Source: Deltaproteobacteria bacterium (lineage in GTDB: Bacteria > Desulfobacterota > GWC2-55-46). From it: 64,000 bases of DNA. Location: contig JACRCC010000048.1 of NCBI GenBank assembly GCA_016234405.1, positions 28,968-92,967 of the forward strand, in the 5' to 3' direction. Of this stretch, positions 1 to 64,000 are shown one piece after another. The notes beneath the pieces were generated by a model. It worked only from the letters and a program-made list of their open reading frames with translations, was not told where the DNA came from and did not search any database. Each line of letters starts with the position of its first letter. Positions within the stretch are counted from its first letter, which is position 1. Position numbers and translations under genes: made by a program.

Positions 1-2
1 GC

Positions 3-291
3 TCGGCTGGAAGCTCCGTTTCCACAGGCACAGGGAAGGGGACAACCGCCGGAGGTGGAGGGGGTTCGTCCACCGCCGACAAAAAGGGCTTTTTCGATTC
101 GTTCTTAGCGCACAATAAAAACTCGCTTGGCCTCGGGGGAGGGACTCCTGACGGGGCTTCACCTACAGACACCTTTTCGAGCGGGATTATGGACCCCGGC
201 GCTGGTTATGGCTCGCAAGGCGGCGACGCAATGGCGTGGTTGCCTGTGGTGCTGCTCGGCGCGGGGATAGCGTTTTTGGGGGCGGCGGCAT
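3..291 (+). CDS. C-terminal part of a Gly-rich protein with terminal TM helix (gene enters from beyond window start); phage-associated by context
   Basis: Open frame from the window edge in frame 3 (…GGGGGSSTADKK…MAWLPVVLLGAGIAFLGAAA*). The stop at 289-291 overlaps the ATG of the next gene at 290, so the two are translationally coupled. No family recognised. Confidence 0.25.
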
Positions 292-925
292 GACGGACTT
301 TCTGAGACAACTGCACGAGATAAAAAACAACCGCCCGCAGGTCTATAAAATCATAACGCTCGATCTCTCGACTGCGCGGAGTGATTACGCGCAGTCCATA
401 GCGGGGAATTATTTTATCGTCCTCGAAGCAACGGACATCAACGCGAATGTGCAGGTGCGTTTTAATGAGAGTTATTGTGACGCGGCGACGCTCAAAAAAA
501 GGCAAGGGTTCAAAATCCCATTCTACCGCGTCTTCATTACAAACGCGGTGCAGGCCGGAAAAACCCTCACGATAGCTTACGGCGTCAACGAGTCCCCGCT
601 TGAGTTTATAGACCAGTCAGCAGCAATAGACGTAACCAGCATCGCGCATTTGGAGTCGAACGCCCCGGCGCTCTACAACGTGAGCTGCGCGGTTGCCGGG
701 ACGGAATATTCTCAGGCGCTTCCGGCGAACACGAAAAAGTTTACGGTCAAGGCGCGAGGCGGCTCTTTGAAGGTTTGCTTTACGTCAACCGAGTCCGGGA
801 CTAAATACATACTGCTTCCCGACGGCTCATCTATGTCGGAAGATTTGGTATATCTCGCGGCCCAGACGCTGTATTTCCAAAGCCCCACGACAGGGGCCGT
901 TGCGGAGATAATCGCCTACACATGA
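290..925 (+). CDS. hypothetical protein, phage structural-like (start moved to ATG 290; track ORF begins at 236)
   Basis: ORF 236..925; the ATG at 290 overlaps the upstream stop. Sits in a tight co-directional array with the lysis genes downstream. No recognisable catalytic motifs. Confidence 0.4.
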   Translation: MTDFLRQLHEIKNNRPQVYKIITLDLSTARSDYAQSIAGNYFIVLEATDINANVQVRFNESYCDAATLKKRQGFKIPFYRVFITNAVQAGKTLTIAYGVNESPLEFIDQSAAIDVTSIAHLESNAPALYNVSCAVAGTEYSQALPANTKKFTVKARGGSLKVCFTSTESGTKYILLPDGSSMSEDLVYLAAQTLYFQSPTTGAVAEIIAYT

Positions 926-1554
926 CAATAAAGAGCTTTTTTTCTTTAGAGAGAGAACTCATCGACAAGCCCTTTTTGTTCGACGACTTTCTCGGCAACA
1001 CTCTTAACGGGGAAGGGCTGTGGACGCTTTCATCTGTGGGCGCGGCGCCCGCGTTACTGACTGGAGTAACGGGCGGACAACTGTCCATGAGTTCCGGCCC
1101 GGATAACATCTCTGCGCTCAATCCCGTCGGCTTCGGCATATCCGGCGGCACGACTCTTACCTTTGAGAGCCGCTTCAAACGCAATGCGTCTTATGCGCCG
1201 TCCCGCGCATGGTTCGGGTTTGCAGACTCAACGACATGGAACGGCCCGTCAAATGCGATTATTTTGGATATGCAGGCGGACGGCGGCAATTGGAAGGCCG
1301 TAACCACTTCCGGCGGCACGTCAACGACGACAGATACCGGGGTTGCTGGGACAAACTCTTGGCAAAAACTCAAAGTGGTCGCCACGTCAACGAGCGTCGC
1401 GTTTTACATAGACGACGTGTTAAAGGCCACGCATACGACGAACATCCCTACGGCAAAATTGGGGGTGTGCGTTTCGCTTTATAGAACTCCGCAGAATACA
1501 ACCATGCAGACGATTGATTATATAATGGCTTCAAGCAGCGTAAGAAACAACTGA
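922..1554 (+). CDS. hypothetical beta-sandwich-like protein (possible phage fiber/receptor-binding component)
   Basis: ATGA start/stop overlap with the previous gene. Thr/Ser/Gly-rich and predicted beta-rich (…WKAVTTSGGTSTTTDTGVAGTNSW…). Context is a phage late-gene cassette. Confidence 0.35.
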   Translation: MTIKSFFSLERELIDKPFLFDDFLGNTLNGEGLWTLSSVGAAPALLTGVTGGQLSMSSGPDNISALNPVGFGISGGTTLTFESRFKRNASYAPSRAWFGFADSTTWNGPSNAIILDMQADGGNWKAVTTSGGTSTTTDTGVAGTNSWQKLKVVATSTSVAFYIDDVLKATHTTNIPTAKLGVCVSLYRTPQNTTMQTIDYIMASSSVRNN

Positions 1555-1571
1555 GGCGCGAGCGCGAGGGT

Positions 1572-1817
1572 GTGATGATATTCTACAAGACCGAAGAAGT
1601 TACAAAAGAGGAGATGCGGTTGCAGAAGCTCGAAGACGCCTTTAAGGGCGGCAAACTTTCCAACGAGCAATATCTGTCCGCGATCAACAAGCTCAAAGGG
1701 ACAGGTGAGGGGGCGGCGGTTCAGCGCCCGGCGTCCGTGCTCGATATCGTCCAGCTTTTTCTTATCGTCGCGGTTGTCCTTGCCGGGGTCTATGCCCTCA
1801 AACTCGTCAAATCATGA
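1572..1817 (+). CDS. small membrane protein with C-terminal TM helix (holin/antiholin-like)
   Basis: 81 aa; charged coiled N-terminus then LDIVQLFLIVAVVLAGVYALKLV. ATGA overlap with the downstream transglycosylase gene. Confidence 0.4.
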   Translation: MMIFYKTEEVTKEEMRLQKLEDAFKGGKLSNEQYLSAINKLKGTGEGAAVQRPASVLDIVQLFLIVAVVLAGVYALKLVKS

Positions 1818-2287
1818 AGGGCTGGCACGTCGTCGCAATAATCGTCGTCATCGCAGGGGGTGTTTTTTTTATGTCTAAAAACGTTCAGGCGGCCCGTAGA
1901 GAGAATGACTACGACAGCCTCATCCTCAAGGCCTCCGAGGGGCACGGCGTGCCTGTGGCGCTTATAAAGGCCATTATACGCACAGAATCGAACTTCAACC
2001 CCGAGGCGGTCAATCCGGCGGACCCGAGTGCGGGACTTATGCAGACAACGCCGCCGACGGCCCGCGCCATGCTTGGGCGTTATGTCTCGATCGAAGACCT
2101 GAAAGACCCGGCAACGTCCATCGAGGCGGGGGCGCGGTTTTTGTCGCACCTCATCAAGCATTACCCGCTCGAGGACGCGATCCAGATGTATAACCTCGGC
2201 GAGACGAAGTTTTTAAGAAAGGGGATTAGAGCGCCGGAGTATCTTGAGAGGGTAAAGGGGTTTTTGGCGCATTACTCTGGGAGATAG
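1814..2287 (+). CDS. lytic transglycosylase (SLT domain) with N-terminal Gly/Ala-rich signal-anchor (SAR-endolysin-like)
   Basis: Motifs ESNFNPEAVN…SAGLMQ and YNLGE are typical of SLT/family-1 lytic transglycosylases. N-terminus MKGWHVVAIIVVIAGGVFFM is a weakly hydrophobic anchor. Confidence 0.7.
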   Translation: MKGWHVVAIIVVIAGGVFFMSKNVQAARRENDYDSLILKASEGHGVPVALIKAIIRTESNFNPEAVNPADPSAGLMQTTPPTARAMLGRYVSIEDLKDPATSIEAGARFLSHLIKHYPLEDAIQMYNLGETKFLRKGIRAPEYLERVKGFLAHYSGR

Positions 2288-2575
2288 ATGTATCACGACG
2301 TCGGCTCCGGATCATCCGGATTTGGTGATAGATATATCGCCGCAAGGCGCATCGAGGAGCTGGCGACCGAGATAGATGTATCAAACACAAAAGGGGGTTT
2401 TAAAATGCTTAACTGGAAAACAACGCTGTCGGGAGTGCTCGCCGCATCGAGCTACATACTTCCTCTCTTCGGGGTGCCGTCACCGGTAGCTCAGGCCGTC
2501 GGCGTGATAGGCCTTGCGCTCCTCGGGTATTTCGCAAAGGACAAAAACGTCTCGGGCGGCACGACAATACAGTAA
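2288..2575 (+). CDS. small two-TM membrane protein (holin-like)
   Basis: 95 aa; hydrophobic stretches LSGVLAASSYILPLFGV and VGVIGLALLGYFA. Starts immediately after the endolysin stop. Confidence 0.4.
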   Translation: MYHDVGSGSSGFGDRYIAARRIEELATEIDVSNTKGGFKMLNWKTTLSGVLAASSYILPLFGVPSPVAQAVGVIGLALLGYFAKDKNVSGGTTIQ

Positions 2576-2724
2576 TGGGAATAGACTGGAGCGTCATAAT
2601 CGCGGTGGTCGGCGGCGCTCTTTGGCTTGAGCGCCGCTTGAGTCGCATCGAAAACCTTTTAAAGGGGTGCCCTCATGTCTCTGAAAATCCGCCTCAGGTG
2701 GTGGGTCGAAAGACAGATATCTAA
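2575..2724 (+). CDS. 49-aa small membrane ORF (below track cutoff), TAATG-coupled to previous gene
   Basis: My own translation: MGIDWSVIIAVVGGALWLERRLSRIENLLKGCPHVSENPPQVVGRKTDI*. It has a single TM helix and is compatible with a spanin/lysis accessory protein. Confidence 0.2.
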   Translation: MGIDWSVIIAVVGGALWLERRLSRIENLLKGCPHVSENPPQVVGRKTDI

Positions 2725-3236
2725 GAGGCCGTGGCTGTTGCGGCTTCCGTTCGTAAAGAGGTATTTGCCCGTATGCGTGTTAAGATGTTCTTTACGTGCC
2801 CTTGAGAAAGCCCTAAGTGTTGCCCTATAGCGCGCGCAGTAAAACCTTTCCTCTTCAACCCTTCAACTTTTTCATTCCTTTCAAGAGCGGCCTTGCGCCG
2901 CTCTTCGGCTTTTATGTCCCTGTAGTAGAACGTGGCCATGTCATACCCAAATTCAAACTCTTTGCCGATGATAGAGACGATTTCACGGCGCGGTCGCGCT
3001 TTTAATTCATCAATGCGGCGCGCTACGGTGGCCGTGAATGCCTCTTTGCGGGCCTTGCGCTGGGGTTCATCGGCCTCCCACCGTTTGCGAGCGGTATAAG
3101 ACCTCTCAGCGCGTCCGAGGGCGGTCCCGAGTTCGGTAAGGACGGCGGCGAGGGTAAAGCAGGTGTCCGCATCGAGGGAGAGCGTCACTGTCGGAGCAGT
3201 GACGCCCTCCCTTACAGGGGCTACATCGAGCAGCAT
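2721..3236 (-). CDS. HTH-containing regulator (sigma-70 region-4/LuxR-like C-terminal helix-turn-helix), phage-associated
   Basis: C-terminal GFTARAIGQHLGLSQGHVKNILTRIR resembles an HTH. The body is charged and helical. Transcribed divergently from the lysis cassette. Confidence 0.4.
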   Translation of the reverse strand: MLLDVAPVREGVTAPTVTLSLDADTCFTLAAVLTELGTALGRAERSYTARKRWEADEPQRKARKEAFTATVARRIDELKARPRREIVSIIGKEFEFGYDMATFYYRDIKAEERRKAALERNEKVEGLKRKGFTARAIGQHLGLSQGHVKNILTRIRANTSLRTEAATATAS

Positions 3237-3327
3237 AAGGTGGGGCCTCCTGAGATGATTTTTGTCAAAGAATACAGGAGGTTTGAGGCGAGCGCCGTGA
3301 CCGTCGACACGTAGGACGTGAGTTTTT

Positions 3328-3375
3328 TAAATTTGACATAATATCCATTATGCGACATTGACTTAAATTTGACCT
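3328..3375. promoter_or_regulatory. direct repeats TAAATTTGAC (x2) plus ATTGAC upstream of the regulator gene; candidate operator/promoter
   Basis: TAAATTTGAC at 3328-3337 and 3364-3373, and ATTGACTTA at 3357-3365. The region is AT-rich relative to its surroundings. Confidence 0.25.
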
Positions 3376-3472
3376 TAAGGGGTAATACTGGAATTGCCTG
3401 ATATTTCCAAGTGTTATAACGTAAATCTCTGACTGCATATCAGTTATGGAACCTCTGATTTTTTCTTTTTTT

Positions 3473-3562
3473 TGTCATTCTGAGCACATTCGCAACGCTT
3501 CAGTGTAAACTCCGCGAATAAAACGAAAAGCAGATTCTTCGCTTCGCTCTGTTAGAATGACA
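3473..3562. repeat. structured ~90-nt intergenic repeat element, family 1 (copy A), MITE/REP-like with terminal inverted repeats tgtcattctgagc / gctctgttagaatgaca
   Basis: Shares tgtcattctga(g/a)cacattcgc…cagtgtaaactccgcgaa…gaaa…ttcttcgct with the copy at 30767-30860. Confidence 0.6.
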
Positions 3563-3608
3563 ACAGAGGGCAATTAATCAGAGTTTCCTTATTTCTAATC
3601 ACGGCCTT

Positions 3609-3842
3609 CTACTCAATTACCACGTTTGTGAGCGTCCTTTTTACGTGGCTTATCGCCTGAATCTTGCTAATGACGACGTCTCCGAGAACCTTGAAATTCG
3701 ACGCAGCCACGAGCGCAATCAGGTCATAAGGCCCGGTTACCATCCGCGCCTCTTTTACCCCGCCGATATTCACGAGCTTGTCCAAAACCTCTTTTGAGCG
3801 CGCATGTTCGCATTCAATGAATACATAAGCCTCTACGGACAT
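3609..3842 (-). CDS. standalone Lrp/AsnC-type ligand-binding (RAM) domain protein, no HTH
   Basis: 77 aa (…VFIECEHARSKEVLDKLVNIGGVKEARMVTGPYDLIALV…) matches the C-terminal effector domain of AsnC/Lrp regulators. There is no N-terminal DNA-binding part. Confidence 0.5.
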   Translation of the reverse strand: MSVEAYVFIECEHARSKEVLDKLVNIGGVKEARMVTGPYDLIALVAASNFKVLGDVVISKIQAISHVKRTLTNVVIE

Positions 3843-3866
3843 ATTCCACCCTCCTGAGTTAAAAGT

Positions 3867-4433
3867 CTAACGCAAGACTATCCTGCCTTCTTCGATGCCC
3901 TTTGCAATATCCTCTTCAGGCACGTATTCGTGCACGAGGTTCTGGTGGCAGTCTATGCAGGTGGTTCCGCTAGAGCCTATCTTTTTGTGCTGCATCTTGC
4001 CATAGTCGGATGCCGGATTAGGGGCCTTGTGGCACTTCCTGCAGTTTACGCTGTCGGTTTTTTTCATGGCAGCCCGCGCAATGTGCGCGAATGCGGCCCT
4101 GTGCTTGTCGAACTTTTCCTTTGTGTTCAGATCATACTTGAAATTTCCGATAGTGTCATGCACGCCCTCAGTCAGATGCGTGAATATCCTCTGTAGGAAC
4201 CTCGGCGGAAGATGACAGTCCTTACACTCCGGGTATATGCCGAGCCTTCCGAAGTGAGATGATTTTTTCGTCTCGGCGTCGGGAAAGGTCATGCTGTGGC
4301 ATGACGTGCAAAACTTATACGAGCTTATATGGCGCTCCGTTCTGTAGACGCCGTAAACGGCAGCGAGGGTTATTATGGCCGTTACGGCCACGGTTATCCT
4401 CCTGCCTTTTAAAAAACCTTTAATAAGTCCCAC
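3867..4433 (-). CDS. NapC/NirT/NrfH-family membrane-anchored tetraheme cytochrome c
   Basis: N-terminal TM helix plus four CxxCH motifs (CTSCH, CKDCH, CRKCH, CIDCH) spaced as in NapC/NirT quinol dehydrogenases. Confidence 0.7.
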   Translation of the reverse strand: MGLIKGFLKGRRITVAVTAIITLAAVYGVYRTERHISSYKFCTSCHSMTFPDAETKKSSHFGRLGIYPECKDCHLPPRFLQRIFTHLTEGVHDTIGNFKYDLNTKEKFDKHRAAFAHIARAAMKKTDSVNCRKCHKAPNPASDYGKMQHKKIGSSGTTCIDCHQNLVHEYVPEEDIAKGIEEGRIVLR

Positions 4434-4495
4434 TTGAAGGCCTTTTTTTTAGTAATGTTTAGACGATGCGTTGAAGGGCAACTACCGTAGAAAAA

Positions 4496-4572
4496 TGGCG
4501 CCCCCGAGACGATTCGAACGTCCGGCACGCAGATTAGGAATCTGCTGCTCTATCCATCTGAGCTACGGGGGC
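4496..4572 (-). tRNA. tRNA-Arg (anticodon CCT), CCA encoded
   Basis: The reverse complement folds as a canonical cloverleaf. Acceptor GCCCCCG/CGGGGGC, D-stem GCTC/GAGC, anticodon stem GCAGA/TCTGC with loop TTCCTAA (anticodon CCT), T-stem GGACG/CGTCT with loop TTCGAAT, discriminator G + CCA. Confidence 0.85.
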
Positions 4573-4645
4573 CTGATTACTTAACTGCAAAATTTTAACA
4601 TTTAGGTTTTTGGTGTCAAGGACTATTTGACCTCTGCAAGCGCAT

Positions 4646-5113
4646 CTAACCGCCCCGCCCCCAGAAATCGGCGTCAGGGACGCAATATCCCCTCTTAAAC
4701 GACGGATCCCTTTTCCTGACCCAATACTCTATTATCGAAAAGGCCCTGTTGTGGAATACGCCGTGATAGTGGAGAAATATCAGGTCGAAGAACATATGCG
4801 TCAAAAATCCCGCAAATACAATCCAGAAATAATGCGTTATAAAACCCAACAGAAATAGCGCGGCAAAGACTTCGACCGTATGGAAAACGCTCAACCCGTA
4901 GATGGCGTCCCTGTGTTTCTCCCAGAGCCAGTCGTGGAATTTGAACATATCCCTGATGCCGTATCTCCGGCACACGAAGGCAAAGTCGAAGTAGTGGTCT
5001 ACGTCTATGAATATTATACTTAAAAAAAGCGCGATATTTTCGGCAAGCCCTAAGAATAGGGATGCTATGGCGCTGGTTAGCGCGGCCTGCGCGACATGCT
5101 CCGTAAGTCTCAT
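4646..5113 (-). CDS. YdjM/DUF457-like membrane-bound putative metal-dependent hydrolase (paralog 1)
   Basis: Polytopic membrane protein with DxDH, FKxHD, VFHTxE, GFLxHxxxD and RAFSxxEY motifs. This pattern resembles E. coli YdjM (LPDIDH…FTHS…GYLSHxxxD). Paralog of 6707..7156. Confidence 0.4.
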   Translation of the reverse strand: MRLTEHVAQAALTSAIASLFLGLAENIALFLSIIFIDVDHYFDFAFVCRRYGIRDMFKFHDWLWEKHRDAIYGLSVFHTVEVFAALFLLGFITHYFWIVFAGFLTHMFFDLIFLHYHGVFHNRAFSIIEYWVRKRDPSFKRGYCVPDADFWGRGG

Positions 5114-5185
5114 TCCCCTCCCCCGCCGAAGGAGGGTATTGCCCTCTTAAGGGCGCTTCCCGCTAAAGTTTTTTCCATTCGCCCA

Positions 5186-5213
5186 TTGACAACATGAGAT
5201 GTGCGGCTATACT
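5186..5213 (+). promoter_or_regulatory. candidate sigma70 promoter (TTGACA -16 nt- TATACT) facing the + strand gene at 5547
   Basis: TTGACA at 5186-5191 and TATACT at 5208-5213. Lies in the 430-bp divergent intergenic region. Confidence 0.3.
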
Positions 5214-5546
5214 TAAGACACTTGACGACGATATTATAGCAGGAAATCTCGCAGTTATGAATTTTGATGCAGGGCGCAAGGCGTAGTTTGGTTTGTCAAC
5301 GGCACAGGGCAAAAAAGGTTTGCCGCGCCTTCACCTGAGAAATCATCACTGTTTTTCCCCCTCGGAAATCCAACACATAGAAGTTCGGCTCTCCACGAAC
5401 GCCCCACTAAGTCCTTTTACTCATCCGCGAATTTCATCAAGGCAATAACTCGATGCTGCGTCTGGCCGCATTTACGGCAGTTATTCGATTCTTAACCACG
5501 CATCTTAGGCCTTTGCAACTCGAGCGCGAAACACTCTCGGGTTTAA

Positions 5547-6086
5547 ATGTTCCACCGAATTCTTTTTTTGGGCTTAATTATGTTCCTGCTCTGTCTGTGC
5601 ATACACGTCGCGGTGTGGAGGAATCGTTATCCTAAAAACAGACCCGCGGCGCTTCTTTTTATCTTTATTGTTTTGCCTGTAATTGCCGCGTCAATGTTAG
5701 CGGCGTTAAGCCGTTTTGCCGTTTTTATGCCTTTTGACGTGGGAACATGGGGGATTCCTCTCATTGAGTTTACCGGGGCATACCTCCTGCACTTTTCACT
5801 CTCGGCCGCGTATATCATGAGTTACCCGGCCGTGGAAGCCGTCTCGCCGTCACTCATGCTCGCGCTCATAATAGGCGGATCCAACGAACGAGGGGTGTCC
5901 ATTGAAGAGCTTATTTCGACCTTTGACGGCAAGTTTCTCCTCGAACCGAGGATTAAAGACTTGAAAGACGCAGGCATGGTGAGCGAATCGAAAGGTCTCC
6001 TTTCGCTTACTCGCCGTGGAAAGAGTTTTGTAACGCCTTTCATCGTTTTAAGACGCGCGCTCGGATTGCCGATAGGAGGGGGGTGA
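5547..6086 (+). CDS. membrane-anchored protein with C-terminal winged-helix-like domain (paralog B)
   Basis: About four N-terminal TM helices, then GVSIEELISTF…RIKDLKDAGMVSESKGLLSLTRRG (MarR/PadR-like wHTH pattern). Paralogous to 6093..6701. Confidence 0.35.
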   Translation: MFHRILFLGLIMFLLCLCIHVAVWRNRYPKNRPAALLFIFIVLPVIAASMLAALSRFAVFMPFDVGTWGIPLIEFTGAYLLHFSLSAAYIMSYPAVEAVSPSLMLALIIGGSNERGVSIEELISTFDGKFLLEPRIKDLKDAGMVSESKGLLSLTRRGKSFVTPFIVLRRALGLPIGGG

Positions 6087-6092
6087 TATTTC

Positions 6093-6701
6093 ATGGACGG
6101 ACTAATTCCGGCGCTTATGCTGCTTTCCGCGGCGCCGATGCTTGTGTTTTTTATGCAACTCGCGGCAAACGGGTTTTTAAAGGCGCTAAAAATAAAAATA
6201 TCAAACCAGCTCGTCGTGATATTGTGCTGTGCGGCCGGCCACGCGCCAATAGCTGCAATCCTTTGGACCGTGTATCTGCAAAAAATCGCCTCCGCGTCTG
6301 AACTGACGCTCGCCGCGCTATATTGTCTCATCGTCTATAACGCCCTTGCATACTCCTACTTCCACCTCTTCAATATGAGCGAGACGGCAAGGCGCATCCG
6401 TATACTTTACGAGATATACTCCACCGGCGTTTTAAGCGCGTCTCAGATAGCGTCGTCTTACAACCCGTCTGTCATGGTGAAAAACAGGATTGAAAGGCTT
6501 GTCGCGATGAGGCAGATAAAACAGAGCGGCAACCGGTACTTCCTCGATCAAAGGCTCATCTTTGCCGTCTCCTCCGCCGTTGCAGGCTGGGGCGCCCTTC
6601 TCAGTATACCGTATCCTGCAATGAGGAAATCCGCCTCCAACGGGAAGGCGCGGCTTGGGCAGTCCCTCGTGAAACAAGACGCCAAGCAAGACGCCGCATG
6701 A
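6093..6701 (+). CDS. membrane-anchored protein with C-terminal winged-helix-like domain (paralog C)
   Basis: TM-rich N-terminus, then VLSASQIASSYN…RIERLVAMRQIKQSGNRYFLDQRL. Starts 7 nt after paralog B. Confidence 0.35.
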   Translation: MDGLIPALMLLSAAPMLVFFMQLAANGFLKALKIKISNQLVVILCCAAGHAPIAAILWTVYLQKIASASELTLAALYCLIVYNALAYSYFHLFNMSETARRIRILYEIYSTGVLSASQIASSYNPSVMVKNRIERLVAMRQIKQSGNRYFLDQRLIFAVSSAVAGWGALLSIPYPAMRKSASNGKARLGQSLVKQDAKQDAA

Positions 6702-6706
6702 TGTCA

Positions 6707-7156
6707 TCAGGTATCCCGCGCCTTAACGACCTCGCGTATCGAGGTGAAGTATCCCCGCCTCCTCCTCACTAAATACTCCGCTACCGAAAATGCCCTCGCG
6801 TAAGGACGTCCCATATAACTCAGCTGCAGCTGGTCCAAGAGATGATGAAAGAGAAACCCCATCAGGACAAGATTGGCTTCGTCAAGATATAAGCCCGCGA
6901 CGTAGAGCACGGCGTAACACTCGAGCGTGTGAAATACGTTAAGACCTAAAAAGTTGTCGAGGTTATTTAAGAGCGTGTCGTGGTATTTGAAAAGGCCTCT
7001 TATGCTGACGCTTTTGGTATCGAGCCAGTACTCAATAAAATGGTCGAGGTCTATGGCAACCACCGCGGCGCCGAATATGAGGGCATTGAACCCGATAAAC
7101 GGATATAGCGCGGCCGCCCCTGCCGCAGCCTGCGCCGCGTGCGCCTCTGGTTTCAA
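6707..7156 (-). CDS. YdjM/DUF457-like membrane-bound putative hydrolase (paralog 2)
   Basis: Same DxDH / FKYHD / VFHTLE / GFLFHHLLD / RAFSVAEY motif set as 4646..5113. Stop overlaps the start of the upstream YfhO gene. Confidence 0.4.
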   Translation of the reverse strand: MKPEAHAAQAAAGAAALYPFIGFNALIFGAAVVAIDLDHFIEYWLDTKSVSIRGLFKYHDTLLNNLDNFLGLNVFHTLECYAVLYVAGLYLDEANLVLMGFLFHHLLDQLQLSYMGRPYARAFSVAEYLVRRRRGYFTSIREVVKARDT

Positions 7157-9612
7157 GCTGATTTTTCTCCCGCTCGTTTTTTGAAGGCTTCCACCGTTAT
7201 AACGCCAACGGAGACGGCCAAACCCAAGTAATACAACACAAGGGCCGTCATGTATAGCCGAGGTTCAAACGACATCACCACTGTATGCTCCCCCTTTTCG
7301 AGATAAACGGCCTTTCCGTTATAGTTGGCCGTTGCTATCGGCGTTTCATTACCGTTGACATAAGCCTTCCAGTGCCTGCTCCAGCCGTCGTTGTAGAGTA
7401 AATACCCTTGGGTCTTATTTTTGACCAAAACGGTAATGCCGTTCACGTTGAAATCTATCAGTTTCACGTCCCCGCCAAAAGCCTTGACGCCGCCAGCTAT
7501 GGAATCTTTCAATACCGCAAACGCCTTTACGTTACCTTCGCTGAATCTCTTCCAGTATTCGTCCACGGCGCTATTTTTTAACCATAAGACGTCCTCGAAC
7601 TTGCTTAAGTCACCTAATCCGGTCTCCGCTTGCCCCGACCCTTCTCTCCTCGCCTGTTTGCCGTCTTTTTCCACATACAAAAAACCGTCAAGCTCCTCAG
7701 GCGCGGCATGGCCTAACCGGTCGAGAAGAGAATTCCTGTCCTGTGCCACCCTCACCTTTGAGAGCGGGTAAAAACCGAGGATAGGCGACGTTACTCCGTT
7801 TAAGACGAATTGGTTGGCCAGAGGCGCGTTAGTAAGGAGGTCATAATATCTTTTGGTGGTGAATAACGAGTGGTTATAGCCTCTTGAGAGCGCGCCTTTG
7901 CGCATGGTCAAACTTTCTCCGAAGGCCACGTCGGGGAGCGAACCGTAAGGCGCCCTTAGATATTCAAATTCGTTTTTCCCCCCTTTCGGGCGCGCATCGT
8001 TAATGACGCCATAGAGGGTTGCCGAGTCTTTAAGGACGCTGCCTTTGATCGAATCGTTGTATAAATAAAGGTCGGTCAGGACAAGCGCCGCTATCACCGC
8101 AAAAAAAAACTTTTTGCCGAATAGACCGCGCGAGTAAATGGCCGCGGAGATAACAAAAAAAACGACGGCGAGCATCACGAGTTCGTCGGTTGAAGATTTG
8201 AAAACTGCCCGCTTGAAGAGATATGCCGTTAACCCGGCCTTCACGAATATCAGCGCAAGCCCGATAACTATTACCCCGTGATATTTCTCCTTGAAAAAAT
8301 CCTTATAACCGCACCCGTCAAAAATAAGCGACAGACCGAAACTCATGAGAAGACCCAAATACAAAAAGATGAAACTGTTAAGCGTCTCCCTCACCTCCAG
8401 CATCTTGAGCGGCGGGAAGACCGCGTTAAAGGCCTTTTGCGCGGCGTTGAAAGGTTTTGCGTCAACGCCTGAGCCGCTGAACATGTTCAATGACACGAGG
8501 ACGAGCATGAGGGCGCACACGAACCGCAGTCTTGATTTTGTATAGATAAGACCTATCACGGCCAAGATGAGCGGGACCATGCCGAAATATTGAAAGGTCT
8601 CGGATATCAGGTTCTCGTCCGAGAACCAATCGCCGGGGTTTGAAAACGACTTCCACATATCCTGATATAGAAGGCTCAGCGCGTTTCCGTATGAACTGAA
8701 AACCCCCCTTTGCCCGGTGAACTCCCCGGACAGGGATGCGCTGTTGATGCCGGAGGCCGCAATCTTCTTGAACTGGAGATTATTTTTTTGAATTATCCTC
8801 TGCATGGGAAAAAGCTCTCCGCCGCCGGATGCGTCAAAATACATAACGGCCGCGGGTGGAGCGGCCATTATCATCGTTATCACAACGCAACCAAGCACGA
8901 AGGTCAGAAGTTTTGTTGAGACAAGATTCTTTAAAACCCTCCTCATGTCTACAATCTTGAACAAAAACAGCCCTAACGCAAAAAAGACGATATTGAAGAG
9001 GTAAAACGACGGGATAAAAACGTTCATGGTGACGCCCGTTATCAGCGTAAACACGGCGAGGTGCAGATACCTGCGCCGAGTCTCGATGCATTCAAAAAAA
9101 AGCAGAAGAAAAAACATGGCTAAAGGCGTCAAAAAGACGTTGTCAATGACCCCCATCTGTCTCAGATAAGACGGCGTAACGGCAAGGAGGACGCCTCCGG
9201 CGGCAAGCGCAGCCGCAGACTTTTGTTTAGTCAGATGTTTGAAGAGAAGATACGCCCCGATGACGAAGATAAAGAGCCTGACAAGCCTGAAGTAGACGTA
9301 AGCGGTGAGCGCAGAGATACCGAAGACCTTTACCGAGAAGGCGCTTATAAGGACAACGGGGTCGAGAAGCCCCATGTGGGATATATTGGGGTAGAAGTAA
9401 GTGCCGGAAATCAGGTAGGGGTCCCAATAGGGGAATCTCAGATTACCGAGCGACTCTATGAAGTAGTGGAAGCTCCCATACCAGATTATCGAATCATGGA
9501 TGAATATCTCGCTGCAAATAAGCAGCTTATAGTAAAGAACGGCAAAAATAACCGCAACTGCCGCGCTGACGGCTATCATCGTGATGTCTCCTCTTGTGGA
9601 CATGCGCAGCAT
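7153..9612 (-). CDS. YfhO-family polytopic membrane protein (GT-C-like glycosyltransferase), paralog 1, no CBM insert
   Basis: 819 aa; many TM helices. Conserved N-terminal HDxxxWYGxFHYFxESL…PYWxPY and C-terminal GWxxHWKAYVNGxE…G(E)HTV plus a final TM, shared with the other two paralogs and typical of YfhO. Confidence 0.5.
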   Translation of the reverse strand: MLRMSTRGDITMIAVSAAVAVIFAVLYYKLLICSEIFIHDSIIWYGSFHYFIESLGNLRFPYWDPYLISGTYFYPNISHMGLLDPVVLISAFSVKVFGISALTAYVYFRLVRLFIFVIGAYLLFKHLTKQKSAAALAAGGVLLAVTPSYLRQMGVIDNVFLTPLAMFFLLLFFECIETRRRYLHLAVFTLITGVTMNVFIPSFYLFNIVFFALGLFLFKIVDMRRVLKNLVSTKLLTFVLGCVVITMIMAAPPAAVMYFDASGGGELFPMQRIIQKNNLQFKKIAASGINSASLSGEFTGQRGVFSSYGNALSLLYQDMWKSFSNPGDWFSDENLISETFQYFGMVPLILAVIGLIYTKSRLRFVCALMLVLVSLNMFSGSGVDAKPFNAAQKAFNAVFPPLKMLEVRETLNSFIFLYLGLLMSFGLSLIFDGCGYKDFFKEKYHGVIVIGLALIFVKAGLTAYLFKRAVFKSSTDELVMLAVVFFVISAAIYSRGLFGKKFFFAVIAALVLTDLYLYNDSIKGSVLKDSATLYGVINDARPKGGKNEFEYLRAPYGSLPDVAFGESLTMRKGALSRGYNHSLFTTKRYYDLLTNAPLANQFVLNGVTSPILGFYPLSKVRVAQDRNSLLDRLGHAAPEELDGFLYVEKDGKQARREGSGQAETGLGDLSKFEDVLWLKNSAVDEYWKRFSEGNVKAFAVLKDSIAGGVKAFGGDVKLIDFNVNGITVLVKNKTQGYLLYNDGWSRHWKAYVNGNETPIATANYNGKAVYLEKGEHTVVMSFEPRLYMTALVLYYLGLAVSVGVITVEAFKKRAGEKSA

Positions 9613-9615
9613 TAC

Positions 9616-10359
9616 TTAGCTCCCGGCGCAGCGCTTGACGATCCTCGAGACTAAAAAATCCGGTAAAAATCTCATTGTCTTGCTTATGAAGGCATTAAGA
9701 AACGGAAAGTCGAAGACGCCGTTTAAACCCGGCGACGCAAGACGCCTGACAATTTTTTGAGCGGCGCTTTTGTAATGGATTTTAAGAAGTCCTGTCCTTG
9801 ACTCGTCAGGCGACATTCCGCCTGGATTAACGGTTACAAAACGCACCTTCGACGGCGTCATCTGCAGTCTCATGCACTCAAACGTCATGCTGAGCGCGGC
9901 CTTACTGCCGCTGTAAGCTATTTTTTTGTTGTTTAATCCCCGATAAGATGAAAGCGATGATATGGCAACGAAAGTCCCTCCATCCCTCTCCACGAAGACC
10001 GGTAAAAAAAGGTCGAGCCACGCAACGGCCCCAAAGAGGTTTATCGCGTAGGTCTTCTTGAACACGTCATAAGAAAACGTCCCGTCAAGGTCGTTTTCCA
10101 TGACCCCGGCGTTTAATACCACAATATCCGGCACAAAACCCGCCTCCTTCATCTGCGCCCGCACGCGCTCGGCGTCGGCCATTACGGAGACATCGCAAAC
10201 GCTGAAACGGAAAGACCCGTTAGACGTTAAACGCCCATCATTGTCCCATGCCTCAATCTTCCTCCTCGCAACGCCCCAGACCTTATGCCGCTCCGTTAAA
10301 AACTCGTTTGTCAGCGCCCTTCCGAGACCCGACGATACGCCCGTTATAAACACGTTCAT
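9616..10359 (-). CDS. short-chain dehydrogenase/reductase (SDR)
   Basis: ITGVSSGLG (TGxxxGxG), NAG motif, catalytic YSGSK (YxxxK). 247 aa. Confidence 0.7.
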   Translation of the reverse strand: MNVFITGVSSGLGRALTNEFLTERHKVWGVARRKIEAWDNDGRLTSNGSFRFSVCDVSVMADAERVRAQMKEAGFVPDIVVLNAGVMENDLDGTFSYDVFKKTYAINLFGAVAWLDLFLPVFVERDGGTFVAISSLSSYRGLNNKKIAYSGSKAALSMTFECMRLQMTPSKVRFVTVNPGGMSPDESRTGLLKIHYKSAAQKIVRRLASPGLNGVFDFPFLNAFISKTMRFLPDFLVSRIVKRCAGS

Positions 10360-10373
10360 CCTTCACCATTCCT

Positions 10374-13340
10374 TTATTCTTTAGTTCCGTTATCCTTTTT
10401 TCTCGCTGATACTATGACCCCGTTTATGATAAACGCCGCTCCGAAGATGAGATTGGCTGCAACGTATATTTTAACGGCAAGAAGAAAAAACCAAGGGTTG
10501 TAGCGGAATATGACCGTGTGTTCGCCTTTCTTTAGAGGCACGGCCTTGAACGAGAGGTTTGCCCTGTGGAGTCCGTGCTTTATGCCGTCCACAAAGACCT
10601 CCCAGTGGCTGTCATAGATATCCCTGTAAAGGAGCACGCCGTCTTCGCGCCCCTCAACGTCGAGTTCGAGCCGCGTGGGGATGTAAGACCTGACGGCGTA
10701 TTTGAAAACACCGTCCTTTGGTTCGCCGTTAGGCGCGCCGCTCGCTGAGGGCACGGTAGTCAAAAGATGCGCAAAATCACCGTCTAATTCACCGGATACA
10801 AATACGGCATTATCGAGCGCCTTTGACAAGGCGGCCGGGTCGCGTGTCAGCATACCCCATCCTGACTGTTCGTCAATAAGGGTAAGGGATGCGTCATCGA
10901 ATACCGCAGGGGCGTCTGCGCGTGATGAGACGTTACAGGTTAAGTGCAAGACCTTCGCCCCTTTGCTTATTCTTGCGGACGCCGATATCTTTTGCCAGTC
11001 TCCGGTCTTTGAAAATGACGATATTGACGGCGGCCCAATGCCGTCTTGCAGGTCAATTTGCACCACGTCACGCTCGCCGTTGTTGCTTTTTACCCAAATT
11101 GAGAATACGGCGCGTTTTCCGGCGTCTCCTTTTTTCAGATTGACGCTTTGCCGGAGCATTGAATTGCCTTCCGACGACGGCGCCACCATCGCTCCAATCT
11201 TGCCTTTTAAATGCGCGATTTTTTCCATCCGCACCGAACCGTTTTTGCCGCCCTGTGTGTAGTCCCATGATGACGGACGTTGAGACGCGCCGTCCACCCA
11301 TGTCTCGAATGAGCCGTTTAAAACGGTCTTTTCGTATCCCCCCGCCGATGGAGCGGGGGGATATTCTATGACTCCGCTTTTGAACGTCTGAAACTGCGCA
11401 GGCACAGCCATCATAACCGCCTTCGTAAAATAGGCGATCAAGGGCGCTTGAATACCGGCGAGCTTTTTGAAAATCGGGGTGTTCTCCTCAGCCACCTCGT
11501 AAAGAATAAAATACGGTTTCAGCCAAAAATGATAAAGGCCCTGCGAAAAATTCATCTTGAAGTCCGCCGTTATATTCGTGGGCTGGCCGTTTCTCTTGGA
11601 CGGGATGAGGTCGTCAAATGAAGCGTTCACCTTGAGGATTGTCGGACTGTAGGCAAGATACGTTTTTTTAAGGTTAAGCCCCGCCACCCTCTCCGTAGAC
11701 AGCGTCCATGATTCGGATGCGTTTTTACCGAACTGAAATCCCGAAAAATATTCGTCGCGGTTTTGTTTGAAATGGTGTCCGTCCTCGCCGTGATAATCGC
11801 ATATAACGATAGTTTCCAAAATGATCAGCATCATCATAACTGACAAAAGCACGCCGGACTTTACCGCAGGTTTGAAGAATTGAAAGAAGAGAAAGATACC
11901 CGCGAGGGAAAAAACCAAAACCGCGATGAACCAATCCCTTGAAAATGTTAGAAAGAAATGATTGAAAAAATTGGCGTTCATGACGACGAAGTAGAAAAAA
12001 CACCCTGCGACGGCGACTATCGAAAGGTCAACAAAGACGCCTCTCAGACTTATGCGTCCACCATCAACCGGCAATGGAACGAACTGTGATTTTCCCGCGG
12101 TTTCAGATTTTAAAAGATATTCGAGCATTGCGTCCGCGCCGAGTCCGATGAAAAATATACCCGCAAAAAAAACAAAAGGCTCAAACATGCTAAAGTGTCT
12201 TACGAGCCATAACGGCGGGAATGAGAAGTAGAGTATCTGATGGAGAAGACGTATATCTTTTAAAGGGCCGATATACAATATATACATGACCACGGTTAGG
12301 GCGGCGAAATTCCATTTGAACCTATGAACTCCAAACAACAACCCTATGACAAAAAGTATCCGAGCCGCCCAGCTTATCTCAGGATATTCGTAGTGCCTTC
12401 CGTAAGGCAAAAAACCGAGCAGATAATCGGGATTGCCTACGCCGATTTGCGGGTCTCTTTTCTTCATCATCTCGTAATCAACCCCGAGGATGCCGGCGAT
12501 TCCCTGCGTCTTCTTCTCCACGCGTGAATAATCCCTTGCTATCGGGACTATATTGGCCCTCTCCGGCATAAGGGACAATATCGGGAGCGAGAGCGCGGCT
12601 AAAAGCGCCGCGCTGATTATTACGACCCTCTTATCCTGCGTGAAGACGTTGCGCAGTTCCTTTCTCTGCCTGAGGACCAGGGTAATGAGGAAGACCGCGA
12701 TGAAATAGAACGGCAGCGCCCAATGATAGGTGGATGCGCCGAAGACAACGCCGCAAAGGTAGGCGAAGGCCATCACGTCATACTTGCTTGACCTGTCAAG
12801 CATCCGCATGAGGAAATACATCATCCATGGCAGCCAAGAAAAAACGTCAATATTGCCGACGGAAAGAAGCGTTGACTCGGCCAGCAAAAGGCATACAACC
12901 ATAACCACAAAGAGGCTGAGAAACCTCTTGAAGATGCGCCTGTAGAACAGATATATCCCCGCAAGGGTCACGACGATGCGGATTATGTAATTGTAATGAT
13001 AGAGGTCGAAAAGCGGCGGGTTGAAAAATTTTGCAATCACGATGACCGAGAGCGTAACGGGGTCAAGAAGGCGCAGTATCCCCCACGCGTAATAAAACGG
13101 CTCCCCGCCGTGCACATACGGATTCCATGTCGGCAAAAAACCGCTCCACAGCGATTCAACGAAGTAGTGGAACATGCCGTACCAGAGGATGCCGTCGTGC
13201 ACGTAGGTGCTTTTGCCGAGCATGATGCTCCGTTCCATGTAAAGGTAAAGGGCAAGCAAAATCCCGATAAAAAAAAGCTCTCTCTTGACGCTTTTCGAAT
13301 CACACGCGCCTGAGAAAAACCAATTCAAAAATTGAGTCAT
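10374..13340 (-). CDS. YfhO-family membrane protein, paralog 2, with CBM4/9-like beta-sandwich insert in the extracytoplasmic region
   Basis: 988 aa; same N- and C-terminal YfhO signatures. Internal NGSFETW…SSEGNSMLRQ…VQIDLQDG segment resembles CBM_4_9 carbohydrate-binding modules. Confidence 0.5.
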   Translation of the reverse strand: MTQFLNWFFSGACDSKSVKRELFFIGILLALYLYMERSIMLGKSTYVHDGILWYGMFHYFVESLWSGFLPTWNPYVHGGEPFYYAWGILRLLDPVTLSVIVIAKFFNPPLFDLYHYNYIIRIVVTLAGIYLFYRRIFKRFLSLFVVMVVCLLLAESTLLSVGNIDVFSWLPWMMYFLMRMLDRSSKYDVMAFAYLCGVVFGASTYHWALPFYFIAVFLITLVLRQRKELRNVFTQDKRVVIISAALLAALSLPILSLMPERANIVPIARDYSRVEKKTQGIAGILGVDYEMMKKRDPQIGVGNPDYLLGFLPYGRHYEYPEISWAARILFVIGLLFGVHRFKWNFAALTVVMYILYIGPLKDIRLLHQILYFSFPPLWLVRHFSMFEPFVFFAGIFFIGLGADAMLEYLLKSETAGKSQFVPLPVDGGRISLRGVFVDLSIVAVAGCFFYFVVMNANFFNHFFLTFSRDWFIAVLVFSLAGIFLFFQFFKPAVKSGVLLSVMMMLIILETIVICDYHGEDGHHFKQNRDEYFSGFQFGKNASESWTLSTERVAGLNLKKTYLAYSPTILKVNASFDDLIPSKRNGQPTNITADFKMNFSQGLYHFWLKPYFILYEVAEENTPIFKKLAGIQAPLIAYFTKAVMMAVPAQFQTFKSGVIEYPPAPSAGGYEKTVLNGSFETWVDGASQRPSSWDYTQGGKNGSVRMEKIAHLKGKIGAMVAPSSEGNSMLRQSVNLKKGDAGKRAVFSIWVKSNNGERDVVQIDLQDGIGPPSISSFSKTGDWQKISASARISKGAKVLHLTCNVSSRADAPAVFDDASLTLIDEQSGWGMLTRDPAALSKALDNAVFVSGELDGDFAHLLTTVPSASGAPNGEPKDGVFKYAVRSYIPTRLELDVEGREDGVLLYRDIYDSHWEVFVDGIKHGLHRANLSFKAVPLKKGEHTVIFRYNPWFFLLAVKIYVAANLIFGAAFIINGVIVSARKKDNGTKE

Positions 13341-13347
13341 AATTTCT

Positions 13348-13896
13348 CTATTTCACCTCCCATTCAGCTATGGATGTGTGGTTTTTATCCGACACGGTCT
13401 TCAATATCCTCAGTCTGTAATGGGAATACTTATCCGTTTGTTTGAGCGAATACGTATTTTTAACGGCGTCCCACTTTTGTCCTTTTTTTTCTTCGATGGT
13501 CTTCCAATCGGCGTCAGAACTTGGAAGATTGTCGGAGGCTGCGCCCTCAAGGATAAAATCAACCGGCGCTTGAGTAGCTGTTATCTCGGAACGCCGCGTT
13601 ATGGCGTAACCGGAGGCCGCGAACGGTTTTGAGAATGACATCGAAATCCAGCCGTAGTCGCCGGCAGGGCCTCCTGAATGCCAGAACGTCTTGGCGTCAT
13701 TGTCGTAAAACTTCAAGGGGTTTAACGACTCCGAATATATGCTCTTTGCCCCCAACACGACGTCTCCAGACTTTTCGAATACCGGGGACTTTGTTTGAGT
13801 CTTGACGGAAGAGGCGGTTTCACTTGAATCGCATGACATGCAAACCGCCAAAATCAAAATTGAAATTGCCGCAGTGAACAGGTCTTTTTTCATCAC
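13348..13896 (-). CDS. secreted/lipoprotein with F5/8 type C (discoidin)-like domain
   Basis: Signal peptide with Cys (ILAVCMSC). …KTFWHSGGPAGDYGWISMSF…VDFILEGAASDNL…WKTI… matches the discoidin-domain pattern. Confidence 0.45.
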   Translation of the reverse strand: MMKKDLFTAAISILILAVCMSCDSSETASSVKTQTKSPVFEKSGDVVLGAKSIYSESLNPLKFYDNDAKTFWHSGGPAGDYGWISMSFSKPFAASGYAITRRSEITATQAPVDFILEGAASDNLPSSDADWKTIEEKKGQKWDAVKNTYSLKQTDKYSHYRLRILKTVSDKNHTSIAEWEVK

Positions 13897-13910
13897 ATCC
13901 CTCCTTGTGT

Positions 13911-15047
13911 TTAGATATGGAATACCTCTTGAAGCTGTCTTTTGACGATGTATACGAGCTGTCTTGCCGAAAGTCCGAGCAAGAGATTGTAGTCGTTATT
14001 ACTCAGATGCGGGCATGCCACGCATCTGTTGGTTTTTCTCACGTGTTCAATGGCCTTTGCAACGCCCACCTCCTTTAAGTTGAGCGCCTTGAATTCCTCG
14101 TTCAAGGGAAAACACGGATAGACATAACCGTTAGCCTCCACCACGAACTTCGACCGCCCGTAATAGCATCTGATAGGCTCGAAACCAACCGGAAGCTCTT
14201 GGGGGGTCGCATGGTGTTTTACGTTGTAATCGAATGGCCAGCTCATCGAGTAGTTAAGGCATCTGTCCGAGGTGAAGATGGGATAGCCCTGATTTTTGAA
14301 ATACAGTATCTTGGAGAGAGATTCCCTTATCTCCTCCTGACTCATCCCCATGTCAAGAGCCTTTTTCAGAGGCTTGTAAAGTATGCTGAAGTAGAGCTGG
14401 AACTTATGCTCCTTTGCAAGTTTTGCGAGGAATTCTATGTCGTGCATGGTGTTGCGCGTGAGCGTAGCCGATACGCGCAAACGAAATTTTTCTTTTGACG
14501 CAAGTTTGATGGCGTCTACGGCGGCCTTGAAAGACCCCGTACCCCTGTTGAGATCGTTGCCCGCTTCATTGCCGTCAAGGCTTATGCAGAGGCTGTCAAC
14601 GTTCCTGACCACGTCAAGATTTTGCGCCAACAAAATTCCGTTCGTGATGAAGCCGACGTAGATACCCTTCCTTTTGATGTAATCAACGATATAACCGACG
14701 TCCTTCCTGAGAAGCGTCTCCCCGCCGTGGACCACCATGTATCTCGTCCCTAAGGCGTAGAGATCGTCTATGACCTTGACGAGTTCCTCGGTCGTATAAT
14801 CCTTGTCGCGTCTATTGCCGTAGTCGCCGAAACAGTAATGGCAATCGAGATTGCACCTGTTGTTCACGACAAGCACGACGGAAATCGGCTCGCTCTTCCC
14901 AAGGGCTTTATTGCGGACTATCCTATACGGGAATACGAGTCTCTGACGTATTGTAGACAGGGCCTTGTTCCAATGTTTTTTGTCAGTTTTCAGTTCTTTT
15001 GAAATCATACGCGGCCCCCTTGGACTTTGTGTTTTCAACGGAAACAT
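13911..15047 (-). CDS. radical SAM enzyme with C-terminal SPASM/twitch-like Cys-rich domain (peptide/protein-modifying maturase class; anSME-like). True start possibly at 15008
   Basis: CNLDCHYCF (CxxxCxxC) radical SAM cluster motif. C-terminal …CYYGRSKFVVEANGYVYPCFPL…NRCVACPHL fits auxiliary Fe-S (SPASM) cysteine patterns. Confidence 0.65.
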   Translation of the reverse strand: MFPLKTQSPRGPRMISKELKTDKKHWNKALSTIRQRLVFPYRIVRNKALGKSEPISVVLVVNNRCNLDCHYCFGDYGNRRDKDYTTEELVKVIDDLYALGTRYMVVHGGETLLRKDVGYIVDYIKRKGIYVGFITNGILLAQNLDVVRNVDSLCISLDGNEAGNDLNRGTGSFKAAVDAIKLASKEKFRLRVSATLTRNTMHDIEFLAKLAKEHKFQLYFSILYKPLKKALDMGMSQEEIRESLSKILYFKNQGYPIFTSDRCLNYSMSWPFDYNVKHHATPQELPVGFEPIRCYYGRSKFVVEANGYVYPCFPLNEEFKALNLKEVGVAKAIEHVRKTNRCVACPHLSNNDYNLLLGLSARQLVYIVKRQLQEVFHI

Positions 15048-15771
15048 TGTATAGACTGAGAAGTTCGGCTATCTCCTTTTCGGTAAGCGGGTTTGTCCAC
15101 ACGGCAACCTCGTCAATGCCCCCCCTGTAATATCTCGCGTCGCTGGAAGTGAATTTTCCGAAGGTCATCGGCGCGGGGTTGAATTTAAAGGTTTTGTAAT
15201 TTGCGGTCGCCCGCGACTTTCTGCCGTTCACGTAAGCGCTCATGCTTTTATTCTTTTTGTCTATGATGAGAATGACGTGAGACCATTTTTCGCGCGGCAC
15301 GTTGACAATTACGACGTTTCCGCTCGAATACCACGCAAACTTCTCCGCCTTCCTGTCGGTTGATTGGAATACCATGTTGCTTGCCTCGTCATGGTCCGTA
15401 TCGAAGACTATGCAGTTCGAATCCATTTCACACTCTTCGGGTTTCATCCACAATGAAACGGTAACCCCGGATTCAAAACTCGCGGTATTGACGAGGGTAT
15501 CTATATGCGAATCCCTGCCGTTGAAATGCGCGGCCTTTCCCGAAACCCCCTCAACCTGTTCCGTCCGGTACGTCCTCATGCTGTTTATCCCCTTGGAGTC
15601 GGTGAACAGGTCTCCCTGATTCGCATCCATGTCCCAATGCGCCAACGCCTTCGACAGGATATTTTTTTGTTCTTTCTTCGGTTGGCCGGTCTCTGCCGCA
15701 TAACATTGACCGGTCGAAAAAACAGAAACTGCCGCGAAAAGCACGGCGATAAAAAAACCTTTAACTTTCAT
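14983..15771 (-). CDS. secreted LamG-like (concanavalin-type jelly-roll) domain protein
   Basis: Signal peptide MKVKGFFIAVLFAAVSVFSTGQCYA. C-terminal GGIDEVAVWTNPLTEKEIAELL is the hallmark Laminin_G_3 motif. The 3' end overlaps the radical SAM gene start. Confidence 0.55.
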   Translation of the reverse strand: MKVKGFFIAVLFAAVSVFSTGQCYAAETGQPKKEQKNILSKALAHWDMDANQGDLFTDSKGINSMRTYRTEQVEGVSGKAAHFNGRDSHIDTLVNTASFESGVTVSLWMKPEECEMDSNCIVFDTDHDEASNMVFQSTDRKAEKFAWYSSGNVVIVNVPREKWSHVILIIDKKNKSMSAYVNGRKSRATANYKTFKFNPAPMTFGKFTSSDARYYRGGIDEVAVWTNPLTEKEIAELLSLYNVSVENTKSKGAAYDFKRTEN

Positions 15772-18700
15772 CTTTCTCCCTCCTTTCCGTCGTCTGTGCG
15801 GTCTGTCCGGTTATTACGTTTGTCATGAAGAAACAAGAACGCAGCGGCAAAAACACTCATTGAAAAAACCGAGTAAAAAACAGACAAGGCCGCTTTGAAG
15901 AGCGCAGGCTCAAAAACGAATGTTATCTCGTTTGTGCCCTTTATCAGCGGGATGGCCTTGAAATTGACGTTTGCCCTGTAGATACCGGTCTCTACCCCGT
16001 TTACATAAGCCTTCCATGATTTATCAAAACCGTCCGACCAATAAAGGAAACCGTCCTCGTCGGACACGGCAGTAATCCGGATAGAGTTGTAATCGTAGTC
16101 ATGCACCGTGTATCTGAATGGATTTTTTAGGGGGCCGCCGCTTGGGACAACCGCCGGCTGCCCCCCGCCGGCCTCTTGCGAGAGTATGACGGTATCCTCT
16201 AAAAATCTGACGCCTTCCTCTGGCGTCATTTTTGCGAAGAAATTCCGCAAGCCATCATCTCCAACCCTGCGCGCATGTCTCTTGAACTGGAACTGCGGCT
16301 CGCCTATCGCAAAGGTTTTTTCAATGACCTGATGAGGCGCCCCTGAGTGTATGAGTTTGTAATAATTGCTCGTCAAAAGAAAACTGCTCCATCTTTTCAT
16401 TCTCAAACCGTACTCAAATGTCTTTTCCCTGAGCGGTATGTATTGAATTGCCGCGTCTTTGAATATTGCATCAGACCTTGCCTCCGACTTCACGTTCAGG
16501 GTAAAAAAAACGGCATCAACGCCGCCATCAATGTGTTTTTCCACGGTCAGGGTTTCCCACTCGCCGGAATTGCCGTATGAAACGGTTTTAACCGGCAAGA
16601 CGCCGTCCTGAACGTCTATCTGGACGCCGCCCGGCGCCTGTGACATGCTCTTGGCCTTTACGGAAAACCAGACATACGCGTCCTTTACCGAACCGGATGA
16701 ACTTCTGAACTGAACGAGCGAATTACCCTCGGACGAAGGGCTGATACTCATGATGACTGAGCCGTCGGACATTTTTTTTTCTTTAAACTCTCCGCCGTCG
16801 CCGTCCTGGCTGTATGTTAAAGGCAGGTCGAAAAACTTCTTAGACGCCGACGTTTTAACCAGCGTAATTTTCTTGCCGGTGTAGTCTATCGGTTCATCGG
16901 GCATGACCGTTGAAAGGGCATCCGCCTTGCGATGCAGTACCGACAGATACCTCATTGACTGTTCCCCTTGCAACTGAGACGGCTCAATGTAAACCGACCG
17001 CTGCCAAAACCAATCAGGTCTTTGCGGCGTGGTTCGCACCTTGTAGGCGCCGCCGGGGTGTTTTGCGGACTCATAAAGAAATGATGTCTTTCTCAGGCTG
17101 AACGTGAGGTCGAGGAGCAGGCATATATAAAATATGACAAGCGCGAGGGCAAAAAAATATCCGTTAAAGAGACCTTTAGAGGACGATCTTTTGTTGATAA
17201 TTTTCAATATCAAAAAAACCGTAATAGGGATGAGGAGCGATACCGCCATGTACTTCAGGAATTTATGGGCGTTGTTTGAAAAGACTAAAACGGCTGCGAC
17301 GTGCAGGACAACCGCTCCCGCGTAAAGCCGCTTGGAGCCGATCGTTTTCCACAACAGCAGAAAAGTCAGAATACCCAAAGGAATAAAGACGGATAGATAC
17401 TCGCTTACAAATTTAGCGAGTTCCTTCACGGCCGTATATCCGAACATCATGTATGCAGCGGCCCCTAACGCTAAGACTACGACGGCGGAGGGCGCCGCAT
17501 ATTTCTTGAGGTCAACTTCGGTTTTACCGGGAAAGATATCCGTTTCCCATGTCTTGAAAAGGTGATTGAGCCCGATTACATAAAAGAAAAGAAGGGAGAA
17601 TATGAAGAAAAGCACGAAGGTGTGCGTGTGCCTCACGAACCACATCGGAGGATAGACGTAATAAAGCGCCTTGTGCAGACCGCCTGCGGGCCCGAGCATA
17701 AGAAGCGCGGTCGCGGCAAGGACAAATAACCATACTCGCTTGAGTTCATGAGTCCCTGCTATGACGCCGATGAGGGAAATCGCCCACGGCAGAAAACCGA
17801 GATACATGTAGGCCTCTGACGGTTTCCCCCACAAACTCCGATTAGGCCACCGTATGTGGTCATTTCCGTCAGGCGCTATCAGCTGTATGAAGTCGCTGAT
17901 ATGAGAAAACGTCCCGGTGTGAGCAATGAGTTTATAGGGCATGATTATGCCGGAAACCGGCAACGAAGACGGCCCTGACTCATACTGGACAGGGCCTCCG
18001 AGAGGCGGCTTATTTTCATACGCGTCATCCACCATCCGCGCAGGAAAGACGAATTTGCCCTTTTCGGCGAACAAAACGACGTCGGGCGCGGCCATCATGA
18101 CGACTATCAATAAGGCTGCGCCTGCCCTAAGAACCGATGGCCGCGTATTCCGGAAGTCCCGCAAAAGGTCAATCCTAAAGATGCAAACCCCGGCAACGAA
18201 AAAAAGGGAAAAAATCCATGCCCCCGTAAAGAAGTACGACTGCCAGTTGAGACCGGTCACCGCGCCGAGCATAAGATAGTTGTGCCAACTGTGGTCTTTC
18301 TCCCAGATGATGTTGAGGAAGAAGTATGTGATGTACGGGACCCAGATGAACTGGTTGAGTATCGCATCCTGCCTAAAAGAACCTAGCATAAAAGAGGAAA
18401 AAAGGAGTATGGGGATGATGCTCGCGCGCGTAAAGACGTTTAGCGCAAAACGTCTCAACACGATATGAACGCCAAACGCCGTTACAAGCAGCTCGATAAA
18501 CCTATTCCAGTTAAAGAGCATAACGATGTCGTTTGTCACAAACCTGCCGAGCAAAATCGTCAGCCATGCGGCCGGCTCATAAAACCTTAACTGTGCGAGC
18601 GCCGGATAGAAAGGCTCGCCGCCGTGACTGAACGGATTCCAGTAAGGCAGCCTCAAACTCATGAGGTTTTCGGCAAAAAATTGATATATCGGGTAATTCC

Positions 18701-18872
18701 AGTAGAGGTTGTCGTGGATGAGGGTTGTCTCTCCGGTGATGAGCATCTTCCTTAGCGTATAGACGAGAAAGAGGGTCGAGACCGCCGCCGCGCACAACTC
18801 TATTGTGAGCGTATGCCTGTCAAATATCTTGCTGAGTTTATTGCCGGAATCCATCATGGGTGATTTTGGCAA
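15768..18872 (-). CDS. YfhO-family membrane protein, paralog 3, with CBM4/9-like insert
   Basis: 1034 aa; HDNLYWNYPIYQFFAENL…PYWNPFSHGGEPFY N-terminal signature and GFDKSWKAYVNGVE C-terminal signature. Internal SPSSEGNSLVQF…VQIDVQDG is homologous to the paralog-2 insert. Confidence 0.5.
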   Translation of the reverse strand: MPKSPMMDSGNKLSKIFDRHTLTIELCAAAVSTLFLVYTLRKMLITGETTLIHDNLYWNYPIYQFFAENLMSLRLPYWNPFSHGGEPFYPALAQLRFYEPAAWLTILLGRFVTNDIVMLFNWNRFIELLVTAFGVHIVLRRFALNVFTRASIIPILLFSSFMLGSFRQDAILNQFIWVPYITYFFLNIIWEKDHSWHNYLMLGAVTGLNWQSYFFTGAWIFSLFFVAGVCIFRIDLLRDFRNTRPSVLRAGAALLIVVMMAAPDVVLFAEKGKFVFPARMVDDAYENKPPLGGPVQYESGPSSLPVSGIIMPYKLIAHTGTFSHISDFIQLIAPDGNDHIRWPNRSLWGKPSEAYMYLGFLPWAISLIGVIAGTHELKRVWLFVLAATALLMLGPAGGLHKALYYVYPPMWFVRHTHTFVLFFIFSLLFFYVIGLNHLFKTWETDIFPGKTEVDLKKYAAPSAVVVLALGAAAYMMFGYTAVKELAKFVSEYLSVFIPLGILTFLLLWKTIGSKRLYAGAVVLHVAAVLVFSNNAHKFLKYMAVSLLIPITVFLILKIINKRSSSKGLFNGYFFALALVIFYICLLLDLTFSLRKTSFLYESAKHPGGAYKVRTTPQRPDWFWQRSVYIEPSQLQGEQSMRYLSVLHRKADALSTVMPDEPIDYTGKKITLVKTSASKKFFDLPLTYSQDGDGGEFKEKKMSDGSVIMSISPSSEGNSLVQFRSSSGSVKDAYVWFSVKAKSMSQAPGGVQIDVQDGVLPVKTVSYGNSGEWETLTVEKHIDGGVDAVFFTLNVKSEARSDAIFKDAAIQYIPLREKTFEYGLRMKRWSSFLLTSNYYKLIHSGAPHQVIEKTFAIGEPQFQFKRHARRVGDDGLRNFFAKMTPEEGVRFLEDTVILSQEAGGGQPAVVPSGGPLKNPFRYTVHDYDYNSIRITAVSDEDGFLYWSDGFDKSWKAYVNGVETGIYRANVNFKAIPLIKGTNEITFVFEPALFKAALSVFYSVFSMSVFAAAFLFLHDKRNNRTDRTDDGKEGER

Positions 18873-18884
18873 GCCTTCGAGTTC

Positions 18885-20456
18885 TTATTGCCTAATCCCT
18901 TTGAAAAAGAACTTGCGGCACATGGAACTCGCAATGAGGTAATAAAACACCCTAAAAAAAACAGTGCCGCCCAAGAGGGTAAGCTCGATGAGCGTCTTCA
19001 ACGACTTCATGTCTTTGTTTGAGACCTCGAACCATTTGCCGCTCCCGCTCTGCTTAGGGTTGAAAAGATTTTTCAGATTGGTCCAATTCAGGTAAAAAAG
19101 GAGATTCGCAAGGAGCACCGTGCCCTCGAGTTCTTTATCCGTAGACCCCTCAGGCACATAAGGCAACGGAGACCTTTTAAAAAGCCCGCCGGTGACAGCC
19201 CCGGCTGAGCTGAAGTTCGCCCACATCGGCTCGACCTTCAATCTATCCCTGACCATTTCATACATGGCGGTGCCGGGATACGGGGTGGCGTTATTGAAGC
19301 GTGCCCTGTCCAGACCGATTTCTTGCGCCAACCTCAGCGCCTTGAGCCTGTCATCGAAAGTTTCGGTGGGAAAACCGAATATAAACGTCGCTTCAACCGC
19401 AAAACCCATGTCCTTCCCGAGCCTTATTGCGTCTACGTTCTCTTTGACCGTTTCTTTTTTGTTGATGAGCAGCATGAGATTTTCGGAGGCGGTCTCGACG
19501 CCGAACATAAGGCTTCCGAAGTTGGCCTCCCGCATCGCCTTCATCAAAGGACGGTCTATGCTGTCGCCGCGCGTCTGAACCCCGAAAGACGCCTTCTTGT
19601 GAAAACCCCTCTTTTTTATAAGCTCGCACAGTTCAAACACGCGCTCCCTGTTCCCGGTAAAATAGTCGTCAAAGAAAGTAATGTTTGGCTGTTTGAGCGT
19701 GTTGATGAGGTAGTCGAGCTCCGCGATGACCCTTTCCGAGGAAATATATCTATACCTTCTTTTGGTTATGACCCTCTGAGAGCAGAATATGCAATCAAAA
19801 GGGCATCCCCTCGACGTCAGGATGAAGCCGAGGTTATAACGGGTCGGGTCGTACATGTCGTACGGGAATATCGGCACGTCGTCTACGTTTACGGTCCTCT
19901 CAGACGGTTTCGCATAGACGATGCGACCGTCGGCCGGTTCGATAAAGCCGATGTTCTCAAGCCTGTCTTTATCTATGTTCCCGCCCTTTATCTGATTAAG
20001 AAGTTCGAGGAAGGTATACTCGCCCTCGCCCTTTACGACGAAATCCACGCAGCCGCTTCGCAACACCTCATCAGGCATGACCGTTGCGTGAATGCCGCCG
20101 AAGACAATGACGGCGTCTTTGTCAACCGATTTAACGAGCCTTGCTATCCTATACCCGCTCGCGACATTAGCGGTCATCACGCTTATGCCTACGACCCGCG
20201 GGCGATTGCAGCCGTTGAGTATCTCCGTGATACTTGCCCTGTCAAGGTCTACAAGCTCATTGTCTACAATCCTTACGGAGTGTCCTTTTGACCTTAAAAA
20301 GCCGGCAAGGATGCCTATACCTATCGGAACGCTTCTCGGCACGAACCTCTTGAACCTCCCAAGCTGCTCGTTGAACGGCGACACGAGGACGACGTCGTGC
20401 ATTAAATCCTCCATTGCAGGATTAATAAACGCATTCATGATGAACGCGCAAGTCAA
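18885..20456 (-). CDS. cobalamin(B12)-binding-domain radical SAM protein (class B radical SAM, methyltransferase-like)
   Basis: N-terminal B12-binding-like Rossmann segment (VVGISVMTANVASGY…VIVFGGIHAT) followed by TSRGCPFDCIFCSQ (CxxxCxxC). Confidence 0.65.
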   Translation of the reverse strand: MTCAFIMNAFINPAMEDLMHDVVLVSPFNEQLGRFKRFVPRSVPIGIGILAGFLRSKGHSVRIVDNELVDLDRASITEILNGCNRPRVVGISVMTANVASGYRIARLVKSVDKDAVIVFGGIHATVMPDEVLRSGCVDFVVKGEGEYTFLELLNQIKGGNIDKDRLENIGFIEPADGRIVYAKPSERTVNVDDVPIFPYDMYDPTRYNLGFILTSRGCPFDCIFCSQRVITKRRYRYISSERVIAELDYLINTLKQPNITFFDDYFTGNRERVFELCELIKKRGFHKKASFGVQTRGDSIDRPLMKAMREANFGSLMFGVETASENLMLLINKKETVKENVDAIRLGKDMGFAVEATFIFGFPTETFDDRLKALRLAQEIGLDRARFNNATPYPGTAMYEMVRDRLKVEPMWANFSSAGAVTGGLFKRSPLPYVPEGSTDKELEGTVLLANLLFYLNWTNLKNLFNPKQSGSGKWFEVSNKDMKSLKTLIELTLLGGTVFFRVFYYLIASSMCRKFFFKGIRQ

Positions 20457-20799
20457 ACCGGGCCGTCATTCATGGTGAAGTTCAAAGGATGTAAACCGCG
20501 CAGGAGCGCTATGGTGCGGAGATGTGTCTCTTGGAGGAGCGTCTAAGGTGAGTTTCTTGTTGATGTGCCTATGCGGTGACGTTGCGAGATACGTCTATAC
20601 TTAACATGGAATTTGAACAAAGAGCCGAGTTAATCAAGTTAACTTGAACATGGCTGCGACAAAACGGCCTCATTCGGCGGCATTGCCTTTTTTCATCTTA
20701 TTTGAACTGCAGGCTGGTCATACGCGCTGACGGCGCTACGTTGAGCATGATGCAATTATAGCGGTGGAAAAGGCGTTGTCAAGTCCCCGTGAAAAATCA

Positions 20800-20841
20800 A
20801 ACAAAAAAAACGCTTAGGGCCATCGTAAATAAGCCCTAAGC
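20800..20841 (-). terminator. rho-independent terminator downstream of the DUF1858 gene (minus strand)
   Basis: Hairpin gcttagggc / gccctaagc (9-bp stem, 12-nt loop), followed on the minus strand by an 8-T run. Confidence 0.4.
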
Positions 20842-20901
20842 GTCTAACGTTTAAACCTGAAATGAACATCTTTGAAGGATTGGCACACCGCTCATCTGTT
20901 T

Positions 20902-21114
20902 TCAGTTCTTCTTGGCAGCCTCGATAAGCTCTCCGACGAACACATTGACGTCCGTCGAGTGCATGGTGCACGCCATCGAAATCGGTTCGCCGCCGAAGGC
21001 AGGGCAGGTAAAGCAACCCGTGCCGAAGTGCTTGCTGAAAACCTCTTTGGTTTTAGGCCACCTTGTCGTAACCTCGCCCGTAGTCATGTCGCCCGTTATA
21101 TTTATCTCTGACAT
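20902..21114 (-). CDS. DUF1858-domain protein (hybrid-cluster-protein-associated redox disulfide domain family)
   Basis: 70 aa; DMTTGEV…FGTGCFTCPAFGGEPISMAC…VNVFVGEL fits the DUF1858 pattern (GxxCxxCP core). Preceded by a GGAGG RBS. Confidence 0.5.
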   Translation of the reverse strand: MSEINITGDMTTGEVTTRWPKTKEVFSKHFGTGCFTCPAFGGEPISMACTMHSTDVNVFVGELIEAAKKN

Positions 21115-21239
21115 CTAAGACCCTCCTTCTACGAATTATCGGCATCATTGGTAGAGTATATCCCGATGCCTTTTTAGATTATATGATTTTCATCATAAAA
21201 AATCAATGGGGTTACCATGTCCACCTTGCCGATGACGTT

Positions 21240-24200
21240 TCATTTGGCAGTGATTATTTCCGAAGACTGCTCCTGCGCAGCTACGGACTTAGGGGAAATT
21301 ACCCCTTTGCGCCCAAAAATCTTTAAGGCGCCTATGTCGTCGAGGATAGAATAAAACACCGGCACCACGGCAAGGGTAACGAGAAGGCACATGGCCTGCC
21401 CTCCGACTACGACTATCGCCATGGATGCGCGCGACGACGAGCCGTCGCCTTGTCCGAGCGTTACCGGCAGCATCCCCGCGATAATCGCGAGCGTGGTCAT
21501 GAGTATGGGGCGCAGACGCACCTTGTTGGCCAGCATCTGGGCGGCGAACTTATCCATGCCCCTGCCCCTCAACGTGTTGGTGTAGTCAATCTGGAGTATC
21601 GCGTTTTTCTTTACGACCCCGATGAGGATGAATAGCCCCATCACGCTGTAGATGTTGATTGAATTGCCGGCCATGATGAGGCTCAAGATCCCGAACGGTA
21701 TGCTGAGGAATATGGATACCATGATCGTTACGGGATGTAGAAAACTCTCAAACTGGGCCGCAAGCACCATGTAAATGAATATGATGGACAGGACAAACGC
21801 TACCGCAAAATTGAAAAACGCCTCCTGCATTATCTTGGCCCTTCCTATAAAAGTCGTGCCGTATTCCTGCGGAAGGTTTAGCTCAACGAGGGCTTTATTT
21901 GCCGCGGCAGTTGCCGAGCCGAGCGGGAGGTTGTAGAGGTTCGATATGACGGTGATTTGCCGCTCCTGCGCGTACCTGTCAATCTGCCCGGGACTCATGC
22001 CTTCGGAGAGCGCAGCAAGGTTGTCGAGCCTTACGAGTCTGCCTTGACTCCCCGGCACCGTCAGCCTCGATATGGTTGCCGCGTCTTTCCTGTAGTCCGC
22101 CATGACGCGCAGCCGCACATTATACTGCTCATCCCCTTCCCTGTAAAACGACACCCTCTCGCCGCCGACAAAAGTGCGCAGCGACGCGGCTATCGCCTCG
22201 ACCTTGACGCCAAGGTCAGAGGCCTTTTGCCTGTCAATATGCACCTGCACCTCAGGGTGTCTGCGCGCCTGACCCGTGTCCGTGTCAACGAAGCCGGGGA
22301 TTGATTTAAGTTTTTTTATCATGGCGGCGGAATACTCGTCGAGCTTGGAAAGCTCAGGGCCGCGTATTACGAAGTTAAACGGTGTGGCCCTGAACCCGCC
22401 GCCGGATATCATGCTGATGGTCTGAACGCCGGCGCGCAGCTCCGGAAACTTCAGCATGGCGCTGCGGGCGTCCTGCATGATTTCGTTTTGGGTGCGGCTG
22501 CGCGCGCTCATGTGCTTCAAGCCGACATATATGGAGGCGTCCGTAACGTTGGAAAGATACTGTCCGCGCACGCCGATGTTGGTGAACAGACGCTCGACCT
22601 CAGGAATTTTTTTTACCTCGACCTCGACGGCAGTGAGGAGGAGCGCGCTCTTTTCAAGGGACGAGCCTGCGGGTGTCTCGACGACTATCTCAAATTCGCT
22701 CATGTCGTCGTCCACGATGAACTCTTTTTTAGCGATGCCTCCGAGCAATATCGTGGAGAGGAATATCCCGACCGCGACAACGGCGACGATAGCGCGATGG
22801 TTGAGACACCACCTGAGAAGAGCGAGGTATGCCCCCTCCATCTTGGAGTAAAACCACGAGTCCTTGGCCTCGGTCTTCTTTTCCTTGAGGAGGCGGGACG
22901 AGAGCATGGGCGTCAAGGTGAAGGCCACGAGAAGGGATATCATAATCGAAAACGTCGCGGTAAGACCGAAACTCTTCCAGAACCTGCCCACAAGCCCGGA
23001 CATGAAGGCCACCGGCAGGAAAATCACCACGAGCGAAATGGTCGTTGCCATGACCGCAAGGGAAATCTCCCTTGTGCCGTGGATGGCCGCGTCAACCGGG
23101 CTTCTCTTCTCCTCCTCAATATGTCTGAAGATGTTCTCGATGACGATTATCGCGTCGTCAATGACTATGCCTGTGCAGACCGAGAGGGCCAAGAGCGTCA
23201 TGTTGTTGAGCGTAAAGCCCAGAAACCTCATTGCCGTAAACGTCCCTATGATGGACGCCGGTATCGCAAGCGCGGCGATGAGCGCGGCCCTCCAGTTGCG
23301 GATGAAAAAGAGTATAATGACGCTTGCGAAGATTGACCCCAATATGAGGTGTTCCTCGACCTGAGCCACGGATTTTTTTATGAATTTGGATTGATCGGTT
23401 ACGATCTGAATCTGTATGTCCGGGGGCAGCGTGGTCTTTATATATTTAAGCGCGTCTTTTACGCTTTCGGCCACCTTGACGGTGTTGGTGCCCGACTGCT
23501 TGCGGACAAACAGCGTAACGGCGTTCATGCCGTCAAGCCGGGATAAAGACCTCGGTTCTTCCTCGCCGTCAACGGCGCGTCCAACGTCTTTGATGCGCAC
23601 GGGCGCGCCTTTATAATCTGCTACGATGAGTCCGTTGAACCCCTCCACGCTTTCAACCCTGCCCATCGTGCGCAGCCCCTCTTCATGGCCGCCCCACGTT
23701 ATTCGCCCTCCGGGGACCTCTACGTTTTGCCGCCTGAGGCTGTCCTTGACATTTATAATTGAAAGGTTATAGGCGTTGAGGCGCTCCGGGTCTATGAAGA
23801 CCTGCACCTCGCGTTTTCTGCCGCCCACGACGGCAACTGCGCCGATGTCTTTAATGCCCTCGAGATGGCGCTTGATTTTCTTTTCGGAAATCTCGGTTAC
23901 TTCCCTCGCGCTGCGTTTTCCGGAGACCACGAGCGACATGACCGGGGCGGAGTCGGGGTCGAATTTTTCGATTATCGGGGGGTCTGTGCCAGGGGGGAAC
24001 GCGGCCGACGCGGCGCCGACCTTTTCTCTAACGTCGTTGGCAGCCGCGTCTATGCTCCGTTCAAGGAGAAACGTGACGAAGACCTGCGACTGGCCTTCGA
24101 TGGTGGTGCTCCTGAGTTCATCAACGCCGTTTATCGTGTTTACGGCCTCTTCGACCCTCTTGGTTATCTGGCTTTCAATCTCCTCGGGGCTGGCGCCGTC

Positions 24201-24353
24201 GAGCCGGGTCGTGATGGTTACGGTCGGGAGGTCCACCTTTGGGAATATGTCAACGCCAAGCTCCCTGTAAGACGCAAGGCCCAGCACCACGAGGCTCAAT
24301 ATCAGCATCGTCGTGAAGACCGGCCTTTTTATGCAGAGTTCATAAAGAGACAT
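21240..24353 (-). CDS. RND multidrug efflux transporter, inner-membrane permease (AcrB/HAE1 family)
   Basis: 1037 aa; N-terminal MSLYELCIKRPVFTTMLILSLVVLGLASYRELGVDIFPKVDLPTVTITT is typical of AcrB. 12-TM architecture with two large periplasmic loops. Confidence 0.85.
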   Translation of the reverse strand: MSLYELCIKRPVFTTMLILSLVVLGLASYRELGVDIFPKVDLPTVTITTRLDGASPEEIESQITKRVEEAVNTINGVDELRSTTIEGQSQVFVTFLLERSIDAAANDVREKVGAASAAFPPGTDPPIIEKFDPDSAPVMSLVVSGKRSAREVTEISEKKIKRHLEGIKDIGAVAVVGGRKREVQVFIDPERLNAYNLSIINVKDSLRRQNVEVPGGRITWGGHEEGLRTMGRVESVEGFNGLIVADYKGAPVRIKDVGRAVDGEEEPRSLSRLDGMNAVTLFVRKQSGTNTVKVAESVKDALKYIKTTLPPDIQIQIVTDQSKFIKKSVAQVEEHLILGSIFASVIILFFIRNWRAALIAALAIPASIIGTFTAMRFLGFTLNNMTLLALSVCTGIVIDDAIIVIENIFRHIEEEKRSPVDAAIHGTREISLAVMATTISLVVIFLPVAFMSGLVGRFWKSFGLTATFSIMISLLVAFTLTPMLSSRLLKEKKTEAKDSWFYSKMEGAYLALLRWCLNHRAIVAVVAVGIFLSTILLGGIAKKEFIVDDDMSEFEIVVETPAGSSLEKSALLLTAVEVEVKKIPEVERLFTNIGVRGQYLSNVTDASIYVGLKHMSARSRTQNEIMQDARSAMLKFPELRAGVQTISMISGGGFRATPFNFVIRGPELSKLDEYSAAMIKKLKSIPGFVDTDTGQARRHPEVQVHIDRQKASDLGVKVEAIAASLRTFVGGERVSFYREGDEQYNVRLRVMADYRKDAATISRLTVPGSQGRLVRLDNLAALSEGMSPGQIDRYAQERQITVISNLYNLPLGSATAAANKALVELNLPQEYGTTFIGRAKIMQEAFFNFAVAFVLSIIFIYMVLAAQFESFLHPVTIMVSIFLSIPFGILSLIMAGNSINIYSVMGLFILIGVVKKNAILQIDYTNTLRGRGMDKFAAQMLANKVRLRPILMTTLAIIAGMLPVTLGQGDGSSSRASMAIVVVGGQAMCLLVTLAVVPVFYSILDDIGALKIFGRKGVISPKSVAAQEQSSEIITAK

Positions 24354-24415
24354 AATAAGTTGGTTATCGGTTTAAGGATAATTATTCTTTCACCTTCACC
24401 GGTAACTTTTTTATA

Positions 24416-25552
24416 TTACTTCCCTGAAACATTAACCCGCGCCCCGTCAAAGAGGGTCGAGAGGTTGGATATCGCCACGGTCTCGCCGGGCGCTATATTG
24501 CCGAGCACCTCAAGCATGCCCTCGGACTTCATGCCGATGTTGACCCTGCGCTCCCGCGCAAGACCGTCTGCGATGACAAATATCTTATTTACGCCTACGA
24601 AGGAATACACTGCCCCCTCCGGCACGAACGGCACGCCTGACTCTTTTTTCGTGATGATGACGCCCTTTGCGAAAAACCCGGGTTTGAGCGCCCTGTCGCG
24701 GTTCGGTATAACCGCCTCCACCTCGAGCGTGCGCGTCTCGGCGTCAATTGCAGGCGAGATGCGTTTTAACGCGCCCTCGAATACGCGGCCGGCAAAGGCG
24801 TCAACCGTTATGCGCACGGTTTGACCGGCCGCTATATCGGACACCGAGGTCCCTGCGATTGCCGCGCGGAATTTGAGTCTTCCGGTGGACACGACCGTAA
24901 ACATCGCGGACTTGTCCCTGACCGCCTCGCCCACCGAGACGAAACGCTTTTTTATCTCCCCGTCAATCGGCGCGGTTATCACCGTGTCGGAAAGGCGCTT
25001 CTTGAAGAGATTGAGCCTTGCCGCCGACTGCCCGACACGGCCCTCGGCCTCCTTATACTGGGCCTCGGTAACGGCATAGAGGGTCTTTATCGAATCGAAC
25101 TGGCTCTGAGAGACCATTGCGTTCTTATAGAGGTCCTCGTATCGCTTGAGATTCGTCCTTGCGTCCGTAACGCGGGCCTTTTCTTTTTCAAGGGTCTTGA
25201 TGTTCGTGAGGTGAGACGCCGAAGCGTCGGCGAGATTGAGCTTCGCCTCCCTCTGGTCGAGGGTGGCAAGCGTTACGCCGGTCTTTACCGTGTCTCCGAG
25301 ATCCGCTGCGATTGTCGCCACGGCGCCCGGGGCCTCGCTGCTCACGATGACCTCTTCCCACGGCGCCAAGGCGCCGGTGGCCTCGACGCTCCTCTCCACG
25401 GCGCGGCCCTCGACAACGCCCGTCTTTACGGTTAATACCTGAGATGCCGTATTGGCCGTAGTGGAATCCTTTGAACATCCAAGAAGGGCAATGCCCCAGA
25501 CAACTACGGCTATAAGAAGGTATACGGCCGGCCTAAGCGTCTTCATATTCAT
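24416..25552 (-). CDS. RND efflux membrane fusion protein (periplasmic adaptor, HlyD/AcrA family)
   Basis: Signal/anchor, then coiled-coil, lipoyl and beta-barrel segments. Stop/start overlap with the TolC-like gene. Confidence 0.75.
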   Translation of the reverse strand: MNMKTLRPAVYLLIAVVVWGIALLGCSKDSTTANTASQVLTVKTGVVEGRAVERSVEATGALAPWEEVIVSSEAPGAVATIAADLGDTVKTGVTLATLDQREAKLNLADASASHLTNIKTLEKEKARVTDARTNLKRYEDLYKNAMVSQSQFDSIKTLYAVTEAQYKEAEGRVGQSAARLNLFKKRLSDTVITAPIDGEIKKRFVSVGEAVRDKSAMFTVVSTGRLKFRAAIAGTSVSDIAAGQTVRITVDAFAGRVFEGALKRISPAIDAETRTLEVEAVIPNRDRALKPGFFAKGVIITKKESGVPFVPEGAVYSFVGVNKIFVIADGLARERRVNIGMKSEGMLEVLGNIAPGETVAISNLSTLFDGARVNVSGK

Positions 25553-26910
25553 TTTTGACCCTCAAGGGGTTTAACGTCTTTCAACTCCAAAAGCAGGACG
25601 CCCGCAGCTGCGCGGAGTTCGAGTCTGGCAGCCGCAAGATCATACGTGGAATTCATCAAAGACCTCTGCGCCGAGATAAGCGTCGCGTCCGCGTCAATCA
25701 CGTCAACGGTCGTCGCAAGCCCGAATTTAAATTGTTCAAAAACCATATTGTAATCTTCCTCCGCTAAAGAGAGCTGCTTTCTATACGCCTCGAGCGCCGC
25801 CTTTACCGATTCTAAACCGTTGAACGCCGCCCTTACTTGAAGCTCGATGTCGCGCTTGAGGAGAAGCCTTCTCAGTTCAGATTCCCTTAACTTGCTCTTG
25901 GCTTCCGACAACTCCGCATAGCGCAGCCCGCCTTCGAATATCGGGACGCTCAGGATTATTGAGCCGGATACGCTCTCCTTCTGATAAAAGGTCGTCCGGG
26001 GGTTCTGCTCCCTCCACGAATAGATGCCCTCGAGCCTCAAGGATGGAAGGAAAAAACCCTTTGCGTAACTGACCCCCTCGGAGGCGGCCCGCTCGTCGAG
26101 CGCGCCCTGCTTGTAATCAAGCCTGTAGGCGTAAGCGAGTTTTAAAATCTCGTTTACGTCGTTACTCAAATCCTGTTTGACGGGAGGTTCGGACACCTTT
26201 ACATCGTCATTTACATTGGTGAGTCTTTTAAGGACGTCCGCCGTATTTTTTAGGTCGCTGCGCGCCTTTATAAGCTCGGCCTCGGCTCCGGCCACGAGCG
26301 CGTCGGCGCGGAGAACCGCGCTCTTCGTAACCTCTCCTACCCGAAGGCGCGCTGAGGCAACCTTGCTGCGCTCCCCTGCCCTTTTAAGCGCGGCCTCTTT
26401 TATCTCAACCTCTTTTTCCGCCTTGAGTACTCCGTAGTATGCGCGGCCTACGGCCCTTATGACGTTCTCCATCGCCCAATCAAGCCCTGCCGCGTTTCTT
26501 TCGCTGATTATGCCGGCTTGGCGCTTTGCGGCCCACTCGCGTCCGCCCGTATAGACCGGCTGGGTAAGCCTTACGTCCACCCTCGATGCGTCGTCCGGCT
26601 GGATAACGAAGCCGCCTGATTTTTTCTGCTCGCTGTATACCGTGTATCCGCCCTCGGCCGTCAATTTGGGAAGAAGCTGAGAGACGGCCTTGTCTACTCC
26701 GCTCTCGGCCTGATTTATCCCCTCCCTCGCCATACCTACGGCCTCGTGGCTCTCGACGGCGAGTCTATAGGATTCGGAAAGCGTGAGGCTCCGTGAAGGG
26801 GGTAATTCCCCCTCACCTGCCGCCGCAAGTCCAGCAACGGGAGACACGAGGAATAATAACGCCGAGAGAAAAATAAAATACTTTATCGGAAGCGGCCGCT
26901 GCATACGCAT
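25549..26910 (-). CDS. TolC-like outer membrane efflux protein (OMF). Start taken at MRMQRPL (26910) rather than the track's 26985
   Basis: Signal peptide MRMQRPLPIKYFIFLSALLFLVSPVAGLA and two repeated alpha/beta halves typical of OMF. A GAGGAG RBS lies upstream of 26910. Confidence 0.65.
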   Translation of the reverse strand: MRMQRPLPIKYFIFLSALLFLVSPVAGLAAAGEGELPPSRSLTLSESYRLAVESHEAVGMAREGINQAESGVDKAVSQLLPKLTAEGGYTVYSEQKKSGGFVIQPDDASRVDVRLTQPVYTGGREWAAKRQAGIISERNAAGLDWAMENVIRAVGRAYYGVLKAEKEVEIKEAALKRAGERSKVASARLRVGEVTKSAVLRADALVAGAEAELIKARSDLKNTADVLKRLTNVNDDVKVSEPPVKQDLSNDVNEILKLAYAYRLDYKQGALDERAASEGVSYAKGFFLPSLRLEGIYSWREQNPRTTFYQKESVSGSIILSVPIFEGGLRYAELSEAKSKLRESELRRLLLKRDIELQVRAAFNGLESVKAALEAYRKQLSLAEEDYNMVFEQFKFGLATTVDVIDADATLISAQRSLMNSTYDLAAARLELRAAAGVLLLELKDVKPLEGQK

Positions 26911-26912
26911 AC

Positions 26913-27662
26913 CTATCTCCTCATCGCCCCCACCCTGCCTTCCCCCAGAGCCGCCTTCCGTCGCCGAGGCCGTGCAGGATAACAAGGCTGATGCCGGAAA
27001 GCGGCGCCGGGGGAGGGATAAGTGGAATGCGGAATCATCATACCGTCGAAAAATATGTTAACGAACGTATCAACGACCTTTTTATTTGGCCTCTTAAAAT
27101 ACGCCTTGAGACCGTAGAGTTCCTGAGAGACGCTGTAATGCACGGTCATACCGGTGAACGCCCTTGCCGCAAGCGCCGGGTCAACGCGCTTGAAGACGCC
27201 TGTTTTTACGAGTTTAATAATTTCTTTTTGGAGAAACGCGAGGAGTTCCAGCGCCTTTGTCCTGATGAAAATCTTTGAGAGGTCTTGCCTTTCAAGGGCG
27301 CTGTAGGTGAGTAACCGGAGGAATGTGTCGTCTTTCTGGTGCTCCGTGATTATGTGCGACGCGACGGTGGAAAAGATGTCTTTGCCCTTCTTGCCGTCAA
27401 GCCTCTTTATCAGGGTCGCCTCTCCCCTCTTGTCGCCGCACTGCATATCAATAATAGCCCTGTAGAGGTCTGCTTTCTTCTTGAAGTGCCGGAATATGAC
27501 CGCCTCGCTTATGCCGGCCTTTGAGGCTATCTCGCGCGTAGTGGCGCCCTTAAACCCGTTTCGCGCGAAAAGGGACATGGCGACCTTGACTATCTGGTCT
27601 TTCCTGTCGGCTGCCGCAAGCCGTTTTTTAACCGTTTTTTTTCCTTTGGGTTTGCCAACCAT
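26913..27662 (-). CDS. TetR-family transcriptional regulator with an unusual ~40-aa C-terminal extension
   Basis: N-terminal HTH TREIASKAGISEAVIFRHFKKKADLY. At 249 aa it is longer than typical TetR. The tail is encoded across repeat family 2 copy R1. Confidence 0.7.
   Translation of the reverse strand: MVGKPKGKKTVKKRLAAADRKDQIVKVAMSLFARNGFKGATTREIASKAGISEAVIFRHFKKKADLYRAIIDMQCGDKRGEATLIKRLDGKKGKDIFSTVASHIITEHQKDDTFLRLLTYSALERQDLSKIFIRTKALELLAFLQKEIIKLVKTGVFKRVDPALAARAFTGMTVHYSVSQELYGLKAYFKRPNKKVVDTFVNIFFDGMMIPHSTYPSPGAAFRHQPCYPARPRRRKAALGEGRVGAMRR
26943..27011. repeat. ~68-nt stem-loop repeat, family 2 (copy R1)
   Basis: Arms cccagagccgccttccg / cggaaagcggcgccggg flank a loop containing cgccgaggc.g.gcaggataa.aa. 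The loop core is about 80% identical by eye to copy R2 at 33123-33190. Confidence 0.55.
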
Positions 27663-27665
27663 GTT

Positions 27666-27705
27666 AGTAAGCGCTTACTATAATGCTGAAAGGGATTTTT
27701 GTCAA
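27666..27705 (-). promoter_or_regulatory. candidate sigma70 promoter (TTGACA-17-TATAGT, minus strand) with overlapping 14-bp perfect palindrome AGTAAGCGCTTACT; putative tetR promoter/operator
   Basis: Minus-strand -35 at 27700-27705 and -10 at 27677-27682. Palindrome at 27666-27679 lies between the -10 and the tetR ATG (27662). Confidence 0.4.
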
Positions 27706-27711
27706 GCGGTA

Positions 27712-28695
27712 TTACTCCCTGTTTATCAGGACGCCGGCGGATGCTGCAATGCGCCCATCCGAGTCCACGATGACCGCCTCAACGCCTTTAAGCCTCTTGA
27801 CTAACGCCATGCCCTTAATTGGGCCGAGGACGAATACGGCGGTGGAGAGCGCGTCGCTCGTCATGGTGTCCGGCGCGATTACGGTTACGCTCATGACGCC
27901 TTTGGCCGGATAGCCGGTTGACGGATCAATGATGTGATGATAGAGAACGCCGTCTTTTATAAAAAACCTTTCGTAATCACCGGAGGTGGAGATTGAAATG
28001 TCCTTGAGTTCGAGCTTCGCAATGAGTCTGCCTTTTTCTCTTGGGTGCTTTATGCCGATTTTCCACCCATCGAGGGTGTCGCCGCCCTGCACGCGCATGT
28101 CGCCGCCCGCCTTGAGGATAACGTTTTTTATGCCGAGCGCAGCGACGGCCTGCATGGCCTTGTCGACCGCATACCCCTTTGCTATTGCCCCGAGGCCGAT
28201 GGCAACCCCCCTTTTTTTGAGGAATACGGTTAGTTTGTCCGGGTCGAGTTCTATAAATCTGTAGTCAACGTTTGCCCTCGTTTTTTTTACTTCTTCATCG
28301 GTTGGAACTCTCTCTTTCCCTTTTGTAAAATCCCACAGACCCCTTGTTCCGGCCCACGTAATGTCAAACGCCCCTTCCGTCAGCCTTGAGACTTCTTGAG
28401 CCGCGGCAATAACCTTAAAAAGCTCATTCGACACCTTTACGGGCATTATGCCGGCATCTTTGTTTATCTTTGAGACCGGGCTGCCCGGAATCCACTCGCT
28501 CATCTCCTCTTCGATGCGCCGCATCTCGCTTATCGCCGCATCAAATGCCTTTTCGCCCATGACAACGTCATCCACGACAACCGTCATCTCAAAATCCGTT
28601 CCCATGACAACGGCGGTCTTTTTGACGGTTGCGGCGAACGACGTGGAAGAAAGCGCTGTAAGGATTAAGGTTATGAAAAAGAGGAAGGTTCGCAT
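27712..28695 (-). CDS. apbE: FAD:protein FMN transferase (ApbE family), secreted/lipoprotein type
   Basis: Signal peptide MRTFLFFITLILTALSSTSFA. ApbE-like …VMGTDFEMTVV… and C-terminal GDYERFF…H.IDP motifs. Confidence 0.7.
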   Translation of the reverse strand: MRTFLFFITLILTALSSTSFAATVKKTAVVMGTDFEMTVVVDDVVMGEKAFDAAISEMRRIEEEMSEWIPGSPVSKINKDAGIMPVKVSNELFKVIAAAQEVSRLTEGAFDITWAGTRGLWDFTKGKERVPTDEEVKKTRANVDYRFIELDPDKLTVFLKKRGVAIGLGAIAKGYAVDKAMQAVAALGIKNVILKAGGDMRVQGGDTLDGWKIGIKHPREKGRLIAKLELKDISISTSGDYERFFIKDGVLYHHIIDPSTGYPAKGVMSVTVIAPDTMTSDALSTAVFVLGPIKGMALVKRLKGVEAVIVDSDGRIAASAGVLINRE

Positions 28696-28746
28696 GGAGT
28701 GAATATAACACAAAAAGCGGATTCTTCACGGAGAGCTTGCAGGCGC

Positions 28747-29976
28747 TTAAAAAAAGAGTCTGAGCGCGGCCATCACGACGTGGGCGTTAACGCCTATGGA
28801 TTGGGTGTAGTATTCGTATTTTGCCTCGGCAATGCTAACGCCGATTGGGAACGAACCGGCGCCCTTCCCTGTATCCTTGAACTTATAGCCGAGTTTTACG
28901 CCTGCAAGACGGGAGTCGAATTTCAGGAGCTGCGGTGAGGAGGATTTATACTGCTCAGGCCCGTCGTAATTGTCGAGCGCGAAGTAGGCCTTGTCCTGCG
29001 TGTAGTATCTGTAATTAAGCCGCATGACTACCTGCTCCGAGAGATATTTGTTATACTCGACCTCGGACATGTAGGAATTCACGCCCCAAGAATCGTCGTA
29101 GTAACGCAAGGTAAGCCTTACGGCCGAACGGTTGAACGCGTAGGAACCGTCGTAGTTGAAGTATTGGCTTACGCCGAGTATGTAGGCGTTCCTGAAACGC
29201 TTCGAAGGGAAGGACTCTTCGCGGCATGACGCGGACTTGGCCGTGCATGAAGAAGACGGCGTGCCGGAGAGAGGCACGAGCCTGATGCCCTCGGATTCGT
29301 AACCGTTTGAGTTGTTCCTCGAATAACCCGCCTGCACGAGCGTATAAGGGGTGAGCGCCTGCGTAACGCCGGCAAAGTAGTTATCCGTATTCCTGCCTTT
29401 TGCGCCGTCCATGAAAACGCCCTTCACGCGGTCGTTGTTTTTTGAATACGCGGCCGTGATGGTGGTGTTTTTATTGAAGAGGTCTTTTTTGAGCGTGAAC
29501 GTGGGCGTATGAGAGGTGTAGTCCTTTTCCTTGCTGTAGTCGTAATACGCCTCGACGCCCACAACGTCCTTGAACTCGTGCTTGAGGCCCGCCGTAAAGG
29601 CGTGGCGCGTGTCTTTTGCGGAATTCCCGCCCGAAGACACCGCGCTTGAGGCGCCTGAGGCCGCGGCAACGCCTCTGGAGGAATTGCCGCGAAGAGTCTG
29701 ATTCCCTCCCTTATTTACGGAATCACCTCCGCCGCCTTCGCCCCCTTCCCCGAAGCTCGGATTTATGAGGTCTATGTTATATTTGAAATACGTCGAGGTC
29801 TGGAGATTCAAGTCTTTATTGAGCGCGAAGACGCCGGAATATACCGTAACGCCGTTGTTGAAGCTGTGCATGTAGGCTTGAGTCGCGGCATAATCCTCGG
29901 CCGAGGCAACAACGCAAAGGGCAGGCAAAGAAAGTACGGCCGCACCGACAATGACGGCTAATTTAATTGCAGCCAC
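28747..29976 (-). CDS. predicted outer-membrane beta-barrel protein (DUF3570-like)
   Basis: Signal peptide. Alternating aromatic/polar beta-strand pattern, many Y/N/S, C-terminal aromatic (…LRLFF). Context with DUF4266 and ApbE matches the known DUF3570 neighbourhood. Confidence 0.45.
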   Translation of the reverse strand: MAAIKLAVIVGAAVLSLPALCVVASAEDYAATQAYMHSFNNGVTVYSGVFALNKDLNLQTSTYFKYNIDLINPSFGEGGEGGGGDSVNKGGNQTLRGNSSRGVAAASGASSAVSSGGNSAKDTRHAFTAGLKHEFKDVVGVEAYYDYSKEKDYTSHTPTFTLKKDLFNKNTTITAAYSKNNDRVKGVFMDGAKGRNTDNYFAGVTQALTPYTLVQAGYSRNNSNGYESEGIRLVPLSGTPSSSCTAKSASCREESFPSKRFRNAYILGVSQYFNYDGSYAFNRSAVRLTLRYYDDSWGVNSYMSEVEYNKYLSEQVVMRLNYRYYTQDKAYFALDNYDGPEQYKSSSPQLLKFDSRLAGVKLGYKFKDTGKGAGSFPIGVSIAEAKYEYYTQSIGVNAHVVMAALRLFF

Positions 29977-30184
29977 AGCCGCCTCCGCTCACCCCGAAAC
30001 TGCCGGCAGATCCCTCGCGGGTCGCAAGGAAATGTTCTCGAACGCCCTTTTCCTCCTTGTTGTAATCGGATTGCATGATGGGGTCCGCAAGATACTCCTT
30101 TTCCCACGGTTTTACGCTCGCGCATCCGGACAACCCCAAGCCAACGGCTGACACAAAAAAGACCGCCCAAAAAATCCTTCTCAT
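29963..30184 (-). CDS. DUF4266-domain small lipoprotein (start taken at MRRIFW, 30184)
   Basis: Lipobox LSGC. C-terminal …EHFLATREGSAGSFGVSGGGCGCN is the characteristic DUF4266 ending. Confidence 0.5.
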   Translation of the reverse strand: MRRIFWAVFFVSAVGLGLSGCASVKPWEKEYLADPIMQSDYNKEEKGVREHFLATREGSAGSFGVSGGGCGCN

Positions 30185-30690
30185 CTGCCATCTCCCTTTC
30201 TCAGAAGTTCCTCGACTTCCCCTGCCCATTGCTGCGGATCGCTCTCCCTAAAACCAAAGTGGACGTATCTCACATAACCGTCCTTATCTATGATGAACGC
30301 AGACGGCATGAGCGCGTTATACGCAGGCATTACCTTAGGTTCAGTATCAAGGAGCACGTGAAAATACTCGGAAAACTTAGGTAATCTTGCAAGATAGTCG
30401 TCAACGTGCGACCTCTTTTTGTCTATACTTATCGCAAGCGCCGCGACTGAGCCTTTGTTTTTATCAACAAGTTTGTTTATCTCAGGGAGTTCTATTTTAC
30501 AGGAGGCGCAGTAGGTTGACCAGAAATCAACGAAGACCACCTTACCCTTGAAATCCGACAACGAAATAGTTTTACCGCTCAAGTCCGGCAAAACTATGTC
30601 AGGCGCTTTTTCGTTCACAAGCCCCGCCAATGCCACGCCCGCGGACGCGAAGAAGAAAATTACCGCCGCGAAGAACAACTTGATATTCAC
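30181..30690 (-). CDS. TlpA/ResA-family thiol:disulfide oxidoreductase (thioredoxin fold, periplasmic)
   Basis: Signal anchor; WSTYCASCK (WCxxC active site); AhpC/TSA-thioredoxin-like length. Confidence 0.7.
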   Translation of the reverse strand: MNIKLFFAAVIFFFASAGVALAGLVNEKAPDIVLPDLSGKTISLSDFKGKVVFVDFWSTYCASCKIELPEINKLVDKNKGSVAALAISIDKKRSHVDDYLARLPKFSEYFHVLLDTEPKVMPAYNALMPSAFIIDKDGYVRYVHFGFRESDPQQWAGEVEELLRKGDGR

Positions 30691-30766
30691 TGCGTCTCCT
30701 CAAAAAAAACGGATTTTTAGCCTTCTGAGCGAAGTGAAGCCCTTAGCCCTGAGTATGTTCACTTAT

Positions 30767-30860
30767 TGTCATTCTGAACACATTCGCGGAGTTTACACTG
30801 AAGTGTTGCGAATGTGCTCAGTGTAAACTCCGCGAACGGGGCGAAATCCGCTTCTTGCTC
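30767..30860. repeat. intergenic repeat element family 1 (copy B), containing an 18-nt perfect inverted repeat ttcgcggagtttacactg / cagtgtaaactccgcgaa
   Basis: Shares its 5' end tgtcattctga(a)cacattcgc and its core cagtgtaaactccgcgaa…gaaa…cgcttcttgct with copy A. Looks like a head-to-head internal duplication of the core. Confidence 0.6.
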
Positions 30861-30907
30861 ATCATATTTATATATTATTGAAGATTAAGGATAGATTAGA
30901 TTCATAA

Positions 30908-31642
30908 TTACCATCCAAGCCTGAGCCTTTCGGCGAGCCTCTCGGGCAGTCCGGCGGCTATTATCTTGCCGGCGGCAGTCTGTATATCGTATTCGACCTT
31001 ATGGTAAGTTATGAGCCTCTCAGCCGTGTCGTAGACGACGAAAGACGCGCGGGGGTCTCGGTTGCGCGGCTGCCCTACGCTGCCGGGGTTCACGAGATAT
31101 TTAATCCCCTTTTCAACCTTTATCGAGTTATCCATGTTCAACAACACCGAGCCCTCTACGCTGAGATAGGCCATACTGATGTGCGTATGTCCGAAAAAAC
31201 ATACGTTAAAGCCTTCAAATTCCCCAAGGAGCATAAAATTCCGCGCAGCGTCCCTCGCGCACTGGATATAATCGTCAAGGGAATTTATGCTGCCGTGCAC
31301 GGCCAAAAAACTGCGCCCCTCCTTGTGAAATTTGGGCAGGTTTTGCAGAAATTCTTTCCCCTCATCCGTAATCACCGTCCGCGTCCACAAAAGCGCGGCT
31401 TCGGCCTGTTGGTTGAAATTAGAGGTGTCGGCGAGCCCGGCGGCCCTCTCGTCATGGTTGCCCATGACGCACTTGACCCCGTGAGACCTCACGAGAGAAA
31501 TGCACTCGTTGGGGTTGGCGTTATACCCTATAATATCGCCGAGGCAGATGGTCTTTTTGACGTCGAGCTTCGCAATGGTTTCGAGCACGGATACAATGGC
31601 CTCGAGGTTCGAGTGTATGTCTGAGATTATCGCGTATCGCAT
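30908..31642 (-). CDS. calcineurin-like metallophosphoesterase (YfcE/MJ0936-type)
   Basis: MRYAIISDIHSN, GDIIGYN, GNHD, GHTH phosphoesterase motifs. Confidence 0.65.
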   Translation of the reverse strand: MRYAIISDIHSNLEAIVSVLETIAKLDVKKTICLGDIIGYNANPNECISLVRSHGVKCVMGNHDERAAGLADTSNFNQQAEAALLWTRTVITDEGKEFLQNLPKFHKEGRSFLAVHGSINSLDDYIQCARDAARNFMLLGEFEGFNVCFFGHTHISMAYLSVEGSVLLNMDNSIKVEKGIKYLVNPGSVGQPRNRDPRASFVVYDTAERLITYHKVEYDIQTAAGKIIAAGLPERLAERLRLGW

Positions 31643-31743
31643 CTATTGTATTGTGGGTGTATGGGCGGAGGGGACAAGAGGGCGCGGCCGCATGACCACG
31701 CAGGAAGGAACGCTTACGGATGTTGCCATATCATATCCTCTCT

Positions 31744-32070
31744 TCAATGCACCCTGCCCTTTACGTCCGTCCCTTCGAATGCGGCCATGCCGCCCTTGAG
31801 CGGGTCGTCGGCAAACCTGTCCCTGCATCTCTTGCACAGGATATATATGAAGTCCTTTACGACGTCCTCTTCGAGCGCCTTGGCGTCCATATCCTCCATT
31901 GCCGAGAGCAGCTCGTTTATGTCGTGGTCCACGTTATCGCCGTAATCCTCCAAATAGCCGTCGAAATCCGCGAAGGTGCGTATCTCGACTATATACTTTA
32001 GGCTGCCCTTGGGAAGTTCCCTGCCGCAACCGTTACACCTGAGTTTGTGCATCGTTAATAATCCTTTCAT
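31744..32070 (-). CDS. small zinc-ribbon protein (two CxxC pairs) with acidic middle region; function unknown
   Basis: CNGCGREL … CKRCRDRF. 108 aa, or 101 aa if it starts at MHKL. Confidence 0.35.
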   Translation of the reverse strand: MKGLLTMHKLRCNGCGRELPKGSLKYIVEIRTFADFDGYLEDYGDNVDHDINELLSAMEDMDAKALEEDVVKDFIYILCKRCRDRFADDPLKGGMAAFEGTDVKGRVH

Positions 32071-32224
32071 AAGGCCGAATGCGGCGCACTGCTTTAAGCG
32101 GGCATGTTTGTCCGCGCAGCCAACCCTGCTTGTAAAAATCTCCGCGGTATATGCGGAGATTTTTTATCTTAACCCTAAACATGCCCCTTGTCAAATCAAA
32201 TGGGTCTGTGTTAAATTCTATCGG

Positions 32225-33109
32225 ATGCCGGAGATAAATACCATACTTTCACGCGATTCTTACCTCCTTTACGCGGAGTTGAGGCTGTTTTGGCTCGTCG
32301 CGTTCGTCTATGGGATGTCTTTTGCGCTTTTCATAATACACGGCGCAACGCGCCAATCCGCCCCCGGAAAGATAGGCCGGATGCTGCTGTGGCTCGCGGT
32401 ATCCCTGCATATAGCCCTCATTGTGCTCCGCACGTTAGAGGCTGGCAGGGCGCCGTTTCAGACGCTCTATGAAAGCCTTTCGTGGTTTGCCTGCTCGGCT
32501 GCCCTCACATATCTCTATGTCTCCGGAAAATGGGAGGATATCCACCTGCCCGGGGGTATCGTGTCGGGAATATCCCTTGGCGCGTGCCTCTATGCGCTCC
32601 TCGCGCGCTCCCCTGCGGTTGAGCCTCTCGCCCCCGCGCTTCAGAGTTATTGGTTCGAATGGCACGTGGCGCTCGCGTTTTTCTCCTACGCCGTCTTTGT
32701 GGTAAGCGCGTCAATCGAGGCAATCTGCCTTATAGTGATGCCTTTCGTAAAAAGAGGCCGCCGCGTCTACGGCCTGACGATAAACGCCGTTGATGAACTG
32801 CAAACGCTCGCGCACAAACTCGTTCTTTTGGGGTTTCCGCTCCTTACCTTCGCCGTGCTCTCCGGCGCGGCGTGGGCAAACGAGGCATGGGGCAGGTACT
32901 GGAGCTGGGACCCGAAAGAGACATGGTCTTTGATAACGTGGACGGTCTTCGCCGTCTACCTCCACTCCAAGACCATACCGGCCATGAAGGGGCTTCCGGC
33001 GTCGGTCTTTAATTTAATCGGGTTCGTCTGCATGATGATGACGTTCCTCGGCGTGAACTGGCTTGCAAAGCTCCTCGGCATCCCGTCCCTGCATGTCTAC
33101 GCCGTGTAA
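32225..33109 (+). CDS. ccsA: cytochrome c-type biogenesis protein CcsA/ResC (system II heme handling; WWD domain). Start moved to MPEINT (32225); track ORF begins 31976
   Basis: WGRYWSWDPKETWSLITW is the CcsA/ResC WWD signature. Polytopic with conserved His residues. Confidence 0.75.
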   Translation: MPEINTILSRDSYLLYAELRLFWLVAFVYGMSFALFIIHGATRQSAPGKIGRMLLWLAVSLHIALIVLRTLEAGRAPFQTLYESLSWFACSAALTYLYVSGKWEDIHLPGGIVSGISLGACLYALLARSPAVEPLAPALQSYWFEWHVALAFFSYAVFVVSASIEAICLIVMPFVKRGRRVYGLTINAVDELQTLAHKLVLLGFPLLTFAVLSGAAWANEAWGRYWSWDPKETWSLITWTVFAVYLHSKTIPAMKGLPASVFNLIGFVCMMMTFLGVNWLAKLLGIPSLHVYAV

Positions 33110-33122
33110 CCTAACGACCGTG

Positions 33123-33190
33123 CCCAGCGCCACTTTTTGCCGCCGAGGCAGCGCAGGATAATAATGATGGTGCGGAAAAGCGGCGCTGGG
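33123..33190. repeat. ~68-nt stem-loop repeat, family 2 (copy R2), between ccsA and resB
   Basis: Arms cccagcgccacttttt / aaaagcggcgctggg. The loop cgccgaggcagcgcaggataataatgatggtgcgg is homologous to R1. Confidence 0.55.
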
Positions 33191-33244
33191 CGTGAACCGT
33201 GACCGTTAAGGCGGAAATTTTACTAACGCCAACATATCCCAAAT

Positions 33245-34744
33245 ATGACATACGACCGGAAAAACATCCTTGCCCTGACTTCAATAATGGCCGCCTTTCA
33301 AAAGGCTAAAGACCTCAAGGTCTTGAGATGGGTCTACCGGAGGCTCGCCTCCATCACCACCTCGGTCTACGTCCTCCTTGCCACGGCCTTTTTGTATCTC
33401 ATAGGCACGATATTTCCGCAGGGCGGCAACTACTCCGAATACGCAAAGACCGGGGGCAGGTTCGTTTGGGCCGTGGATGCCTTTGAACTGCTCGATTTTT
33501 TCACCTCTCCGCTCTTCCTCGTTTGCGCCTTCATACTTTTGGCTAACCTCGTCGTGTGCGCGTATGACCGGTATCCGATGATTTTTTCAAAAGGCCCATA
33601 TCCGGCGGAATTCAAACCCACGCACACGTTCTTTCTCACGCACGACATAGCAGACGCCCACGGCGAGGTAAGGGGGATTTTACGGGCAGATCTCGGATTT
33701 AAACTCATCAGCAAAGACGGTTCGTGGATAGTGATGGAACGGGGACTTCCGTACAAACTCCTTACGTGGCTCTATCACCTCGGCATAATCGCGCTCTTTT
33801 TGGGCTTTATTCTAACTTATCTCTTTGCCTTTGAAGACAAACTTACGCTCTGGCCGGGCAAGAGCAACTCCGTGGCGCCTTCGGTTACCGGACGGGTCCA
33901 ATATCTCTTAGGGATGAAGCCTTCGAGGGGCGACTGGGTGTTAATCCTCGACGAATTTATGACGGAATACCACCGGTCCCCGAAACTCGACTACCCTAAG
34001 GACAAATTCTCCCGCCTTGCAACGGGGCTTGGCTGGAACCCGCCGGCCTATATTCTCGAAGGCGAAACGCTATTCCCCAAGGACTGGAAGTCGGCCGTGA
34101 GGGTCATGCAGGGGATACGGATGCTCGACCAAAAGGTTATCGAGGTGAACGACCCCATGAAGTTCGGCGGCTACACGTTCTATCAGGAGGGGTTCGAGCA
34201 GAGGTTGAGCGTCAGGATTGACTCCAACCCCATCCCGCTCATAGTCAAGACAAACGAGGACGTCTATATCCCCGGCCTCGACCACGCCATAAGGTTCGAC
34301 ACCCTGAGAAACGGCAAACTCTTTAAGTTGAACGGCGAGACCGAAGAGATAAAACCATACACGGAAATCAAGGCCGCCGCAAAGGACGTCTCAGGAAAAT
34401 ACGAAGACGCGGGCGCGATAGCGGCCGGAGGGTCGATCCAGATGGGGGGCAAGAGGATAACCCTGTCGGACTTCGAGGAAGGCGCGGTCATCAGCTACCG
34501 TTACGACCCCGGTGTGCCGCTTTTGTGGGCAAGCGGCATATTCGTGCTCGCAGCCATGACGCTGCGCCTCTGGGGTTCTTGGCATATTCTCGCGTACCGG
34601 ATTGACGATAACGACGGCATGGTATTCCTCGACATATACGTCGCCTCAAAAGGGCTGCTCGCGGACGCCGAAAAGCTCGTAAAAAGACTCGAATACCACC
34701 TGACAAGATACGACCTCAAACCGGCCCAGATGCCTCCGGCGTAG
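33245..34744 (+). CDS. ccsB: cytochrome c biogenesis protein ResB/CcsB (Ccs1) family
   Basis: N-terminal TM with LIGTIFPQGG (ResB signature). Large periplasmic domain and C-terminal TM. Adjacent to ccsA. Confidence 0.65.
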   Translation: MTYDRKNILALTSIMAAFQKAKDLKVLRWVYRRLASITTSVYVLLATAFLYLIGTIFPQGGNYSEYAKTGGRFVWAVDAFELLDFFTSPLFLVCAFILLANLVVCAYDRYPMIFSKGPYPAEFKPTHTFFLTHDIADAHGEVRGILRADLGFKLISKDGSWIVMERGLPYKLLTWLYHLGIIALFLGFILTYLFAFEDKLTLWPGKSNSVAPSVTGRVQYLLGMKPSRGDWVLILDEFMTEYHRSPKLDYPKDKFSRLATGLGWNPPAYILEGETLFPKDWKSAVRVMQGIRMLDQKVIEVNDPMKFGGYTFYQEGFEQRLSVRIDSNPIPLIVKTNEDVYIPGLDHAIRFDTLRNGKLFKLNGETEEIKPYTEIKAAAKDVSGKYEDAGAIAAGGSIQMGGKRITLSDFEEGAVISYRYDPGVPLLWASGIFVLAAMTLRLWGSWHILAYRIDDNDGMVFLDIYVASKGLLADAEKLVKRLEYHLTRYDLKPAQMPPA

Positions 34745-34968
34745 CTCAGGGCTTTAGCCCGGCGGTCGGACTTCCGGCCATTAGCAGTTCCGTGCCCTTT
34801 GCGTCGAGCACCCGCTGCGCCACGCCCTTCCCCTGATAACGATACTCGATGGTCGTGGTCTCGCCCAGCGGATTGGTTTTACTCGTGATTTGGTAAAAGG
34901 GGACATTATTACTTTGGCGGATCACAACAAAAGTCTGTTACCGTAAAAGCGGATTAACTCTCCTTCGC

Positions 34969-37470
34969 CTATCCGACCTCGTACAACTCAAGACGCCCCG
35001 CCCATCTGGCCTTTAAGACTTTTTTCAAAACCATGCCCTCGTCGCCATCGAGGCCTGGGTTTTCCGCCAGATATCTTAAGGCCTCATCCCGCGCGGTCTT
35101 AAGAAGGTTTAAATCCGAAAAGGCAGAAGACGTCCTGAAATCAGGCAGTCCTGATTGGCGCGTGCCGAGGAAACTGCCCGGCCCCCTGAGCTTCAAATCC
35201 TCATCGGCAATCCTAAAACCGTCCATTGTCTCCTCCATCACCTTTAAACGCCTGTAGGTATCCTCCGAGTTTGTCCATTGGGCGAGAAGCAAACACAGAG
35301 ACGCCTTATCCCCCCTGCCGACCCTGCCCCTCAACTGATGCAGCTGCGCAAGCCCGAACCTCTCGGCGTGCTCCACGAGCATGACCGTTGCGTTGGGCAC
35401 GTCAACGCCGACCTCGATAACGGTCGTGCATACGAGCGCGGCGATATTGCCGTCTTTGAACTCCTTCATAACCGCCTCTTTTTCGGCGGACTTCAACCTG
35501 CCGTGGAGGAGGCCGACCTTATAATCCGGGAAAACGTCTTTTGCGAGATGCGCCTTCATGCGCGTTGCGTCCTTGAGGCTCAGATCCTCTGACTCTTCGA
35601 CGAGCGGGTAGACGATATAGCACTGCCGGCCGTTAATCAGCTCTTTTCGGATTGCGTCGTAGGCCTTCTTGCGATGAGACTCCCTTATGACAACGGTCTT
35701 GACGGGCGTCCTGCCCGGGGGGAGTTCGTCAACGACCGACACGTCGAGGTCCCCGAAGACCGTCATGCCCAGAGTCCTCGGTATCGGGGTTGCGGTCATA
35801 ATCAGTATGTCCGGCGAGACGTCGCCGGGAGAAAAGCCGCCCTTTTTCTTCAACTCAGCGCGCTGCGCCACTCCGAACCTGTGCTGTTCGTCTATCACGG
35901 CAAGCCCAAGTCTTTTAAACTCGACGTCTTTCTGGATTATCGCATGGGTGCCGATAATGAGGCCGGCGTCGCCGTTTTTAATCGCAGCGAGGGCAGCGCC
36001 CCTTGCGGCCTTAGCAGCGCCGCCCTTGAGCAGGATAATCTTTATGCCGAGGGCTTGGGCGTATTTATGTATGGTGAGGCAGTGCTGCTCCGCGAGTATC
36101 TCCGTCGGCGCCATGATGGCCACCTGATACCCCGATTCAATCGCCATGAGCGCAGAGATGAAACTTATAACCGTTTTGCCTGAGCCTACGTCGCCCTGAA
36201 TGAGTCTATTCATGGGATGCGGCGCAGACATGTCGGACTTTATCTCCGTAAGCGTCCTTTCCTGCGCGGCTGTCAGCTTGAAAGGCAGCAGCCCTCGAAG
36301 TTTACTCTCAAGGGCGCAGGCATTGGGGTAAGCGGCCTTAAACGCAATTCCCGGTTCCTTTTTTATGTTGTCCCTTTTAAGCGCAAGGCCAATCTCCAAC
36401 ATGAAAAGCTCGTCAAAGGTAAGGGAATCCATCACGGTCTTAGACCGGTCTCCTCCGTTGTCCGGGGGGTTATGCCCCCCTTGAATATGCGCCTCTTTAA
36501 AGGCAACGGAGAGCGGCAAAAGCGAATTGCGCCTGCGCACGCCGCCGGGAACGCCGTCAACGCACAAGTCCGAATAACGCCCAACAATTTCGCGCACTAT
36601 CTTGCGGATCGTCTTCTGATGAAAATTTTCTATCTGCGAGTAAATCGGCACAATGCCGCATGACGGCAAAGGCTGCGCGTCCTCTTCGCCGGATAATTCG
36701 ACGTCCGGATGGATAATCTCAACTTGATGCCCGAACCGAGTTACGCTGCCGTAGATGACGAGCCGCGCGCCAGGCTTGAACCTGCCCTTCATGTAAGACA
36801 TCTTATAGTTGAACCACTTGAGCTTCAAGATGCCGCTGCCGTCTGAGACCGCCGCCTCGAAGACCTTGCGTCTGCCGTAGCGCGCCTCGCCCGAGGCGAG
36901 CACCTCTGCGGAGGTAACGGCGTTACTCCCCGGCGTCAGTTCCCGGATTTTTGTAAAATTCCTCCGGTCCTCGTATCTGATGGGCAGAAAATACAAAACG
37001 TCCTCGACTGTCTTTAGCCCCTTTGCCGCCAACCTTTCACCGAGCTTAGGCCCGATGCCCTTTACGAATTGAAGCGGCGTATCGAGGGCGTTGAGCCGCT
37101 TGTCAAGTTCCTCATGCGAAGGGGGCAATACCTCCGTTACCGGGTTTGCGGCGTAAGAGGGTATTATCTCCTTGCGCGGCGCGGCCATTGCATCAAGGAT
37201 ATCCAAACACCTAAGGATAACGTCCTTTTTAGATTCAACGCTGAGGGCGTCTATGCCTGAAACAGCCGATTTTAAACGCGCAAAACCCGCCTGTGCTTCA
37301 ACGGGGCAAGGGTGCTCCGCGCCCTTATCGCACAAACGCGCAACGGTGGACTCAAGTCCTTTTACTACGTTTATGTGCGTGAAGCCGTCTTTGGACGCGA
37401 AGGCGAGAGGTTTGCGGATTGCGGCTATTATCTCTTGAAGGGGATTTTTTTGTCCGCCGGTATCGCGCAT
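34969..37470 (-). CDS. recG: ATP-dependent DNA helicase RecG (long N-terminal form; exact start uncertain)
   Basis: Wedge-region GIGPKLGERLAAKGLKTVEDVLYFLPIRYEDR, helicase motifs GDVGSGKT, DEQHRFGV, and QLHQLRGRVGRG. Confidence 0.8.
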   Translation of the reverse strand: MRDTGGQKNPLQEIIAAIRKPLAFASKDGFTHINVVKGLESTVARLCDKGAEHPCPVEAQAGFARLKSAVSGIDALSVESKKDVILRCLDILDAMAAPRKEIIPSYAANPVTEVLPPSHEELDKRLNALDTPLQFVKGIGPKLGERLAAKGLKTVEDVLYFLPIRYEDRRNFTKIRELTPGSNAVTSAEVLASGEARYGRRKVFEAAVSDGSGILKLKWFNYKMSYMKGRFKPGARLVIYGSVTRFGHQVEIIHPDVELSGEEDAQPLPSCGIVPIYSQIENFHQKTIRKIVREIVGRYSDLCVDGVPGGVRRRNSLLPLSVAFKEAHIQGGHNPPDNGGDRSKTVMDSLTFDELFMLEIGLALKRDNIKKEPGIAFKAAYPNACALESKLRGLLPFKLTAAQERTLTEIKSDMSAPHPMNRLIQGDVGSGKTVISFISALMAIESGYQVAIMAPTEILAEQHCLTIHKYAQALGIKIILLKGGAAKAARGAALAAIKNGDAGLIIGTHAIIQKDVEFKRLGLAVIDEQHRFGVAQRAELKKKGGFSPGDVSPDILIMTATPIPRTLGMTVFGDLDVSVVDELPPGRTPVKTVVIRESHRKKAYDAIRKELINGRQCYIVYPLVEESEDLSLKDATRMKAHLAKDVFPDYKVGLLHGRLKSAEKEAVMKEFKDGNIAALVCTTVIEVGVDVPNATVMLVEHAERFGLAQLHQLRGRVGRGDKASLCLLLAQWTNSEDTYRRLKVMEETMDGFRIADEDLKLRGPGSFLGTRQSGLPDFRTSSAFSDLNLLKTARDEALRYLAENPGLDGDEGMVLKKVLKARWAGRLELYEVG

Positions 37471-37660
37471 GACTGAGTCCGTTCACGACTGCTACATTTC
37501 AACCCTGGTTACGACCCCGTGCAGCTTGTTGGGCGGAAGTTTGTAGAACTGCAAAAACGACGGGGTGAGTTTTTTGATGAACGAAAAATCTTCCATGCGA
37601 CGTTCGAGGCGGGCGTTCCGATTTCGCCGAAGACGAGACCGAGGGATTTTATAATCTTGT

Positions 37661-40600
37661 TCATTTCAGAGTAATACCCGTTGCAGCCCCTTTGGATTGA
37701 CCGGATAACCGTTTATGATACTCCTGAAGGGGCGCCACATCAAGACCTTCTTTTATGGCCGCCTTTATTGCCATAGCCGCCGCCTTTGCGCCGGCTATAG
37801 TGGTGAAATACGGCAGCCCCATCTCTATGGAGCTTCTCCTGATGGAATACGAATCGGCCGCCGACTTCGCGCCGAAAGATGTGTTTATCACCATATCCAC
37901 CTCCCTGCTCTTTATCCTGTCCACGATATTGGGCCTGCCCTCGGTTACCTTGTACACGCCCTCTGCCTCGACCCCGTTTTCCTTGAGGAACCGCGCCGTG
38001 CCTCCTGTTGCGATTATCTTGAAACCCATTGCATGAAGCTCGCGGGCGGCTCCGATTATTTCGGGTTTGTCGTCGTCGCGCACGCTTATGAAGACCCTGC
38101 CTCCGGATGGCAGCCTGTTGCCCGCGGCTATCTGCGCCTTTGCGAACGCCCCGCCGAAATCCTTTGATATGCCCATGACCTCCCCGGTTGACTTCATCTC
38201 AGGGCCTAAAAGCGTATCCACGCCCGGAAATCTCAGGAACGGAAAGACCGCCTCCTTCACGGACGTATAAAGCGGAATCACCTCTTCGGTAAATCCGAGT
38301 TCGTTAAGCGTTTCGCCCAGCATGACCTTTGTTGCGAGTTTGGCAAGCTGCACACCTATGGCCTTACTGACAAACGGTATGGTGCGCGATGCGCGGGGGT
38401 TTACCTCGAGGACGTAGATGGCGCCGTCTTTCACCGCGTACTGGACGTTCATAAGACCCTTGACCTTCAACCCGGCCGCAAGGAGCTTCGTTTGTCTGCG
38501 TATCTCGTCGAGGGTGTCTTTGCCGAGGGAATACGGCGGCAGGGAGCATGCCGAATCGCCCGAATGAACGCCCGCCTCTTCTATGTGCTCCATGATGCCG
38601 CCTATGACGAAGGTCTGGCCGTCGCTTATGCAGTCCACGTCAACCTCCACGGCGTTGGAGAGAAAATGGTCGGCATAGATGTCAAGGTCGCGGTCGGGTG
38701 AGACCGAGAGTTTTTTCAGATACTCGATAAGCTCAGCGTCGCCGTAGACTATCGCCATGGCCCTGCCGCCGAGGACGTAAGACGGTCTTACGATTATCGG
38801 ATATTTTATCCGTGAGACAAGCCCTCTGATACCTTCAAAAATTCCGGCCTCAAACGCCTTCTTATCCGGCCTGATATCAAAACCTTCGGGGTATTTGAGT
38901 TTCAGCCTGTCTAACAGTTCCCTAAACCTGAACCTGTCCTCAGCCATGTCAATCGAATCCGAAGAAGTTCCAAGTATCTTTACCCCCGCCTTTTCAAGGG
39001 GGACCGCGAGTTTTAAAGGGGTTTGCCCGCCGAGCTGAACGATAACACCAAAGGGTTTTTCCTTTTCGATTATGGCCATTACGTCCTCGAAGGTAAGCGG
39101 CTCGAAGTAAAGCCTGTCCGAGGTGTCGTAATCGGTTGAAACGGTCTCAGGGTTGCAGTTCACCATTATAGATTCGACGCCAAGTTCTTTGAGCGCAAAG
39201 GATGCGTGCACGCAGCAGTAATCGAACTCTATCCCTTGGCCGATGCGGTTCGGGCCGGAGCCGAGGATAATCACCTTCTTATTTGAAGTAGGGTTTGCCT
39301 CGCAGGCGCTCACCTTTTCAATCAAAGGTGGTAATCCCCCCTTTCCCTCCGAGACCTTATAAAAAGGCGTCTCGTATGTTGAATATAGATACGGGGTGTG
39401 CGCTTCAAACTCCGCGGCGCAGGTGTCAACGGTCTTGAATACCGGCTCGATGCCCGCATCTCTTGCGGATTTTTTAATTGCTTCTTCGGACGACCCTGAA
39501 ATGATTGCGATCATCTTATCCGAAAAGCCGTTTTCCTTTGCCTTTCTGAGAAGCTGCGGGGAGAGCCCTTCAACGCGCCTCGATTGCCAGTATATGCCCT
39601 CTTCAAGTTCAACGATGTCGCGTAGATTATTTAAAAACCATCTGTCAATCTTGGTCAACTCGTATATATCGTCAACGTGCATCCCTGAGCGCAGGGCCTC
39701 GCATATATACATAAGCCGCTCGGCCTTGGGGGTTTTAAGCATCTGCCGCAAGACGTCCTGCTCGGCTTCCGTTGCCCTGAGCGTAACCTCTTGCCGGTCT
39801 ATCCTGATTTTCCTCTCGAACCCGAAACTCCCCGTCTCAAGAGACCTCACGGCCTTTTGCATGGCCTCCTTGAAAGTCCTGCCTATGGCCATTGCCTCGC
39901 CCACGGACTTCATCTGCACGGTGAGCGTGGTGTCGGCGTTCGGGAACTTGGCGAAGGCAAACCTCGGTATCTTGACGACCACGTAATCTATCGTCGGCTC
40001 AAAACACGCGGGGGTTTTTTTCGTGATGTCGTTGGGTATCTCGTCGAGCGTATAACCCACCGCGAGTTTCGCGGCGATTTTCGCTATGGGAAAACCCGTT
40101 GCCTTGCTCGCAAGGGCGGATGAGCGCGACACACGGGGGTTCATCTCTATGACGTAGACCTTTCCGTTGTCAGGGTTTACGGAAAACTGGATGTTGCTGC
40201 CGCCCGTGTCAACGCCTATCTCGCGTATTATCTTAATCGCGCTGTCTCTTAAAATTTGATATTCCTTGTCGGTCAGGGTCTGCGCCGGGGCTACCGTGAT
40301 GGAATCCCCGGTGTGGATGCCCATTGGGTCGAAGTTTTCGATGGAGCATATTATGACGACGTTGTCGTTGCCGTCGCGCATGACCTCAAGCTCGAATTCC
40401 TTCCAGCCGATGACGGACTCCTCTATGAGGACTTCGTTGACCGGGCTGCACTCAAGGCCGAAGCGCACCATGTCCTCGTATTCCAGCCTGTTATACGCTA
40501 CGGCGCCTCCGGTTCCGCCGAGCGTAAAGGACGGACGGATGATTACGGGAAAGTTCATCTGCTCGATAACCTCGATGGCGCGGGAAAAAGTTCTCACGTC

Positions 40601-41041
40601 GAAACTTCTTGGCACGTCAAGACCGATCTTGTGCATGGCGAGCTTAAATAGCTCCCTGTCCTCCGCCTTTTTTATCGCCGGTAGTTTTGCGCCTATCATC
40701 TCTACGTTGTATTTATCAAGCACGCCGGACTCGGCCAATTTCACCGATACGTTCAGGGCCGTCTGCCCGCCCATCGTGGGCAGGAGCGCGTCAGGCCGCT
40801 CTTTTTCGATTATCTTCTCCACCATCTCCGGCGTAATCGGCTCGATGTAAGTCCTGTCCGCAAGCGTCGGATCGGTCATGATGGTCGCCGGGTTGGAATT
40901 GACGAGTATGACCTCATACCCGTCTTCCTTCAAGGCCTTGCACGCCTGCGTGCCCGAGTAGTCGAACTCGCACGCCTGACCGATGACTATCGGCCCTGAG
41001 CCGATGATGAGGATTTTTTTGATGTCAATGCGTTTAGGCAA
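37661..41041 (-). CDS. carB: carbamoyl-phosphate synthase large subunit
   Basis: Starts [33 protein letters not shown]. Duplicated ATP-grasp halves and an MGS-like C-terminal domain; 1126 aa. Confidence 0.9.
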
Positions 41042-41080
41042 AGGAAAGGCTCCTTGAGGTTATACGAACAATCGCAAGCA

Positions 41081-41401
41081 TTAAGCGGCAAAAACAATCT
41101 CGCCGTTTTTTGAATATTCGGCGATTGAAGAATCGCCCTTTCGCCACTCCTCGGGCGTCATGGCAACCGCCTCTATAGGCTCGAAGACCTCGTATATGGC
41201 TTCCGAGAGGATTTCTATTCTCTCCCAAAATCCCTTGCCAGCGAAATCGTCGGACACTACGACGACATCTATGTCGCTCCCCTCTTTAAACGTGCCTGCG
41301 GCATAAGACCCGTAGAGGATCAACTTTGAAATCCTGATGCCCCTTGATTCAAGGGCCGTTTTGAACCTTTCGACAGCGGTTAAAGCTGCTTTTTTATCCA
41401 T
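41081..41401 (-). CDS. nucleotidyltransferase-domain protein (MNT/Pol-beta-like minimal NTase), solitary
   Basis: GSYAAGTFKEGSDIDVVVV matches the GSx9-13DxD NTase fold motif. No HEPN partner ORF adjacent. Confidence 0.5.
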   Translation of the reverse strand: MDKKAALTAVERFKTALESRGIRISKLILYGSYAAGTFKEGSDIDVVVVSDDFAGKGFWERIEILSEAIYEVFEPIEAVAMTPEEWRKGDSSIAEYSKNGEIVFAA

Positions 41402-41714
41402 TGGATAACCTCCTTGGCGACATCAAGAACTTCACGCACTGCGTCCATTGTCTAATCGCTCTGTAATTTTTCAAGGTCTGCCGGGTATCTGGTGGCGATA
41501 TTCGCCAACGAATAAAGAAAAGTCATGATGGGCTGACAAATAGGCTGTGAAATGTATTCCAACAAGCAGCAATGCGAAAGCTATCATAATATTCATAGCA
41601 AACACTGTAAAGTCGTAAAGAACATCTTTATCTTTGAGCATATGCTTCCCCGTTTAACTGGTTAAAACCACATTCCCTCACCCTTAGTCTTGCATGGTGG
41701 ACACCGCCCACCGC

Positions 41715-42836
41715 CTACCCCCTCCCCATCATCTCGACAAACCTCTTGAAGAGATACTGCGAATCGTGCGGCCCGGGCGATGCCTCCGGGTGGTACTGCA
41801 CGGAAAAGAGCGGGAGCTTCGTGTGCGCGAGGCCCTCGACCGTCCTGTCGTTTAAATTTATGTGCGTAACCTCGGCGACCCCCTTCAAAGATTCCATGTC
41901 AACCGCGAAGCCGTGGTTCTGCGCGGTTATCTCAACCTTCTTGGTGGTCAAGTCCCGCACGGGCTGGTTCGCGCCCCTGTGGCCGAACTTCAATTTATAA
42001 GTCCTGCCTCCTAGCGCAAGGGACAATATCTGGTGTCCGAGGCATATCCCGAATATGGGCCTTTTGCCGATGAGTTTTGCGACGCTCTCTTTCGCGTAAG
42101 GCACGGCGTCAGGGTCTCCGGGGCCGTTTGATAAAAATATCCCGTCAGGGTTCATGGCGAGCACGGTCTCGGCCGATGTCGAGGCCGGAACGACCGTAAC
42201 GTCGCAACCTGCATTGGAGAGACTCCGCAGAATGTTTCGCTTCATGCCGTAATCATACGCGACGACCTTGAAACGCTTGCCTTTGGAGGGTCTTTTTTTA
42301 TAGCCGTCTTCGATGGTCCAAAGTCCCTCCGACCATGCGTAGGGCTTTTCGCACGAAACCTCTTTTACGAGGTCTACGCCAACGAGGCCCGGAGATTCCT
42401 TTGCCTTTTTTACGAGCCTCAACGGATGTCCGTCAATCGTAGAGATTACAGCCTGCATCGCGCCCTTATCGCGGATTATGCGCGTAAGCGCGCGCGTGTC
42501 AATGCCCGATATTCCGACGATGCCGTGCCTTTTTAAATAAGCGAGCAATACATCAGACGACCTCCAGCTGCTCGGATAAAGGCACGGCTCCTTTACTATA
42601 AAACCCTCGACCCACGGTCTGCCGGATTCGATGTCTTCTTCGTTTATGCCGTAGTTACCCTGATGGCTGTAGGTCATCGTGACTATCTGACCCTTGTACG
42701 AAGGGTCGGTCAATACCTCCTGATACCCGGTCATGGAGGTGTTGAAAACCACCTCGCCTATTGTCTCTCCGTCAGCGCCGAATGAAGTCCCCTCAAATAC
42801 AGTCCCGTCGGAGAGCGCAAGAAATGCCTTTTTCAT
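41715..42836 (-). CDS. carA: carbamoyl-phosphate synthase small subunit (glutamine amidotransferase); start taken at MKKAFLAL
   Basis: GICLGHQ catalytic Cys motif and HPE motif. N-terminal CPSase small-chain domain. Confidence 0.85.
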
Positions 42837-44134
42837 TTTGCACCTTCCAATTCGTAAACCACGTGGCCGCCGAGGAACGTCTTGACCACCCTGCCCTTCA
42901 AGGTCTTGCCGAGCCACGGTGTGTTCTTTGATTTGGATTTTAATTTATCCGGCTCAACGACCCACTTCATTGAAAGGTCAATGAGCGCAATGTCCGCGCT
43001 TGCCCCGACCTTTAAAGAACCCTTGTCGAGCGAAAACACCTTTGAGGGTTTTATCGTCATGGCGGAAACCATCTCATCGAGAGTCAGCGCGCCGGACTCT
43101 ACAAGACCGTATATTACCGCAAAAGCCGTCTCAAGGCCGATGATGCCGTTTGAAGCCTTGTCGAACTCAACGTCTTTTTCAACCGGCGACTGAGGGGCGT
43201 GGTCCGTTGCAATGCAGTCAATCGTCCCGTCTTTAAGACCGAGCATCAAGGCATCCGCGTCTTGCTTGGAACGCAGAGGCGGGTTCATCTTGGCGTTAGT
43301 ATCATACCCGGCAACCATTCCATCCGTGAGCGTCAGGTGATGCGGCGAGGCCTCGGCCGTTACCTTGACCCCGCGTTTTTTGGCGTTCCTTATTATATCA
43401 ACGGCCCAGGCGGTGGACACGTGCGCGACATGCAGACGCGCGCCAGTGAGCTCGGCAAGGGCAACGTCCCTGCCGACTATTACGTCCTCTGCCGCGTTGG
43501 GGATTCCCTTGAGTCCGAGCAGCGTGCTAACGCGCCCCTCGTTCATTACCGCGCATGAGGAGAGCGCAGGGTCTTCGGCATGAGTGATGACCGGAAGTCC
43601 GGCAATAAGCGAATACTCAAGGCCGCGTCTCATTACGGCCGCGCTCGCAACCGGCATCCCGTCATCTGACAAGGCAACGCACCCTGCCGCCTTCAATTCC
43701 GCGGCCTCCGTGAGCTTCTCACCCTTTAGTCCCATTGTTACCGCGCCAACGGGAAATACGTTTGCCCCGCATCCCTCGGCTTTTTTCAGGATATAGCGCG
43801 TAACCGATTCGTTGTCGTTCACGGGGTTGGTATTGGCCATGCAGAGGATTGAAGTAAACCCCCCGGCAGCGGCGGCGCTCGTTCCCGTCTCGATGGTCTC
43901 TTTATATTCAAAACCCGGCTCTCGCAGATGCGTGTGCGCGTCAACCATGCCGGGTATCACAAGAAGCCCTTTTGCATCGAGCACGTCAACGCCCGGCATT
44001 ATCTCTCCTGTATCCTCCGAGATGGACTTGACCGAGGCTATCCTGCCGGACATGACGTAGACGTTGTATAGGCCGTCAATCCCGGAAGACGGGTCGAGGA
44101 CGCGGCCGTTTTTTATGACAAGCCCGCTCATCAA
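42833..44134 (-). CDS. pyrC: dihydroorotase
   Basis: [10 protein letters not shown] metal-binding motif (HxH), amidohydrolase fold. Overlaps the pyrB stop and carA start. Confidence 0.8.
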
Positions 44135-45066
44135 GCCGCCTCCTCCTTTGCCGCGCCCAGCAGCAGGTAGAATATCGCCATCCTAACGGCAACTCCGTTT
44201 GTTACCTGATCGAGTATGAGGGAGAACGGGCCGTCGGCGACTTCGGATGATATCTCCACGCCCCTGTTAATGGGTCCCGGGTGCATTATTACCACGTCTT
44301 TTTTAGCGCGTTTCAACTTTGCGGCGTCCAGCCCGTAAAGACGCGAATATTCCCGAACCGACGGAAAAAAAGATTCCTTCTGGCGTTCAAGCTGGAGACG
44401 GAGCATCATTATAATGTCCGCGTCCTTCAAGGCCGCAGGCATGTCATAGGTGGCCGCGCAGCCGAGGCTTTCGATATCCTTTGGCATCATGGTCGGAGGG
44501 GCAACGACGGTTACATGCGCGCCGAGTTTGGTGAAACCGTATATGTTCGAGCGGGCTACACGTGAATGCGCGATGTCGCCGACGATAGCCACGTTCAACC
44601 CCTCGACGCCCCCCTTTTTGTCCTTTACCGTCAGGATGTCGAGAAGGGCTTGGCTCGGATGCTCGTGGCTGCCGTCCCCTGCGTTCACCACCGAGCACCC
44701 GACGTAGCGCGAGAGCATCAAAGGCGCGCCCGCCGAGGAATGCCGTATCACGATGCAGTCGGGCCTCATGGCCTCGAGATTTTTTGCCGTGTCCTTCAGG
44801 GTCTCGCCCTTTACGACCGAGCTTGAAGACGTGGAGATGTTAACCGCGTCGGCGCTCATCCTCTTGGCGGCAATCTCAAAAGACGTCCGCGTCCTCGTGG
44901 ACGGCTCGTAGAAAAGATTTATTATCGTCTTGCCGCGCAGGGTCGGAACTTTTTTGATCTCTCGCTCGGAGACCTCCCTGAAAGAAGCGGCGGTTGAGAT
45001 GAGAATCTCAAGCTCGTCTTTCGTGAGGTCTTCGATGCCGAGGAGGTCTTTTCGTTTAAGTCTCAC
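44131..45066 (-). CDS. pyrB: aspartate carbamoyltransferase catalytic subunit
   Basis: [12 protein letters not shown] (STRTR carbamoyl-phosphate-binding motif), HPGP, HCLP-like motifs. Confidence 0.85.
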
Positions 45067-45599
45067 GGGGCGGCCTCCACAATGACTTCGCTCACGCCGT
45101 CTATCTCCGCAAGATGCACCAAGACGGCTTCCTTCAATCCGGTCGGGATATTCTTTCCCACGTAGTCGGCCTTTACGGGCAGCTCTCTGTGTCCCCTGTC
45201 AACGAGCGTTGCAAGCTGAATGGAGTGCGGACGACCAAAATCCATAAGCGCGTTCAAGGCCGCCCTCACCGTGCGCCCGGTGAAGAGCACGTCGTCAACC
45301 ATGATGACGGTGCGTCCGTCAATGGAGATGGGTATGTCCATTTTTTTAAGCGGCGGCTGGTCTTTTTTTATCGTGAGGTCGTCCCTGTAAAGGGTCGCGT
45401 CCACCGCGCCTACGGGCGGTTTCATCTTTTCAATCGCCTCTATCGCGGCCTGAAGCCGCAAGGCCAAATGATACCCGCGCGTGGGGATGCCGAGTATGAC
45501 GATATCTTCAACGCCCTTGTTGCGCTCGATTATCTCGTGCGCGACCCTCGCAAGCGCCCTGTCAATGGCCACCGCGTCCATCACGAGCCTGTTTTTCAT
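45063..45599 (-). CDS. pyrR: bifunctional pyrimidine operon regulator / uracil phosphoribosyltransferase PyrR. Start at MKNRLVM (45599); the track's 45623 start corresponds to a TTG codon
   Basis: [29 protein letters not shown] aligns with PyrR N-termini. PRPP-binding [13 protein letters not shown]. Confidence 0.8.
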
Positions 45600-45745
45600 C
45601 GCATACCCCGCTTTGTCGGACAATAAAAAACCCCCGCAGCCGTAAAGGCTGTGGAGGCCGCAAAAATATATATACGAATATCAGTCATCTCACTCCCCAT
45701 TTTTAATCTCTCAGGATTAAATTAAAAGGGTTCTTTGTTTTATAT
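45600..45745 (-). promoter_or_regulatory. PyrR-binding attenuator leader (anti-antiterminator loop + intrinsic terminator) upstream of pyrR
   Basis: Minus-strand AAUCCUGAGAGAUU (+45704-45717) matches the PyrR-binding consensus RRUCCNGAGAGGYU. Downstream is a GC hairpin (+45631-45660) followed by UUUUUUAUU, about 25 nt before the start codon. Confidence 0.45.
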
Positions 45746-45768
45746 CCGGCGGTTCATTACGGCGCGGG

Positions 45769-46179
45769 TCAATGCAACGCGCCGGTGGATTCCATCAACG
45801 GTTTTGTTACATTTATGTCGTAGTACAGAGTCCTTGAATTTCCGCCGGGTAAGTTCAACGTAACCTCGTAGTGGACGGTTATAAACACTTCGTTGTCTAT
45901 CCTGCTTATCTTTATATCGTCGCGCTCAATCGGCACCTTCCAATACTCAACCTTAGCCATCAAACGGTCGAGCATCTTTTCGTTCGAGTACATGTGAGCG
46001 GTTTTGGCCTCTGCTTCCACCTCCGTCTTAAACATGTAATAGACGGCATAAGGGGGCGCAATCATATACCCAGCATATCCTGCGGCCGCGAGAAACAATA
46101 TCCAGAAGATGACCCTGAAGTTTATCGAACCGCGGTTATTCAGACGCAATCTTTCTGACACTGTATGTAAGGTATACAT
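45769..46179 (-). CDS. hypothetical membrane-anchored protein (start taken at MYTLHT)
   Basis: Single TM helix VIFWILFLAAAGYAGYMI, then a ~90-aa soluble domain. No family recognised. Confidence 0.3.
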   Translation of the reverse strand: MYTLHTVSERLRLNNRGSINFRVIFWILFLAAAGYAGYMIAPPYAVYYMFKTEVEAEAKTAHMYSNEKMLDRLMAKVEYWKVPIERDDIKISRIDNEVFITVHYEVTLNLPGGNSRTLYYDINVTKPLMESTGALH

Positions 46180-46219
46180 CTTTAAACGCCTGCAGTCAAC
46201 AGATTTTTTAAGTATCTTT

Positions 46220-47530
46220 TCATTTCTTCGCCGTCCTCCCGACGCAGACGTAGTCAAAGCCGGATTCCAACATGAGCGCCGGGTCGTAGATATTGCGGAG
46301 ATCAATCACCTTATGGGCTTTGAGGAGCCCCTTTATCCTCTCCATGTCGAGTTTCCTGAACTGGTTCCATTCGGTGAGCACAACGAGGGCGTCGCTGCCT
46401 TGGGCGGCCTCGTATTCGTCGTTGCAGTATACGACCTCCGGCAACACGGCCTTCGTATTCTCCATGCCCGCAGGGTCATACGCCCTTATCTTCGCCCCCT
46501 CCTTGATGAGCATCCTCAAGATGTCTGTGGCCGGAGAATCCCTGATGTCGTCCGTGTTGGGCTTGAATGTGAGGCCGAGGGCCGCGACGGTCTTTCCGCG
46601 AACCGGGCCCATCACGGCGTGTATCTTGTCGAGCATGATTTCCCTCTGACAACGGTTGACCTCTATGACGGACTCTACGATCTTAAAGGTGTATCCGCTT
46701 TGCTTGGCTATCCGCGTTACGGCGGAGGTGTCCTTTGGGAAGCACGACCCGCCATAGCCCGGCCCCGGATGCAGGAACTTTGGCCCTATCCTCTTGTCAA
46801 GGCCCATGCCCTTTGCCACCATGTGCACGTCGGCGCCGACCCTGTCGCAGATGTTGGCCATTTCGTTTATAAAGGAAATCTTCGTGGCGAGAAATGCGTT
46901 AGAAGCATATTTTATAAGCTCGGCGGTTTCGATGTCCGTAATCACAAAAGGCGTCTCGATGAGATACAGCGGCGAATAGAGGTCTTTCATGATGGCAACG
47001 GCCTCGGCGCTCCGGGCGCCGATGACGACTCTATTCGGCCTCATGAAGTCCTCGATGGCCGAGCCTTCCCTCAGAAACTCCGGGTTGGAAGCGACGTCGA
47101 ACTTGTGCGAACCTGGCTGCTCCCTTTCTATTATCTTTTCAATAAGCGCGCCGGTGCCGACCGGCACCGTGCTCTTGGTGACTATGACCTTGTAGCCGTT
47201 AAGGTTAGCCGCGATGGTCTTTGCGACCTCCTCCACGTAGACGAGGTCCGCGCTTCCGTCCTCTTTCGGAGGCGTGCCCACGGCGATGAATATCACAAGG
47301 GATTTTCTTATGGCGTCTGCGAGGCCGGTCGTGAACGTGAGCCTCTTTTCATGGACGTTTTTGTCAACGAGTTCCTTGATGCCCGGCTCATAGATGGGCA
47401 TCTCGCCGCGGTTTAACATCGCAATCTTTGCCGAATCCTTGTCAACGCACGCGACGTTGACGCCGAAGTCCGCAAAACACGTGCCCGTAACAAGACCGAC
47501 GTACCCGCTTCCTATAACGCAAATATTCAT
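46220..47530 (-). CDS. ugd: UDP-glucose 6-dehydrogenase (nucleotide-sugar dehydrogenase family)
   Basis: N-terminal MNICVIGSGYVGLVTG Rossmann, catalytic GGSCFPKD, central and C-terminal UDPG_MGDP_dh domains. Confidence 0.8.
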   Translation of the reverse strand: MNICVIGSGYVGLVTGTCFADFGVNVACVDKDSAKIAMLNRGEMPIYEPGIKELVDKNVHEKRLTFTTGLADAIRKSLVIFIAVGTPPKEDGSADLVYVEEVAKTIAANLNGYKVIVTKSTVPVGTGALIEKIIEREQPGSHKFDVASNPEFLREGSAIEDFMRPNRVVIGARSAEAVAIMKDLYSPLYLIETPFVITDIETAELIKYASNAFLATKISFINEMANICDRVGADVHMVAKGMGLDKRIGPKFLHPGPGYGGSCFPKDTSAVTRIAKQSGYTFKIVESVIEVNRCQREIMLDKIHAVMGPVRGKTVAALGLTFKPNTDDIRDSPATDILRMLIKEGAKIRAYDPAGMENTKAVLPEVVYCNDEYEAAQGSDALVVLTEWNQFRKLDMERIKGLLKAHKVIDLRNIYDPALMLESGFDYVCVGRTAKK

Positions 47531-48687
47531 GAACCCGACCCCTTAAAATCCGTAGACCTCAACAAGCCCTTCATCCGCTCGAAACACTCCCACGCGTTTA
47601 TGTCCATGCAAGCCATGCCCGCGCACCCGTCTTTCAATGAGCACGGGGCGCACGAAAGGTCTTTTTTGACTATTGCAACCCTCTCTCCGACAGGCCGCCA
47701 CTTGACCGGGTCGTTAATGCCGCACCAGACTACAACCGTAGAAATACCGAATGAAGCCGCAAGGTGCGCGGGCAGGGAATCGAGACCGGCAAAGGCCGTT
47801 GCCCCCTTCAAGGCTGCGGCAAACACGTCAAAAGGTATCAAAGAGTCTATTTTAATGCAACCATTTAAATCGCCGCACACAGGGTCATATACAAAGACTT
47901 TATATCCCAAATTTGCGGCCATTGAATTTATCAGCGTCTGCCAACCCTCTTTTTTCCAATATTTTTTCGGATTCCCTGCGCCCGTATGGATTAAAATATA
48001 CGGGACGTTATCGCTTACGCCAAGCCCCTTTTTCATCGAGGCCCACTTCGAGGACGCCGCTTTACTCACGCTAAAAGAAGGTTTTAAATCTTTTTCCGAA
48101 ACCTTCACGCCGACTGCATTCAGCGCGTCCGCAAGATGGGCAGATTCGTGGACGCCTTCCCTGTACGGCGCGACCGCGTCGAGGAGAAAACCAAAACCGC
48201 CCGTGGAAAATCCGGCGATATTTTTGCACCCGCCGAGATACGCGAGCACAATCCCGTTGAAGGGATACGCCCGCAGCATGAGACAAAGGTCATAAGGGTC
48301 TTTTCTTATCTCCCTTACGGCTTTTAAAAAACCAAATATCGCAACAGAGAGGTTTTTGAATACGCCCGGACGCCTGTTGTGCTTGAAGGCGTCATATACG
48401 ATAACCCTATCTATATAAGGGTTGTCCTTGAGACATACGCACGACCAACTCGCCGCCATGAAGTCAATCCGCGCTTGGGGATATGCCTTTTTAAGATGCG
48501 GCAAAACCGAACTTGCGAGAAACACGTCGCCTAAATGGTCTATGCGCGAGACGAGGATCTTTTTTACGTCCTCGGAGCGTCTTCCGGAGGGTTTTAAAAA
48601 AACGTATCCGATGGAATCAACAAGCCCCTGCAAAAACGCCATGTAGGGTTTTTGGTAAAGATACGGTCTGCCGAATGAATGCCTCAT
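47527..48687 (-). CDS. glycosyltransferase family 9 (heptosyltransferase-like); start taken at MRHSF (48687)
   Basis: KKILVSRIDHLGDVFLASSVLPHLKKAYPQARIDFMA… resembles the GT9 N-terminus (IRLSSLGDV…). Confidence 0.55.
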   Translation of the reverse strand: MRHSFGRPYLYQKPYMAFLQGLVDSIGYVFLKPSGRRSEDVKKILVSRIDHLGDVFLASSVLPHLKKAYPQARIDFMAASWSCVCLKDNPYIDRVIVYDAFKHNRRPGVFKNLSVAIFGFLKAVREIRKDPYDLCLMLRAYPFNGIVLAYLGGCKNIAGFSTGGFGFLLDAVAPYREGVHESAHLADALNAVGVKVSEKDLKPSFSVSKAASSKWASMKKGLGVSDNVPYILIHTGAGNPKKYWKKEGWQTLINSMAANLGYKVFVYDPVCGDLNGCIKIDSLIPFDVFAAALKGATAFAGLDSLPAHLAASFGISTVVVWCGINDPVKWRPVGERVAIVKKDLSCAPCSLKDGCAGMACMDINAWECFERMKGLLRSTDFKGSGS

Positions 48688-49427
48688 TGTTTGAGTTTTC
48701 CGATGACTCCGACAAAAAGACCGTTGGCCGATGTGGCCGCATAGTCGTATTCTGACGCGCCTATGATATCCTCTGCGGCCTGAACCCACTTGCATGGACC
48801 CGCCTTCCTGAGGCAAAATCTGTCGTCAAAGGCGAGTCTGCCGGACTTCAATAAAGAATCCATATTTGGATTGTAGCCGAGAGGGAGGGTAGAGACAAGA
48901 ACCCCGCCCGGCGCGAGCATTGACTTTAGGTTTTCGAGGGCGCGCACTATCTTTTCCGGGTCTTTCGGCGTCTCGTCAAAACCCACGTGCTCGATGGTCG
49001 AGATGCTGACGATGAGGTCGTACTTGCCGGGCGGTTTGAACTCTACCACGTCTACATTTTTTACCCCCGCGCCCTTTTCGTACTTGTCTATCACGTCGTG
49101 CGGGAAATTAAAATAATGACTGAGGACGTTGCCCACCTCGAGTATCCGTTTGCCGGAGCGCTTCTCAACCTCGGCCATGACTATAGGAACTTCTATTGCG
49201 CGTTCATTCTTCCACGTTGTGCAGTACCTGTGATAAAAATAATCATACTGTCTGTTGTCAAACGCGAATCGCCCCTTTTTGAAGACCGTGAAATAAAAAT
49301 ATACGACTGAACCGTCGGCAAGGTAGGCGAGTTTTCGCAAAAAAGCGCCGGCAAACCCAAGCGCGCCCTTTTCCCTGAATACCGAAACCGTCTTGCCTAT
49401 CAGAGCCATATCCAAATTAAAATCCAA
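48684..49427 (-). CDS. class I SAM-dependent methyltransferase
   Basis: Motif I ILEVGN, motif II DLIVSISTIEH, motif III LAPGGVLVSTLP. Confidence 0.5.
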   Translation of the reverse strand: MDFNLDMALIGKTVSVFREKGALGFAGAFLRKLAYLADGSVVYFYFTVFKKGRFAFDNRQYDYFYHRYCTTWKNERAIEVPIVMAEVEKRSGKRILEVGNVLSHYFNFPHDVIDKYEKGAGVKNVDVVEFKPPGKYDLIVSISTIEHVGFDETPKDPEKIVRALENLKSMLAPGGVLVSTLPLGYNPNMDSLLKSGRLAFDDRFCLRKAGPCKWVQAAEDIIGASEYDYAATSANGLFVGVIGKLKQ

Positions 49428-49448
49428 TCTTTTGAATAACAGAAAAAA

Positions 49449-50555
49449 TCAAACAAGCCCTTCAAAGACCTTTAGCGTTTCTTGCGCCGTCTTCTCCCAC
49501 GAAAACCCCTTTGCGCGCTCAATGCCCTTGAGTCTCAAACCCTCTGCAAGGGTGGTGTCGTCAAGGAGTTTATCCAAGGCATGAGCGATGCCATCAACGT
49601 CCTTTGGGTCAACAAGCATGGCCGCGTCACCGGCGACCTCGGGCATGGAAGAAACGTTGGAGGTTATGACCGGGCAACCGCAGGCAAAGGCCTCAACTAT
49701 GGGAAGACCGAATCCTTCATGCAAAGACGGAAACATCAGCGCGGAGGCCGAGGCAAGCAGCCTCGGCATGTCCTCTATCGGGATATATCCGAGCAGGACT
49801 ACGTCTCTAACAAGACCGAGCCTTCTGATTTCGCCAACCACCTCATCGTAGGCCATACCTTTTTTACCTGTTATGACCAACATAAAATCCTTGCGGAATT
49901 TGCTGCGGCCATACGCCTGTATAATGCGCGGTATGTTTTTTCTGTACCAGAGGAGGGACGACGTATTTATCACAAACGGCCTGTCGAGCGAGTATTTTTT
50001 TTTGACCGCGTCCTTTTCATCGTTGCCGTATATCTTATAGAGCAACTTATCGTAACCGAGCGGGGTTACGATTACTTTATCCGGTTCGACCCCTGCAATC
50101 TCCACGACGCTTTTTTTCGTGGCCTCCGATATGGCAAGTATCTTATCCGCTCTCTTAAAAGCGCTCTTTATGGCTATTAGGAAGTGCAGCTTGGCGGTAA
50201 GGGTGACCGGGCTGCCGAAATAGTCCTTTAACGCATGAAGGTCATAGGCCGTCAAGACCTTTTTCCCGCCCACGAAAAACGGAAGTTTTTCGTGCGGCAC
50301 GAAGACTACGTCGTGGGGGTCATTTAGAAGCTCACGGGTAAAGGCGAGATACGTCATCCAGAACCGAGGCGGCCCCAAAACCTTTTCGTGAAAATTCTTA
50401 GCGGCCACCCTGTGCCTGAACTCGTGGCTCGAATAAAGGTCGTAGGTGTTCTTCGGGTCTATGGCGGCAAGCGCCCTGAGGAGGTTATAGGTATAATACC
50501 CCATGCCGTTAAGACGCTCTTCGCTCATCATCTTTGCGTGGACCGCTATCCTCAT
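49449..50555 (-). CDS. glycosyltransferase family 4 (GT-B, retaining)
   Basis: C-terminal FPSLHEGFGLPIVEAFACGCPVITSNVSSMPEVAGD (EX7E-type motif). Confidence 0.75.
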   Translation of the reverse strand: MRIAVHAKMMSEERLNGMGYYTYNLLRALAAIDPKNTYDLYSSHEFRHRVAAKNFHEKVLGPPRFWMTYLAFTRELLNDPHDVVFVPHEKLPFFVGGKKVLTAYDLHALKDYFGSPVTLTAKLHFLIAIKSAFKRADKILAISEATKKSVVEIAGVEPDKVIVTPLGYDKLLYKIYGNDEKDAVKKKYSLDRPFVINTSSLLWYRKNIPRIIQAYGRSKFRKDFMLVITGKKGMAYDEVVGEIRRLGLVRDVVLLGYIPIEDMPRLLASASALMFPSLHEGFGLPIVEAFACGCPVITSNVSSMPEVAGDAAMLVDPKDVDGIAHALDKLLDDTTLAEGLRLKGIERAKGFSWEKTAQETLKVFEGLV

Positions 50556-51358
50556 TTTTCAATACCAGCGAGCACGTATAGCCCCCTGCCGCACAAGGGC
50601 AGAGACTCGACGACGGGCTTCAAGGCCGAGGCCAGAGCCGGGATCACGCCCTTGTGCATTGAGCGCGACTTCAAAAAACCCTCGATGTCCGGCCTCTTCT
50701 CGGCGTATCTTATCACCTTGAAGCCGTTAAGGCCCAAAAAGCGGGTTACGCTATTTATGTTCCACCTCGTCAGATGGTGCGGCGGGCCGTCCTCTGTATC
50801 GAATCGGGCCATAGTTCTGCCGCGGTTCGGGACGCTAAGGGCAATGCAGCCTCCGGGATTTAGCAACGTCCTTACCTGACGGATAAAACCAACCGGGTCT
50901 TCGAGATGTTCGAGCACCTCGAAAAACGTGACAAAGTCGAAACCCATGCCTTTAAATGTATCGGCGGCATCGAAGACAGACGCGCAAAAGACGTTTTCGA
51001 GGCCGAACCGTTTCTTTGCCACGACGATTTTTTCCGCCACGAAGTCCACTCCGTAGACGTCGCAACCGGCTTTTTTTACTTCGACCAAAAATTCCCCGAC
51101 GCCGCAGCCGATGTCGAGGAGCGTCTTTCCGACCAGATTTTTTTCTTCAAGGAACTGCCTGTGGTGCCACGAAATCTCGAAGTTCCATGTCCAGTAATCA
51201 ACGTTAGACTCCGCATCCCTGTAGAGCGCCGGGTCCGCGCCCTTCATCGGTTCGGAAAAAACAAGACCGCACGCGAGACAGAGAAATTGTTTATACTGAG
51301 TCCCCGGCTTCTTTAAAGGCCTAACGTTCACAGCGCCGCATGAAACACAAGTGCTCAT
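50552..51358 (-). CDS. SAM-dependent methyltransferase with N-terminal zinc-ribbon (paralog a)
   Basis: CVSCG…CLACG zinc ribbon; LLDIGCGVGEF motif I; Methyltransf_11/23-like core. Confidence 0.6.
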   Translation of the reverse strand: MSTCVSCGAVNVRPLKKPGTQYKQFLCLACGLVFSEPMKGADPALYRDAESNVDYWTWNFEISWHHRQFLEEKNLVGKTLLDIGCGVGEFLVEVKKAGCDVYGVDFVAEKIVVAKKRFGLENVFCASVFDAADTFKGMGFDFVTFFEVLEHLEDPVGFIRQVRTLLNPGGCIALSVPNRGRTMARFDTEDGPPHHLTRWNINSVTRFLGLNGFKVIRYAEKRPDIEGFLKSRSMHKGVIPALASALKPVVESLPLCGRGLYVLAGIEK

Positions 51359-52254
51359 GAATTAAACCTTGCCGTGCAGACCATGCCTGCGGCCTTCAAG
51401 TTGAAAACCCTCAGCAACATGCCCGGTGGATACGTGAGCGCGCCGAATATCGCGTCTTTTATCCTCATAAGACGCCGCGCCTTTTCTATTGCCGCCCCGT
51501 CATCGGCGTCAAGCCCCTCTTTAACGAGGTTGTGGGCTATCCTCAATCTGAGCTTGCCCTTGAGGTAGATGTTCAAGTCTTCATGGTCGAGCGGCTTTTC
51601 AATCAGGCTTATAACCGTAAAGCCCATGCGCTCCAGAAAAGATTTAAGCGACGCGGCGTTCCATTTCGTGAGATGGTTCGGGGGCGCGTCGCCTTCACCG
51701 AGGGTGTCGAGCGCCCGTTCTCTATTTGGAACCGAAAGGGCGATTACGCCTCTATCCGAGAGCAGCCCTTTGATGTCCTCCAAAAATTGTTCAGGGGCGT
51801 CGAGATGTTCGAGCACCTCGAAAAAAGTGACTATATCGAAGGAGTTTTTGCCGAGGGTTTTCAACGCGGCCTCGACGCTCATACAAAAGACGTTTTCGAG
51901 CTTGTATCTCTCCTTTGCTATCGCAATATTGCGCGCATCGAAGTCCAACCCCCATGCGTCATAACCCGTTTTTTTTGCCTCGCTTATGAATACCCCGTTC
52001 CCGCAGCCTATATCAAGAAGCCTCTTGCCCGGAAGCCTCATCTTGAGGACTTGCCTATGATGCCACTCTATGTCCTTTGTGATTACGCGCCCGACGCTGT
52101 AGACCTCCGAAGACTCGTACCATCCCGCGCCCGGGGCTTTGAAGGGGTCGGCATAGACCACGTCGCACGCGCCGCACCTGTACATCGTATAATCGCCGGA
52201 AAGACCGAGTCTTTCATCGGCGTTAGCGGAGCTGCATACGGGACATGCCTTCAT
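51355..52254 (-). CDS. SAM-dependent methyltransferase with N-terminal zinc-ribbon (paralog b; start taken at MKACPV)
   Basis: CPVCSS…CGACD zinc ribbon; LLDIGCGNGVF. Shares FFEVLEHL, ALSVPNR and HHLTKWN with paralog a. Confidence 0.6.
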   Translation of the reverse strand: MKACPVCSSANADERLGLSGDYTMYRCGACDVVYADPFKAPGAGWYESSEVYSVGRVITKDIEWHHRQVLKMRLPGKRLLDIGCGNGVFISEAKKTGYDAWGLDFDARNIAIAKERYKLENVFCMSVEAALKTLGKNSFDIVTFFEVLEHLDAPEQFLEDIKGLLSDRGVIALSVPNRERALDTLGEGDAPPNHLTKWNAASLKSFLERMGFTVISLIEKPLDHEDLNIYLKGKLRLRIAHNLVKEGLDADDGAAIEKARRLMRIKDAIFGALTYPPGMLLRVFNLKAAGMVCTARFNS

Positions 52255-53909
52255 CTTTCCTTCCTGACACCTGCCGCGTTCTTTTTCGGCAGATAAAAAA
52301 GCACCCACGCGTTCGTGGGCTTGACGAACTGTTTTTTGTAAAGGTCGTAGTAACGCTCCGTAACGTCCCTCAATGGGTATGGAGAATAACCCAAGCCTAA
52401 AAGCTTCTCAAGCTCGGTTCCGTCGCCGAGAATGATAAGGGGAATCTCTTTTCTTTCAATCATGCCGAAAAGTAAAGGCTCCGGCGTAAAGAGATATTTC
52501 CCGGCCTTGGTCTTGTCGGTCATAAGCTGCCAAAAAAGCGCGCTGTCCGTTGGATACTCAAAACCCCTCACCGGACGCCTGCCTGATTCAAAGACGAACA
52601 TGCCCCAATTGTCCAATACGACGTCCCCTTCTTTCGTGAATCTTTTTACGATATCTTCGGACTCCTTGGTCACGTAGGCCGGGGTTATAATCACGTCTTT
52701 TGACCCGAACATGTAAAAGATGCTCGTCCTCAATTTTTGCTGGTAGTGCCAGTAAAAAAGTAGAATGGCGGCAACCGAGACGGCTCCCCCCGCGATAACG
52801 AGTTTTTTCAAGCCAAGACGGCGCGAGACGGTCATCGCCAGGGGAGCGCAGAGGAAAATTGCGAAAAGAACGAGTTGGTTGACGTAACCGAGATAATTTC
52901 CGTAGAGGTTCGCGTAGACCCAGATGACGGCAAGGAATATCAGCGCGGAGAAGAGATAGACCCTGCCCCTGACCGCGTCTATCATGCGGGTTTTTCGAGT
53001 GTAAAAAAATACGACGAGCGACGCGAGGAGGACGATTATAAGAAATGAGTTGTCAGGCACGGTAACTATCTCGTAAAGGCCCTTCCTAATCATTGCGTAT
53101 TTGGCCGCCCCGTTCACGTCAACTAAAAAGTCCGGGTTATTGCCCCTGCCGAGGTAAATCTGCGCGTATATCCCGGCCCAGATCGCGTATGCGCGCTCAG
53201 GCTCCTTTAAAAAAAGCCAGATGGCCGGGAGTATAGGGACGGTCGTGGCAACGGTAAAGACGGAAAGGTTCTTTACGATTTCCTTGATGGGAGACCGCTC
53301 CCTGAGCATCACGTAGACGAGCCAGCAGGCGAAGACAAAAGGCAGTATGAAGATAAGCCTCATGCCCATGGAGACCCCGAGACAGACCCCGGATATTATA
53401 AGGACTCCGTATCCGAACCGCCTGTCCCTGATATACGCCCCGGCAAGCGCGGCAAAGGCCGCGAAGTTAAAAAGGTTTGAGAGGGCAAAGGGTTTTACGG
53501 GCAGGTTTGTCTTGAAAAACGTGAGATTTGTAATATAGAGCAGATACAGGAGCAGCGTCGCGGTCCAGTCTTCCGTAAATCTTTTTGCCGCCCAGATGAA
53601 CAAAAGCCCGGTTGAAAACATGGCAATGGCCGAGAGGAACCTGCCTGATACTATCGAAAACCCGAAGGCCTTCATCCATGCGCCGTAAAAATAATACAGA
53701 AGCGGCTGATTGTGCGCGTTGATGTCGAGTATCGGAACTCTGCCGTTAATCACCTCACGCGCGGTAACGAGCATCCCGCCCTCGTCGCCGTCAACGAACC
53801 TCCAATACACGCCTGCGACAACGAGCGCCGCGTGGACGACGACCGCGAGCAAAAGAACGATTTTTATATTTTTATCCTTGCCGTTCATGACTCCATCACC
53901 ATATCTCAA
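52251..53909 (-). CDS. PMT/ArnT-like GT-C membrane glycosyltransferase (PMT_2-like)
   Basis: N-terminal …GDEGGMLVTAREVINGRVP…HNQPLLYYFYGAWMKAFGFS…RFLSA pattern (DE…HPPL…FG…R) as in ArnT/PMT family, plus about 10 further TM helices. Confidence 0.5.
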   Translation of the reverse strand: MRYGDGVMNGKDKNIKIVLLLAVVVHAALVVAGVYWRFVDGDEGGMLVTAREVINGRVPILDINAHNQPLLYYFYGAWMKAFGFSIVSGRFLSAIAMFSTGLLFIWAAKRFTEDWTATLLLYLLYITNLTFFKTNLPVKPFALSNLFNFAAFAALAGAYIRDRRFGYGVLIISGVCLGVSMGMRLIFILPFVFACWLVYVMLRERSPIKEIVKNLSVFTVATTVPILPAIWLFLKEPERAYAIWAGIYAQIYLGRGNNPDFLVDVNGAAKYAMIRKGLYEIVTVPDNSFLIIVLLASLVVFFYTRKTRMIDAVRGRVYLFSALIFLAVIWVYANLYGNYLGYVNQLVLFAIFLCAPLAMTVSRRLGLKKLVIAGGAVSVAAILLFYWHYQQKLRTSIFYMFGSKDVIITPAYVTKESEDIVKRFTKEGDVVLDNWGMFVFESGRRPVRGFEYPTDSALFWQLMTDKTKAGKYLFTPEPLLFGMIERKEIPLIILGDGTELEKLLGLGYSPYPLRDVTERYYDLYKKQFVKPTNAWVLFYLPKKNAAGVRKER

Positions 53910-55050
53910 ACGGATAGACGGGGCTGACGAATAGCACCCTTACAAGCGTCAGAAAACTCAAAAAGGCGATTGCGTAAACGCACGGCTTCAACTTCCCTCC
54001 CTTATACGCGGCAAAGGACAGGACGAGAAACGGAAATATGCCGTAAAACATCCGCAGGAGGCCGTTAAAGTTGTCCCACTGCGAAGAAACCGTAAACGGC
54101 ACGAGGAGGACATAAGCCGCCACGACATATAAAAAAAACGCTCTTTTCTCCCGCAAGGCCGCCGCGCCCGCGACGGCCGTTACCGCGAAAAAAATCAAAA
54201 CTACGAAGCAACTCAATATCTTGAAAAAATCACGAACGCCTGAAAACTCGACGCCCCCGAAATACGATACAATCCCGTAAAACGGGATGGGATTTATGAC
54301 CGTGGCGGACGCGCCTGCGGGCAGGTCTCCGAGGCGATACGCGATAAAAAACTGCCAGAGGAAAAAAGGGACGAGCGCGGAGAGCAAGACCGCGATGCGC
54401 GAAAACTTTTTTTCCTTCTGATAATCCCAGACGAGCATGGGGATGAGCGCCATAACGGAGTCCTCTCGCGTCAAAAAAGCCAAGGCCATAAAAACAGCCG
54501 TTACGACCAAGCTCTTTTTGACGACGTAGAAATATACGGCCGAGACAATCAACGCGATGGAGAGCGGTGAAGGCAGGTCGTACTGGATGGTCATGATAGA
54601 GGGCGGCGCAAGGCCGTAAAAAAAAGACCAATAGGAACTTGCCCCGTAGTGCCGCAGGATGGCGATGAAAAAAACCATGCCCGCTCCAAGTGCGATGATA
54701 TTTACGAGGAACATGGAGTAGGGAAGCCACTGGGCATTTCCGAGCGCAAGGACGCGGGCGGCAACGGGATATAAAATCCTCTGCTGCCGGTATGCGTCCT
54801 TATAAACCCCTTCGGACATGAACGGATCCATGGCCGCGAGATAATAGGCCTGTCCGTCATATCCGCCTTTGTCGCCGAATACGACCATGCCCTTCTGAAA
54901 ATACTTTTGAACAGGGCCGGGATTTTCGGTCTTACTTATGCGTATCATGGCCGAAAAATTGTAGGCGTAGGGACGGATGGAATAGACGGAGAGAAAAACC
55001 ACTGCCGCAAGCGTTATGATTATGGGTATGGAATATTCCTTTATGGGCAT
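53896..55050 (-). CDS. polytopic integral membrane protein, unknown (possible GT-C / glycan polymerase type)
   Basis: About 10 predicted TM helices. Located between the PMT-like and flippase genes. No motif recognised. Confidence 0.3.
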   Translation of the reverse strand: MPIKEYSIPIIITLAAVVFLSVYSIRPYAYNFSAMIRISKTENPGPVQKYFQKGMVVFGDKGGYDGQAYYLAAMDPFMSEGVYKDAYRQQRILYPVAARVLALGNAQWLPYSMFLVNIIALGAGMVFFIAILRHYGASSYWSFFYGLAPPSIMTIQYDLPSPLSIALIVSAVYFYVVKKSLVVTAVFMALAFLTREDSVMALIPMLVWDYQKEKKFSRIAVLLSALVPFFLWQFFIAYRLGDLPAGASATVINPIPFYGIVSYFGGVEFSGVRDFFKILSCFVVLIFFAVTAVAGAAALREKRAFFLYVVAAYVLLVPFTVSSQWDNFNGLLRMFYGIFPFLVLSFAAYKGGKLKPCVYAIAFLSFLTLVRVLFVSPVYPFEIW

Positions 55051-55051
55051 G

Positions 55052-56626
55052 TCAAAAGCCCCCTCCGGCGAAGGGGGCTTTCCCCCCCTTCAGACGCGCG
55101 GCAAGGCGGCCTGCGGCGTCCGTCAAGACGGTCATCTCCTCAACCTTAAAAAGATAAGATAACATAAAATAAACGAACGCACCGGAAAAAACCGTCAAGG
55201 CTAACGCCGAAAAGTCATGACCAATTCCCCCTGAAACCCTCCCCAAACCCGATAGACCAATACATCCGGCGAACAACCGCACGGCAACCCCCATTATCGC
55301 GGCGCACACGCAATGGATTAAAAACCCCTTTAAGATATTCGCGCACACAGCTATACGAAGCCGCCTGAAGAGCCAAACGCCAAGGACAGTCATGTGCAAG
55401 GTCGTTACGACGGAAAAGGCCAGAGGGATGCCGATGAAACCGAATGCCGCGCTAAAGGTAACTATGAGGACGATGCTGAGGACGATTATCAGACCGGCTA
55501 TCACGCTCAACATCTTTATCTCTTTAAGGGCATAAAACACCCTGCTCATGACGTTGACCGCCGCGAAACCGAATATGCTGAATGCGTAGAAAAACAGGGC
55601 GCTGGAAGTAACCTCCGTAGACCTATGGACAAACGCCCCCCTTTCAAAAAGGATCCTCACTATCGGCTCACGGAGGATGAGCAACGCGACCGTAAAAGGC
55701 ACGGCGAAAAACGAGACGAACCTAAGCCCCTTCAAGACCGCGCCGCCGAGCGCCTCCGGGTCTTTGGCGGCGGCAATCTCGGAAAACGCCGGCAGGACCA
55801 CGGGCATGGCCCCGAGGATGAAAAGGTTGACAGGCATATTGACTATCTTGAAGGCGAAGTTGAGCGCCGAGATGCTCCCCTCCTCAAGTCCGGACGCAAC
55901 CCCCCTCTCGACCATGATGTTCACATAGTGAAAGAGCGTTACGATGAGGAGAGGATATACGAGGACGACGCTCTCCATGAGCGCTGGATTATTTACGCGG
56001 GCGCACAACCTGTAGCCCAGCCCACACCTCAAAAAAAGATATGCAAGTATTATGATAAAGACGGCAGCGCCCGTTATAAAGCCGACCGGCATCGAGAATA
56101 CGCCGACGGCGTCTTTCAAAACTACAATGGCCGCGATGACAAAGAGATAATTAATTGTCTTGCCGAGGGCCGGCAGGATGAAATGCCCGTGCGCGTTGAG
56201 CCTATTGGACATAAGCGTGGATATGGGAATCAGCACGAGCAGGATGAGCATGAGCCTTGTGAGCGCGACTGTCACGGAGAGCGCCTCGTGCGTGAAACCT
56301 CCGGCAACGACGTCAATGAGAAGGGGCGTAAAATAAAAGGCGGCTGCGGCCATGATAACGGACGAAACTACAATCACGTTTGCCGCTGCGCTGAAGAACT
56401 CGTCCCCGTTGCCTGCGCTTTTATCCGACGCGTATACCGGGACGAAGACTGAATTTATGCCGAGCACAAACATATCGGCAATGAGCGTCGGTATCACGAA
56501 CGCAAGGTAATACGCGTCGCTCCTCCAAGACGTGCCGAAGTAGCCTGCGATGAGGACGTCGGCGGCAAAGGCAAGCAAAGTTCCGATGAATGCGGCGGTT
56601 ATGGTTAATGTTATAGCCCTTATCAT
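55052..56626 (-). CDS. MurJ/MviN-like MOP-superfamily flippase (lipid-linked oligosaccharide translocase)
   Basis: The N-terminus …LAFAADVLIAGYFGTSWRSDAYYLAFVIPTLIADMF… parallels MurJ ([29 protein letters not shown]). About 14 TM helices. Confidence 0.55.
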   Translation of the reverse strand: MIRAITLTITAAFIGTLLAFAADVLIAGYFGTSWRSDAYYLAFVIPTLIADMFVLGINSVFVPVYASDKSAGNGDEFFSAAANVIVVSSVIMAAAAFYFTPLLIDVVAGGFTHEALSVTVALTRLMLILLVLIPISTLMSNRLNAHGHFILPALGKTINYLFVIAAIVVLKDAVGVFSMPVGFITGAAVFIIILAYLFLRCGLGYRLCARVNNPALMESVVLVYPLLIVTLFHYVNIMVERGVASGLEEGSISALNFAFKIVNMPVNLFILGAMPVVLPAFSEIAAAKDPEALGGAVLKGLRFVSFFAVPFTVALLILREPIVRILFERGAFVHRSTEVTSSALFFYAFSIFGFAAVNVMSRVFYALKEIKMLSVIAGLIIVLSIVLIVTFSAAFGFIGIPLAFSVVTTLHMTVLGVWLFRRLRIAVCANILKGFLIHCVCAAIMGVAVRLFAGCIGLSGLGRVSGGIGHDFSALALTVFSGAFVYFMLSYLFKVEEMTVLTDAAGRLAARLKGGKAPFAGGGF

Positions 56627-58032
56627 CGCTCGGTCTCCGGCGCTAATCCGTCCCGTCCCGCGCCGCTCGCGTTGAAAAACGCCCTCCAGCCGAATGCGAT
56701 AGAGAGATACACAAGAGGCAGCAGTTGAATTGTGAGCCTGTCAAAACTCGTGTCTATGTTGGATTTCAACTCAAGCGGCGTTACGAGATAGACGAGTATG
56801 TAAAACGAAAACTGTATCCAGAGGAGCGCCTGCACGAAGGCGTATTCCCCGTTTTTACGAAGCGACCTATAACTCACAAGCGTCCCAACCGCGTAAAGCG
56901 CCCAAGAGATATGGTATTTGTTGGCCGTAAAGAGTTTAGGGACGATGGTCTTTACGATAAACGGCAACCTATCGAGATTTGAAAAAACCGCTGCCGCGGA
57001 AAAATCCGACACGAGGCTCTCGGAGAGTCTGGGCAGCGCCGCCTTGAAAGCCAGCCACGGCAAGACTACAACGGCGCAGAGCAAGAGACCGTAAAAGACA
57101 CCCCGCGCTCCAATCTTTTTATCTTTAAAAACCGCATAGCCGGAGATAAGCGCAAACGCCGCAAGGAGAAATGTCAGACCCTCGTTCTTGACGTTAGCGC
57201 CAAAGGTCAAAAACAAAACCGCAAGAAGGTAATCCCGCCTCGTCCTGCTTCGCATATACGCCAAGCCAAACCCTGCGGCGCATAAAAAATAGACCGCAAG
57301 AGGAAGGTCCGCATAACCTACGCCGGTAAGCCCTCCCTGCTCCATCACCCTCGGGACAGTGGCAAGCATCGCGGTCAATATAAGCGCGGTTTTACGCGAA
57401 ATTATCTCTCTCGAAAAACAATAAAATGACCCAAGCATGCACCAGTAAAAAAGGACAAAGATGAATTTAACCGCCTGATCGTCGGCATAGCCCATCGTCG
57501 TCCATGAAAAGGCAACCGCAAGCGGTATGGTAAGCGGATACGTGTATGTGCCGGGGTTGCCGTTGCTGTAGACCGTATTAAGGAAAAAATCGTGTCCAAC
57601 CGTGCGGTCTGCAAAAAAAACCTTGGCCTTCATGAACCATATAACCCATGCGTCAAACCCCTGCACGGGAAGCGAGACGGAATTAGCGGCGGAAAAGACG
57701 GCCTGAATGACGATAACGAATATGAGGAAAAACTCGAACGCGCCGAGGCGCCCCTGCGACTTACAAGGAGTCTCGTTGTCTCTCGCCGTTGACTTGAAGG
57801 CGGATACGACGACAAATACGGCGAACCACGGAACGGAAATCGCAAAAAAGCCGAATGGAATCCCTGTGAGCGAATAGAAAAACATCTGCAGCGTTACCGC
57901 GCTCACCCCCAAAGGATACGCCGTCAAAAGACGCATCCTGAGCGGCAGGCCCAAGAGCGCGCCGAGGGCGGCCCCGGCAACAAAAAAAACGGCTATCGAG
58001 AGGGCAAGGCCGAATATCCCCATCACGACCAA
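56623..58032 (-). CDS. polytopic integral membrane protein, unknown (O-antigen ligase/polymerase-like or GT-C candidate)
   Basis: 469 aa, 10 or more TM helices. Operon position is between the flippase and the phosphoglycosyltransferase. Confidence 0.3.
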   Translation of the reverse strand: MVVMGIFGLALSIAVFFVAGAALGALLGLPLRMRLLTAYPLGVSAVTLQMFFYSLTGIPFGFFAISVPWFAVFVVVSAFKSTARDNETPCKSQGRLGAFEFFLIFVIVIQAVFSAANSVSLPVQGFDAWVIWFMKAKVFFADRTVGHDFFLNTVYSNGNPGTYTYPLTIPLAVAFSWTTMGYADDQAVKFIFVLFYWCMLGSFYCFSREIISRKTALILTAMLATVPRVMEQGGLTGVGYADLPLAVYFLCAAGFGLAYMRSRTRRDYLLAVLFLTFGANVKNEGLTFLLAAFALISGYAVFKDKKIGARGVFYGLLLCAVVVLPWLAFKAALPRLSESLVSDFSAAAVFSNLDRLPFIVKTIVPKLFTANKYHISWALYAVGTLVSYRSLRKNGEYAFVQALLWIQFSFYILVYLVTPLELKSNIDTSFDRLTIQLLPLVYLSIAFGWRAFFNASGAGRDGLAPETER

Positions 58033-58535
58033 GCCCTCGACGGGGGAATAACCCCCTTGATCTTGTATATGGCCCAGTTGTCTGCGCCGGAAATCCTCAC
58101 GAGGAGGGGGTTCTTGTCTAACTTATGCAAGGTTTCGGCAGGTGCGCCTAATGCGGTAATTCCCCCCTCGTTGAGATAAACGGCCAAATAGCCGTTTTTG
58201 AGAATTTCTGAGTCTTTGATGTCGTTGAAATTGTTTACGGGCGTTATCCTGCGCGGATATGTGTAATAAACGGCCTTCCTGAAGCGCGTGACGCTCTCAA
58301 AGAGAAAAAGCACCGAGGCGTCAGGGGGCGTTTTGGAAGTCAACTCAACGGCGAACTTGTAGACCGGCCCGTCAACCGCGAGCTTTTTCTCTTCAACCGT
58401 CATGGAAAGATTGGCCGGGATTTTTATGACCGCCTTTATCTCCTTCTCGAAAAGGGAGACGTTCAAGGCGAGCCAGAGCGCGGTAATCGCCGCTAAGGAC
58501 AAAGCCTCTTTTTTATCGGCAGAAAAACGTCTCAT
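58023..58535 (-). CDS. hypothetical membrane-anchored periplasmic protein (start taken at MRRFSA)
   Basis: One TM helix LSLAAITALWLALNVSL. No family recognised. Confidence 0.3.
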   Translation of the reverse strand: MRRFSADKKEALSLAAITALWLALNVSLFEKEIKAVIKIPANLSMTVEEKKLAVDGPVYKFAVELTSKTPPDASVLFLFESVTRFRKAVYYTYPRRITPVNNFNDIKDSEILKNGYLAVYLNEGGITALGAPAETLHKLDKNPLLVRISGADNWAIYKIKGVIPPSRAWS

Positions 58536-58539
58536 GGTC

Positions 58540-59949
58540 TCAGCGCGCGCCCCTTCCGAACATGACCGCAGGTATGGTCTTGACGAGTATCTTGAAGTCG
58601 AGCCAGAGGCTCCAGTTGTCAATGTATTGGAGGTCGAGCCGCATCCAGTCCTCGAATGCGATTTCATTTCTGCCGCTGACCTGCCATATGCACGTTAGCC
58701 CCGGCTTCATCGAAAGCCTCCTCCTCTGCCACCTCTCGTATCTGGCGACCTCTTGCGCGATGGGGGGCCTCGGCCCCACTATGCTCATGTCGCCGCGCAG
58801 CACGTTCCAGAGCTGCGGCAGTTCGTCAAGGCTCATCTTTCTAAGCGCCCTGCCCACGCGGGTTATCCTTGGGTCGTTTTTCATCTTGAAGACGGGTCCG
58901 TCCATCTCGTTCAAGCCCCTCACGTCCGGGAGCCTCTTTTCGGCGTCAATGTACATTGACCTAAACTTATACATGCTGAAAGGCCTGCCGTTTATCCCGC
59001 ATCTTTTCTGGACGAACAATACCGGCCCTTTTGAGTCGGCCTTGACGATGAGCGCTATCAGGGCTATGAAGGGCGCGCCTACGACGAGAAAAACAAACGA
59101 CAAGACTACGTCAATGACGCGCTTCATGAACAGCGCGGCTTCGTCCGTGGGCAGCGTCGTGAAGGTGAGGAGAGGTGTGTCTTCAAACTCTTCTATCTGG
59201 ACCTTGGCTATCATGTGCGGGAATACGCTCAAGGCCATCCGCGCGTTTATCCCGTGGTCCTCGAGCATCAAAAAAACGTCTTCGAGTCCTGCGGCCTTTT
59301 CGCGCGAAACCACGAATATAACCTCGTCCACCACGTGCCTGCGGATAACTTCCTCGATGGTGGATATGCCGCCGAGAACAGGGACGCGGCCGCGTGTCTC
59401 AGGCGCGTTCCCCTCCGATATGAAACCGAGAAAGTTTAGTCCGAGAGCCTTGTGCCCTTTTATGAGTTCCGCCATCCTGACCGCTTGTGGAGAGTCGCCG
59501 ACGACGACGGCGTTTTTGACGTTCATGGGTCTTCTCATCCATGCGTGAACAAGCGGCCTCACGAGCGCCCTGCCCAATACAAGCGCCGCAAAGTTGACTG
59601 CGCCGAATATAATCAGGAAAAGACGGGAGAAGTAGATTGACTTGGTGAGGAATATTACGGCCGTGAGCGCAACGACGCCGGCAACGGAGGACCCAAGCAT
59701 CCGTGCGGTCTCGTTAGTAAGGGAAAACTTGTAGCCTATCCTGTAGCCCCCCGAATAATAAAGAGCGGCGGTCCATATCGGGACGATAAAGGGCATGAGC
59801 CACGCATACTCGGAAAACGGGAAGAGACTTTCATACGTCGAAAACCACTGACCCCTTATCAGGTAGGCCGCGTAAAAAGAGACGGCTGTAAAGACGATGT
59901 CCGACACATAGAGGGTCAGGGCCGCGGATTTTAACTTCTTTTTAACCAC
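58540..59949 (-). CDS. polyprenyl-phosphate hexose-1-phosphate transferase (WbaP/bacterial sugar transferase family), initiating enzyme
   Basis: N-terminal TM bundle; central segment; C-terminal catalytic domain with …FVQKRCGINGRPFSMYKFRSM…DELPQLWNVLRGDMSIVGPRP. Confidence 0.75.
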   Translation of the reverse strand: MVKKKLKSAALTLYVSDIVFTAVSFYAAYLIRGQWFSTYESLFPFSEYAWLMPFIVPIWTAALYYSGGYRIGYKFSLTNETARMLGSSVAGVVALTAVIFLTKSIYFSRLFLIIFGAVNFAALVLGRALVRPLVHAWMRRPMNVKNAVVVGDSPQAVRMAELIKGHKALGLNFLGFISEGNAPETRGRVPVLGGISTIEEVIRRHVVDEVIFVVSREKAAGLEDVFLMLEDHGINARMALSVFPHMIAKVQIEEFEDTPLLTFTTLPTDEAALFMKRVIDVVLSFVFLVVGAPFIALIALIVKADSKGPVLFVQKRCGINGRPFSMYKFRSMYIDAEKRLPDVRGLNEMDGPVFKMKNDPRITRVGRALRKMSLDELPQLWNVLRGDMSIVGPRPPIAQEVARYERWQRRRLSMKPGLTCIWQVSGRNEIAFEDWMRLDLQYIDNWSLWLDFKILVKTIPAVMFGRGAR

Positions 59950-61090
59950 GGCCGTGCCCCGCGGTCTTATTGCCTTTTGAATTCAAGGCGGCGTATTTGT
60001 CCATGATAAAAGACGTTAATCTTTTCATAAACACCGGCGTGTCGAATTTGAGCGCGTGGGCGCGAAGCTTTTGAGGGTCGAAGTTGTCCCGTCCGTCTTC
60101 CACGCGCCTTACTGCCCCGGCAAGCGCCTCCGGCGTCGCATCATTGAAAAAGACCCCGGTAGTCCCGGCGATTACGGTATCGAGCGCGCCGCCGGCCTTG
60201 TATGCTATGACCGGCCTGCCTGCGGCATTGGCCTCGAGCGGGGCTATGCCGAAGTCCTCTTCGCCTGGAAATACAAGCGCCCGGCAATTAGAATAATACC
60301 CGGCCACATCGGCGTCGCTGAAGCGTCCGAGGAATTCGATGTTCGGCTTCGCAAGTCTTTTAAGCTCTCCGGCGTATGGCCCGTCTCCGATAATCTTCAG
60401 CGGAAGGCCGAGTTTATTGAAGGCCTCCACCGCAAGCTCGATTTTTTTATACGGGTTGAGCCTCGACACTATAAGGTAATAACCCTGCGGCCTCGGCGAT
60501 ATTTTGAAACGTGAAACATCCACCGGCGGGAAAATAACGTTGGCATCCGTGCCGTAAAAATCCTCTATCCTTTTTTTAACCGCGTTAGATATTGCGACGT
60601 AATAATCCGGCCTGTCCTTTGTAGCGACGTCCCACGCCTTCAACCTTTTTATCAAAAGCGGCAAGGCGCTGCGCGTTACCGTCCCAAAACCTTCCCTCTC
60701 GACGTATCTCGCGTAATCCCACGCGAACCTCATGGGCGTGTAGCAGTAACATACATGGAGCGCGTCCGCCCCCTTTTTCGCGCCCTTCGCAAACGCGCTC
60801 GATGAACTTATGACAATGTCGTATCCGTCGAGTTTTATGGTCTCGATTGCCTTTGGGTAGAGCATCAGATATTTTTTGAAATACTTTTTTATTCCCGGAA
60901 GCCTCTGCATCCACGTGGGTCTGATGTCCGCGTCCTTTAATTCAGGCCAGAGATTATCGTAATCCACTATCGTGGTGTAAATAGGCGCATCAGGGAACAT
61001 CTTGTGCATGACCGCGACCACGCGCTCGGCCCCGCCCCTTTGATTGAGGTAATCGTGCACTATGGCAATCTTAGGTAAACGCGCCATCAC
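59942..61090 (-). CDS. glycosyltransferase family 4
   Basis: KIAIVHDYLNQRGGAERVV N-terminus and GT-B fold; C-terminal FPGEEDFGIAPLEANAAGRPVIAY. Confidence 0.7.
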   Translation of the reverse strand: MMARLPKIAIVHDYLNQRGGAERVVAVMHKMFPDAPIYTTIVDYDNLWPELKDADIRPTWMQRLPGIKKYFKKYLMLYPKAIETIKLDGYDIVISSSSAFAKGAKKGADALHVCYCYTPMRFAWDYARYVEREGFGTVTRSALPLLIKRLKAWDVATKDRPDYYVAISNAVKKRIEDFYGTDANVIFPPVDVSRFKISPRPQGYYLIVSRLNPYKKIELAVEAFNKLGLPLKIIGDGPYAGELKRLAKPNIEFLGRFSDADVAGYYSNCRALVFPGEEDFGIAPLEANAAGRPVIAYKAGGALDTVIAGTTGVFFNDATPEALAGAVRRVEDGRDNFDPQKLRAHALKFDTPVFMKRLTSFIMDKYAALNSKGNKTAGHGRG

Positions 61091-61223
61091 ATTCCGTTGT
61101 AACCCCGCCGATTTTCAACAAAAAAAACGGATATTAGTCGGATATTTTAACACTAAACGGCGGGAAAAAGAAAGGTGTTTGATGGGGGGAGACAGGGGCG
61201 GCACACCACTGCGTCAATACGGC

Positions 61224-61799
61224 TCATGGCCGGGCAGGAGGGTCTTCCTTCCCGACGCACTTACACCCGCTACGATCTCCTTGGTGGGCGCCGAGTCCTT
61301 TACATTGAGCCTGATATTGCTGGTATGCCAGATAGCCGTCCATGGCAGGTTCCGTGTATACGACCTTATCGCGCTCAACGTCGAATATGACATCCTCAAT
61401 TGCGATGCGCCCCCACCATATCCTCATGAACAGCAATTTTTCATTGACCCACCTTACATCAGAGACGCCTCTTTCGTCGCTTATCTTGATTATGGTTAGA
61501 CTGTCCTTCTCGGCATAAATAGATATCCGTGCTTCGAGTCTGAACCATTCGGTTTTAAAGGAGTATGCCTTGTTTGGCGATACATTTTCAAACCTGACGG
61601 GTTTTTCCAGCTTGATTTTTTCGATTTTGAAATTTTCCTTCAGTCTCTTCCAATCGTCCGCGCTGTGAACCACGCGCGCCTCCGGCCAGCAGTCCGGCGG
61701 CAAGCCGGGCCAGAGTCCCTCGGCAACGGCTTTATTCGGCAATACAAACATGGCCGCTAAAAGAGAACACCATTTAACTCTCGAAAATCTTTCTTCCAT
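61224..61799 (-). CDS. hypothetical secreted protein
   Basis: Signal-peptide-like WCSLLAAMFVLPNKAVA. No recognisable domain. Confidence 0.3.
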   Translation of the reverse strand: MEERFSRVKWCSLLAAMFVLPNKAVAEGLWPGLPPDCWPEARVVHSADDWKRLKENFKIEKIKLEKPVRFENVSPNKAYSFKTEWFRLEARISIYAEKDSLTIIKISDERGVSDVRWVNEKLLFMRIWWGRIAIEDVIFDVERDKVVYTEPAMDGYLAYQQYQAQCKGLGAHQGDRSGCKCVGKEDPPARP

Positions 61800-61858
61800 G
61801 CCTTCACATCTAACGTGAGTTTGTCAGGTTGTAGGGTGGGCTACGCCTTTTTTTCTGC

Positions 61859-62122
61859 CTATAATTTCTCTTCTTGAAGTTTTTCCTGAACCCAAAGATT
61901 GAGCAGGGTGTCGGCGGTAACGCCGCGTCTTTGGGCGACATCTTGAATGCGCCCGGAGAGCGTCTTGTCCACCGCAAAATATGTAATCTCGGACTTAATG
62001 TCTACTTCAAAAGACGCGTCCTTTGTCTTATCCCAGAAGTCGGACAAGTCGTTGGCATCCCAGAACTCGCCGATTTCCCTATACGATGAAGCCTGTGATA
62101 CTGAACTCCTATGCTTTCTCAT
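61859..62122 (-). CDS. brnA: BrnA-like antitoxin (CopG/RHH family)
   Basis: 87 aa, overlapping the 3' end of the BrnT-like gene. C-terminal RGVTADTLLNLWVQEKLQEE is typical of BrnA. Confidence 0.45.
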   Translation of the reverse strand: MRKHRSSVSQASSYREIGEFWDANDLSDFWDKTKDASFEVDIKSEITYFAVDKTLSGRIQDVAQRRGVTADTLLNLWVQEKLQEEKL

Positions 62123-62393
62123 ATTGTCTCCTTTCCGCCTTCGTCATATCGCGGCCCGAAAGTATCAATGCGCGTCCATCAGGCTTACGGACAAAAAAAA
62201 CGATTAAGCGGCGGCCGCCGTCGGCCTTGCCCATTGCCGCGTAAACATCCTCACCCGGGCGGTGCCCTTTCTCGACAAATTTAAACAATGGTTTGTTGGA
62301 TAATATCTCTCTGACCTCATCTTGATGGAGATTGTGTTTTCGCAGTAATTTTTCAACGATATCATCAATCCAGATGATTCCATTGATCCTCAA
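62109..62393 (-). CDS. brnT: BrnT-like toxin (DUF497 ribonuclease toxin)
   Basis: MRINGIIWIDDIVEKLLRKHNLHQDEVREIL…GRRLIVFFVRKPDGRALILSGRDMTKAERRQYE fits BrnT (…W…KH.v…E…R…G….v…R……iISAR.…E…Y). Confidence 0.55.
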   Translation of the reverse strand: MRINGIIWIDDIVEKLLRKHNLHQDEVREILSNKPLFKFVEKGHRPGEDVYAAMGKADGGRRLIVFFVRKPDGRALILSGRDMTKAERRQYEKA

Positions 62394-62465
62394 ATTTCAG
62401 CCCCTTCAATTACGGATATTAGCGTTAACTCCACCAAATCTTATCATTTCCCGGTAGTTTTGTCA

Positions 62466-63572
62466 TCACGAATCCAGCGCATCCCTATAGACGGCAAGCG
62501 TCTTTTCCGCGCAGGCGGCCCACGAAAAGAGCGCGGCCCGCGTAAAACCCTTCTCGCGCATCTCGCTCCTTAACGTCTCGCTGCCAAGCACCCTGTCAAT
62601 CGCCCCTGCTATCGCGCCGGTGTCCGTCGGGTCAACCATAATACCGGCGTCCCCGACGACCTCCGGCAGGGACGTTACGTTCGAGCTTACGACCGGGCAT
62701 CCGCAGGCAAAGGCCTCGAGCGGAGGGAGGCCAAAGCCCTCGAAGAGCGAAGGAAAGACAAAAACTCGAGCCATGGAATAGAGGACGGGCAAATCGTCTT
62801 CCTCGGCCTCTCCGATGAATTGCACCCTGCCCTTTACGCCAAACCTCTCGACTGATGCGTAAACATCCGCCCGTCTCTCCTCGACTTTCCCGGTCAGCAC
62901 AAAGGCGCACCCGTGCGCATTTTTGAGGCGTGAATACGCCTCGATAAGACGCACGAGATTTTTTCGCGGCTGGTGGCTGCCGGCGTAAAAGATATATTCT
63001 CCTTTAATTCCGTACTTCTCCCTCACCTCAGAGCGCCTTTTGCCGTCTTTCTCAGGTTTGAACATTTCGCCCACCCCGTTCGGGATGGCCGTAACCTTCG
63101 CCGTGTCAACGCCAAGATGCGCGATGATGTCATTTTTGGAATACTCGGAATCGGTGATAATCTTGCGCGCCGCGCGTGAAACTATTTTAAACATGACCCG
63201 CGCATAGATATACGCTGCCCTGCTCGGACAAGCGGCGGGGTTTAAATAATAAATAAGGTCGTGTATGGTAACAACCGAGGGCTTGAAGTTCACGACAGGC
63301 ATGTTGAAACTCGGATAATGGAGGATGTCCGCGCCAGTGCCTTTCATCTCAAACGGCAAAAACACCTGCTCGCCCATTGAATAAACCGGGATATTCCGAG
63401 AGGCCTTTATTATTTTGAGATTTTCGATATCCGGAAGCGGGATGTTTTTTTCACCAAGCAGCACGGCGAAGGAATCCCCGGCAGATATCGCGGGCAGGTT
63501 TATGACGAGGTTCTGGATGTAGCGGCCTATGCCGGTATACGTTATCATGCGGCCGTCAATTGCGACTTTCAA
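62466..63572 (-). CDS. glycosyltransferase family 4
   Basis: FPSLFEGFGLPPLEAFACGCPVVSSNVTSLPEVVGD motif; GT-B architecture. Confidence 0.75.
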   Translation of the reverse strand: MKVAIDGRMITYTGIGRYIQNLVINLPAISAGDSFAVLLGEKNIPLPDIENLKIIKASRNIPVYSMGEQVFLPFEMKGTGADILHYPSFNMPVVNFKPSVVTIHDLIYYLNPAACPSRAAYIYARVMFKIVSRAARKIITDSEYSKNDIIAHLGVDTAKVTAIPNGVGEMFKPEKDGKRRSEVREKYGIKGEYIFYAGSHQPRKNLVRLIEAYSRLKNAHGCAFVLTGKVEERRADVYASVERFGVKGRVQFIGEAEEDDLPVLYSMARVFVFPSLFEGFGLPPLEAFACGCPVVSSNVTSLPEVVGDAGIMVDPTDTGAIAGAIDRVLGSETLRSEMREKGFTRAALFSWAACAEKTLAVYRDALDS

Positions 63573-63770
63573 AAAAAATAACCCCCAAAGGAAATCACCC
63601 GTAGAGCCGATGAAAAGGGCTGTCCCCTCTTTTATATCGTTACGGGCGCGGTGTCAACAAGTATAGAGAGATGTGAAATGGCGAGCGGGGACTGAGTTTG
63701 ACGCATCTCAACCTCAGTCCCCGCGTTTATTGGGGAGGATTTTGGGAAGGAACGCAATACCTTTATGCGG

Positions 63771-64000
63771 TCAGACCGCCTTTGAATACGCTGTATCGGA
63801 GTGCCCGGTTGGTTGGATCTTCTTATACTCGTCCATCACGAGGTCTTCGAGCATCTGCCTCGTGGGTTTGTCAAGCGGATGCACGAGGTCCCTGTATGTC
63901 CCGTCCTTCATCTTTTTGGCGGGCATGGCGACAAAAAAACCGGTCGTGCCTTTAATTACCTTCATGTCCCTGATGACGAAGCAGTCGTCGAGCTTTACGG
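63771..64000 (-). CDS. spoVG: SpoVG-family protein (N-terminus lies beyond the window end)
   Basis: …FVIRDMKVIKGTTGFFVAMPAKKMKDGTYRDLVHPLDKPTRQMLEDLVMDEY matches the SpoVG core (hDirvi.g..GlfVaMPsrk..dG.frDiaHPi). The frame stays open to the window edge. Confidence 0.55.
   Translation of the reverse strand, partial: VKLDDCFVIRDMKVIKGTTGFFVAMPAKKMKDGTYRDLVHPLDKPTRQMLEDLVMDEYKKIQPTGHSDTAYSKAV

Follow-up and report, generated by a model that had tools for sequence, protein, structure and literature searches.

Conserved tandem membrane proteins and YdjM-like paralogues at the end of a probable surface-glycan modification cluster

Results and discussion

Organization of the locus

The four open reading frames considered here, named A to D, lie within the window, by which we mean the whole 64,000-nucleotide stretch of deltaproteobacterial DNA that was analysed, and were found with the same coordinates and strands as in a preliminary description of this DNA (Table 1). 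The N-termini of the four proteins are consistent with the respective family alignments. C and D are convergent, with stop codons 5 bp apart, and D shares 4 nt (7153–7156) with the end of the YfhO-like gene that precedes it, making D the last gene of the minus-strand operon, as the preliminary description had stated. A consensus scan of the region between A and B gave a plus-strand promoter match at 5186–5213 (TTGACA-16-TATACT) and a minus-strand match at 5261–5233 (TTCATA-17-TATAAT), which are matches only and not functional proof; the leader of ~330 nt in this region matched no Rfam family.

Table 1. Features of the cluster (positions are those of the window).
Feature	Position	Strand	Length	Basis or remarks
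tRNA-Arg(CCT), left boundary of cluster	4496..4572	-		ARAGORN; Rfam tRNA 61.6 bits
Gene A, YdjM-superfamily-like membrane protein, 'A clade'	4646..5113	-	155 aa	ORF
A/B divergent intergenic region	5114..5546		433 bp	Sigma-70-like promoter matches, back-to-back
Gene B, three hydrophobic helices and C-terminal winged-helix-like domain	5547..6086	+	179 aa	ORF
Gene C, three TM helices and winged helix	6093..6701	+	202 aa	ORF
Gene D, paralogue of A, 'D clade'	6707..7156	-	149 aa	ORF; TTG start
YfhO-like polytopic membrane protein, putative GT-C glycosyltransferase	7153..9612	-	819 aa	14 hydrophobic segments
Short-chain dehydrogenase/reductase (SDR)	9616..10359	-	247 aa	Pfam adh_short E 1e-28
Second YfhO-like membrane protein	10374..13340	-	988 aa	Pfam YfhO 29.0 bits, above gathering score
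Secreted or lipoprotein-like protein	13348..13896	-	182 aa	F5/8 type C (discoidin) E 0.006, below threshold
Radical SAM/SPASM enzyme	13911..15047	-	378 aa	
Secreted LamG/concanavalin-like lectin-fold protein	14983..15771	-	262 aa	Pfam Laminin_G_3 E 3e-19
Third YfhO-like membrane protein	15768..18872	-	1034 aa	Pfam YfhO 31.2 bits
B12-binding radical SAM enzyme, first gene of minus-strand operon	18885..20456	-	523 aa	Pfam B12-binding and Radical_SAM

In our judgement the region is probably the end of a surface-glycan modification cluster of ~16 kb (4646–20456), of which A–D would be accessory membrane components. The cluster contains three YfhO-type GT-C glycosyltransferases, two radical-SAM (rSAM) enzymes and one SDR. 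The three YfhO-like proteins of the window, with 10–14 hydrophobic segments each, score 25.9, 29.0 and 31.2 bits against the Pfam YfhO model (gathering score 28.5), the 819-residue protein falling just under the gathering score with a match to its C-terminal region only (E 4e-6). Neither a GT2 glycosyltransferase nor a sugar-nucleotide enzyme was found in the cluster (4.6–20.5 kb), and there was no GT2 among the other window genes scanned; the lipid-linked donor must therefore come from elsewhere.

The A and D proteins

A and D are 38% identical across 112 residues (E 8e-23) and have in common the motifs IDVDH/IDLDH, FKFHD/FKYHD, VFHTVE/VFHTLE, GFLxHxxxD and RAFSxxEY. Judged by these alignments they are true paralogues, and both this relationship and the motifs quoted for it in the preliminary description were confirmed. 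D is 40–49% identical to its own orthologues and just 28–38% identical to the A clade, values which place the two proteins in separate, anciently diverged subfamilies with orthologues of their own, rather than marking them as local duplicates. A has 37 close homologue clusters, lacking any Pfam domain, and its invariant residues are H6, D37xD39H40, H78-T-x-E81, G102, H106xxxD110 and R123; at profile level the A/D family comprises 1257 representative clusters, and H6, D37, D39, H40, H78, G102, H106 and D110 are invariant in 66 diverse members. The AF2 model of A is all-alpha (pLDDT 89.5), with hydrophobic segments at residues ~7–35 and ~73–113. For A, the searches found neither a solved structure nor a significant match in fold, and no structural likeness to a known hydrolase.

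The assignment of A and D to YdjM (DUF457) in the preliminary description held in part. Neither protein matched Pfam PF04307 at E<=1 (the gathering threshold of this model is 29 bits, and the control, Escherichia coli YdjM, scores 122 bits), and no Pfam or NCBIfam model matched them directly. Direct profile comparisons with YdjM were marginal, both by hhalign (E 0.047, probability 1%) and by hmmsearch (5 bits, E 1e-3, one target). For 37 of 66 A/D relatives YdjM nevertheless ranks first among Pfam families, always below threshold (best E 4.9e-6; examples 12.7–17.3 bits), and some relatives match DUF6122 or, again below threshold, Zn_dep_PLPC. The order and spacing of the motifs are also alike in A (H6, D37xDH40, H78, H106xxxD110) and E. 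coli YdjM (H6, D46xDH49, H71/H75, H113xxxD117), and A/D resemble the YdjM/DUF457 proteins (PF04307; COG1988, 'membrane-bound metal-dependent hydrolase'; e.g. E. coli YdjM and YbcI) in being small all-helical integral membrane proteins. They differ in their length (~150 residues, against 196 in YdjM), in carrying additional invariant T79/E81, R123-A and E129-Y motifs, and in their context, which is that of glycan clusters rather than the SOS regulon. The His/DxDH/His/HxxxD set common to A/D and YdjM, together with the sub-threshold matches of the 37 relatives, supports kinship with YdjM at the level of the superfamily and not membership of the family itself.

The B and C proteins

C has predicted TM helices at residues 4–32, 38–60 and 68–93, and in its AF2 model (pLDDT 81.7) the three are followed by a helix-helix-helix-beta-hairpin-helix arrangement, which is the topology of a winged helix (helices 95–111, 116–122 and 125–138; strands 142–145 and 148–151). 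An amphipathic helix (154–169) succeeds the winged helix (95–151), and the tail beyond residue ~176 is not conserved. The strongest conservation in C is found at the junction of TM3 with the winged helix (YFHxFNMSETARRIRIL), the full motif, Y-x-Y-F-H-x-F-N-M-S-E-T-A-R-R-I-R-I-L at residues 87–105, being near-invariant, and this junction is predicted to lie where the membrane meets the cytoplasm; R132 and R135 do not vary in any of the more than 15 phyla. In B, with nine homologue clusters, the conserved residues are H20, W24-R25, S84xS86, Y89, Y93-P-A, P101, R135, D138 and an LGLPxGxG tail. The winged-helix domains differ in net charge, that of C being mildly basic (median +3) and that of B neutral to acidic (0, range −5 to 0).

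Database models say little about either protein. C, with more than 196 homologue clusters lacking any Pfam domain, has no Pfam match itself, and the Pfam matches of B are weak (HemN_C, E 0.009, below threshold; HTH_45, E 0.12). HemN_C is the winged-helix-like domain of a radical-SAM family. Neither B nor C matched an NCBIfam model, a PDB profile search gave no match, and C likewise has no relative of solved structure and no significant match in fold (best Foldseek E 2.6). TM counts and membrane orientation were assigned by crude hydropathy and the positive-inside rule, positive residues following TM1 and TM3 in C. The AF2 model of C agrees with the preliminary description of both as membrane-anchored winged-helix proteins, and B and C are best modelled as three-helix membrane anchors with a winged-helix domain that would face the cytoplasm.

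The paralogy claimed for B and C held only in part, at the profile level; BLASTP of one against the other gave nothing significant (E 11). Profile–profile comparison by hhalign gave a probability of 94% (E 9e-8), confined to the C-terminal 64 residues, and in other loci the B/C cross-family HMM matches had E values of 2e-5 to 2e-6. The two proteins thus appear to be remotely related, detectably so in profiles of the C-terminal 64 residues only.

Conservation of the B–C pair

In 78 of the 80 loci compared, C is immediately preceded on its own strand by a B-family ORF; the 80 loci span more than 15 phyla, mostly uncultivated. The distance from B to C stays within ±30 nt for 65 of the 76 pairs. 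Phyla with the pair include Omnitrophota, Elusimicrobiota, Nitrospirota, Thermodesulfobacteriota, Planctomycetota and CPR. The conserved unit is an obligate tandem pair, B→C, previously undescribed and located in surface-sugar gene clusters. B–C is ancient, its genes are obligately co-encoded, and its products very probably form a heterodimer; in their remote homology they are like the subunits of known heterodimeric pairs of small membrane proteins.

This pattern bears on the origin of the four genes. The preliminary description had them as a duplicated two-gene module, in which an ancestral hydrolase plus winged-helix pair was tandemly duplicated and rearranged into A+B and C+D, with the winged-helix protein as a possible sensor or regulator of its hydrolase. 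The paralogy of A and D, the remote homology of B and C and the contiguity of the four genes make the idea attractive. An A/D-family gene lies within 10 kb, however, in just four of the 80 C-anchored B–C loci, so that A/D and B–C need not serve one step; the clades of A and D are distinct and old, B and C have diverged too far for BLASTP, and no flanking repeats hinting at recent rearrangement were found around the four-gene region. We regard such an origin as exceedingly improbable and reject it, since the clade structure and the B→C conservation contradict it.

Neighbours of the B–C pair

Some glycan enzyme or GT-C-like protein is present in 68 of the 80 B–C loci, and 48 of the 80 encode a protein 450 residues or longer that has eight or more TM segments. 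The most frequent families are GT2 (37 loci), rSAM/SPASM (32), NAD-epimerase/dehydratase (28), B12-rSAM (27–30) and DegT aminotransferase (20), and several YfhO-like clusters also occur; of all Pfam families, the large unclustered neighbours match YfhO and PMT_2 most often. No enzyme family is universal, the highest being GT2 at 46% of loci, so that none can be taken as the established partner of B–C.

Possible functions of B–C

In periplasmic carrier-lipid glycosylation, the lipid-linked sugar has to be delivered to the GT-C transferase. To our knowledge, proteins that deliver lipid-linked sugars are known in few systems (GtrA/GtcA, ArnE/F) and are poorly understood even there. Our overall reading, which we consider somewhat more probable than not, is that the four proteins are accessory parts of a carrier-lipid-dependent extracytoplasmic glycosylation cluster, with B–C as adaptor or translocator and A/D as phosphoesterase. 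B–C would act as a heterodimer at the inner-leaflet interface, on a pathway of lipid-linked (polyprenyl-phosphate) sugars, most likely as an adaptor or acceptor-lipid-presenting partner for nearby TM-less GT2 and radical-SAM enzymes, and/or as a translocator handing the lipid-linked sugar to periplasmic GT-C enzymes. It would thereby fill the niche of GtrA/GtcA or ArnE–ArnF, or that of DPM2/DPM3 in the eukaryotic DPM synthase. A translocator role is made less likely by the combination of three TM helices with a soluble domain, which is unlike any flippase known to us.

ArnE/F is proposed to flip undecaprenyl-phosphate-L-Ara4N. Like ArnE/ArnF and the heterodimeric SMR pairs, B and C are small membrane proteins of remote homology whose genes stand in tandem, tightly coupled, beside that of a GT-C transferase; unlike them, they carry soluble winged-helix domains and differ in TM number, no relation in sequence or fold was detected, and B and C have no EamA or SMR Pfam match and lack the four-TM EamA/SMR-like fold. 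DPM2 and DPM3 are small membrane proteins that tether and stabilize the TM-less GT2 subunit of dolichol-phosphate-mannose synthase. The parallel here is that 36 of 45 GT2s near B–C have no TM segment, although there is no homology and GT2 occurs in under half of the loci. In multi-component transmembrane glycosylation systems, namely GtrA/GtrB/GtrC, CsbB/GtcA/YfhO and ArnC/ArnE-F/ArnT (PMC8035078, PMC5836110, PMC7389260), as in the B–C loci, YfhO/PMT-type GT-C proteins, GT2s and small membrane proteins are joined. B–C takes the position of the small membrane protein, canonical GtrA (PF04138) being rare there (3 of 103 small ORFs neighbouring B–C) and none of A, B, C and D having a Pfam GtrA match. 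The differences are that B and C have three TM helices and a cytoplasmic winged helix in place of the four TM helices of GtrA or the EamA/SMR folds, that the cluster of the window encodes three GT-C proteins but no GT2, and that radical-SAM and B12-rSAM enzymes, not typical of the characterized systems, are prominent near B–C.

More specifically, B–C might represent a new kind of heterodimeric machine of the inner membrane, each subunit having three TM helices and a winged helix, that handles polyprenyl-phosphate-linked sugars and replaces GtrA or ArnE/F-type components in many uncultivated phyla, with the YFHxFNMSETARR junction as a lipid-phosphate binding or catalytic site; it would either translocate the sugar or offer the carrier lipid to radical-SAM enzymes and TM-less GT2s. 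We advance this tentatively, as a possibility that may well be wrong. Slightly less likely still, in our view, is that B–C serves as a docking or substrate-presenting subunit for B12-rSAM and rSAM/SPASM enzymes acting on a lipid-linked sugar or lipid, with no translocation or GT2 role. The commonest immediate neighbours do point that way, rSAM/SPASM lying directly upstream of B in seven loci and B12-rSAM directly downstream of C in eight, as do the recurrent gene orders A-rSAM-B12rSAM-B-C and B12rSAM-A-B and the weak match of the B tail to HemN_C; yet that match is below threshold, each of the rSAM families occurs within 10 kb in just 27–32 of 80 loci, and many B–C loci are flanked by GT-C/GT2/epimerase genes only.

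The winged helix might alternatively signify regulation. The preliminary description allowed for a sensor or regulator, and a membrane-tethered pair of DNA-binding proteins could adjust expression of the glycan cluster to the state of the envelope or of the carrier lipid, through operators such as the A/B promoter region. The C-terminal domain of C has the helix-helix-helix-beta-hairpin topology of MarR/PadR/ArsR proteins in the AF2 model, its winged helix is mildly basic, the non-significant tail of the Foldseek search is enriched in MarR/ArsR-type regulators, and divergent promoter-like sites adjoin B. Unlike those regulators, B and C are anchored by three TM helices and are most conserved at the membrane junction and not in the recognition helix; the B domain is not basic, no MarR/PadR/HTH model of Pfam or NCBIfam matched at a meaningful E value, and the structural search gave nothing significant. 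The invariance of C R132/R135 across so many phyla is not expected with host-specific operators, and B–C is found within operons of biosynthetic genes, frequently with translational coupling to enzymes. A regulatory role is accordingly improbable, more so than docking to radical-SAM enzymes.

With the adaptor or translocator reading, B–C becomes a concrete candidate for a missing glycosylation component, co-encoded in glycan clusters of mostly uncultivated phyla, and one that is cheap to test, consisting of two proteins of ~180 residues. For annotation, three families now called 'hypothetical protein' in databases are defined, and the tempting reading as a duplicated module is corrected.

Possible function and context of A and D

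A and D are probably membrane phosphoesterases. Their His/Asp constellation (H6, DxDH, H78, HxxxD) is typical of a metal-dependent phosphoesterase site. Their substrate may be a lipid-linked intermediate, on which they would cleave a phosphoester to free the carrier lipid or to trim a phospho-linked group. An analogous role is filled in Bacillus subtilis by UshA (YqjL) and UpsH (YpbG), hydrolases that act on UndP-/UndPP-linked accessory-glycan intermediates and free the carrier lipid (PMC11898649); the likeness is one of proposed role, since their folds (alpha/beta hydrolase and calcineurin-like metallophosphoesterase) are unrelated to A/D. A and D could instead be non-enzymatic, structural or channel-like membrane proteins whose His/Asp residues bind metal for stability or sensing: a literature search on YdjM/DUF457 proteins returned just expression and regulon mentions, with no activity for any member, and the structural comparisons gave no known hydrolase. 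The eight invariant His/Asp/Gly positions across more than 1200 clusters, the extension of the sub-threshold matches to Zn_dep_PLPC, and the recurrent glycan-cluster context and flippase fusion make this very unlikely.

The same features give the YdjM/DUF457 superfamily a testable context, that of lipid-linked glycan intermediates. The functional link to the YfhO operon suggested in the preliminary description is supported by the surroundings of the A/D family in other genomes. Where the flanks are long enough, close homologues of A adjoin YfhO, B12-rSAM and B–C in about 7 of 10 loci; A-clade genes also adjoin rSAM, and in L099 the collinear order is YfhO-A-B-C. Members of the D clade sit in GT2/methyltransferase/B12-rSAM clusters, and one family member (P0265) is a fusion in which an A/D-type protein, all motifs kept, is joined to a Wzx-type Polysacc_synt flippase. 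An SDR of the type in the window adjoins A/D-family genes in two further loci (L018 and L020).

Gene organization and operon structure

The small genes A and D, which encode YdjM-like membrane proteins, and B and C, which encode membrane-anchored winged-helix proteins, were all present in the six-frame ORF list at the positions assigned to them in the preliminary description. The genes preceding D, identified from Pfam and NCBIfam scans, lie on the minus strand in the order listed in the table, and the start of D overlaps by 4 nt the stop of the 819-aa YfhO-like gene upstream of it; D is therefore the final gene of a long minus-strand operon, as had been proposed. The stop codons of the convergent genes C and D are 5 bp apart, so that convergent transcription must overlap, and a terminator-like hairpin for the D operon falls within the 3′ end of C, in the part encoding its non-conserved, low-confidence C-terminal tail (residues ~176–202). 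A and B are divergent, separated by a 433-bp spacer with back-to-back sigma-70-like promoter matches. The plus-strand match is strong and, if real, would give B a leader of ~330 nt, in which an Rfam search found zero families at E ≤ 1. The window derives from a Deltaproteobacteria MAG, as a database protein with 100% identity to B (P0038) carries the locus tag HY884_05475.

Features of the cluster and of its left boundary
Feature	Position	Strand	Remarks
SLT lytic transglycosylase	1814-2287		phage-like
HTH/sigma-r4-like protein	2721-3236		phage-like
NapC/NirT-type tetrahaem cytochrome, then Lrp/AsnC ligand-binding domain	3609-4433	minus	188 aa, then 77 aa
tRNA-Arg(CCT)	4496-4572	minus	directly beyond A
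A	4646-5113	minus	155 aa
Promoter match	5186-5213	plus
Possible leader of B	5214-5546	plus
B	5547-6086	plus	179 aa
C	6093-6701	plus	202 aa
Terminator-like hairpin	6678-6695	minus
D	6707-7156	minus	149 aa, TTG start; follows operon gene 8
YfhO-like	7153-9612	minus	819 aa; operon gene 8
SDR	9616-10359	minus	operon gene 7
YfhO-like	10374-13340	minus	operon gene 6
Secreted protein, weak F5/8-type-C-like	13348-13896	minus	operon gene 5
Radical SAM/SPASM	13911-15047	minus	operon gene 4
LamG-fold protein	14983-15771	minus	operon gene 3
YfhO-like	15768-18872	minus	operon gene 2
B12-binding radical SAM	18885-20456	minus	operon gene 1

In each of the three YfhO-like proteins, the match to the Pfam YfhO model is confined to the last ~75 residues and, because their polytopic N-terminal cores go unrecognised by that model, they are apparently GT-C enzymes that have diverged strongly. 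That one operon contains three such paralogues suggests that transfer takes place in three distinct steps or to three different acceptors.

The GC content of the glycan cluster (about 4–22 kb) is 0.48–0.52, compared with 0.53–0.56 elsewhere in the window, and the upstream region (1–3300) carries phage-like genes, which include small membrane ORFs in addition to those in the table. Together with the tRNA gene, these features suggest a tRNA-flanked island or a prophage remnant. Between the phage-like genes and the tRNA lie the tetrahaem cytochrome gene and a stand-alone Lrp/AsnC ligand-binding protein without a DNA-binding domain.

B and C as the conserved unit

The preliminary description had treated A with B, and C with D, as a tandemly duplicated and rearranged two-gene module. 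One genome per species was scanned with the two best conserved peptides of the C family, which gave 119 confirmed loci, of which 80, all from MAGs or SAGs and spanning more than 15 phyla, were kept; B and A/D genes were then detected in these loci with profile HMMs built from our own alignments. In 78 of these loci the ORF immediately preceding C, in the same orientation, belonged to the B family; in the remaining two, C was at a contig edge. By estimated distances, 65 of 76 pairs had the B stop within ±30 nt of the C start, the median being ~7 nt. An A/D-family gene, by contrast, lay within 10 kb of C in only four of the 80 loci, and the pairing of A with B and of C with D is thus falsified. 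Searches for repeats around B–C, as a sign of recent inversion or duplication, returned only short matches at chance level.

The relationships between the proteins fared differently. A and D are clearly paralogous (38% identity over 112 residues, E = 8e-23), and every motif listed for them is common to both. The claimed paralogy of B and C gave no alignment in BLASTP (E = 11), but held at the profile level: comparison of the family alignments (nine B and 30 C sequences) with hhalign gave a probability of 94% and an E-value of 9e-8, confined to the C-terminal 64 residues, and weak cross-matches between the two profiles occurred in other loci (E = 2e-5 to 2e-6). As the homology is visible to profiles and not to BLASTP, B and C are, judged by sequence, remote homologues of the same architecture rather than recent duplicates. 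When D was compared by BLAST with all collected A/D-family members, its orthologues (P0176, P0170, P0178 and a gene of locus L018, among others) showed 40–49% identity to D and only 28–38% to A, while the orthologues of A were 47–86% identical to A and ~33–36% identical to D. Since each has its own set of orthologues, A and D represent two old clades and not a local duplication. What the preliminary description observed is thus confirmed in part; its component assignments are partly supported, but its organizing idea is wrong.

Neither B nor C gave a usable match to Pfam or NCBIfam models, no B–C homologue in the source databases carried a functional name, and we found no literature on the pair, which, as unnamed families, is not directly targetable by a search. 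The pair constitutes a conserved, widespread and unannotated two-gene unit within carrier-lipid glycosylation systems. Two variations on the arrangement were seen: at loci L053, L061, L062 and L063 the spacing of B and C widens from the usual few nucleotides to ~790–840 nt, suggestive of a gene insertion or of divergence at an N-terminus, and an Elusimicrobia locus (L016:9269-11032) has the order B-C-B, with a second B-family ORF right after C.

AF2 modelled C (pLDDT 81.7) with transmembrane helices at residues 4–32, 38–60 and 68–93, further helices at 95–111, 116–122 and 125–138, a β-hairpin at 142–151 and an amphipathic helix at 154–169, and residues 95–151 are predicted to form a winged helix. 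This domain would be cytoplasmic by the positive-inside rule, given the basic residues after TM1 and TM3. The strongest conservation in the C family, Y87-x-Y89-F-H-x-F-N-M-S-E-T-A-R-R-I-R-I-L105, lies at the junction of TM3 and the winged helix; B is conserved at the equivalent place (S84-x-S86, Y89, Y93-P-A, A98 and P101) and in an LGLPxGxG C-terminus. A Foldseek search of the PDB with the C model gave nothing significant (best E = 2.6), and the C-family profile found nothing among PDB sequences.

Neighbourhood of the B–C loci

All ORFs of the 80 loci were clustered without prior labels and the representatives annotated with Pfam. The recurrent neighbours were GT2 (37 loci), rSAM/SPASM (32), NAD-dependent epimerase/dehydratase (28), B12-rSAM (27), DegT-type aminotransferase (20) and SDR (13) proteins, with TPP-dependent E1 components, sugar nucleotidyltransferases and heptose-pathway enzymes besides. 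Large polytopic proteins formed at least six separate clusters, and YfhO (10) and PMT_2 (7) were the leading Pfam families among 67 large unclustered neighbours. Proteins of 450 aa or more with eight or more hydrophobic segments were present in 48 of the 80 loci, and either such a protein or a glycan enzyme in 68. No transmembrane segment was predicted in 36 of the 45 neighbouring GT2 proteins, and canonical GtrA (PF04138) accounted for only three of 103 small neighbouring ORFs. The setting is one of carrier-lipid-type glycan modification, like that of the multi-component transmembrane glycosylation systems (reviewed in PMC8035078), from which the B–C loci differ in their unusual enrichment of radical-SAM chemistry.

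The combination of rSAM/SPASM, B12-rSAM and small ORFs might also indicate a RiPP cluster; this was rejected, because the recurrent neighbours are sugar-nucleotide enzymes, GT2 and GT-C, and because B and C are polytopic membrane proteins with conserved sequences rather than precursor peptides. Approximately 11 of the 80 loci (L006/L007, L057, L069, L082 and others) contain transketolase-like E1 alpha/beta gene pairs, which hint at the synthesis of branched-chain or two-carbon-extended sugars. At a RIFCSP Deltaproteobacteria locus (L003–L005, 5275-6397; also L010), the stretch from the YfhO genes to B–C contains two more small unannotated genes, of 211 aa and 103–128 aa; they matched none of the A, B and C profiles.

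Family and context of A and D

A and D had been described as YdjM-like (DUF457; PF04307 in Pfam). Pfam and NCBIfam models gave no usable match to either, and none of 37 close homologue clusters of A had a Pfam domain. Among 1.8 billion representatives searched with a profile, 1257 A/D-family clusters were recovered at E ≤ 1e-3. Across 66 diverse members, H6, D37, D39, H40, H78, G102, H106 and D110 are invariant and E81 and R123 nearly so, and the His/Asp set looks like a putative metal site. Scanned one by one against Pfam, 37 of these 66 matched PF04307 best, though none reached the 29-bit threshold (lowest E = 4.9e-6), 12 matched DUF6122 and two zinc-dependent phospholipase C. The motifs of A (H6, IDVDH 36–40, FHTVE 77–81 and HMFFD 106–110) are alike in order and spacing to those of Escherichia coli YdjM (H6, PDIDH 45–49, HRGFTHS 71–77 and HILAD 113–117), although the A-family profile aligned with that single sequence only marginally, in hhalign and hmmsearch, over the GxLxHxxxD segment; it found nothing among PDB sequences. 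We conclude that A and D probably constitute a distinct family inside the YdjM superfamily and outside PF04307 as currently defined, and that this family is new, whereas the superfamily is already known, though uncharacterised. A literature match to ‘DUF457’ concerned DUF4579, from the CRISPR effector Cap1, and was irrelevant.

Both clades reside in glycan-type clusters. A-clade genes neighbour B12-rSAM, YfhO and rSAM/SPASM genes and often B–C, in orders such as A-rSAM-B12rSAM-B-C (L089, L095), B12rSAM-A-B (L098, L100), A-B12rSAM-YfhO (L091, L093, L094) and, on a single strand throughout, LamG-B12rSAM-YfhO-A-B-C (L099). D-clade genes neighbour GT2, methyltransferase, GDSL hydrolase and B12-rSAM genes and one for an unannotated 566-aa protein. 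P0265 (573 aa) is a natural fusion in which an A-like domain that preserves every motif precedes a Wzx-type Polysacc_synt (MOP) flippase. More distant family members (30–38% identity to A) had none of the neighbour types named here among recognisable families.

Proposed roles

We infer that B and C would form a heterodimer that serves a pathway of polyprenyl-phosphate-linked sugars on the cytoplasmic side of the membrane, where they would most likely tether or feed the GT2 enzymes that lack transmembrane segments and the radical-SAM enzymes, and/or hand the lipid-linked sugar to periplasmic GT-C enzymes. This proposal draws on the fact that two remote paralogues are invariably encoded together, the rarity of GtrA, the position of a conserved motif of polar and basic residues right at the membrane interface, and a glycan context that is constant without a constant enzyme partner. 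The frequency of radical-SAM genes might instead point to a dedicated radical-SAM docking subunit, which, with these enzymes in only a part of the loci, we regard as unlikely. The winged helix is mildly basic in C (median charge +3) and neutral to acidic in B (0, range −5 to 0). A membrane-tethered transcription regulator, the other main rival, which such a fold brings to mind, seems distinctly improbable. With a putative function read from its context, the B–C pair offers a concrete and testable candidate for a component still missing from carrier-lipid glycosylation.

A and D, for their part, are probably membrane-embedded metal-dependent phosphoesterases acting on lipid-linked intermediates, as suggested by the invariant His/Asp set, the kinship with YdjM and PLC-type proteins, the occurrence of both clades in glycan clusters and the fusion to a flippase. 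Carrier-lipid-liberating hydrolases do exist, in the form of UshA and UpsH (Roney and Rudner, PMC11898649), whose folds are unrelated to those of A and D.

Follow-up and report, generated by a model that had tools for sequence, protein, structure and literature searches.

A dispensable CBM4/22-like jelly-roll module in distant YfhO-like proteins of an uncultured deltaproteobacterium

Two of three distant YfhO-like paralogs encoded in a 64,000-nucleotide stretch of DNA from an uncultured deltaproteobacterium (contig JACRCC010000048.1, positions 28,968 to 92,967; hereafter the window) carry a beta-jelly-roll module that is, by profile comparison and predicted fold, a divergent relative of the CBM4/CBM9/CBM22 group. 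Within the clade formed by these proteins and their relatives, the module is an optional cassette that occupies a fixed architectural position. By analogy with better-known systems, we consider it reasonably probable that the two long paralogs are GT-C-like enzymes of a distant YfhO branch, and that the jelly-roll module serves to tether an acceptor glycan.

The three paralogs (819, 988 and 1034 amino acids, here numbered 1 through 3) are all encoded on the minus strand, within a run of eight tightly packed genes at positions 7153-20456 that begins with a B12-binding radical SAM gene (Table 1). Paralog 2 is identical to the protein HY884_05500 of an NCBI Deltaproteobacteria MAG. The length of paralog 3 is counted from a TTG start, and its database copy (P0018) begins 5 residues downstream.

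Table 1. Genes of the eight-gene run, and domains of paralogs 2 and 3, in window coordinates
Feature	Position	Strand	Basis
Paralog 1, YfhO-like, 819 aa, without module	7153..9612	-	three-way alignment, hhalign, mid-domain to sandwich spacing
Short-chain dehydrogenase/reductase (SDR), 247 aa	9616..10359	-	profile matches
Paralog 2, 988-aa YfhO-like putative GT-C glycosyltransferase, one module	10374..13340	-	ORF and translation
Paralog 2, final membrane helix, residues 950-984, then Lys/Arg-rich tail	10389..10493	-	hydropathy and model
Paralog 2, C-terminal beta-sandwich, residues 879-947, part matching Pfam YfhO	10500..10706	-	Pfam and model
Paralog 2, CBM4/22-like beta-jelly-roll module, residues 671-822	10875..11330	-	profile, fold and translation
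Paralog 2, alpha/beta 'mid' ectodomain, residues 519-670, modelled in part at low confidence	11331..11786	-	model secondary structure and pLDDT
Paralog 2, membrane domain, residues 1-518	11787..13340	-	hydropathy and model helices
Putative lipoprotein, 182 aa, weakly discoidin-like	13348..13896	-	Pfam F5_F8_type_C E 0.006, sub-threshold; hydrophobic N-terminus ends LAVCMSC
Radical SAM/SPASM gene	13911..15047	-	profile matches
Secreted Laminin_G_3 (LamG, concanavalin-like) protein, 262 aa	14983..15771	-	Pfam E 2.8e-19; hydrophobic signal-like N-terminal segment
Paralog 3, 1034-aa YfhO-like, one module	15768..18872	-	ORF and translation, Pfam, database copy
Paralog 3 module, residues about 678-818, homologous to paralog 2 module	16419..16841	-	32% identity; module HMM; translation
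B12-binding radical SAM gene, first of the run	18885..20456	-	profile matches

The YfhO label assigned to all three proteins in a preliminary description of this locus rests on Pfam YfhO matches, in which the two long paralogs score 29.0 and 31.2 bits against a cut-off of 28.5, and the short paralog falls below it at 25.9 bits. In each case the match is confined to the last 70-77 residues, corresponding to profile positions 756-834 of 835. Specifically, residues 886-956 of paralog 2 are matched, and this segment represents the C-terminal sandwich and the last helix. Several homologs carry the NCBI name 'YfhO family protein'.

Both hydropathy and the full-length model of paralog 2 (pLDDT 79) assign residues 1-518 to a block of membrane helices, 519-949 to a soluble region, and 950-984 to one further helix. 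The general plan is therefore one of roughly 13 N-terminal membrane helices (an approximate count), a large soluble region, and one final helix, with a conserved mid-domain HMM matching residues 582-658. The large soluble region of paralogs 2 and 3 is presumably periplasmic and outward-facing. Just after the first membrane helix lies a conserved H48-D49 pair; all three paralogs have D49, which does not vary among 60 sequences. An acidic residue in the first extracytoplasmic loop is a hallmark of GT-C enzymes, and D49 is a candidate for the catalytic aspartate.

This topology is common to the Firmicute YfhO proteins (PF09586), the teichoic-acid GlcNAc transferases of B. subtilis, S. aureus and L. 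monocytogenes. To our knowledge, teichoic acids are absent from the source organism, which has a Gram-negative envelope, and we know of no substrates assigned to YfhO-type enzymes outside of Firmicutes. B. subtilis YfhO has 13 helices with a 389-aa loop between the last two, and the evidence that the Firmicute proteins transfer a sugar from a lipid-linked donor is genetic (PMC5836110). A review has proposed extracellular carbohydrate-binding domains in large GT-C enzymes, S. aureus YfhO included (PMC8035078). Any glycosyltransferase activity of the branch that includes the window paralogs would follow from this Firmicute literature by analogy. The window proteins also differ from the Firmicute enzymes in several respects: their Pfam matches are at or just under the cut-off and C-terminal only, their module lies outside the entire Pfam model, and no gene for a CsbB-like GT2 or a GtrA-type flippase is present among the eight genes of the run or in their flanks.

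The segment of about 150 amino acids that had been noted in the 988- and 1034-aa paralogs, but not in the 819-aa paralog, proves to be a pair of homologous modules. The motifs first used to describe it are all found in the translations (NGSFETW, SSEGNSMLRQ, VQIDLQDG and VFDDASLTLID in paralog 2; SSEGNSLVQF, VQIDVQDG and IFKDAAIQYIP in paralog 3). Over 130 amino acids the modules share 32% identity (E 6e-20), and a module HMM recovers the paralog 3 database copy at E 1.6e-46. In a three-way alignment paralog 1 is gapped at the module position, and hhalign finds no match of the module profile either to paralog 1 or to P0016, a module-less YfhO-family protein. Likewise, the mid domain and the C-terminal sandwich are separated by about 78 residues in paralog 1, versus 217 and 264 in the long paralogs. 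The NGxFE start originally attributed to the segment is present in paralog 2 as NGSFE, but in paralog 3 it is degenerate (KKFFD) and the first strand region is shorter by about 10 residues.

Structure prediction, a step that the preliminary description had proposed, yields for the module a jelly roll of 11 strands with high confidence (pLDDT 90.4, pTM 0.85). This domain belongs to the large loop that separates the penultimate membrane helix from the final one, where the alpha/beta domain precedes it and the C-terminal beta-sandwich follows. The beta-jelly-roll fold is common to CBM4, CBM9, CBM22, CBM16 and CBM61, which belong to the galactose-binding-domain-like superfamily, and the closest structural neighbors of the module are overwhelmingly sugar binders. 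A profile built from 11 modules finds the CBM4-2 domain of T. maritima Lam16A (1gui) with an E-value of 8.2e-5, the alignment covering positions 2-147 of 154, and gives a weak match (E 0.16) to the CBM22 of Xyn10B (2w5f). When the whole protein is used for a profile search against PDB sequences, no relative of the membrane domain is recovered, and the sole match is again 1gui, for the module.

The relationship to CBM4/9 originally suggested is thus supported by the predicted jelly-roll fold and by profile homology to 1gui, but not by membership in the Pfam family itself. Pfam CBM_4_9 (PF02018) matches the paralog 2 module across profile positions 3-131 of 136 at 20.0 bits (E 9e-4), which is under the gathering score of 25.9, and of the 11 modules only 3 give a match with E below 1, that of paralog 3 giving none. 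The module has a signature of its own (PSSxGNS, WVKSxN, VQxDxQ, YxNSGxWE), and it resides in a membrane glycosyltransferase-like protein, not in a glycoside hydrolase. Assignment to a CAZy CBM family requires demonstrated carbohydrate binding; for this module, sugar binding is suggested by its predicted fold.

Several features of the sequence bear on whether the module binds a ligand at all. Two tryptophans of 1gui, W59 and W100 (chain numbering), which we take to have a role in glucan binding, align to module positions that are non-aromatic or variable. Conserved aromatics do occur elsewhere, including the W after NGSFE, the Y in YxQ, and those in WVKS and YxNSGxW. The most conserved motifs (PSSxGNS, KSxN, NSGxWE and ATAxxYFD) fall on alternate hairpin loops that probably sit at one end of the sandwich. 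These strongly conserved polar loops recur in clades that share only about 22% identity in their membrane domains, a pattern that a docking interface with the enzyme core would explain as well as a ligand site would. The module might accordingly be a structural or protein-interaction domain, such as a spacer, a docking platform, an oligomerisation element, or a binding site for a partner like the LamG protein or the lipoprotein. Non-sugar roles of the same fold are seen in HpiC1 cyclases, Cry and Vip toxins, and MAM and ephrin-receptor domains. We nevertheless regard a structural role as unlikely, given the sugar-binding character of the top structural neighbors. Furthermore, neither the LamG protein nor the 182-aa lipoprotein is conserved in the related loci examined. 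Some ORFs of 160-180 amino acids lie beside homologs elsewhere, and were rejected as relatives of the lipoprotein at 11-16% identity.

The distribution of the module among relatives speaks further to this issue. Among 187 near-complete relatives, 120 have no module, 60 have one copy, and seven have two. In 64 of 65 cases the location is constant, with the mid domain before the module and the C-terminal sandwich after it, and a protein is longer by about 166 amino acids per copy. In two relatives (P0078 and P0087) the same slot is filled by a discoidin (F5/8 type C) domain, which is of lectin type, whereas in eight others with long ectodomains and no module Pfam recognises no insert. Given that most of these proteins have no copy, and that the 835-position Pfam YfhO model does not match it, the module does not behave, within this clade, as a region intrinsic to the family. 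A module that is dispensable, varies in copy number, and can be exchanged for a discoidin domain is more easily understood as an accessory for ligand recognition than as part of the structural core.

The wording 'insert' used in the preliminary description captures only part of the picture. In the clade of paralog 2 itself the module is present in 12 of 13 members, and on a midpoint-rooted tree built from the membrane domains at least 15 events of gain, loss, duplication or replacement are needed to account for its distribution across the family. Could the module then be an ancestral ectodomain segment, lost by chance in paralog 1 and irrelevant to substrate recognition? The near-uniform presence in the paralog 2 clade would agree with this explanation, as would the clean deletion seen in P0007 relative to P0003 and the fact that the modules diverge in step with their hosts (32% identity for the module versus 21-28% overall). 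The same tree, however, implies a root state without the module, and module-bearing clades are nested among module-less ones. Moreover, the module is highly conserved where present, and its tandem duplications and discoidin replacements point to selection acting on the slot. Chance loss of a functionless segment is therefore highly improbable in our judgment.

A scan of species-representative genomes with a single peptide pattern located only three loci, in MAGs of Nitrospirae, Gammaproteobacteria and Woesearchaeota, and thus at this sensitivity the module is rare among such genomes. Searching a protein database with the module profile returned one fragment only.

GT-C enzymes with accessory CBMs are already known from the mycobacterial cell wall. 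In AftD, a membrane domain is followed by a soluble GT-C domain and CBMs, then by a structural beta-sandwich, after which the chain re-enters the membrane, and the CBMs of AftD and the Emb proteins are thought to hold the complex glycan acceptor (bioRxiv 10.1101/2019.12.22.885152). AftD and EmbA/B/C resemble the window paralogs in having a polytopic GT-C membrane domain, a soluble domain, one or more CBM-type beta-sandwiches, a structural sandwich and membrane re-entry, and in being encoded as several paralogs together. Indeed, the only whole-chain PDB matches to the full-length paralog 2 model are AftD (6w98) and EmbC (7bve), although these matches are loose, with a query-normalised TM-score of 0.36. 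Profile searches against PDB sequences detect no homology between the two groups. AftD also has three CBMs and further C-terminal membrane helices, compared to one module and a single terminal helix in the window proteins, and the hosts differ, being mycobacterial on the one hand and a Gram-negative-type uncultured deltaproteobacterium on the other. Thus, on the strength of the models, the window proteins and AftD/Emb are members of the same architectural class rather than of one homologous family. The precedent is also of use to proponents of a structural role, because AftD has one beta-sandwich with a purely structural role and one CBM that is considered to bind sugar poorly (bioRxiv 10.1101/2019.12.22.885152).

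If acceptor tethering is indeed the function of the module, it would bind a polymeric glycan acceptor and keep it close to the active site, at the surface of the membrane, in the way proposed for the CBMs of AftD and EmbC. Paralog 1 has no module, and so it would act on a different acceptor, act at a different stage, or rely on a separately supplied acceptor-binding protein.

The gene neighborhood offers a second perspective. Both radical SAM genes of the run are conserved neighbors in related loci. In one of these (L001), an ortholog of the B12-radical SAM protein with 38% identity adjoins the ortholog of paralog 2, and the radical SAM/SPASM protein has an ortholog with 46% identity. A related locus in Nitrospirae (L003) carries genes for a GT2, a split transketolase, and a sugar-isomerase-like TIM barrel. 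As side observations in keeping with a glycan-related function, we mention these sugar-related genes and the presence of the secreted LamG protein and the weakly discoidin-like lipoprotein in the same operon as the paralogs. Literature searches on YfhO with radical SAM, and on YfhO with carbohydrate binding and the C-terminal domain, returned nothing relevant. The pairing with radical SAM genes is more unusual than the module itself, and hints at an uncharacterised envelope glycan pathway.

These same neighbors could be taken to mean that the acceptor bound by the module is no carbohydrate but, for instance, a peptide or protein matured by the radical SAM/SPASM enzymes, and that the paralogs are protein or peptide glycosyltransferases akin to the GT-C enzymes of PMT or PglB type. 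The best NCBIfam matches of the SPASM enzyme do include peptide maturases, all far below their cut-offs. B12-radical SAM and SPASM enzymes also modify sugars, as exemplified by AprD4-like and BtrN-like proteins. Together with the sugar-metabolism genes of the Nitrospirae locus and the polysaccharide binders among the fold neighbors of the module, this makes a non-carbohydrate acceptor very unlikely.

A broader hypothesis, one that is speculative and quite unlikely to hold, is that the run represents one case of a conserved, undescribed periplasmic glycan assembly line of uncultured Deltaproteobacteria, Nitrospirae and relatives, analogous to mycobacterial arabinan synthesis. Its components would be the three YfhO-like paralogs, the B12-radical SAM and radical SAM/SPASM enzymes, the SDR, and the two secreted lectin-like proteins. 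In such a system the radical SAM enzymes might tailor an unusual sugar by C-methylation or other radical chemistry, a polyprenyl-phosphate carrier would deliver it, and the array of GT-C paralogs would add it stepwise. The content of the slot in each paralog, whether one or two CBM4-like modules, a discoidin domain, or nothing, would then set the stage of the polymer that is recognised.

Regardless of the pathway, a swappable, outward-facing module of lectin type provides a handle for finding the substrates of YfhO-type enzymes outside of Firmicutes. The module could be expressed alone and used in pull-down or array screens for the acceptor glycan, and its presence, absence or copy number constitutes a testable rule for the division of work among arrays of GT-C paralogs. 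The principle exemplified by AftD and the Emb proteins, whereby a GT-C enzyme working on a polymer is equipped with CBMs, would thereby also apply to a GT-C family that is unrelated to theirs and comes from uncultured Gram-negative lineages.

The segment of approximately 150 amino acids that the preliminary description placed in two YfhO-like paralogs, putative GT-C membrane proteins, is present in the proteins of 988 and 1034 amino acids (paralogs 2 and 3) and missing from that of 819 amino acids (paralog 1), as judged by three-way alignment. All of the motifs quoted for it are found in the translations. The two modules share 32% identity over 130 residues (E 6e-20), and hhalign of a module profile against paralog 1 detects no module. 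The NGSFE start holds for paralog 2 but not for paralog 3, whose first-strand region is shortened and which has a degenerate KKFFD.

Pairwise identity among the three paralogs is only 20-28%. Pfam YfhO matches are limited to the last 70-77 residues of each protein and lie near the cut-off of 28.5 bits (29.0 and 31.2 bits for the long paralogs, 25.9 for paralog 1). Their sequences therefore indicate distant YfhO-like paralogs rather than close family members.

The CBM4/9 assignment stands as a fold rather than as a Pfam family hit. Positions 3-131 of the 136 in the CBM_4_9 profile align, but the score is below threshold (E 0.034 with the whole protein; E 9e-4 and 20 bits with the module alone, against a cut-off of 25.9). 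When 11 modules were combined into a profile, this aligned end to end with the solved CBM4-2 of the Thermotoga maritima laminarinase (1gui; E 8.2e-5) and weakly with the CBM22 of Xyn10B. The AlphaFold2 model of the module alignment is all-beta, with 11 strands (mean pLDDT 90.4, pTM 0.85). On the basis of these profile matches and this model, both the predicted fold and a remote homology with the CBM4/9/22 group are well supported; the module forms a subfamily of its own, so far uncharacterised, within the CBM4/22-like fold. The two 1gui tryptophans checked align with non-aromatic or variable positions, and non-lectin proteins share the fold (HpiC1 cyclases, Cry and Vip toxins, MAM and ephrin-receptor domains). 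From the fold, a lectin function is plausible; a structural or protein-docking domain is less likely.

The layout of paralog 2 was derived from hydropathy and a full-length model (60-sequence alignment, pLDDT 79, pTM 0.79). H48-D49, directly after the first helix, is kept across the three paralogs, and the Asp does not vary among the 60 sequences. The catalytic acid of GT-C enzymes usually sits at this point, and we infer that D49 fulfills this role. Whole-chain PDB matches to the model comprise only the mycobacterial enzymes AftD (6w98) and EmbC (7bve). AftD is ordered as membrane core, soluble domain, CBMs, structural sandwich and membrane re-entry (bioRxiv 10.1101/2019.12.22.885152), and the parts of paralog 2 follow the same order. 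Extracellular carbohydrate-binding domains have also been suggested for Staphylococcus aureus YfhO in a review (PMC8035078).

An exhaustive profile search yielded 382 cluster representatives at E 1e-30 or better. The module HMM was run over 243 fetched proteins, in each of which the membrane, mid (alpha/beta) and C-terminal domains were mapped. Among 187 near-complete proteins, 120 have no module, 60 have one and 7 have two, with median spacings between membrane domain and C-terminal sandwich of 236, 402 and 570 residues, respectively. The module lies between mid domain and sandwich in 64 of 65 cases, as do both tandem copies. These full double copies occur in relatives of paralog 3 (P0035, P0084, P0226, P0027, P0028, P0042 and P0051). 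Comparison of P0007 with its close relative P0003 reveals a clean deletion of the module. In P0078 (residues 804-930) and P0087 (residues 811-927), also relatives of paralog 3, the exact slot of the module is filled by a discoidin (F5/8 type C) domain. In P0113 the discoidin domain is N-terminal instead, and no Pfam domain is recognised in eight other relatives with equally long ectodomains.

On a neighbour-joining tree of membrane domains, presence or absence changes at least 15 times, versus approximately 48 when shuffled, and the root state is inferred to be absence. A less likely explanation is that the segment is neutral and ancestral and that paralog 1 lost it. The paralog 1 clade is entirely negative, and paralog 3 belongs to a small positive clade surrounded by negatives. 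The module matches no stretch of the Pfam YfhO model. Within this branch it is therefore an accessory that is optional and can be exchanged, and it does not define YfhO proteins; to the paralog 2 subfamily, however, it is intrinsic (12 of 13 members). A module-bearing gene fragment (locus L005, 181-561) at the end of a contig assigned to a Candidatus Woesearchaeota MAG (JADHVE010000022.1) reflects either genuine presence in an archaeon or a binning error.

The lectin-type fold neighbours, variable copy number and lectin-type replacement in the same slot favor a role in which the module, at the surface of the membrane, would tether a polymeric glycan acceptor close to the active site. This is the best-supported reading, and a similar role has been proposed for the AftD CBMs. 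The strongest-conserved motifs (PSSxGNS, KSxN, NSGxWE and ATAxxYFD) are common to deeply diverged clades, and could reflect either a property shared by the ligands or a surface that docks onto the enzyme core. Because they lie on alternate hairpin loops, they probably cluster at one end of the sandwich.

Features of the window, of paralog 2 and of related loci
Feature	Location	Strand	Basis or remark
Run of eight closely spaced genes (array locus)	7153-20456	minus	
B12-binding radical SAM gene	18885-20456	minus	domain searches
Paralog 3, 1034 aa	15768-18872	minus	YfhO-like
Module, paralog 3 residues ~678-818	16419-16841	minus	
Laminin_G_3 protein, secreted, 262 aa	14983-15771	minus	domain match, signal-like N-terminus
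Radical SAM/SPASM gene	13911-15047	minus	domain searches
Putative lipoprotein, 182 aa	13348-13896	minus	weak discoidin-like match, signal-like N-terminus
Paralog 2, 988 aa	10374-13340	minus	YfhO-like
Module, paralog 2 residues 671-822	10875-11330	minus	model, high confidence
Short-chain dehydrogenase	9616-10359	minus	domain searches
Paralog 1, 819 aa	7153-9612	minus	YfhO-like
210-aa ORF	922-1554	plus	SO2946-like_C, E 3.9e-11; Laminin_G_3, weak
Polysaccharide-type gene cluster	46220-61090	minus	
Large ORFs in that cluster	52251-53909; 53896-55050		no Pfam matches
Helical membrane domain	paralog 2, 1-518		hydropathy, model
Alpha/beta domain	paralog 2, ~520-660		model, confidence partly low
Helical linker	paralog 2, module to beta-sandwich		model
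Beta-sandwich, Pfam YfhO-matching	paralog 2, 879-947		model
Final membrane helix, then Lys/Arg-rich tail	paralog 2, 950-984		hydropathy, model
Array locus L001	81-15996		
Array locus L002	216-15815		
Array locus L003 (Nitrospirae)	145-9188		

A hypothetical protein from an NCBI 'Deltaproteobacteria bacterium' MAG has exactly the sequence of paralog 2. For paralog 3, mechanical ORF calling sets the start at a TTG; its database counterpart P0018 (1029 aa), otherwise the same sequence, begins 5 residues further on with the Met of MMDSGNK (nucleotide 18857), and this Met is probably the genuine start. The start of the radical SAM/SPASM gene may likewise lie further downstream, since its ORF overlaps the Laminin_G_3 ORF by 65 nt. 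Among the products of the operon are two small exported proteins that match lectin-type domains, the Laminin_G_3 protein and the putative lipoprotein, whose N-terminus ends LAVCMSC (F5/8 type C, E 0.006). These might provide separate acceptor binding for the module-less paralog; neither is conserved across the related loci examined. The 210-aa ORF a few kb away encodes another concanavalin-like protein. The separate polysaccharide-type cluster carries a UDP-glucose/GDP-mannose dehydrogenase, a GT9-like protein, a GT4, three methyltransferases and a MurJ-like flippase, and could be a source or recipient of glycans relevant to the YfhO-like enzymes.

On unrelated MAG contigs, arrays of 3-5 YfhO-like paralogs recur beside genes for B12-binding radical SAM and radical SAM/SPASM enzymes. 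In L001, orthologs of the window's B12-radical SAM (38% identity) and radical SAM/SPASM (46%) genes lie directly upstream of P0008, the paralog 2 ortholog of another MAG, which is followed by four further large membrane-protein genes. A third locus combines at least four YfhO-like genes, of which one has two tandem modules, with two methyltransferases and two B12-radical SAM genes. At the Nitrospirae locus, the neighbours of a module-bearing homolog are two radical SAM/SPASM genes together with genes for a GT2, a TIM-barrel protein and a split transketolase. Recognition of a peptide acceptor by the module, tied to these radical-SAM neighbours, is less likely than glycan tethering. Our literature search found no paper linking YfhO with radical SAM enzymes.

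GT-C enzymes with accessory CBMs are already known from AftD and EmbA/B/C, and paralogs 2 and 3 are therefore a further case, which extends such enzymes to another GT-C branch that has been little studied. A more unusual lead than the module itself is that radical-SAM genes show a conserved pairing with arrays of YfhO-like paralogs.

Follow-up and report, generated by a model that had tools for sequence, protein, structure and literature searches.

Gene clusters that combine an ApbE flavin transferase with a DUF3570 protein, a thioredoxin-like protein and a DUF4266 protein were described by Méheust et al. (eLife 2021; PMC8238504), who counted 227 such clusters linked to DsbD and 316 with the same ApbE/DUF3570/thioredoxin-like/DUF4266 set and no DsbD, and who proposed redox cycling of the CXC motif of DUF4266. 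In the same study the DUF3570 protein of Chlorobium luteolum (ABB24424.1) was flavinylated by its cognate ApbE (ABB24423.1) even though it came from an insoluble pellet, and the serines of both its [S/T]GA[S/T] sites had to be mutated to abolish flavinylation (PMC8238504). Nowhere in the text of that paper is DUF3570 called an outer-membrane barrel, and we found no paper in the literature that deals with flavinylation and ApbE together with the outer membrane and a barrel.

We analysed a 64-kb stretch of DNA (the window) from an uncultured deltaproteobacterial lineage and consider it likely that the operon described below is a member of this published extracytosolic electron-transfer module, working by the mechanism that we propose here. 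Both the set of genes and the target of flavinylation had already been published in 2021 (PMC8238504), and to these the window adds one example from its lineage. The features concerned are as follows.

27712 to 28695, minus strand: secreted ApbE FAD:protein FMN transferase, 327 aa from the ATG at 28695 (the longest ORF runs from a TTG at 28713); Pfam PF02424, 1.7e-88
28747 to 29976, minus strand: DUF3570 protein, 409 aa, putative FMN acceptor; Pfam PF12094, 9.6e-31
29224 to 29247, minus strand: C244 to C251, the C-X6-C of DUF3570, from alignment and model
29647 to 29658, minus strand: S107-G108-A109-S110 of DUF3570, the [S/T]GA[S/T] core, from an alignment column
29963 to 30184, minus strand: DUF4266 lipoprotein, 73 aa from the ATG at 30184 (ORF 29963–30229); Pfam PF14086, 1.2e-20
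30181 to 30690, minus strand: secreted TlpA/ResA-like thioredoxin-fold protein, 169 aa; Pfam AhpC-TSA 2e-21, Redoxin 1e-20
31976 to 33109, plus strand: CcsA, by Pfam/NCBIfam
33245 to 34744, plus strand: ResB, by Pfam/NCBIfam
3867 to 4433: NapC/NirT, 23 kb from the operon

The ORF list of the window has four minus-strand ORFs (30181–30690, 29963–30229, 28747–29976 and 27712–28713), present just where the first-pass annotation had put four genes, in the order thioredoxin-like protein, DUF4266, DUF3570 and apbE. That annotation had all four overlapping, which is true of the first three: the stop of the thioredoxin-like gene and the start of DUF4266 share the sequence ATGA (30181–30184) and DUF4266 overlaps DUF3570 by 14 nt, overlaps that couple these three genes translationally, whereas DUF3570 and apbE are separated by 33–51 nt and do not overlap. 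A strong promoter (TTGACA-17-TATAGT) follows the apbE stop. The terminator scan gave nothing above shuffle expectation and none between the four genes, the sole match of an Rfam scan of positions 27500–32100 was to ryfA at chance level (E 0.17), and a contig look-up with the exact DUF3570 protein sequence found no match on record.

A locus search with a closer alignment (A2) found 28 related loci, all in MAGs. The thioredoxin-like, DUF4266 and DUF3570 genes are syntenic in 28 of 28, with the thioredoxin-like gene directly upstream of DUF4266, and apbE follows DUF3570 in 24. These loci, together with the family assignments, bear out the earlier description of an extracytoplasmic ApbE flavin-transferase cluster that is conserved elsewhere and uncharacterized in its physiological function. 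In one relative (L018) a DsbD_TM gene (6e-17) lies between DUF3570 and apbE, and two others (L009 and L014) have no apbE beside DUF3570; in L014, judging by sequence alone, an apparently inserted toxin–antitoxin pair fills the gap.

The ApbE protein matches PF02424 with 297 bits (cutoff 25.6 bits) over profile positions 1–266 of 266, and its N-terminus (MRTFLFFITLILTALSSTSFA/A) reads as a Sec signal peptide ending SFA/A with no lipobox, as expected of the secreted enzyme that had been annotated. Its matches in the PDB are 1vrm (1e-50), 7esa (Listeria FmnB; 4e-45) and 4xdt (Treponema pallidum Ftp; 7e-42), and in comparison with the last two it conserves S244, R249, H260, D287, T291, the segment LGAIAKG and an aromatic residue, W74. 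In the T. pallidum protein the residues with roles are presumably A162, K165, D284, T288 and that at position 55. The catalytic Ser/His/Asp correspond to Vc S241/H257/D285 and to FmnB S257/H273/D301, a triad named together with R262 in PMC12052999. On alignment this triad and the Mg2+ ligands are intact in the window protein; loss of the catalytic residues would, according to the first-pass annotation, have spoken against its interpretation.

The DUF3570 protein scores 107 bits against PF12094 (cutoff 25 bits), a family present in 120 of 120 of its homologues, and has a signal peptide ending ASA/E. Its AlphaFold2 model (pLDDT 83, pTM 0.76) has 16 long strands, the Foldseek matches of the model in the PDB are outer-membrane barrels without exception (OccK/OccD, OmpG, BcsC with a TM of 0.52, and PgaA at the top), and the C-terminus ends LRLFF, the final residue being F, Y or W in 111 of 119 close homologues. 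We therefore predict from the model a 16-strand outer-membrane β-barrel, in agreement with what had been annotated, and infer its outer-membrane location and topology. A C-X6-C pair lies in a 33-residue loop that joins strands 9 and 10 in the model. Both cysteines are invariant in alignment A2 and exactly two cysteines, mostly with the CX6C spacing, occur in 113 of 119 close homologues, whereas the pair is missing from 77 of 129 family-wide DUF3570 representatives. The CX6C loop is specific to the clade.

The putative flavinylation core of this protein is S107-G108-A109-S110. Almost every one of 120 close homologues has S-[G/S]-A-S in this column (exact [ST]GA[ST] in 90), which is kept inside a loop that is otherwise highly variable. 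In family members with two canonical xDAVSGAS sites, it is the second site that lines up with this column; the position of the first reads NIDLINPS in the window protein, so that site 1 is, on this alignment, degenerated and one of two sites is left. Two sites are not universal in DUF3570, since among 129 representatives 73 have one [S/T]GA[S/T] site, 32 two, seven three and 17 none. The full motif here is VAAASGAS, with Ala in place of the leading Asp, and Ala or another non-Asp residue stands there in most of the clade. For this reason the regular expression of the first-pass annotation missed the site, and a strict D[AGSV]x[ST][GAS]A[ST] likewise finds nothing among the window ORFs of 60 aa or more. 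The core [ST]GA[ST] occurs in three window ORFs that are 120 aa or longer, among which DUF3570 is, by sequence, the only credible carrier; the ORF at 51569–51964 (plus strand) was set aside as antisense to a methyltransferase gene and that at 58023–58667 (minus strand) as belonging to no Pfam family, in neither case after a full check.

The absent Asp and the single surviving site count against our main explanation. In a tested ApbE target the Asp-to-Ala change in the motif had minor effects only, and seven-residue tags become flavinylated at termini or in loops (PMC12052999). The SGAS sequence lies in a Gly/Ser-rich loop of 50 residues (72–121) that connects strands 3 and 4, on the same side of the modelled barrel as the C-X6-C; the model sets it on the long-loop side, presumably that of the cell surface. 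The loop is disordered, with a pLDDT below 50, so that its place relative to the barrel is not fixed by the model. The barrel with a flavin site on a disordered loop, itself a model, goes beyond the text of PMC8238504. The conserved site supports DUF3570 as the ApbE substrate here, with Ser110 as the predicted FMN-phosphoester site and, we infer, flavinylated in the window protein. This reverses three points of the first-pass annotation, in which no flavinylation motif was obvious in the neighbours, the target was left unnamed and DUF3570 was not a clear candidate: the core motif is present and conserved in DUF3570, which is a demonstrated ApbE substrate by an experiment already in print (PMC8238504).

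Two proteins of the operon remain. The DUF4266 lipoprotein (74.6 bits against PF14086, cutoff 27 bits) has a lipobox LSG/C, with Ala in the +2 position, and its C-terminal tail is rich in Gly and ends GGGCGCN, a C-G-C form of the CXC motif. The end GVSGGGCGCN is invariant across the orthologues of the 28 loci and most have a recognizable lipobox. Family, lipoprotein character and tail are all as first annotated, and both DUF assignments stood up in HMM searches (1.2e-20 for DUF4266 and 9.6e-31 for DUF3570). For all four proteins of the operon the Pfam E-values are well outside what chance would give. The thioredoxin-like gene begins with GTG behind an AGGAG ribosome-binding site and its product has a signal peptide that we read as ending ALA/G. 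It matches PF00578, PF08534, PF13905 and PF00085, with PF13899 not among its Pfam matches; its best NCBIfam match is ResA (6e-25), at 88 bits against a cutoff of 170, and the TlpA profile gives 51 bits against 230. It is thus below every NCBIfam equivalog cutoff, with the fold family and a CxxC present. The WCxxC active site claimed for it is in the real sequence YCASC, with the motif CASCKIELP. YCASC is atypical: the site could be read in 25 relatives, and every one of them has WC[PGAST]PC. The YCASC site and the AhpC-TSA/Redoxin family in place of PF13899 are further points against our main explanation.

What is demonstrated here is which genes are present, their synteny and translational coupling, their motifs and catalytic residues, and a barrel fold model; the proposed mechanism would run as follows. 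ApbE, exported to the periplasm, would use FAD and Mg2+ to place FMN in phosphoester linkage on Ser110 of the DUF3570 S-G-A-S. As the site is in a flexible loop, attachment can precede folding of DUF3570, and the flavinylation of C. luteolum DUF3570 from an insoluble pellet agrees with ApbE acting on a barrel precursor that has yet to fold. DUF3570 would then be inserted in the outer membrane, forming a 16-strand barrel with its flavin loop on the long-loop side or folded into the lumen. The C-G-C tail of DUF4266 would act as a mobile two-electron disulfide/dithiol shuttle, trading electrons with the TlpA/ResA-like protein, which a CcdA/DsbD-type membrane protein may feed; such a protein would be encoded elsewhere in the genome, as opposed to within the operon as in L018. 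No DsbD/CcdA (PF02683) was found among the scanned genes of the 64-kb window, which we also count against the main explanation. Electrons would move between the CGC thiols and FMN and then to an acceptor, most plausibly iron; which way and in what order the electrons flow, and where they end, is what we infer.

The direction might be the reverse. In a module that ran in the oxidizing direction, like a sulfhydryl oxidase, electrons would pass from envelope or surface thiols to the thioredoxin-like protein, the DUF4266 CGC, the DUF3570 flavin and an external oxidant. ERV/ALR thiol oxidases do join a flavin to a distal shuttle disulfide, which in yeast Erv2 is a C-terminal CXC (PMC4019985), and the invariant C-G-C end of DUF4266 on its Gly-rich tail and the conserved CX6C of the clade on the flavin-loop side of the barrel would suit such a scheme. 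However, TlpA/ResA-type proteins and DsbD/CcdA belong to reductive pathways, and DsbD is found in the L018 operon as well as in 227 published clusters (PMC8238504), so that we regard an oxidizing module as unlikely.

A second alternative is that ApbE mainly serves a target elsewhere in the genome, such as an FMN_bind protein (RnfG, NqrC or NosR) or DUF2271, with DUF3570 a mere adjoining outer-membrane channel. The missing Asp of D-x-x-[S/T]-G-A-[S/T], the extent of our inspection (64 kb of the genome) and the two loci that have no apbE beside DUF3570 would all be in keeping with this. Against these, DUF3570 has been shown experimentally to be an ApbE substrate (PMC8238504), the S-[G/S]-A-S column persists amid a highly variable loop, apbE follows DUF3570 in 24 of 28 loci, and the L014 exception looks, from its sequence, like an insertion. 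We consider this alternative very unlikely, and ApbE serving further targets as well would not contradict the main explanation.

The first-pass annotation also set the cluster beside NapC and CcsA/ResB. CcsA and ResB are indeed neighbours, on the opposite strand and 1.3 kb upstream of the thioredoxin-like gene, but NapC is 23 kb away, and CcsA/ResB occur within 6 kb in none of the 28 related loci, so that a link of the operon to these genes is without synteny support. The conserved neighbours of those loci, used in turn as tblastn queries (a cytochrome b561–dihaem cytochrome c fusion, DUF1924, a metallo-β-lactamase-fold protein and Fur), gave no matches in the window. Could the thioredoxin-like gene simply be the ResA of the adjacent CcsA/ResB cytochrome c maturation genes, unrelated to DUF4266, DUF3570 and ApbE? 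Its best NCBIfam match and its position would allow this, yet the score is far under the ResA cutoff, its stop overlaps the DUF4266 start and it adjoins DUF4266 in every related locus, so we hold the idea to be highly improbable. Equally improbable is a module that handles metal and passes no electrons to an external acceptor, in which the DUF4266 CGC would bind Cu(I) or another thiophilic metal, the TlpA-like protein keeping it reduced as TlpA does copper chaperones. In its favour, Cu(I) can be bound by CXC motifs at a C-terminus, the thioredoxin-like protein has a weak SCO1/SenC match (25.6 bits, cutoff 22.8 bits) and five related loci have Fur regulators close to the cluster. Against it, that match is beneath much stronger AhpC-TSA/Redoxin matches, the operon has no metal transporter or chaperone genes, and the dedicated ApbE and conserved flavin site would be left unexplained.

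Returning to the published electron-transfer module, the question of what DUF3570 does is sharpened by a barrel model with its flavin site on a disordered, presumed cell-surface loop, and by the clade's single flavin site and conserved CX6C loop. Should the flavin truly be located within the outer membrane or outside it, the system would offer a haem-free way to move electrons across that membrane. Taken to its furthest, FMN on the surface-side loop L2 might dip into the lumen and meet the DUF4266 Cys-Gly-Cys tail coming from the periplasm, so that with the TlpA-like reductase the system would be a thiol-to-flavin conduit and a counterpart of MtrAB, reducing an oxidant at the surface, for example extracellular Fe(III); we put this forward tentatively and think it rather improbable. 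On that reading alone the system resembles MtrAB porin–cytochromes in having an outer-membrane barrel and a periplasm-facing redox partner, whereas it lacks haem, its barrel is smaller (16 strands) and it would have a disulfide and a single covalent FMN as its redox centres.

Among flavin-dependent thiol systems, ERV/ALR and QSOX likewise couple a flavin to two distal cysteines carried on a mobile, flexible tail, with a thioredoxin-fold partner in QSOX. This likeness is a functional analogy for two-electron CGC/FMN exchange and implies no relationship of sequence or fold: here the flavin would be covalent FMN on a separate protein, three polypeptides of the bacterial envelope are involved, and electron flow is probably reductive, unlike in those oxidases. 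With the CcdA/DsbD to TlpA/ResA pathway the window protein shares a secreted thioredoxin fold with CxxC, a downstream Glu and an MPS sequence at the place of the TlpA/ResA cis-Pro, and the relative L018 the DsbD_TM gene inside the operon; it differs in the Tyr that replaces a near-universal Trp before the first Cys and in its likely client, a CGC lipoprotein in place of apocytochrome c or Sco/CoxB. The classical ApbE targets (FMN_bind of NqrC/NqrB, RnfG/RnfD, NosR, PceC and PplA) are served by the same enzyme family, which likewise forms a phosphoester at the final Ser/Thr of D-x-x-[S/T]-G-A-[S/T], but the acceptor here would be the disordered loop of a predicted β-barrel and not an FMN_bind domain, with no sign of a folded flavin-binding pocket round the site.

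The closest likeness is to the 'DsbD systems' of Méheust et al. (2021), with the same four families in one operon, a conserved [S/T]GA[S/T] in DUF3570, a CXC C-terminus in DUF4266 and a secreted ApbE; the window operon falls in their class of 316 clusters that have no co-located DsbD. It departs from them in its one flavin site, where the tested C. luteolum DUF3570 has two, in the Ala at the leading position of the motif, in a thioredoxin partner of the AhpC-TSA/Redoxin type (TlpA/ResA-like, with YCASC) and not Thioredoxin_7 (PF13899), and in the CX6C loop that its clade carries.

Four co-directional minus-strand genes fill 27712-30690 exactly, as established from the ORF listing and the sequence, and were assigned as follows.

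Genes of the DUF3570 operon
30181-30690, minus strand: thioredoxin-fold, TlpA/ResA-like protein (Trx), 169 aa; Pfam AhpC-TSA 2e-21, Redoxin 1e-20
29963-30184 (likely ATG start), minus strand: DUF4266, 73 aa; PF14086 1.2e-20; lipobox LSG/C; C-terminus GGGCGCN
28747-29976, minus strand: DUF3570, 409 aa; PF12094 9.6e-31; signal peptide ending ASA/E
27712-28695 (likely ATG start), minus strand: ApbE, 327 aa; PF02424 1.7e-88; Sec signal peptide without a lipobox

The HMM search, which had been set beforehand as a refutation test, upheld both DUF assignments of the first-pass annotation (PF14086 and PF12094), and the small lipoprotein ending in GGGCGCN is indeed DUF4266. All four genes had been described as overlapping, and this is true of three: an ATGA (30181-30184) contains both the stop of Trx and the start of DUF4266, and the last 14 nt of DUF4266 are also the first of DUF3570, whose start is preceded by a GGAGG ribosome-binding site, whereas 33-51 nt lie between DUF3570 and apbE. 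A near-consensus sigma-70 promoter (TTGACA-17-TATAGT, 27705-27677, minus strand) directly follows the apbE stop and heads a tetR and RND efflux operon, and therefore the unit ends at apbE.

We aligned ApbE over its full length with the solved flavin transferases TM1553 (1vrm, 1e-50), Listeria FmnB (7esa, 4e-45), Treponema pallidum Ftp (4xdt, 7e-42) and Vibrio cholerae ApbE (6nxi, 3e-40). The protein keeps the Asp and Thr of DALSTA (T. pallidum D284/T288) and the LGAIAKG motif (A162/K165), and W74 supplies the aromatic residue that corresponds to position 55 in T. pallidum; the functions of these Ftp residues are those given in the Ftp structural papers. In addition, chain numbering from the structure alignments was mapped to the residues named in a 2025 ApbE review (PMC12052999), and S244, H260 and D287 were found to correspond to S257/H273/D301 of FmnB and S241/H257/D285 of V. 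cholerae ApbE, with R249 corresponding to FmnB R262. The catalytic residues, also chosen in advance as a refutation test, are thus conserved in this secreted enzyme as first described, and judged by these alignments ApbE looks fully competent.

The flavinylation target had been left unidentified and DUF3570 regarded as no clear candidate, but published work shows that DUF3570 is an ApbE substrate. In mining 'orphan' apbE neighbourhoods, Méheust et al. (eLife 2021, PMC8238504) described DUF3570 proteins in which the [S/T]GA[S/T] motif occurs twice and is conserved; that of Chlorobium luteolum was flavinylated on co-expression with its cognate ApbE, and this was abolished only when both serines were mutated. 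It was recovered in the insoluble pellet and yet flavinylated, consistent with the unfolded precursor being the form that is modified. The combination of ApbE, DUF3570, a thioredoxin-like protein and DUF4266 occurs in 227 DsbD-linked clusters and in a further 316 in which DsbD is not co-located (PMC8238504). No PF02683 (DsbD) protein was found among the window genes, and the operon is an instance of this published class without DsbD. The first-pass observation was largely correct, including its view of a conserved and uncharacterized cluster (the system's function 'remains uncertain' in PMC8238504), and its 'unknown substrate' is superseded.

The window DUF3570 carries S107-G-A-S110 in the context RGVAAASGASSAV (29647-29658, minus strand). 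Of the 120 close homologues, which are 44-100% identical and all metagenomic or from MAGs, 90 have an exact [ST]GA[ST], and the aligned column reads S-[G/S]-A-S in nearly all, within a loop that is highly variable in length and sequence. Family-wide, full-length members retrieved by searching 1.8 billion representatives exhaustively carry the canonical xDAV[ST][GS]A[ST] once (73), twice (32), three times (7) or not at all (17). Local alignment with two-site members indicated that site 1 (VDAVSGAS, where strand 3 ends) has been lost, the window equivalent being NIDLINPS, and that site 2 is retained as VAAASGAS. The motif check proposed earlier, D[AGS]x[ST][GAS]A[ST], gives no match because the leading Asp is Ala here, but the SGAS core is nonetheless present. 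As site 2 is kept, as the Asp-to-Ala change had only minor effects in one tested ApbE target, and as 7-residue tags at termini or in loops are flavinylated (both PMC12052999), Ser110 is the predicted FMN site. That the target is instead encoded elsewhere in the genome is a weaker reading.

An AlphaFold2 model of DUF3570, built on a 20-sequence alignment (mean pLDDT 83, pTM 0.76), has 16 long antiparallel strands, and Foldseek against the PDB returned only outer-membrane barrels: OccK/OccD, OmpG, BcsC (TM 0.52), PgaA and AlgE. The C-terminal residue is Phe, with F/Y/W at this position in 111/119 close homologues and 98/129 family-wide representatives. These data fit the predicted outer-membrane beta-barrel. 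Strands 3 and 4 are joined by a Gly- and Ser-rich loop of 50 residues (72-121; 14 G, 10 S), disordered in the model (pLDDT <50), which holds the SGAS site. Topology was deduced from strand order rather than coordinates; odd-to-even connections sum to 129 residues and even-to-odd to 43, which, given periplasmic termini, places the flavin loop on the long-loop, presumed extracellular, side. The pair C244-X6-C251 (29224-29247, minus strand), carried by the long loop that joins strand 9 to strand 10, is on the same side, so that both loops would presumably face the cell surface in the model. This pair is invariant in the window's clade, exactly two Cys being present in 113/119 close homologues, and is missing from 77/129 representatives. 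The text of PMC8238504 makes no mention of a barrel, and our literature search found no paper joining flavinylation, ApbE, the outer membrane and a barrel.

We also placed the window proteins by tblastn in 28 related loci from a scan of GTDB species genomes, the hosts being uncultured Deltaproteobacteria/Thermodesulfobacteriota or Nitrospirae, except for one truncated contig labelled Anaerolineaceae. The order Trx, DUF4266, DUF3570 was found in 28/28, with ApbE directly downstream in 24; the exceptions are L028 (contig end), L004 (approximately 1 kb of sequence remaining), L009 (unrelated genes downstream) and L014 (inserted genes resembling, by eye, a toxin-antitoxin pair). L018 has a 246-aa DsbD_TM protein (PF02683, 6e-17) between DUF3570 and apbE, which connects the clade with the DsbD association already published. 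Conservation among the DUF4266 orthologues is striking, and their ...GVSGGGCGCN C-terminus is invariant. The Trx active site, annotated as WCxxC, reads Y-C-A-S-C (30505-30519) and is an outlier, as WC[PGAST]PC was present in 25/25 orthologues with the motif recovered. Thioredoxin-fold reductases seldom lose both Trp and Pro, and the change could shift the redox potential or be a sign of decay. The best NCBIfam match of this protein is ResA, at 88 bits under a 170-bit cutoff.

Several further features of these loci were recorded. Upstream of Trx, approximately ten loci carry a cytochrome b561-dihaem cytochrome c fusion (PF01292 + PF09626) together with a DUF1924 cytochrome (L001 1244-2937; L004 166-1679, where the two directly adjoin the cluster in the same direction; approximately eight more). 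These could be an alternative electron input. The window has no homologue of these cytochromes or of the Fur-family regulator found near the cluster in five loci. In L008, L010, L011, L026 and L027, DUF3570 and apbE stand 440-670 nt apart, as against 33-51 nt in the window, and between them are a small conserved ORF encoding a membrane peptide with one helix, e.g. MDERNGIMTTTGIFEIIANLAIIVTIASVVLMP, and conserved GC-rich non-coding sequence.

The RND operon (21240-27662) comprises tetR (26913-27662), OEP (25549-26985), an AcrB-type gene (21240-24353) and an ORF (24416-25552) whose position suggests a membrane-fusion subunit; ten related loci have TetR after the cluster and 11 have OEP, a neighbourhood thus conserved across the lineage. 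The 217-nt gap that precedes Trx contains a perfect 17-nt inverted repeat, CGCGGAGTTTACACTGA ... TCAGTGTAAACTCCGCG (30785-30834), overlapped by a possible alternative pairing, CACATTCGC / GCGAATGTG. A 14-nt arm recurs at 3500-3513 in a related element, TTCGCGGAGTTTACACTGA...GCGAATGTG.TCAGAATGACAA (about 3480-3530). The pattern has three matches against 0.18 expected, the 30785-30834 repeat matches no Rfam family, and both elements look REP/MITE-like. A 108-aa ORF (31744-32070, minus strand) with two CxxC pairs and no Pfam family, probably a zinc ribbon, runs into the 5′ part of the longest CcsA ORF (31976-33109, plus strand). The match of the latter to Cytochrom_C_asm covers nothing before residue 163, so its true start is probably well downstream of 31976. 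An unusual envelope-modification cluster (7153-20456, minus strand) encodes three very large membrane proteins (819, 988 and 1034 aa) with YfhO-like C-termini and borderline Pfam scores, the first under the gathering cutoff and the others just over, among a short-chain dehydrogenase, two radical-SAM proteins, one of them bearing a B12-binding domain, and a Laminin_G_3 protein. AT skew is +0.25 to +0.275 at 54001-58000, across minus-strand MurJ and PMT_2 membrane-protein genes, and -0.13 to +0.16 in all other 2-kb bins, which probably reflects the codon composition of genes for very hydrophobic proteins.

In the best-supported account, periplasmic ApbE would put FMN on Ser110, after which the DUF3570 barrel would enter the outer membrane. 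The flexible CGC tail of DUF4266, a CXC that 'may undergo redox cycling' (PMC8238504), would act as a two-electron shuttle between Trx, fed by a CcdA/DsbD encoded elsewhere, and the flavin, which would pass electrons to an acceptor. Iron is the leading candidate, given the VIT1 transporter in 25 published clusters (PMC8238504) and the Fur genes near five related loci; metal handling as the cluster's own function is a weaker reading. The barrel topology suggests a more novel, testable possibility, a haem-free outer-membrane electron conduit, which we consider rather improbable. For the proposed DUF4266 shuttle, yeast Erv2 offers a precedent, since there a C-terminal CXC works with flavin (PMC4019985); it also prompts the main rival, in which the same components would run in the oxidizing direction. 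Trx as the ResA of CcsBA is another weaker reading: the cluster had been said to sit with NapC and CcsA/ResB, and the latter are in the window, but NapC/NirT (3867-4433) is 23 kb from the operon and no CcsA, ResB or metallophosphoesterase gene was found within 6 kb in any of the 28 related loci, indicating that the cytochrome-maturation neighbours are incidental and Trx is not their ResA.

Compared with the published systems, the window cluster belongs to the known kind and departs from it in three minor ways: it has one flavin site, which lacks the Asp; its Redoxin-type partner carries YCASC; and its DUF3570 has a CX6C loop.

Follow-up and report, generated by a model that had tools for sequence, protein, structure and literature searches.

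Palindromic insertion elements of a probable REP/REPIN/MITE-like family at two operon junctions of an uncultured deltaproteobacterium

The 64-kb window (the whole stretch of DNA that was analysed) belongs to an uncultured deltaproteobacterium and contains two related hairpins, termed R1 and R2, which are recent insertions in two different operons. With a probability of roughly 80%, they are copies of a non-coding, non-autonomous palindromic insertion element of about 68-70 nt that represents a new REP/REPIN/MITE-like family. This reading is based on the conserved inverted ends, a spacer that is free to vary but stays foldable, the existence of filled and empty sites and the unrelated contexts of the copies, which favour very short spacers at gene ends and can nest inside another hairpin. 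The element is of an ordinary kind rather than a dedicated regulatory RNA, and the family is previously undescribed.

Two related hairpins in the window

R2 occupies positions 33119-33194 of the + strand including its flanks, with the hairpin at 33122-33191, and has the layout GCCCAGCGCCACTTTTTG-[loop]-GAAAAGCGGCGCTGGGC. Its 5' arm CCCAGCGCCACTTTT (33123-33137) and 3' arm AAAAGCGGCGCTGGG (33176-33190) enclose a spacer or loop at 33138-33175, and the tetranucleotide CGTG directly adjoins the element on both sides (33119-33122 and 33191-33194). R1 is located at 26940-27015 (+ strand; hairpin 26942-27013) and has the layout CCCCCAGAGCCGCCTTCCG-[loop]-CGGAAAGCGGCGCCGGGGG with the arms CCCAGAGCCGCCTTC at 26944-26958 and GAAAGCGGCGCCGGG at 26997-27011; its hairpin is lengthened outwards by the stem of an older host insert. 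Both copies have the same DNA orientation while their host operons are on opposite strands. The two stem-loops had been described in an earlier note on this DNA as members of a repeat family with about 80% identity over about 50 nt by eye. Both were found at those positions, and the analysis supports a genuine family whose hairpin is conserved. Pairwise alignment yielded 82.6% identity over a 46-nt core and approximately 76% over the full length of about 70 nt. The alignment contains no meaningful gaps, length and register are equal and the core CGCCGAGGC.G.GCAGGATAA is kept at 19 of 21 positions.

As the arms are GC-rich and the window holds two copies only, the resemblance could be that of any two GC-rich hairpins, which the similarity search makes next to impossible. 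Smith-Waterman comparison of R2 with all 100-nt tiles on both strands of the window identified R1 as the best match by far: it scored 61, while the background averaged 14 (sd 2.4, maximum 30; z approximately 19.5). Chance is thus refuted by this score, by covariation in the stem and by the recovery of further members with a covariance model. The core pattern with up to three mismatches was found at three window sites against 0.1 expected. The third site (56162) is a chance match within coding sequence and has neither hairpin nor arms.

Both copies are predicted to fold stably, with RNA folding energies of -38 and -47 kcal/mol for the + strand and -40 and -51 kcal/mol for the - strand (z-scores of -2.6 to -4.3) and DNA folding energies of -23.5 and -20.1 kcal/mol. 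The stem differences between R1 and R2 keep the pairing (TT/AA to CC/GG and T.G to G-C). Covariation, proposed earlier as a check, was analysed in an alignment of five family members with a 20-bp stem, in which 89% of the stem cells are paired and six pairs have changed on both sides; pairing dropped to 42-52% when the partners were slid by one to three columns. The covariance model obtained from this alignment scored R2 at 81.2 bits and R1 at 78.5 bits, the next best window match reached 12.5 bits, and a scan of the 64-kb window with filters off did not detect any copy beyond these two.

R2 separates ccsA and resB

The gene upstream of R2 is a ccsA-type cytochrome c assembly gene (31976-33109, + strand; Pfam Cytochrom_C_asm), and the one downstream is a resB-type cytochrome c biogenesis gene (33245-34744, + strand; Pfam ResB), whose product is identical to NCBI protein MBI5970608.1. 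The ccsA stop codon is 13 nt upstream of the R2 stem and the resB start is 54 nt downstream of R2. One Logan contig (L127, SRR12113407) carries a ccsA-resB site identical to that of the window, R2 included. Among the three nearest relatives, two do not contain R2 in this spacer: in L129 (83% ResB identity) and L130 (85%) about 17 nt lead from the ccsA stop to the resB start, and the site is empty. The third relative, L128 (JGI 3300010391; 86% ResB identity), has an unrelated hairpin, CCCCCCC-TTTAAGAAA-GGGGGG, between the two genes. The spacer measures 135 nt in the window versus about 17 nt at the empty sites. The 5' region of resB also seems to be remodelled in the window and L128 lineages (33195-33244 versus L128 3760-3840), with extra sequence separating the element from the resB start and, in L128, a second, partial occurrence of the ancestral GCCGAAATGTCC start region. 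More than one event seems to have shaped this spacer.

R2 had been suggested to act as a processing or attenuation site of a ccsA-resB unit. In a more general form, a cis-regulatory RNA hairpin would have been selected to set the ccsA:resB (and tetR:tolC) ratio by processing, attenuation or stabilisation. A very stable hairpin within polycistronic units, compensatory changes that conserve its stem and a start 13 nt past the ccsA stop would agree with such a role, and E. coli REPs so near to a stop codon are reported to influence both translation and the decay of the mRNA. Nevertheless, the nearest relatives do not have the element at either junction, and other members reside in non-operonic places (between divergent or convergent genes and in tandem) as well as in a ribosomal protein intergenic region. 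Because R1 and R2 have one and the same DNA orientation but their operons are on opposite strands, the loops would be reverse complementary in the mRNAs and the loop core cannot be a common RNA signal; the opposite senses leave only a generic stem in common. There is no T-run, and no terminator-like site was detected within 250 nt of R1 or R2 on either strand, which excludes an intrinsic terminator. No Rfam 15 family reached its gathering threshold at R1 or R2 (one tRNA is the only feature of the window that passes), and the sub-threshold matches are generic miRNA hairpins that score no more than 27 bits where 70-100 would be required. A dedicated regulatory purpose is therefore unlikely, given the absence from relatives and the opposite senses, and the processing or attenuation proposal is unsupported as a primary explanation.

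It is even less probable, to the point of being hardly credible, that the element is an independent small RNA gene or carries an outward-facing promoter. A weak sigma-70-like sequence (TTGCCG-17-AATAAT, 33137-33165, + strand) within R2 points to resB, but its hexamers are not conserved in R1 or other members, and neither a terminator nor an Rfam family accompanies the proposed small RNA.

R1 is nested in a composite insert at the tetR-tolC junction

R1 resides in an operon on the opposite strand to that of R2, with the order ApbE - TetR (27662-26913) - OEP/TolC - MFP - RND. The tetR-family regulator gene (26913-27662, - strand) encodes 249 amino acids with a Pfam TetR_N domain and a TetR_C_7 domain that ends near residue 205, and is followed by the gene for a TolC-like outer-membrane efflux protein (25549-26910, - strand; Pfam OEP). 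About 120 TetR homologues, compared as had been proposed, do not have the C-terminal tail; they are 197-255 amino acids long and cover just 76-86% of the window protein. The closest of them end in ...FFDGMMRR, whereas the window TetR reads ...FFDGMM-[38 residues]-RR. These residues are encoded by a composite insertion of 114 nt (38 codons) that lies in frame at the 3' end of tetR (26921-27034, - strand) and was delimited by alignment with L005 and L001 and by comparison of the TetR proteins.

The relative L005 (TetR 86% identical, same ApbE-TetR-OEP synteny) reads ATGATGA|GGAGGTAG at this locus with the OEP start 3 nt on, and the 114-nt block of the window is located at exactly this empty-site point. 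It is flanked by a 5-nt direct repeat, TCATC on the + strand (26921-26925 and 27035-27039; GATGA on the - strand), is a multiple of three and contains no stop codon. The composite consists of an older C-rich hairpin with outer flanks TTCCGCATTCCACTTATCCCTCCCCC ... GGGGGAAGGCAGGGTGGGGGCGATGA (- strand) and R1 in its loop. This nesting was deduced from L001 (GCA_040961595.1; TetR 85% identical), which carries an insert at the same point with the outer flanks TTCCGCATTCCACTWATCCCTCCCCC ... GGGGGAAGGGCAGGGTGGGGGCGATGA in common and a different interior, a CCCTCCCCC-TTTAC-GGGGGAGGG hairpin. The earlier explanation of the aberrant TetR tail by read-through of the element is consequently correct in that tetR does read through R1, but R1 accounts for the inner approximately 70 of the 114 nt and not for the whole tail. 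Searches with six-frame peptides of R1 and R2 against 5.8 billion proteins returned the TetR of the window only.

An overlap of the element with the 5' end of tolC had also been reported, which stems from a mechanical open reading frame that begins at TTG 26985 within R1. The true start is ATG 26910, 2 nt past the tetR stop, and a signal-peptide-like sequence, MRMQRPLPIKYFIF, begins at residue 26 of the mechanical frame. The Shine-Dalgarno sequence GGAG is contained in the last tetR codons, and the insertion left both GGAG and the stop/start junction intact.

The proximity of one copy to a tetR gene raises the question of a palindromic protein-binding site, such as the operator of the adjacent TetR or of another dimeric DNA-binding protein. 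In accordance with this, the 15-nt arms are far more conserved than the spacer across contigs of 37-57% GC. However, the spacing between the arms ranges from 0 to 44 nt and does not fit a dimer site of fixed geometry. R1 is found at the 3' end of tetR and not at a promoter, orthologous loci do not contain it and the other copies have no neighbour gene in common, so that a binding site is a very improbable alternative to an insertion element.

C-rich-arm/G-rich-arm hairpins constitute a third hairpin family, with the forms CCCTCCCCC-loop-GGGGGAGGG or CCCCCCC-TTTAAGAAA-GGGGGG. They were observed in L001 (10640-10740) and L128 (3717-3800) and fill the tetR/tolC and ccsA/resB junctions in sister lineages; the parts present in the window are 26926-26946 and 27009-27034. 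No compact copy of the pattern CCCTCCCCC...GGGGGARGG, derived from the outer C-rich hairpin, was found in the window. The two junctions look like recurrent targets of palindromic inserts.

Insertion after the split from the nearest relatives

The examination of related genomes, which the earlier note had suggested, revealed that both sites are without the element in the nearest relatives of the window lineage, with protein identities of 83-86%. Judged from these orthologous sites, R1 and R2 were both shown to have inserted after the split from the nearest sequenced relatives. Both landed at tight gene junctions within operons, R2 past the ccsA stop and R1 before the last tetR codons. The insertion polymorphism comprises empty sites in L005 (tetR-tolC) and in L129 and L130 (ccsA-resB), and reciprocally the window is empty at the position of a copy in L128. 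The covariance model did not detect any copy in approximately 52 kb of L001, L005, L129 and L130.

This third copy, at yet another site in a sister lineage, emerged as a weak full-length match when a profile of R1 and R2 was used. It is flanked by genes for a metallophosphoesterase and a 108-amino-acid protein. L128 is related to the window by its Metallophos protein, which falls in the same 90% cluster, and by its 86% identical ResB. The arms of its copy, CCAAGCGCCACTTTTG ... AAAATGGGCGCTGGGC, agree with the consensus in 14/15 and 13/15 positions and are spaced by 44 nt as in R2, while the spacer is far more diverged. The orthologous spacer in the window lacks this copy.

Further members of the family in metagenomes

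A scan of metagenomes for the arms (AGCGCCACTTTT-N38-50-GGCGCTGGG) returned 13 loci. Nine of these are chance matches without arm complementarity and four (L132, L134, L135 and L142) are true hairpins that also match at positions not required by the search, as is expected of independent family members and not of chance likeness. The members in L132 and L134 have a perfect 19-bp stem and are located 3' of a ParE toxin gene. In L135, two tandem units are built on a perfect 36-nt palindrome, CCCAGCGCCACTTTTGCGCGCAAAAGTGGCGCTGGG, between divergent genes, and the L142 member is found between convergent genes. The covariance model also recovers the L135 tandem and, in the rplQ/rplM intergenic region of the same contig (5034-5077), a degenerate copy outside the training set with 26.8 bits. 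Altogether, two members were counted in the 64-kb window, one in 6.6 kb of L128 and three sites in 9.9 kb of L135. The contigs with metagenome members have a GC content of 37-51%, versus 52-57% for the lineage of the window.

The arms CCCAGCGCCRCTTTT / AAAAGYGGCGCTGGG are common to all members, with the 15-nt consensus CCCAGCGCC(A/G)CTTTT ... AAAAG(T/C)GGCGCTGGG. The spacer between them is poorly conserved and measures 38-44 nt in the lineage of the window and 0-38 nt elsewhere. Some of the copies lie between direct repeats (CGTG for R2, TAAA in L135 and TCATC at the composite tetR insert), and none were found at the copies in L128, L132 and L142 or at the inner R1.

Some features of the surroundings of these members were recorded in addition. 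In L132 (21-1069), the family member follows about 120 nt downstream of the ParE-family toxin gene, which itself comes after a fragment of a tyrosine recombinase (Phage_integrase) gene; this neighbourhood resembles that of a mobile element, unlike the housekeeping context in the window. The sequence CCCTCCCC precedes the left arm in L132 (1180-1200) and L134, and the same C-rich motif adjoins R1 (27009-27020), which may be a coincidence or a preference for insertion next to or within C-rich hairpins.

The R1/R2 subfamily itself is rare in public data, as a strict 28-base pattern of core plus arm did not match in the JGI metagenomes. A scan of genome contigs with the loose, coding-like loop-core pattern GCCGAGGCNNNGCAGGATAA gave at least 120 matches, and among the matches listed were single occurrences in unrelated taxa, none of which extends past the pattern; this suggests that the loop core is not a widespread repeat. 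Three patterns searched in viral contigs gave one chance match (L126), BLAST of a plasmid collection with the 36-nt palindrome and R2 gave matches at chance level, and a literature search with the arm sequence retrieved irrelevant primer or shRNA matches only.

Other repeats and genes in the window

Several other features of the window were observed. A separate repeat family, presumably "family 1", is found at two intergenic sites (3476-3519 and 30770-30840): a 40-nt segment (CTGAGCACATTCGCAACGCTTCAGTGTAAACTCCGCGAAT, 3480-3519) recurs inverted at 30782-30821 with 98% complementarity, and the second site is a nested hairpin with perfect 19-nt arms at 30783-30801 and 30818-30836. Two direct repeats, one of 135 nt (49599-49733 and 62622-62756; 73% identity) and one of 47 nt (50895-50941 and 51794-51840; 87% identity), lie inside paralogous glycosyltransferase/methyltransferase genes and thus reflect gene paralogy rather than mobile repeats; these genes belong to a polysaccharide or glycosylation cluster at approximately 46-63.5 kb. 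An unusual and poorly annotated cluster at 7153-18872 encodes three membrane proteins of very large size (819, 988 and 1034 amino acids) with a C-terminal YfhO-like match only, interleaved with radical-SAM, B12-binding and Laminin_G_3 genes.

Proposed mode of spread and consequences

The palindromic element may spread as a DNA hairpin that is moved in trans by an enzyme from another part of the genome; candidates are a RAYT-like Y1 transposase and an IS transposase with specificity for the arms. No transposase, RAYT or integrase was identified among the 46 scanned open reading frames of the window. A parent IS with matching inverted repeats was found neither in the window nor in the plasmid collection, and the arm motif as IS ends is not in excess in the window (16 matches versus 15 expected). 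The surviving copies would be those that spared the neighbouring genes, which would explain why the 114-nt tetR block is in frame and free of stop codons and why the ribosome-binding site and coupling of tolC were kept.

Effects on gene expression are possible as secondary consequences. The transcribed hairpin (-38 to -51 kcal/mol) may be a barrier to 3' exonucleases or a substrate of RNase III, and Correia and ERIC elements provide documented examples of RNase III and RNase E effects (PMC10969869). As the ccsA-resB spacer has grown from about 17 to 135 nt, coupling of the two genes may be lost, and TetR would acquire a 38-residue C-terminal insertion. A generic influence of the hairpin on mRNA stability or translational coupling is plausible as a side effect.

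A more speculative proposal, which we consider unlikely, is that the arm CCCAGCGCCRCTTTT forms the hairpin recognised by a transposase or nuclease system that is uncharacterised, specific for hairpins and able to spread horizontally. It would then belong to a new mobilisation system and not to one more REP family. This arm is unchanged in contigs of 37-57% GC, where it is combined with spacers of 0-44 nt. Such a system might favour the loops of existing hairpins and translationally coupled junctions, and the nested R1 as well as the unrelated palindromic inserts at both sites in sister lineages would fit a hairpin-targeting system.

With regard to annotation, the C-terminal "extension" of TetR and the TTG-extended tolC frame are artefacts or consequences of a repeat insertion and not new domains, and the great length of the ccsA-resB spacer does not mark a conserved regulatory region. 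The data document a new family of small palindromic repeats in an uncultured deltaproteobacterial lineage and provide clean comparisons of filled and empty sites, together with an insertion nested in an older hairpin. Two junctions that independently gained different palindromic inserts in sister lineages offer natural experiments on target choice and on the tolerance of operons to insertion.

Comparison with known systems

Some properties recall integron attC sites, which are imperfect palindromes of 57-141 nt located 3' of small genes (compare L132 with its ParE and tyrosine recombinase genes). The copies in the window, however, are located within ordinary housekeeping operons. They end in CCCAGCGCC/GGCGCTGGG and lack RYYYAAC ... 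GTTRRRY, and the window contains neither an integrase nor a cassette array, which rejects this assignment.

In-frame palindromic insertions within genes are known from the Rickettsia RPEs (PMC10969869). R1 is similar in that a palindromic repeat is inserted in frame and TetR gains 38 residues at its extreme C-terminus while the gene is not destroyed; this RPE-like insertion kept the ribosome-binding site of the downstream gene and the stop/start coupling. In contrast, RPEs are about 150 bp long and many are intragenic with a conserved encoded peptide, whereas one of the two copies described here is genic, there is no sequence similarity and the encoded peptide is present in no other of 5.8 billion proteins.

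MITEs such as Correia and ERIC elements (PMC10969869) share with the new family the terminal inverted repeats, the small non-coding nature, the location within operons and a co-transcribed hairpin. Inverted arms of 15 nt were found in all members, filled and empty orthologous sites exist, short direct repeats occur at some copies (CGTG, TAAA) and effects of RNase III or RNase E are possible. The flanking duplications are nevertheless inconsistent between copies, and a length of about 68 nt is at the small extreme of MITE sizes.

REP elements and REPINs occur in tens to hundreds of copies per genome, nearly all of them extragenic; two copies were seen here in 64 kb. REPIN families are described as vertically inherited and bound to a lineage, while the present arms recur across very different GC contents. 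Their cognate RAYT (a Y1 transposase) is encoded by a single-copy gene with the same REPs on its flanks, and none of the 46 scanned window frames encodes a RAYT. In REPs, each end is a small palindrome with a GTAG-like 5' head. The arms of the new family are not imperfect palindromes: there is no internal hairpin in the arm CCCAGCGCCACTTTT, and the bases on the 5' side of the arms vary from copy to copy, so that no GTAG-like head is conserved. Membership in REP/REPIN proper is thus not established. The likeness to REPINs (PMC3116915, PMC3337134) concerns the total length of about 70-90 nt, the extragenic location near gene ends and the lineage-specific presence. REPINs have conserved arms and a variable spacer that stays foldable (PMC3337134), and the same arrangement of inverted conserved ends around a less conserved, foldable spacer was found here. 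The perfect palindromes of L135 resemble in addition the long palindromic REP singlets that have been described as REPIN derivatives.
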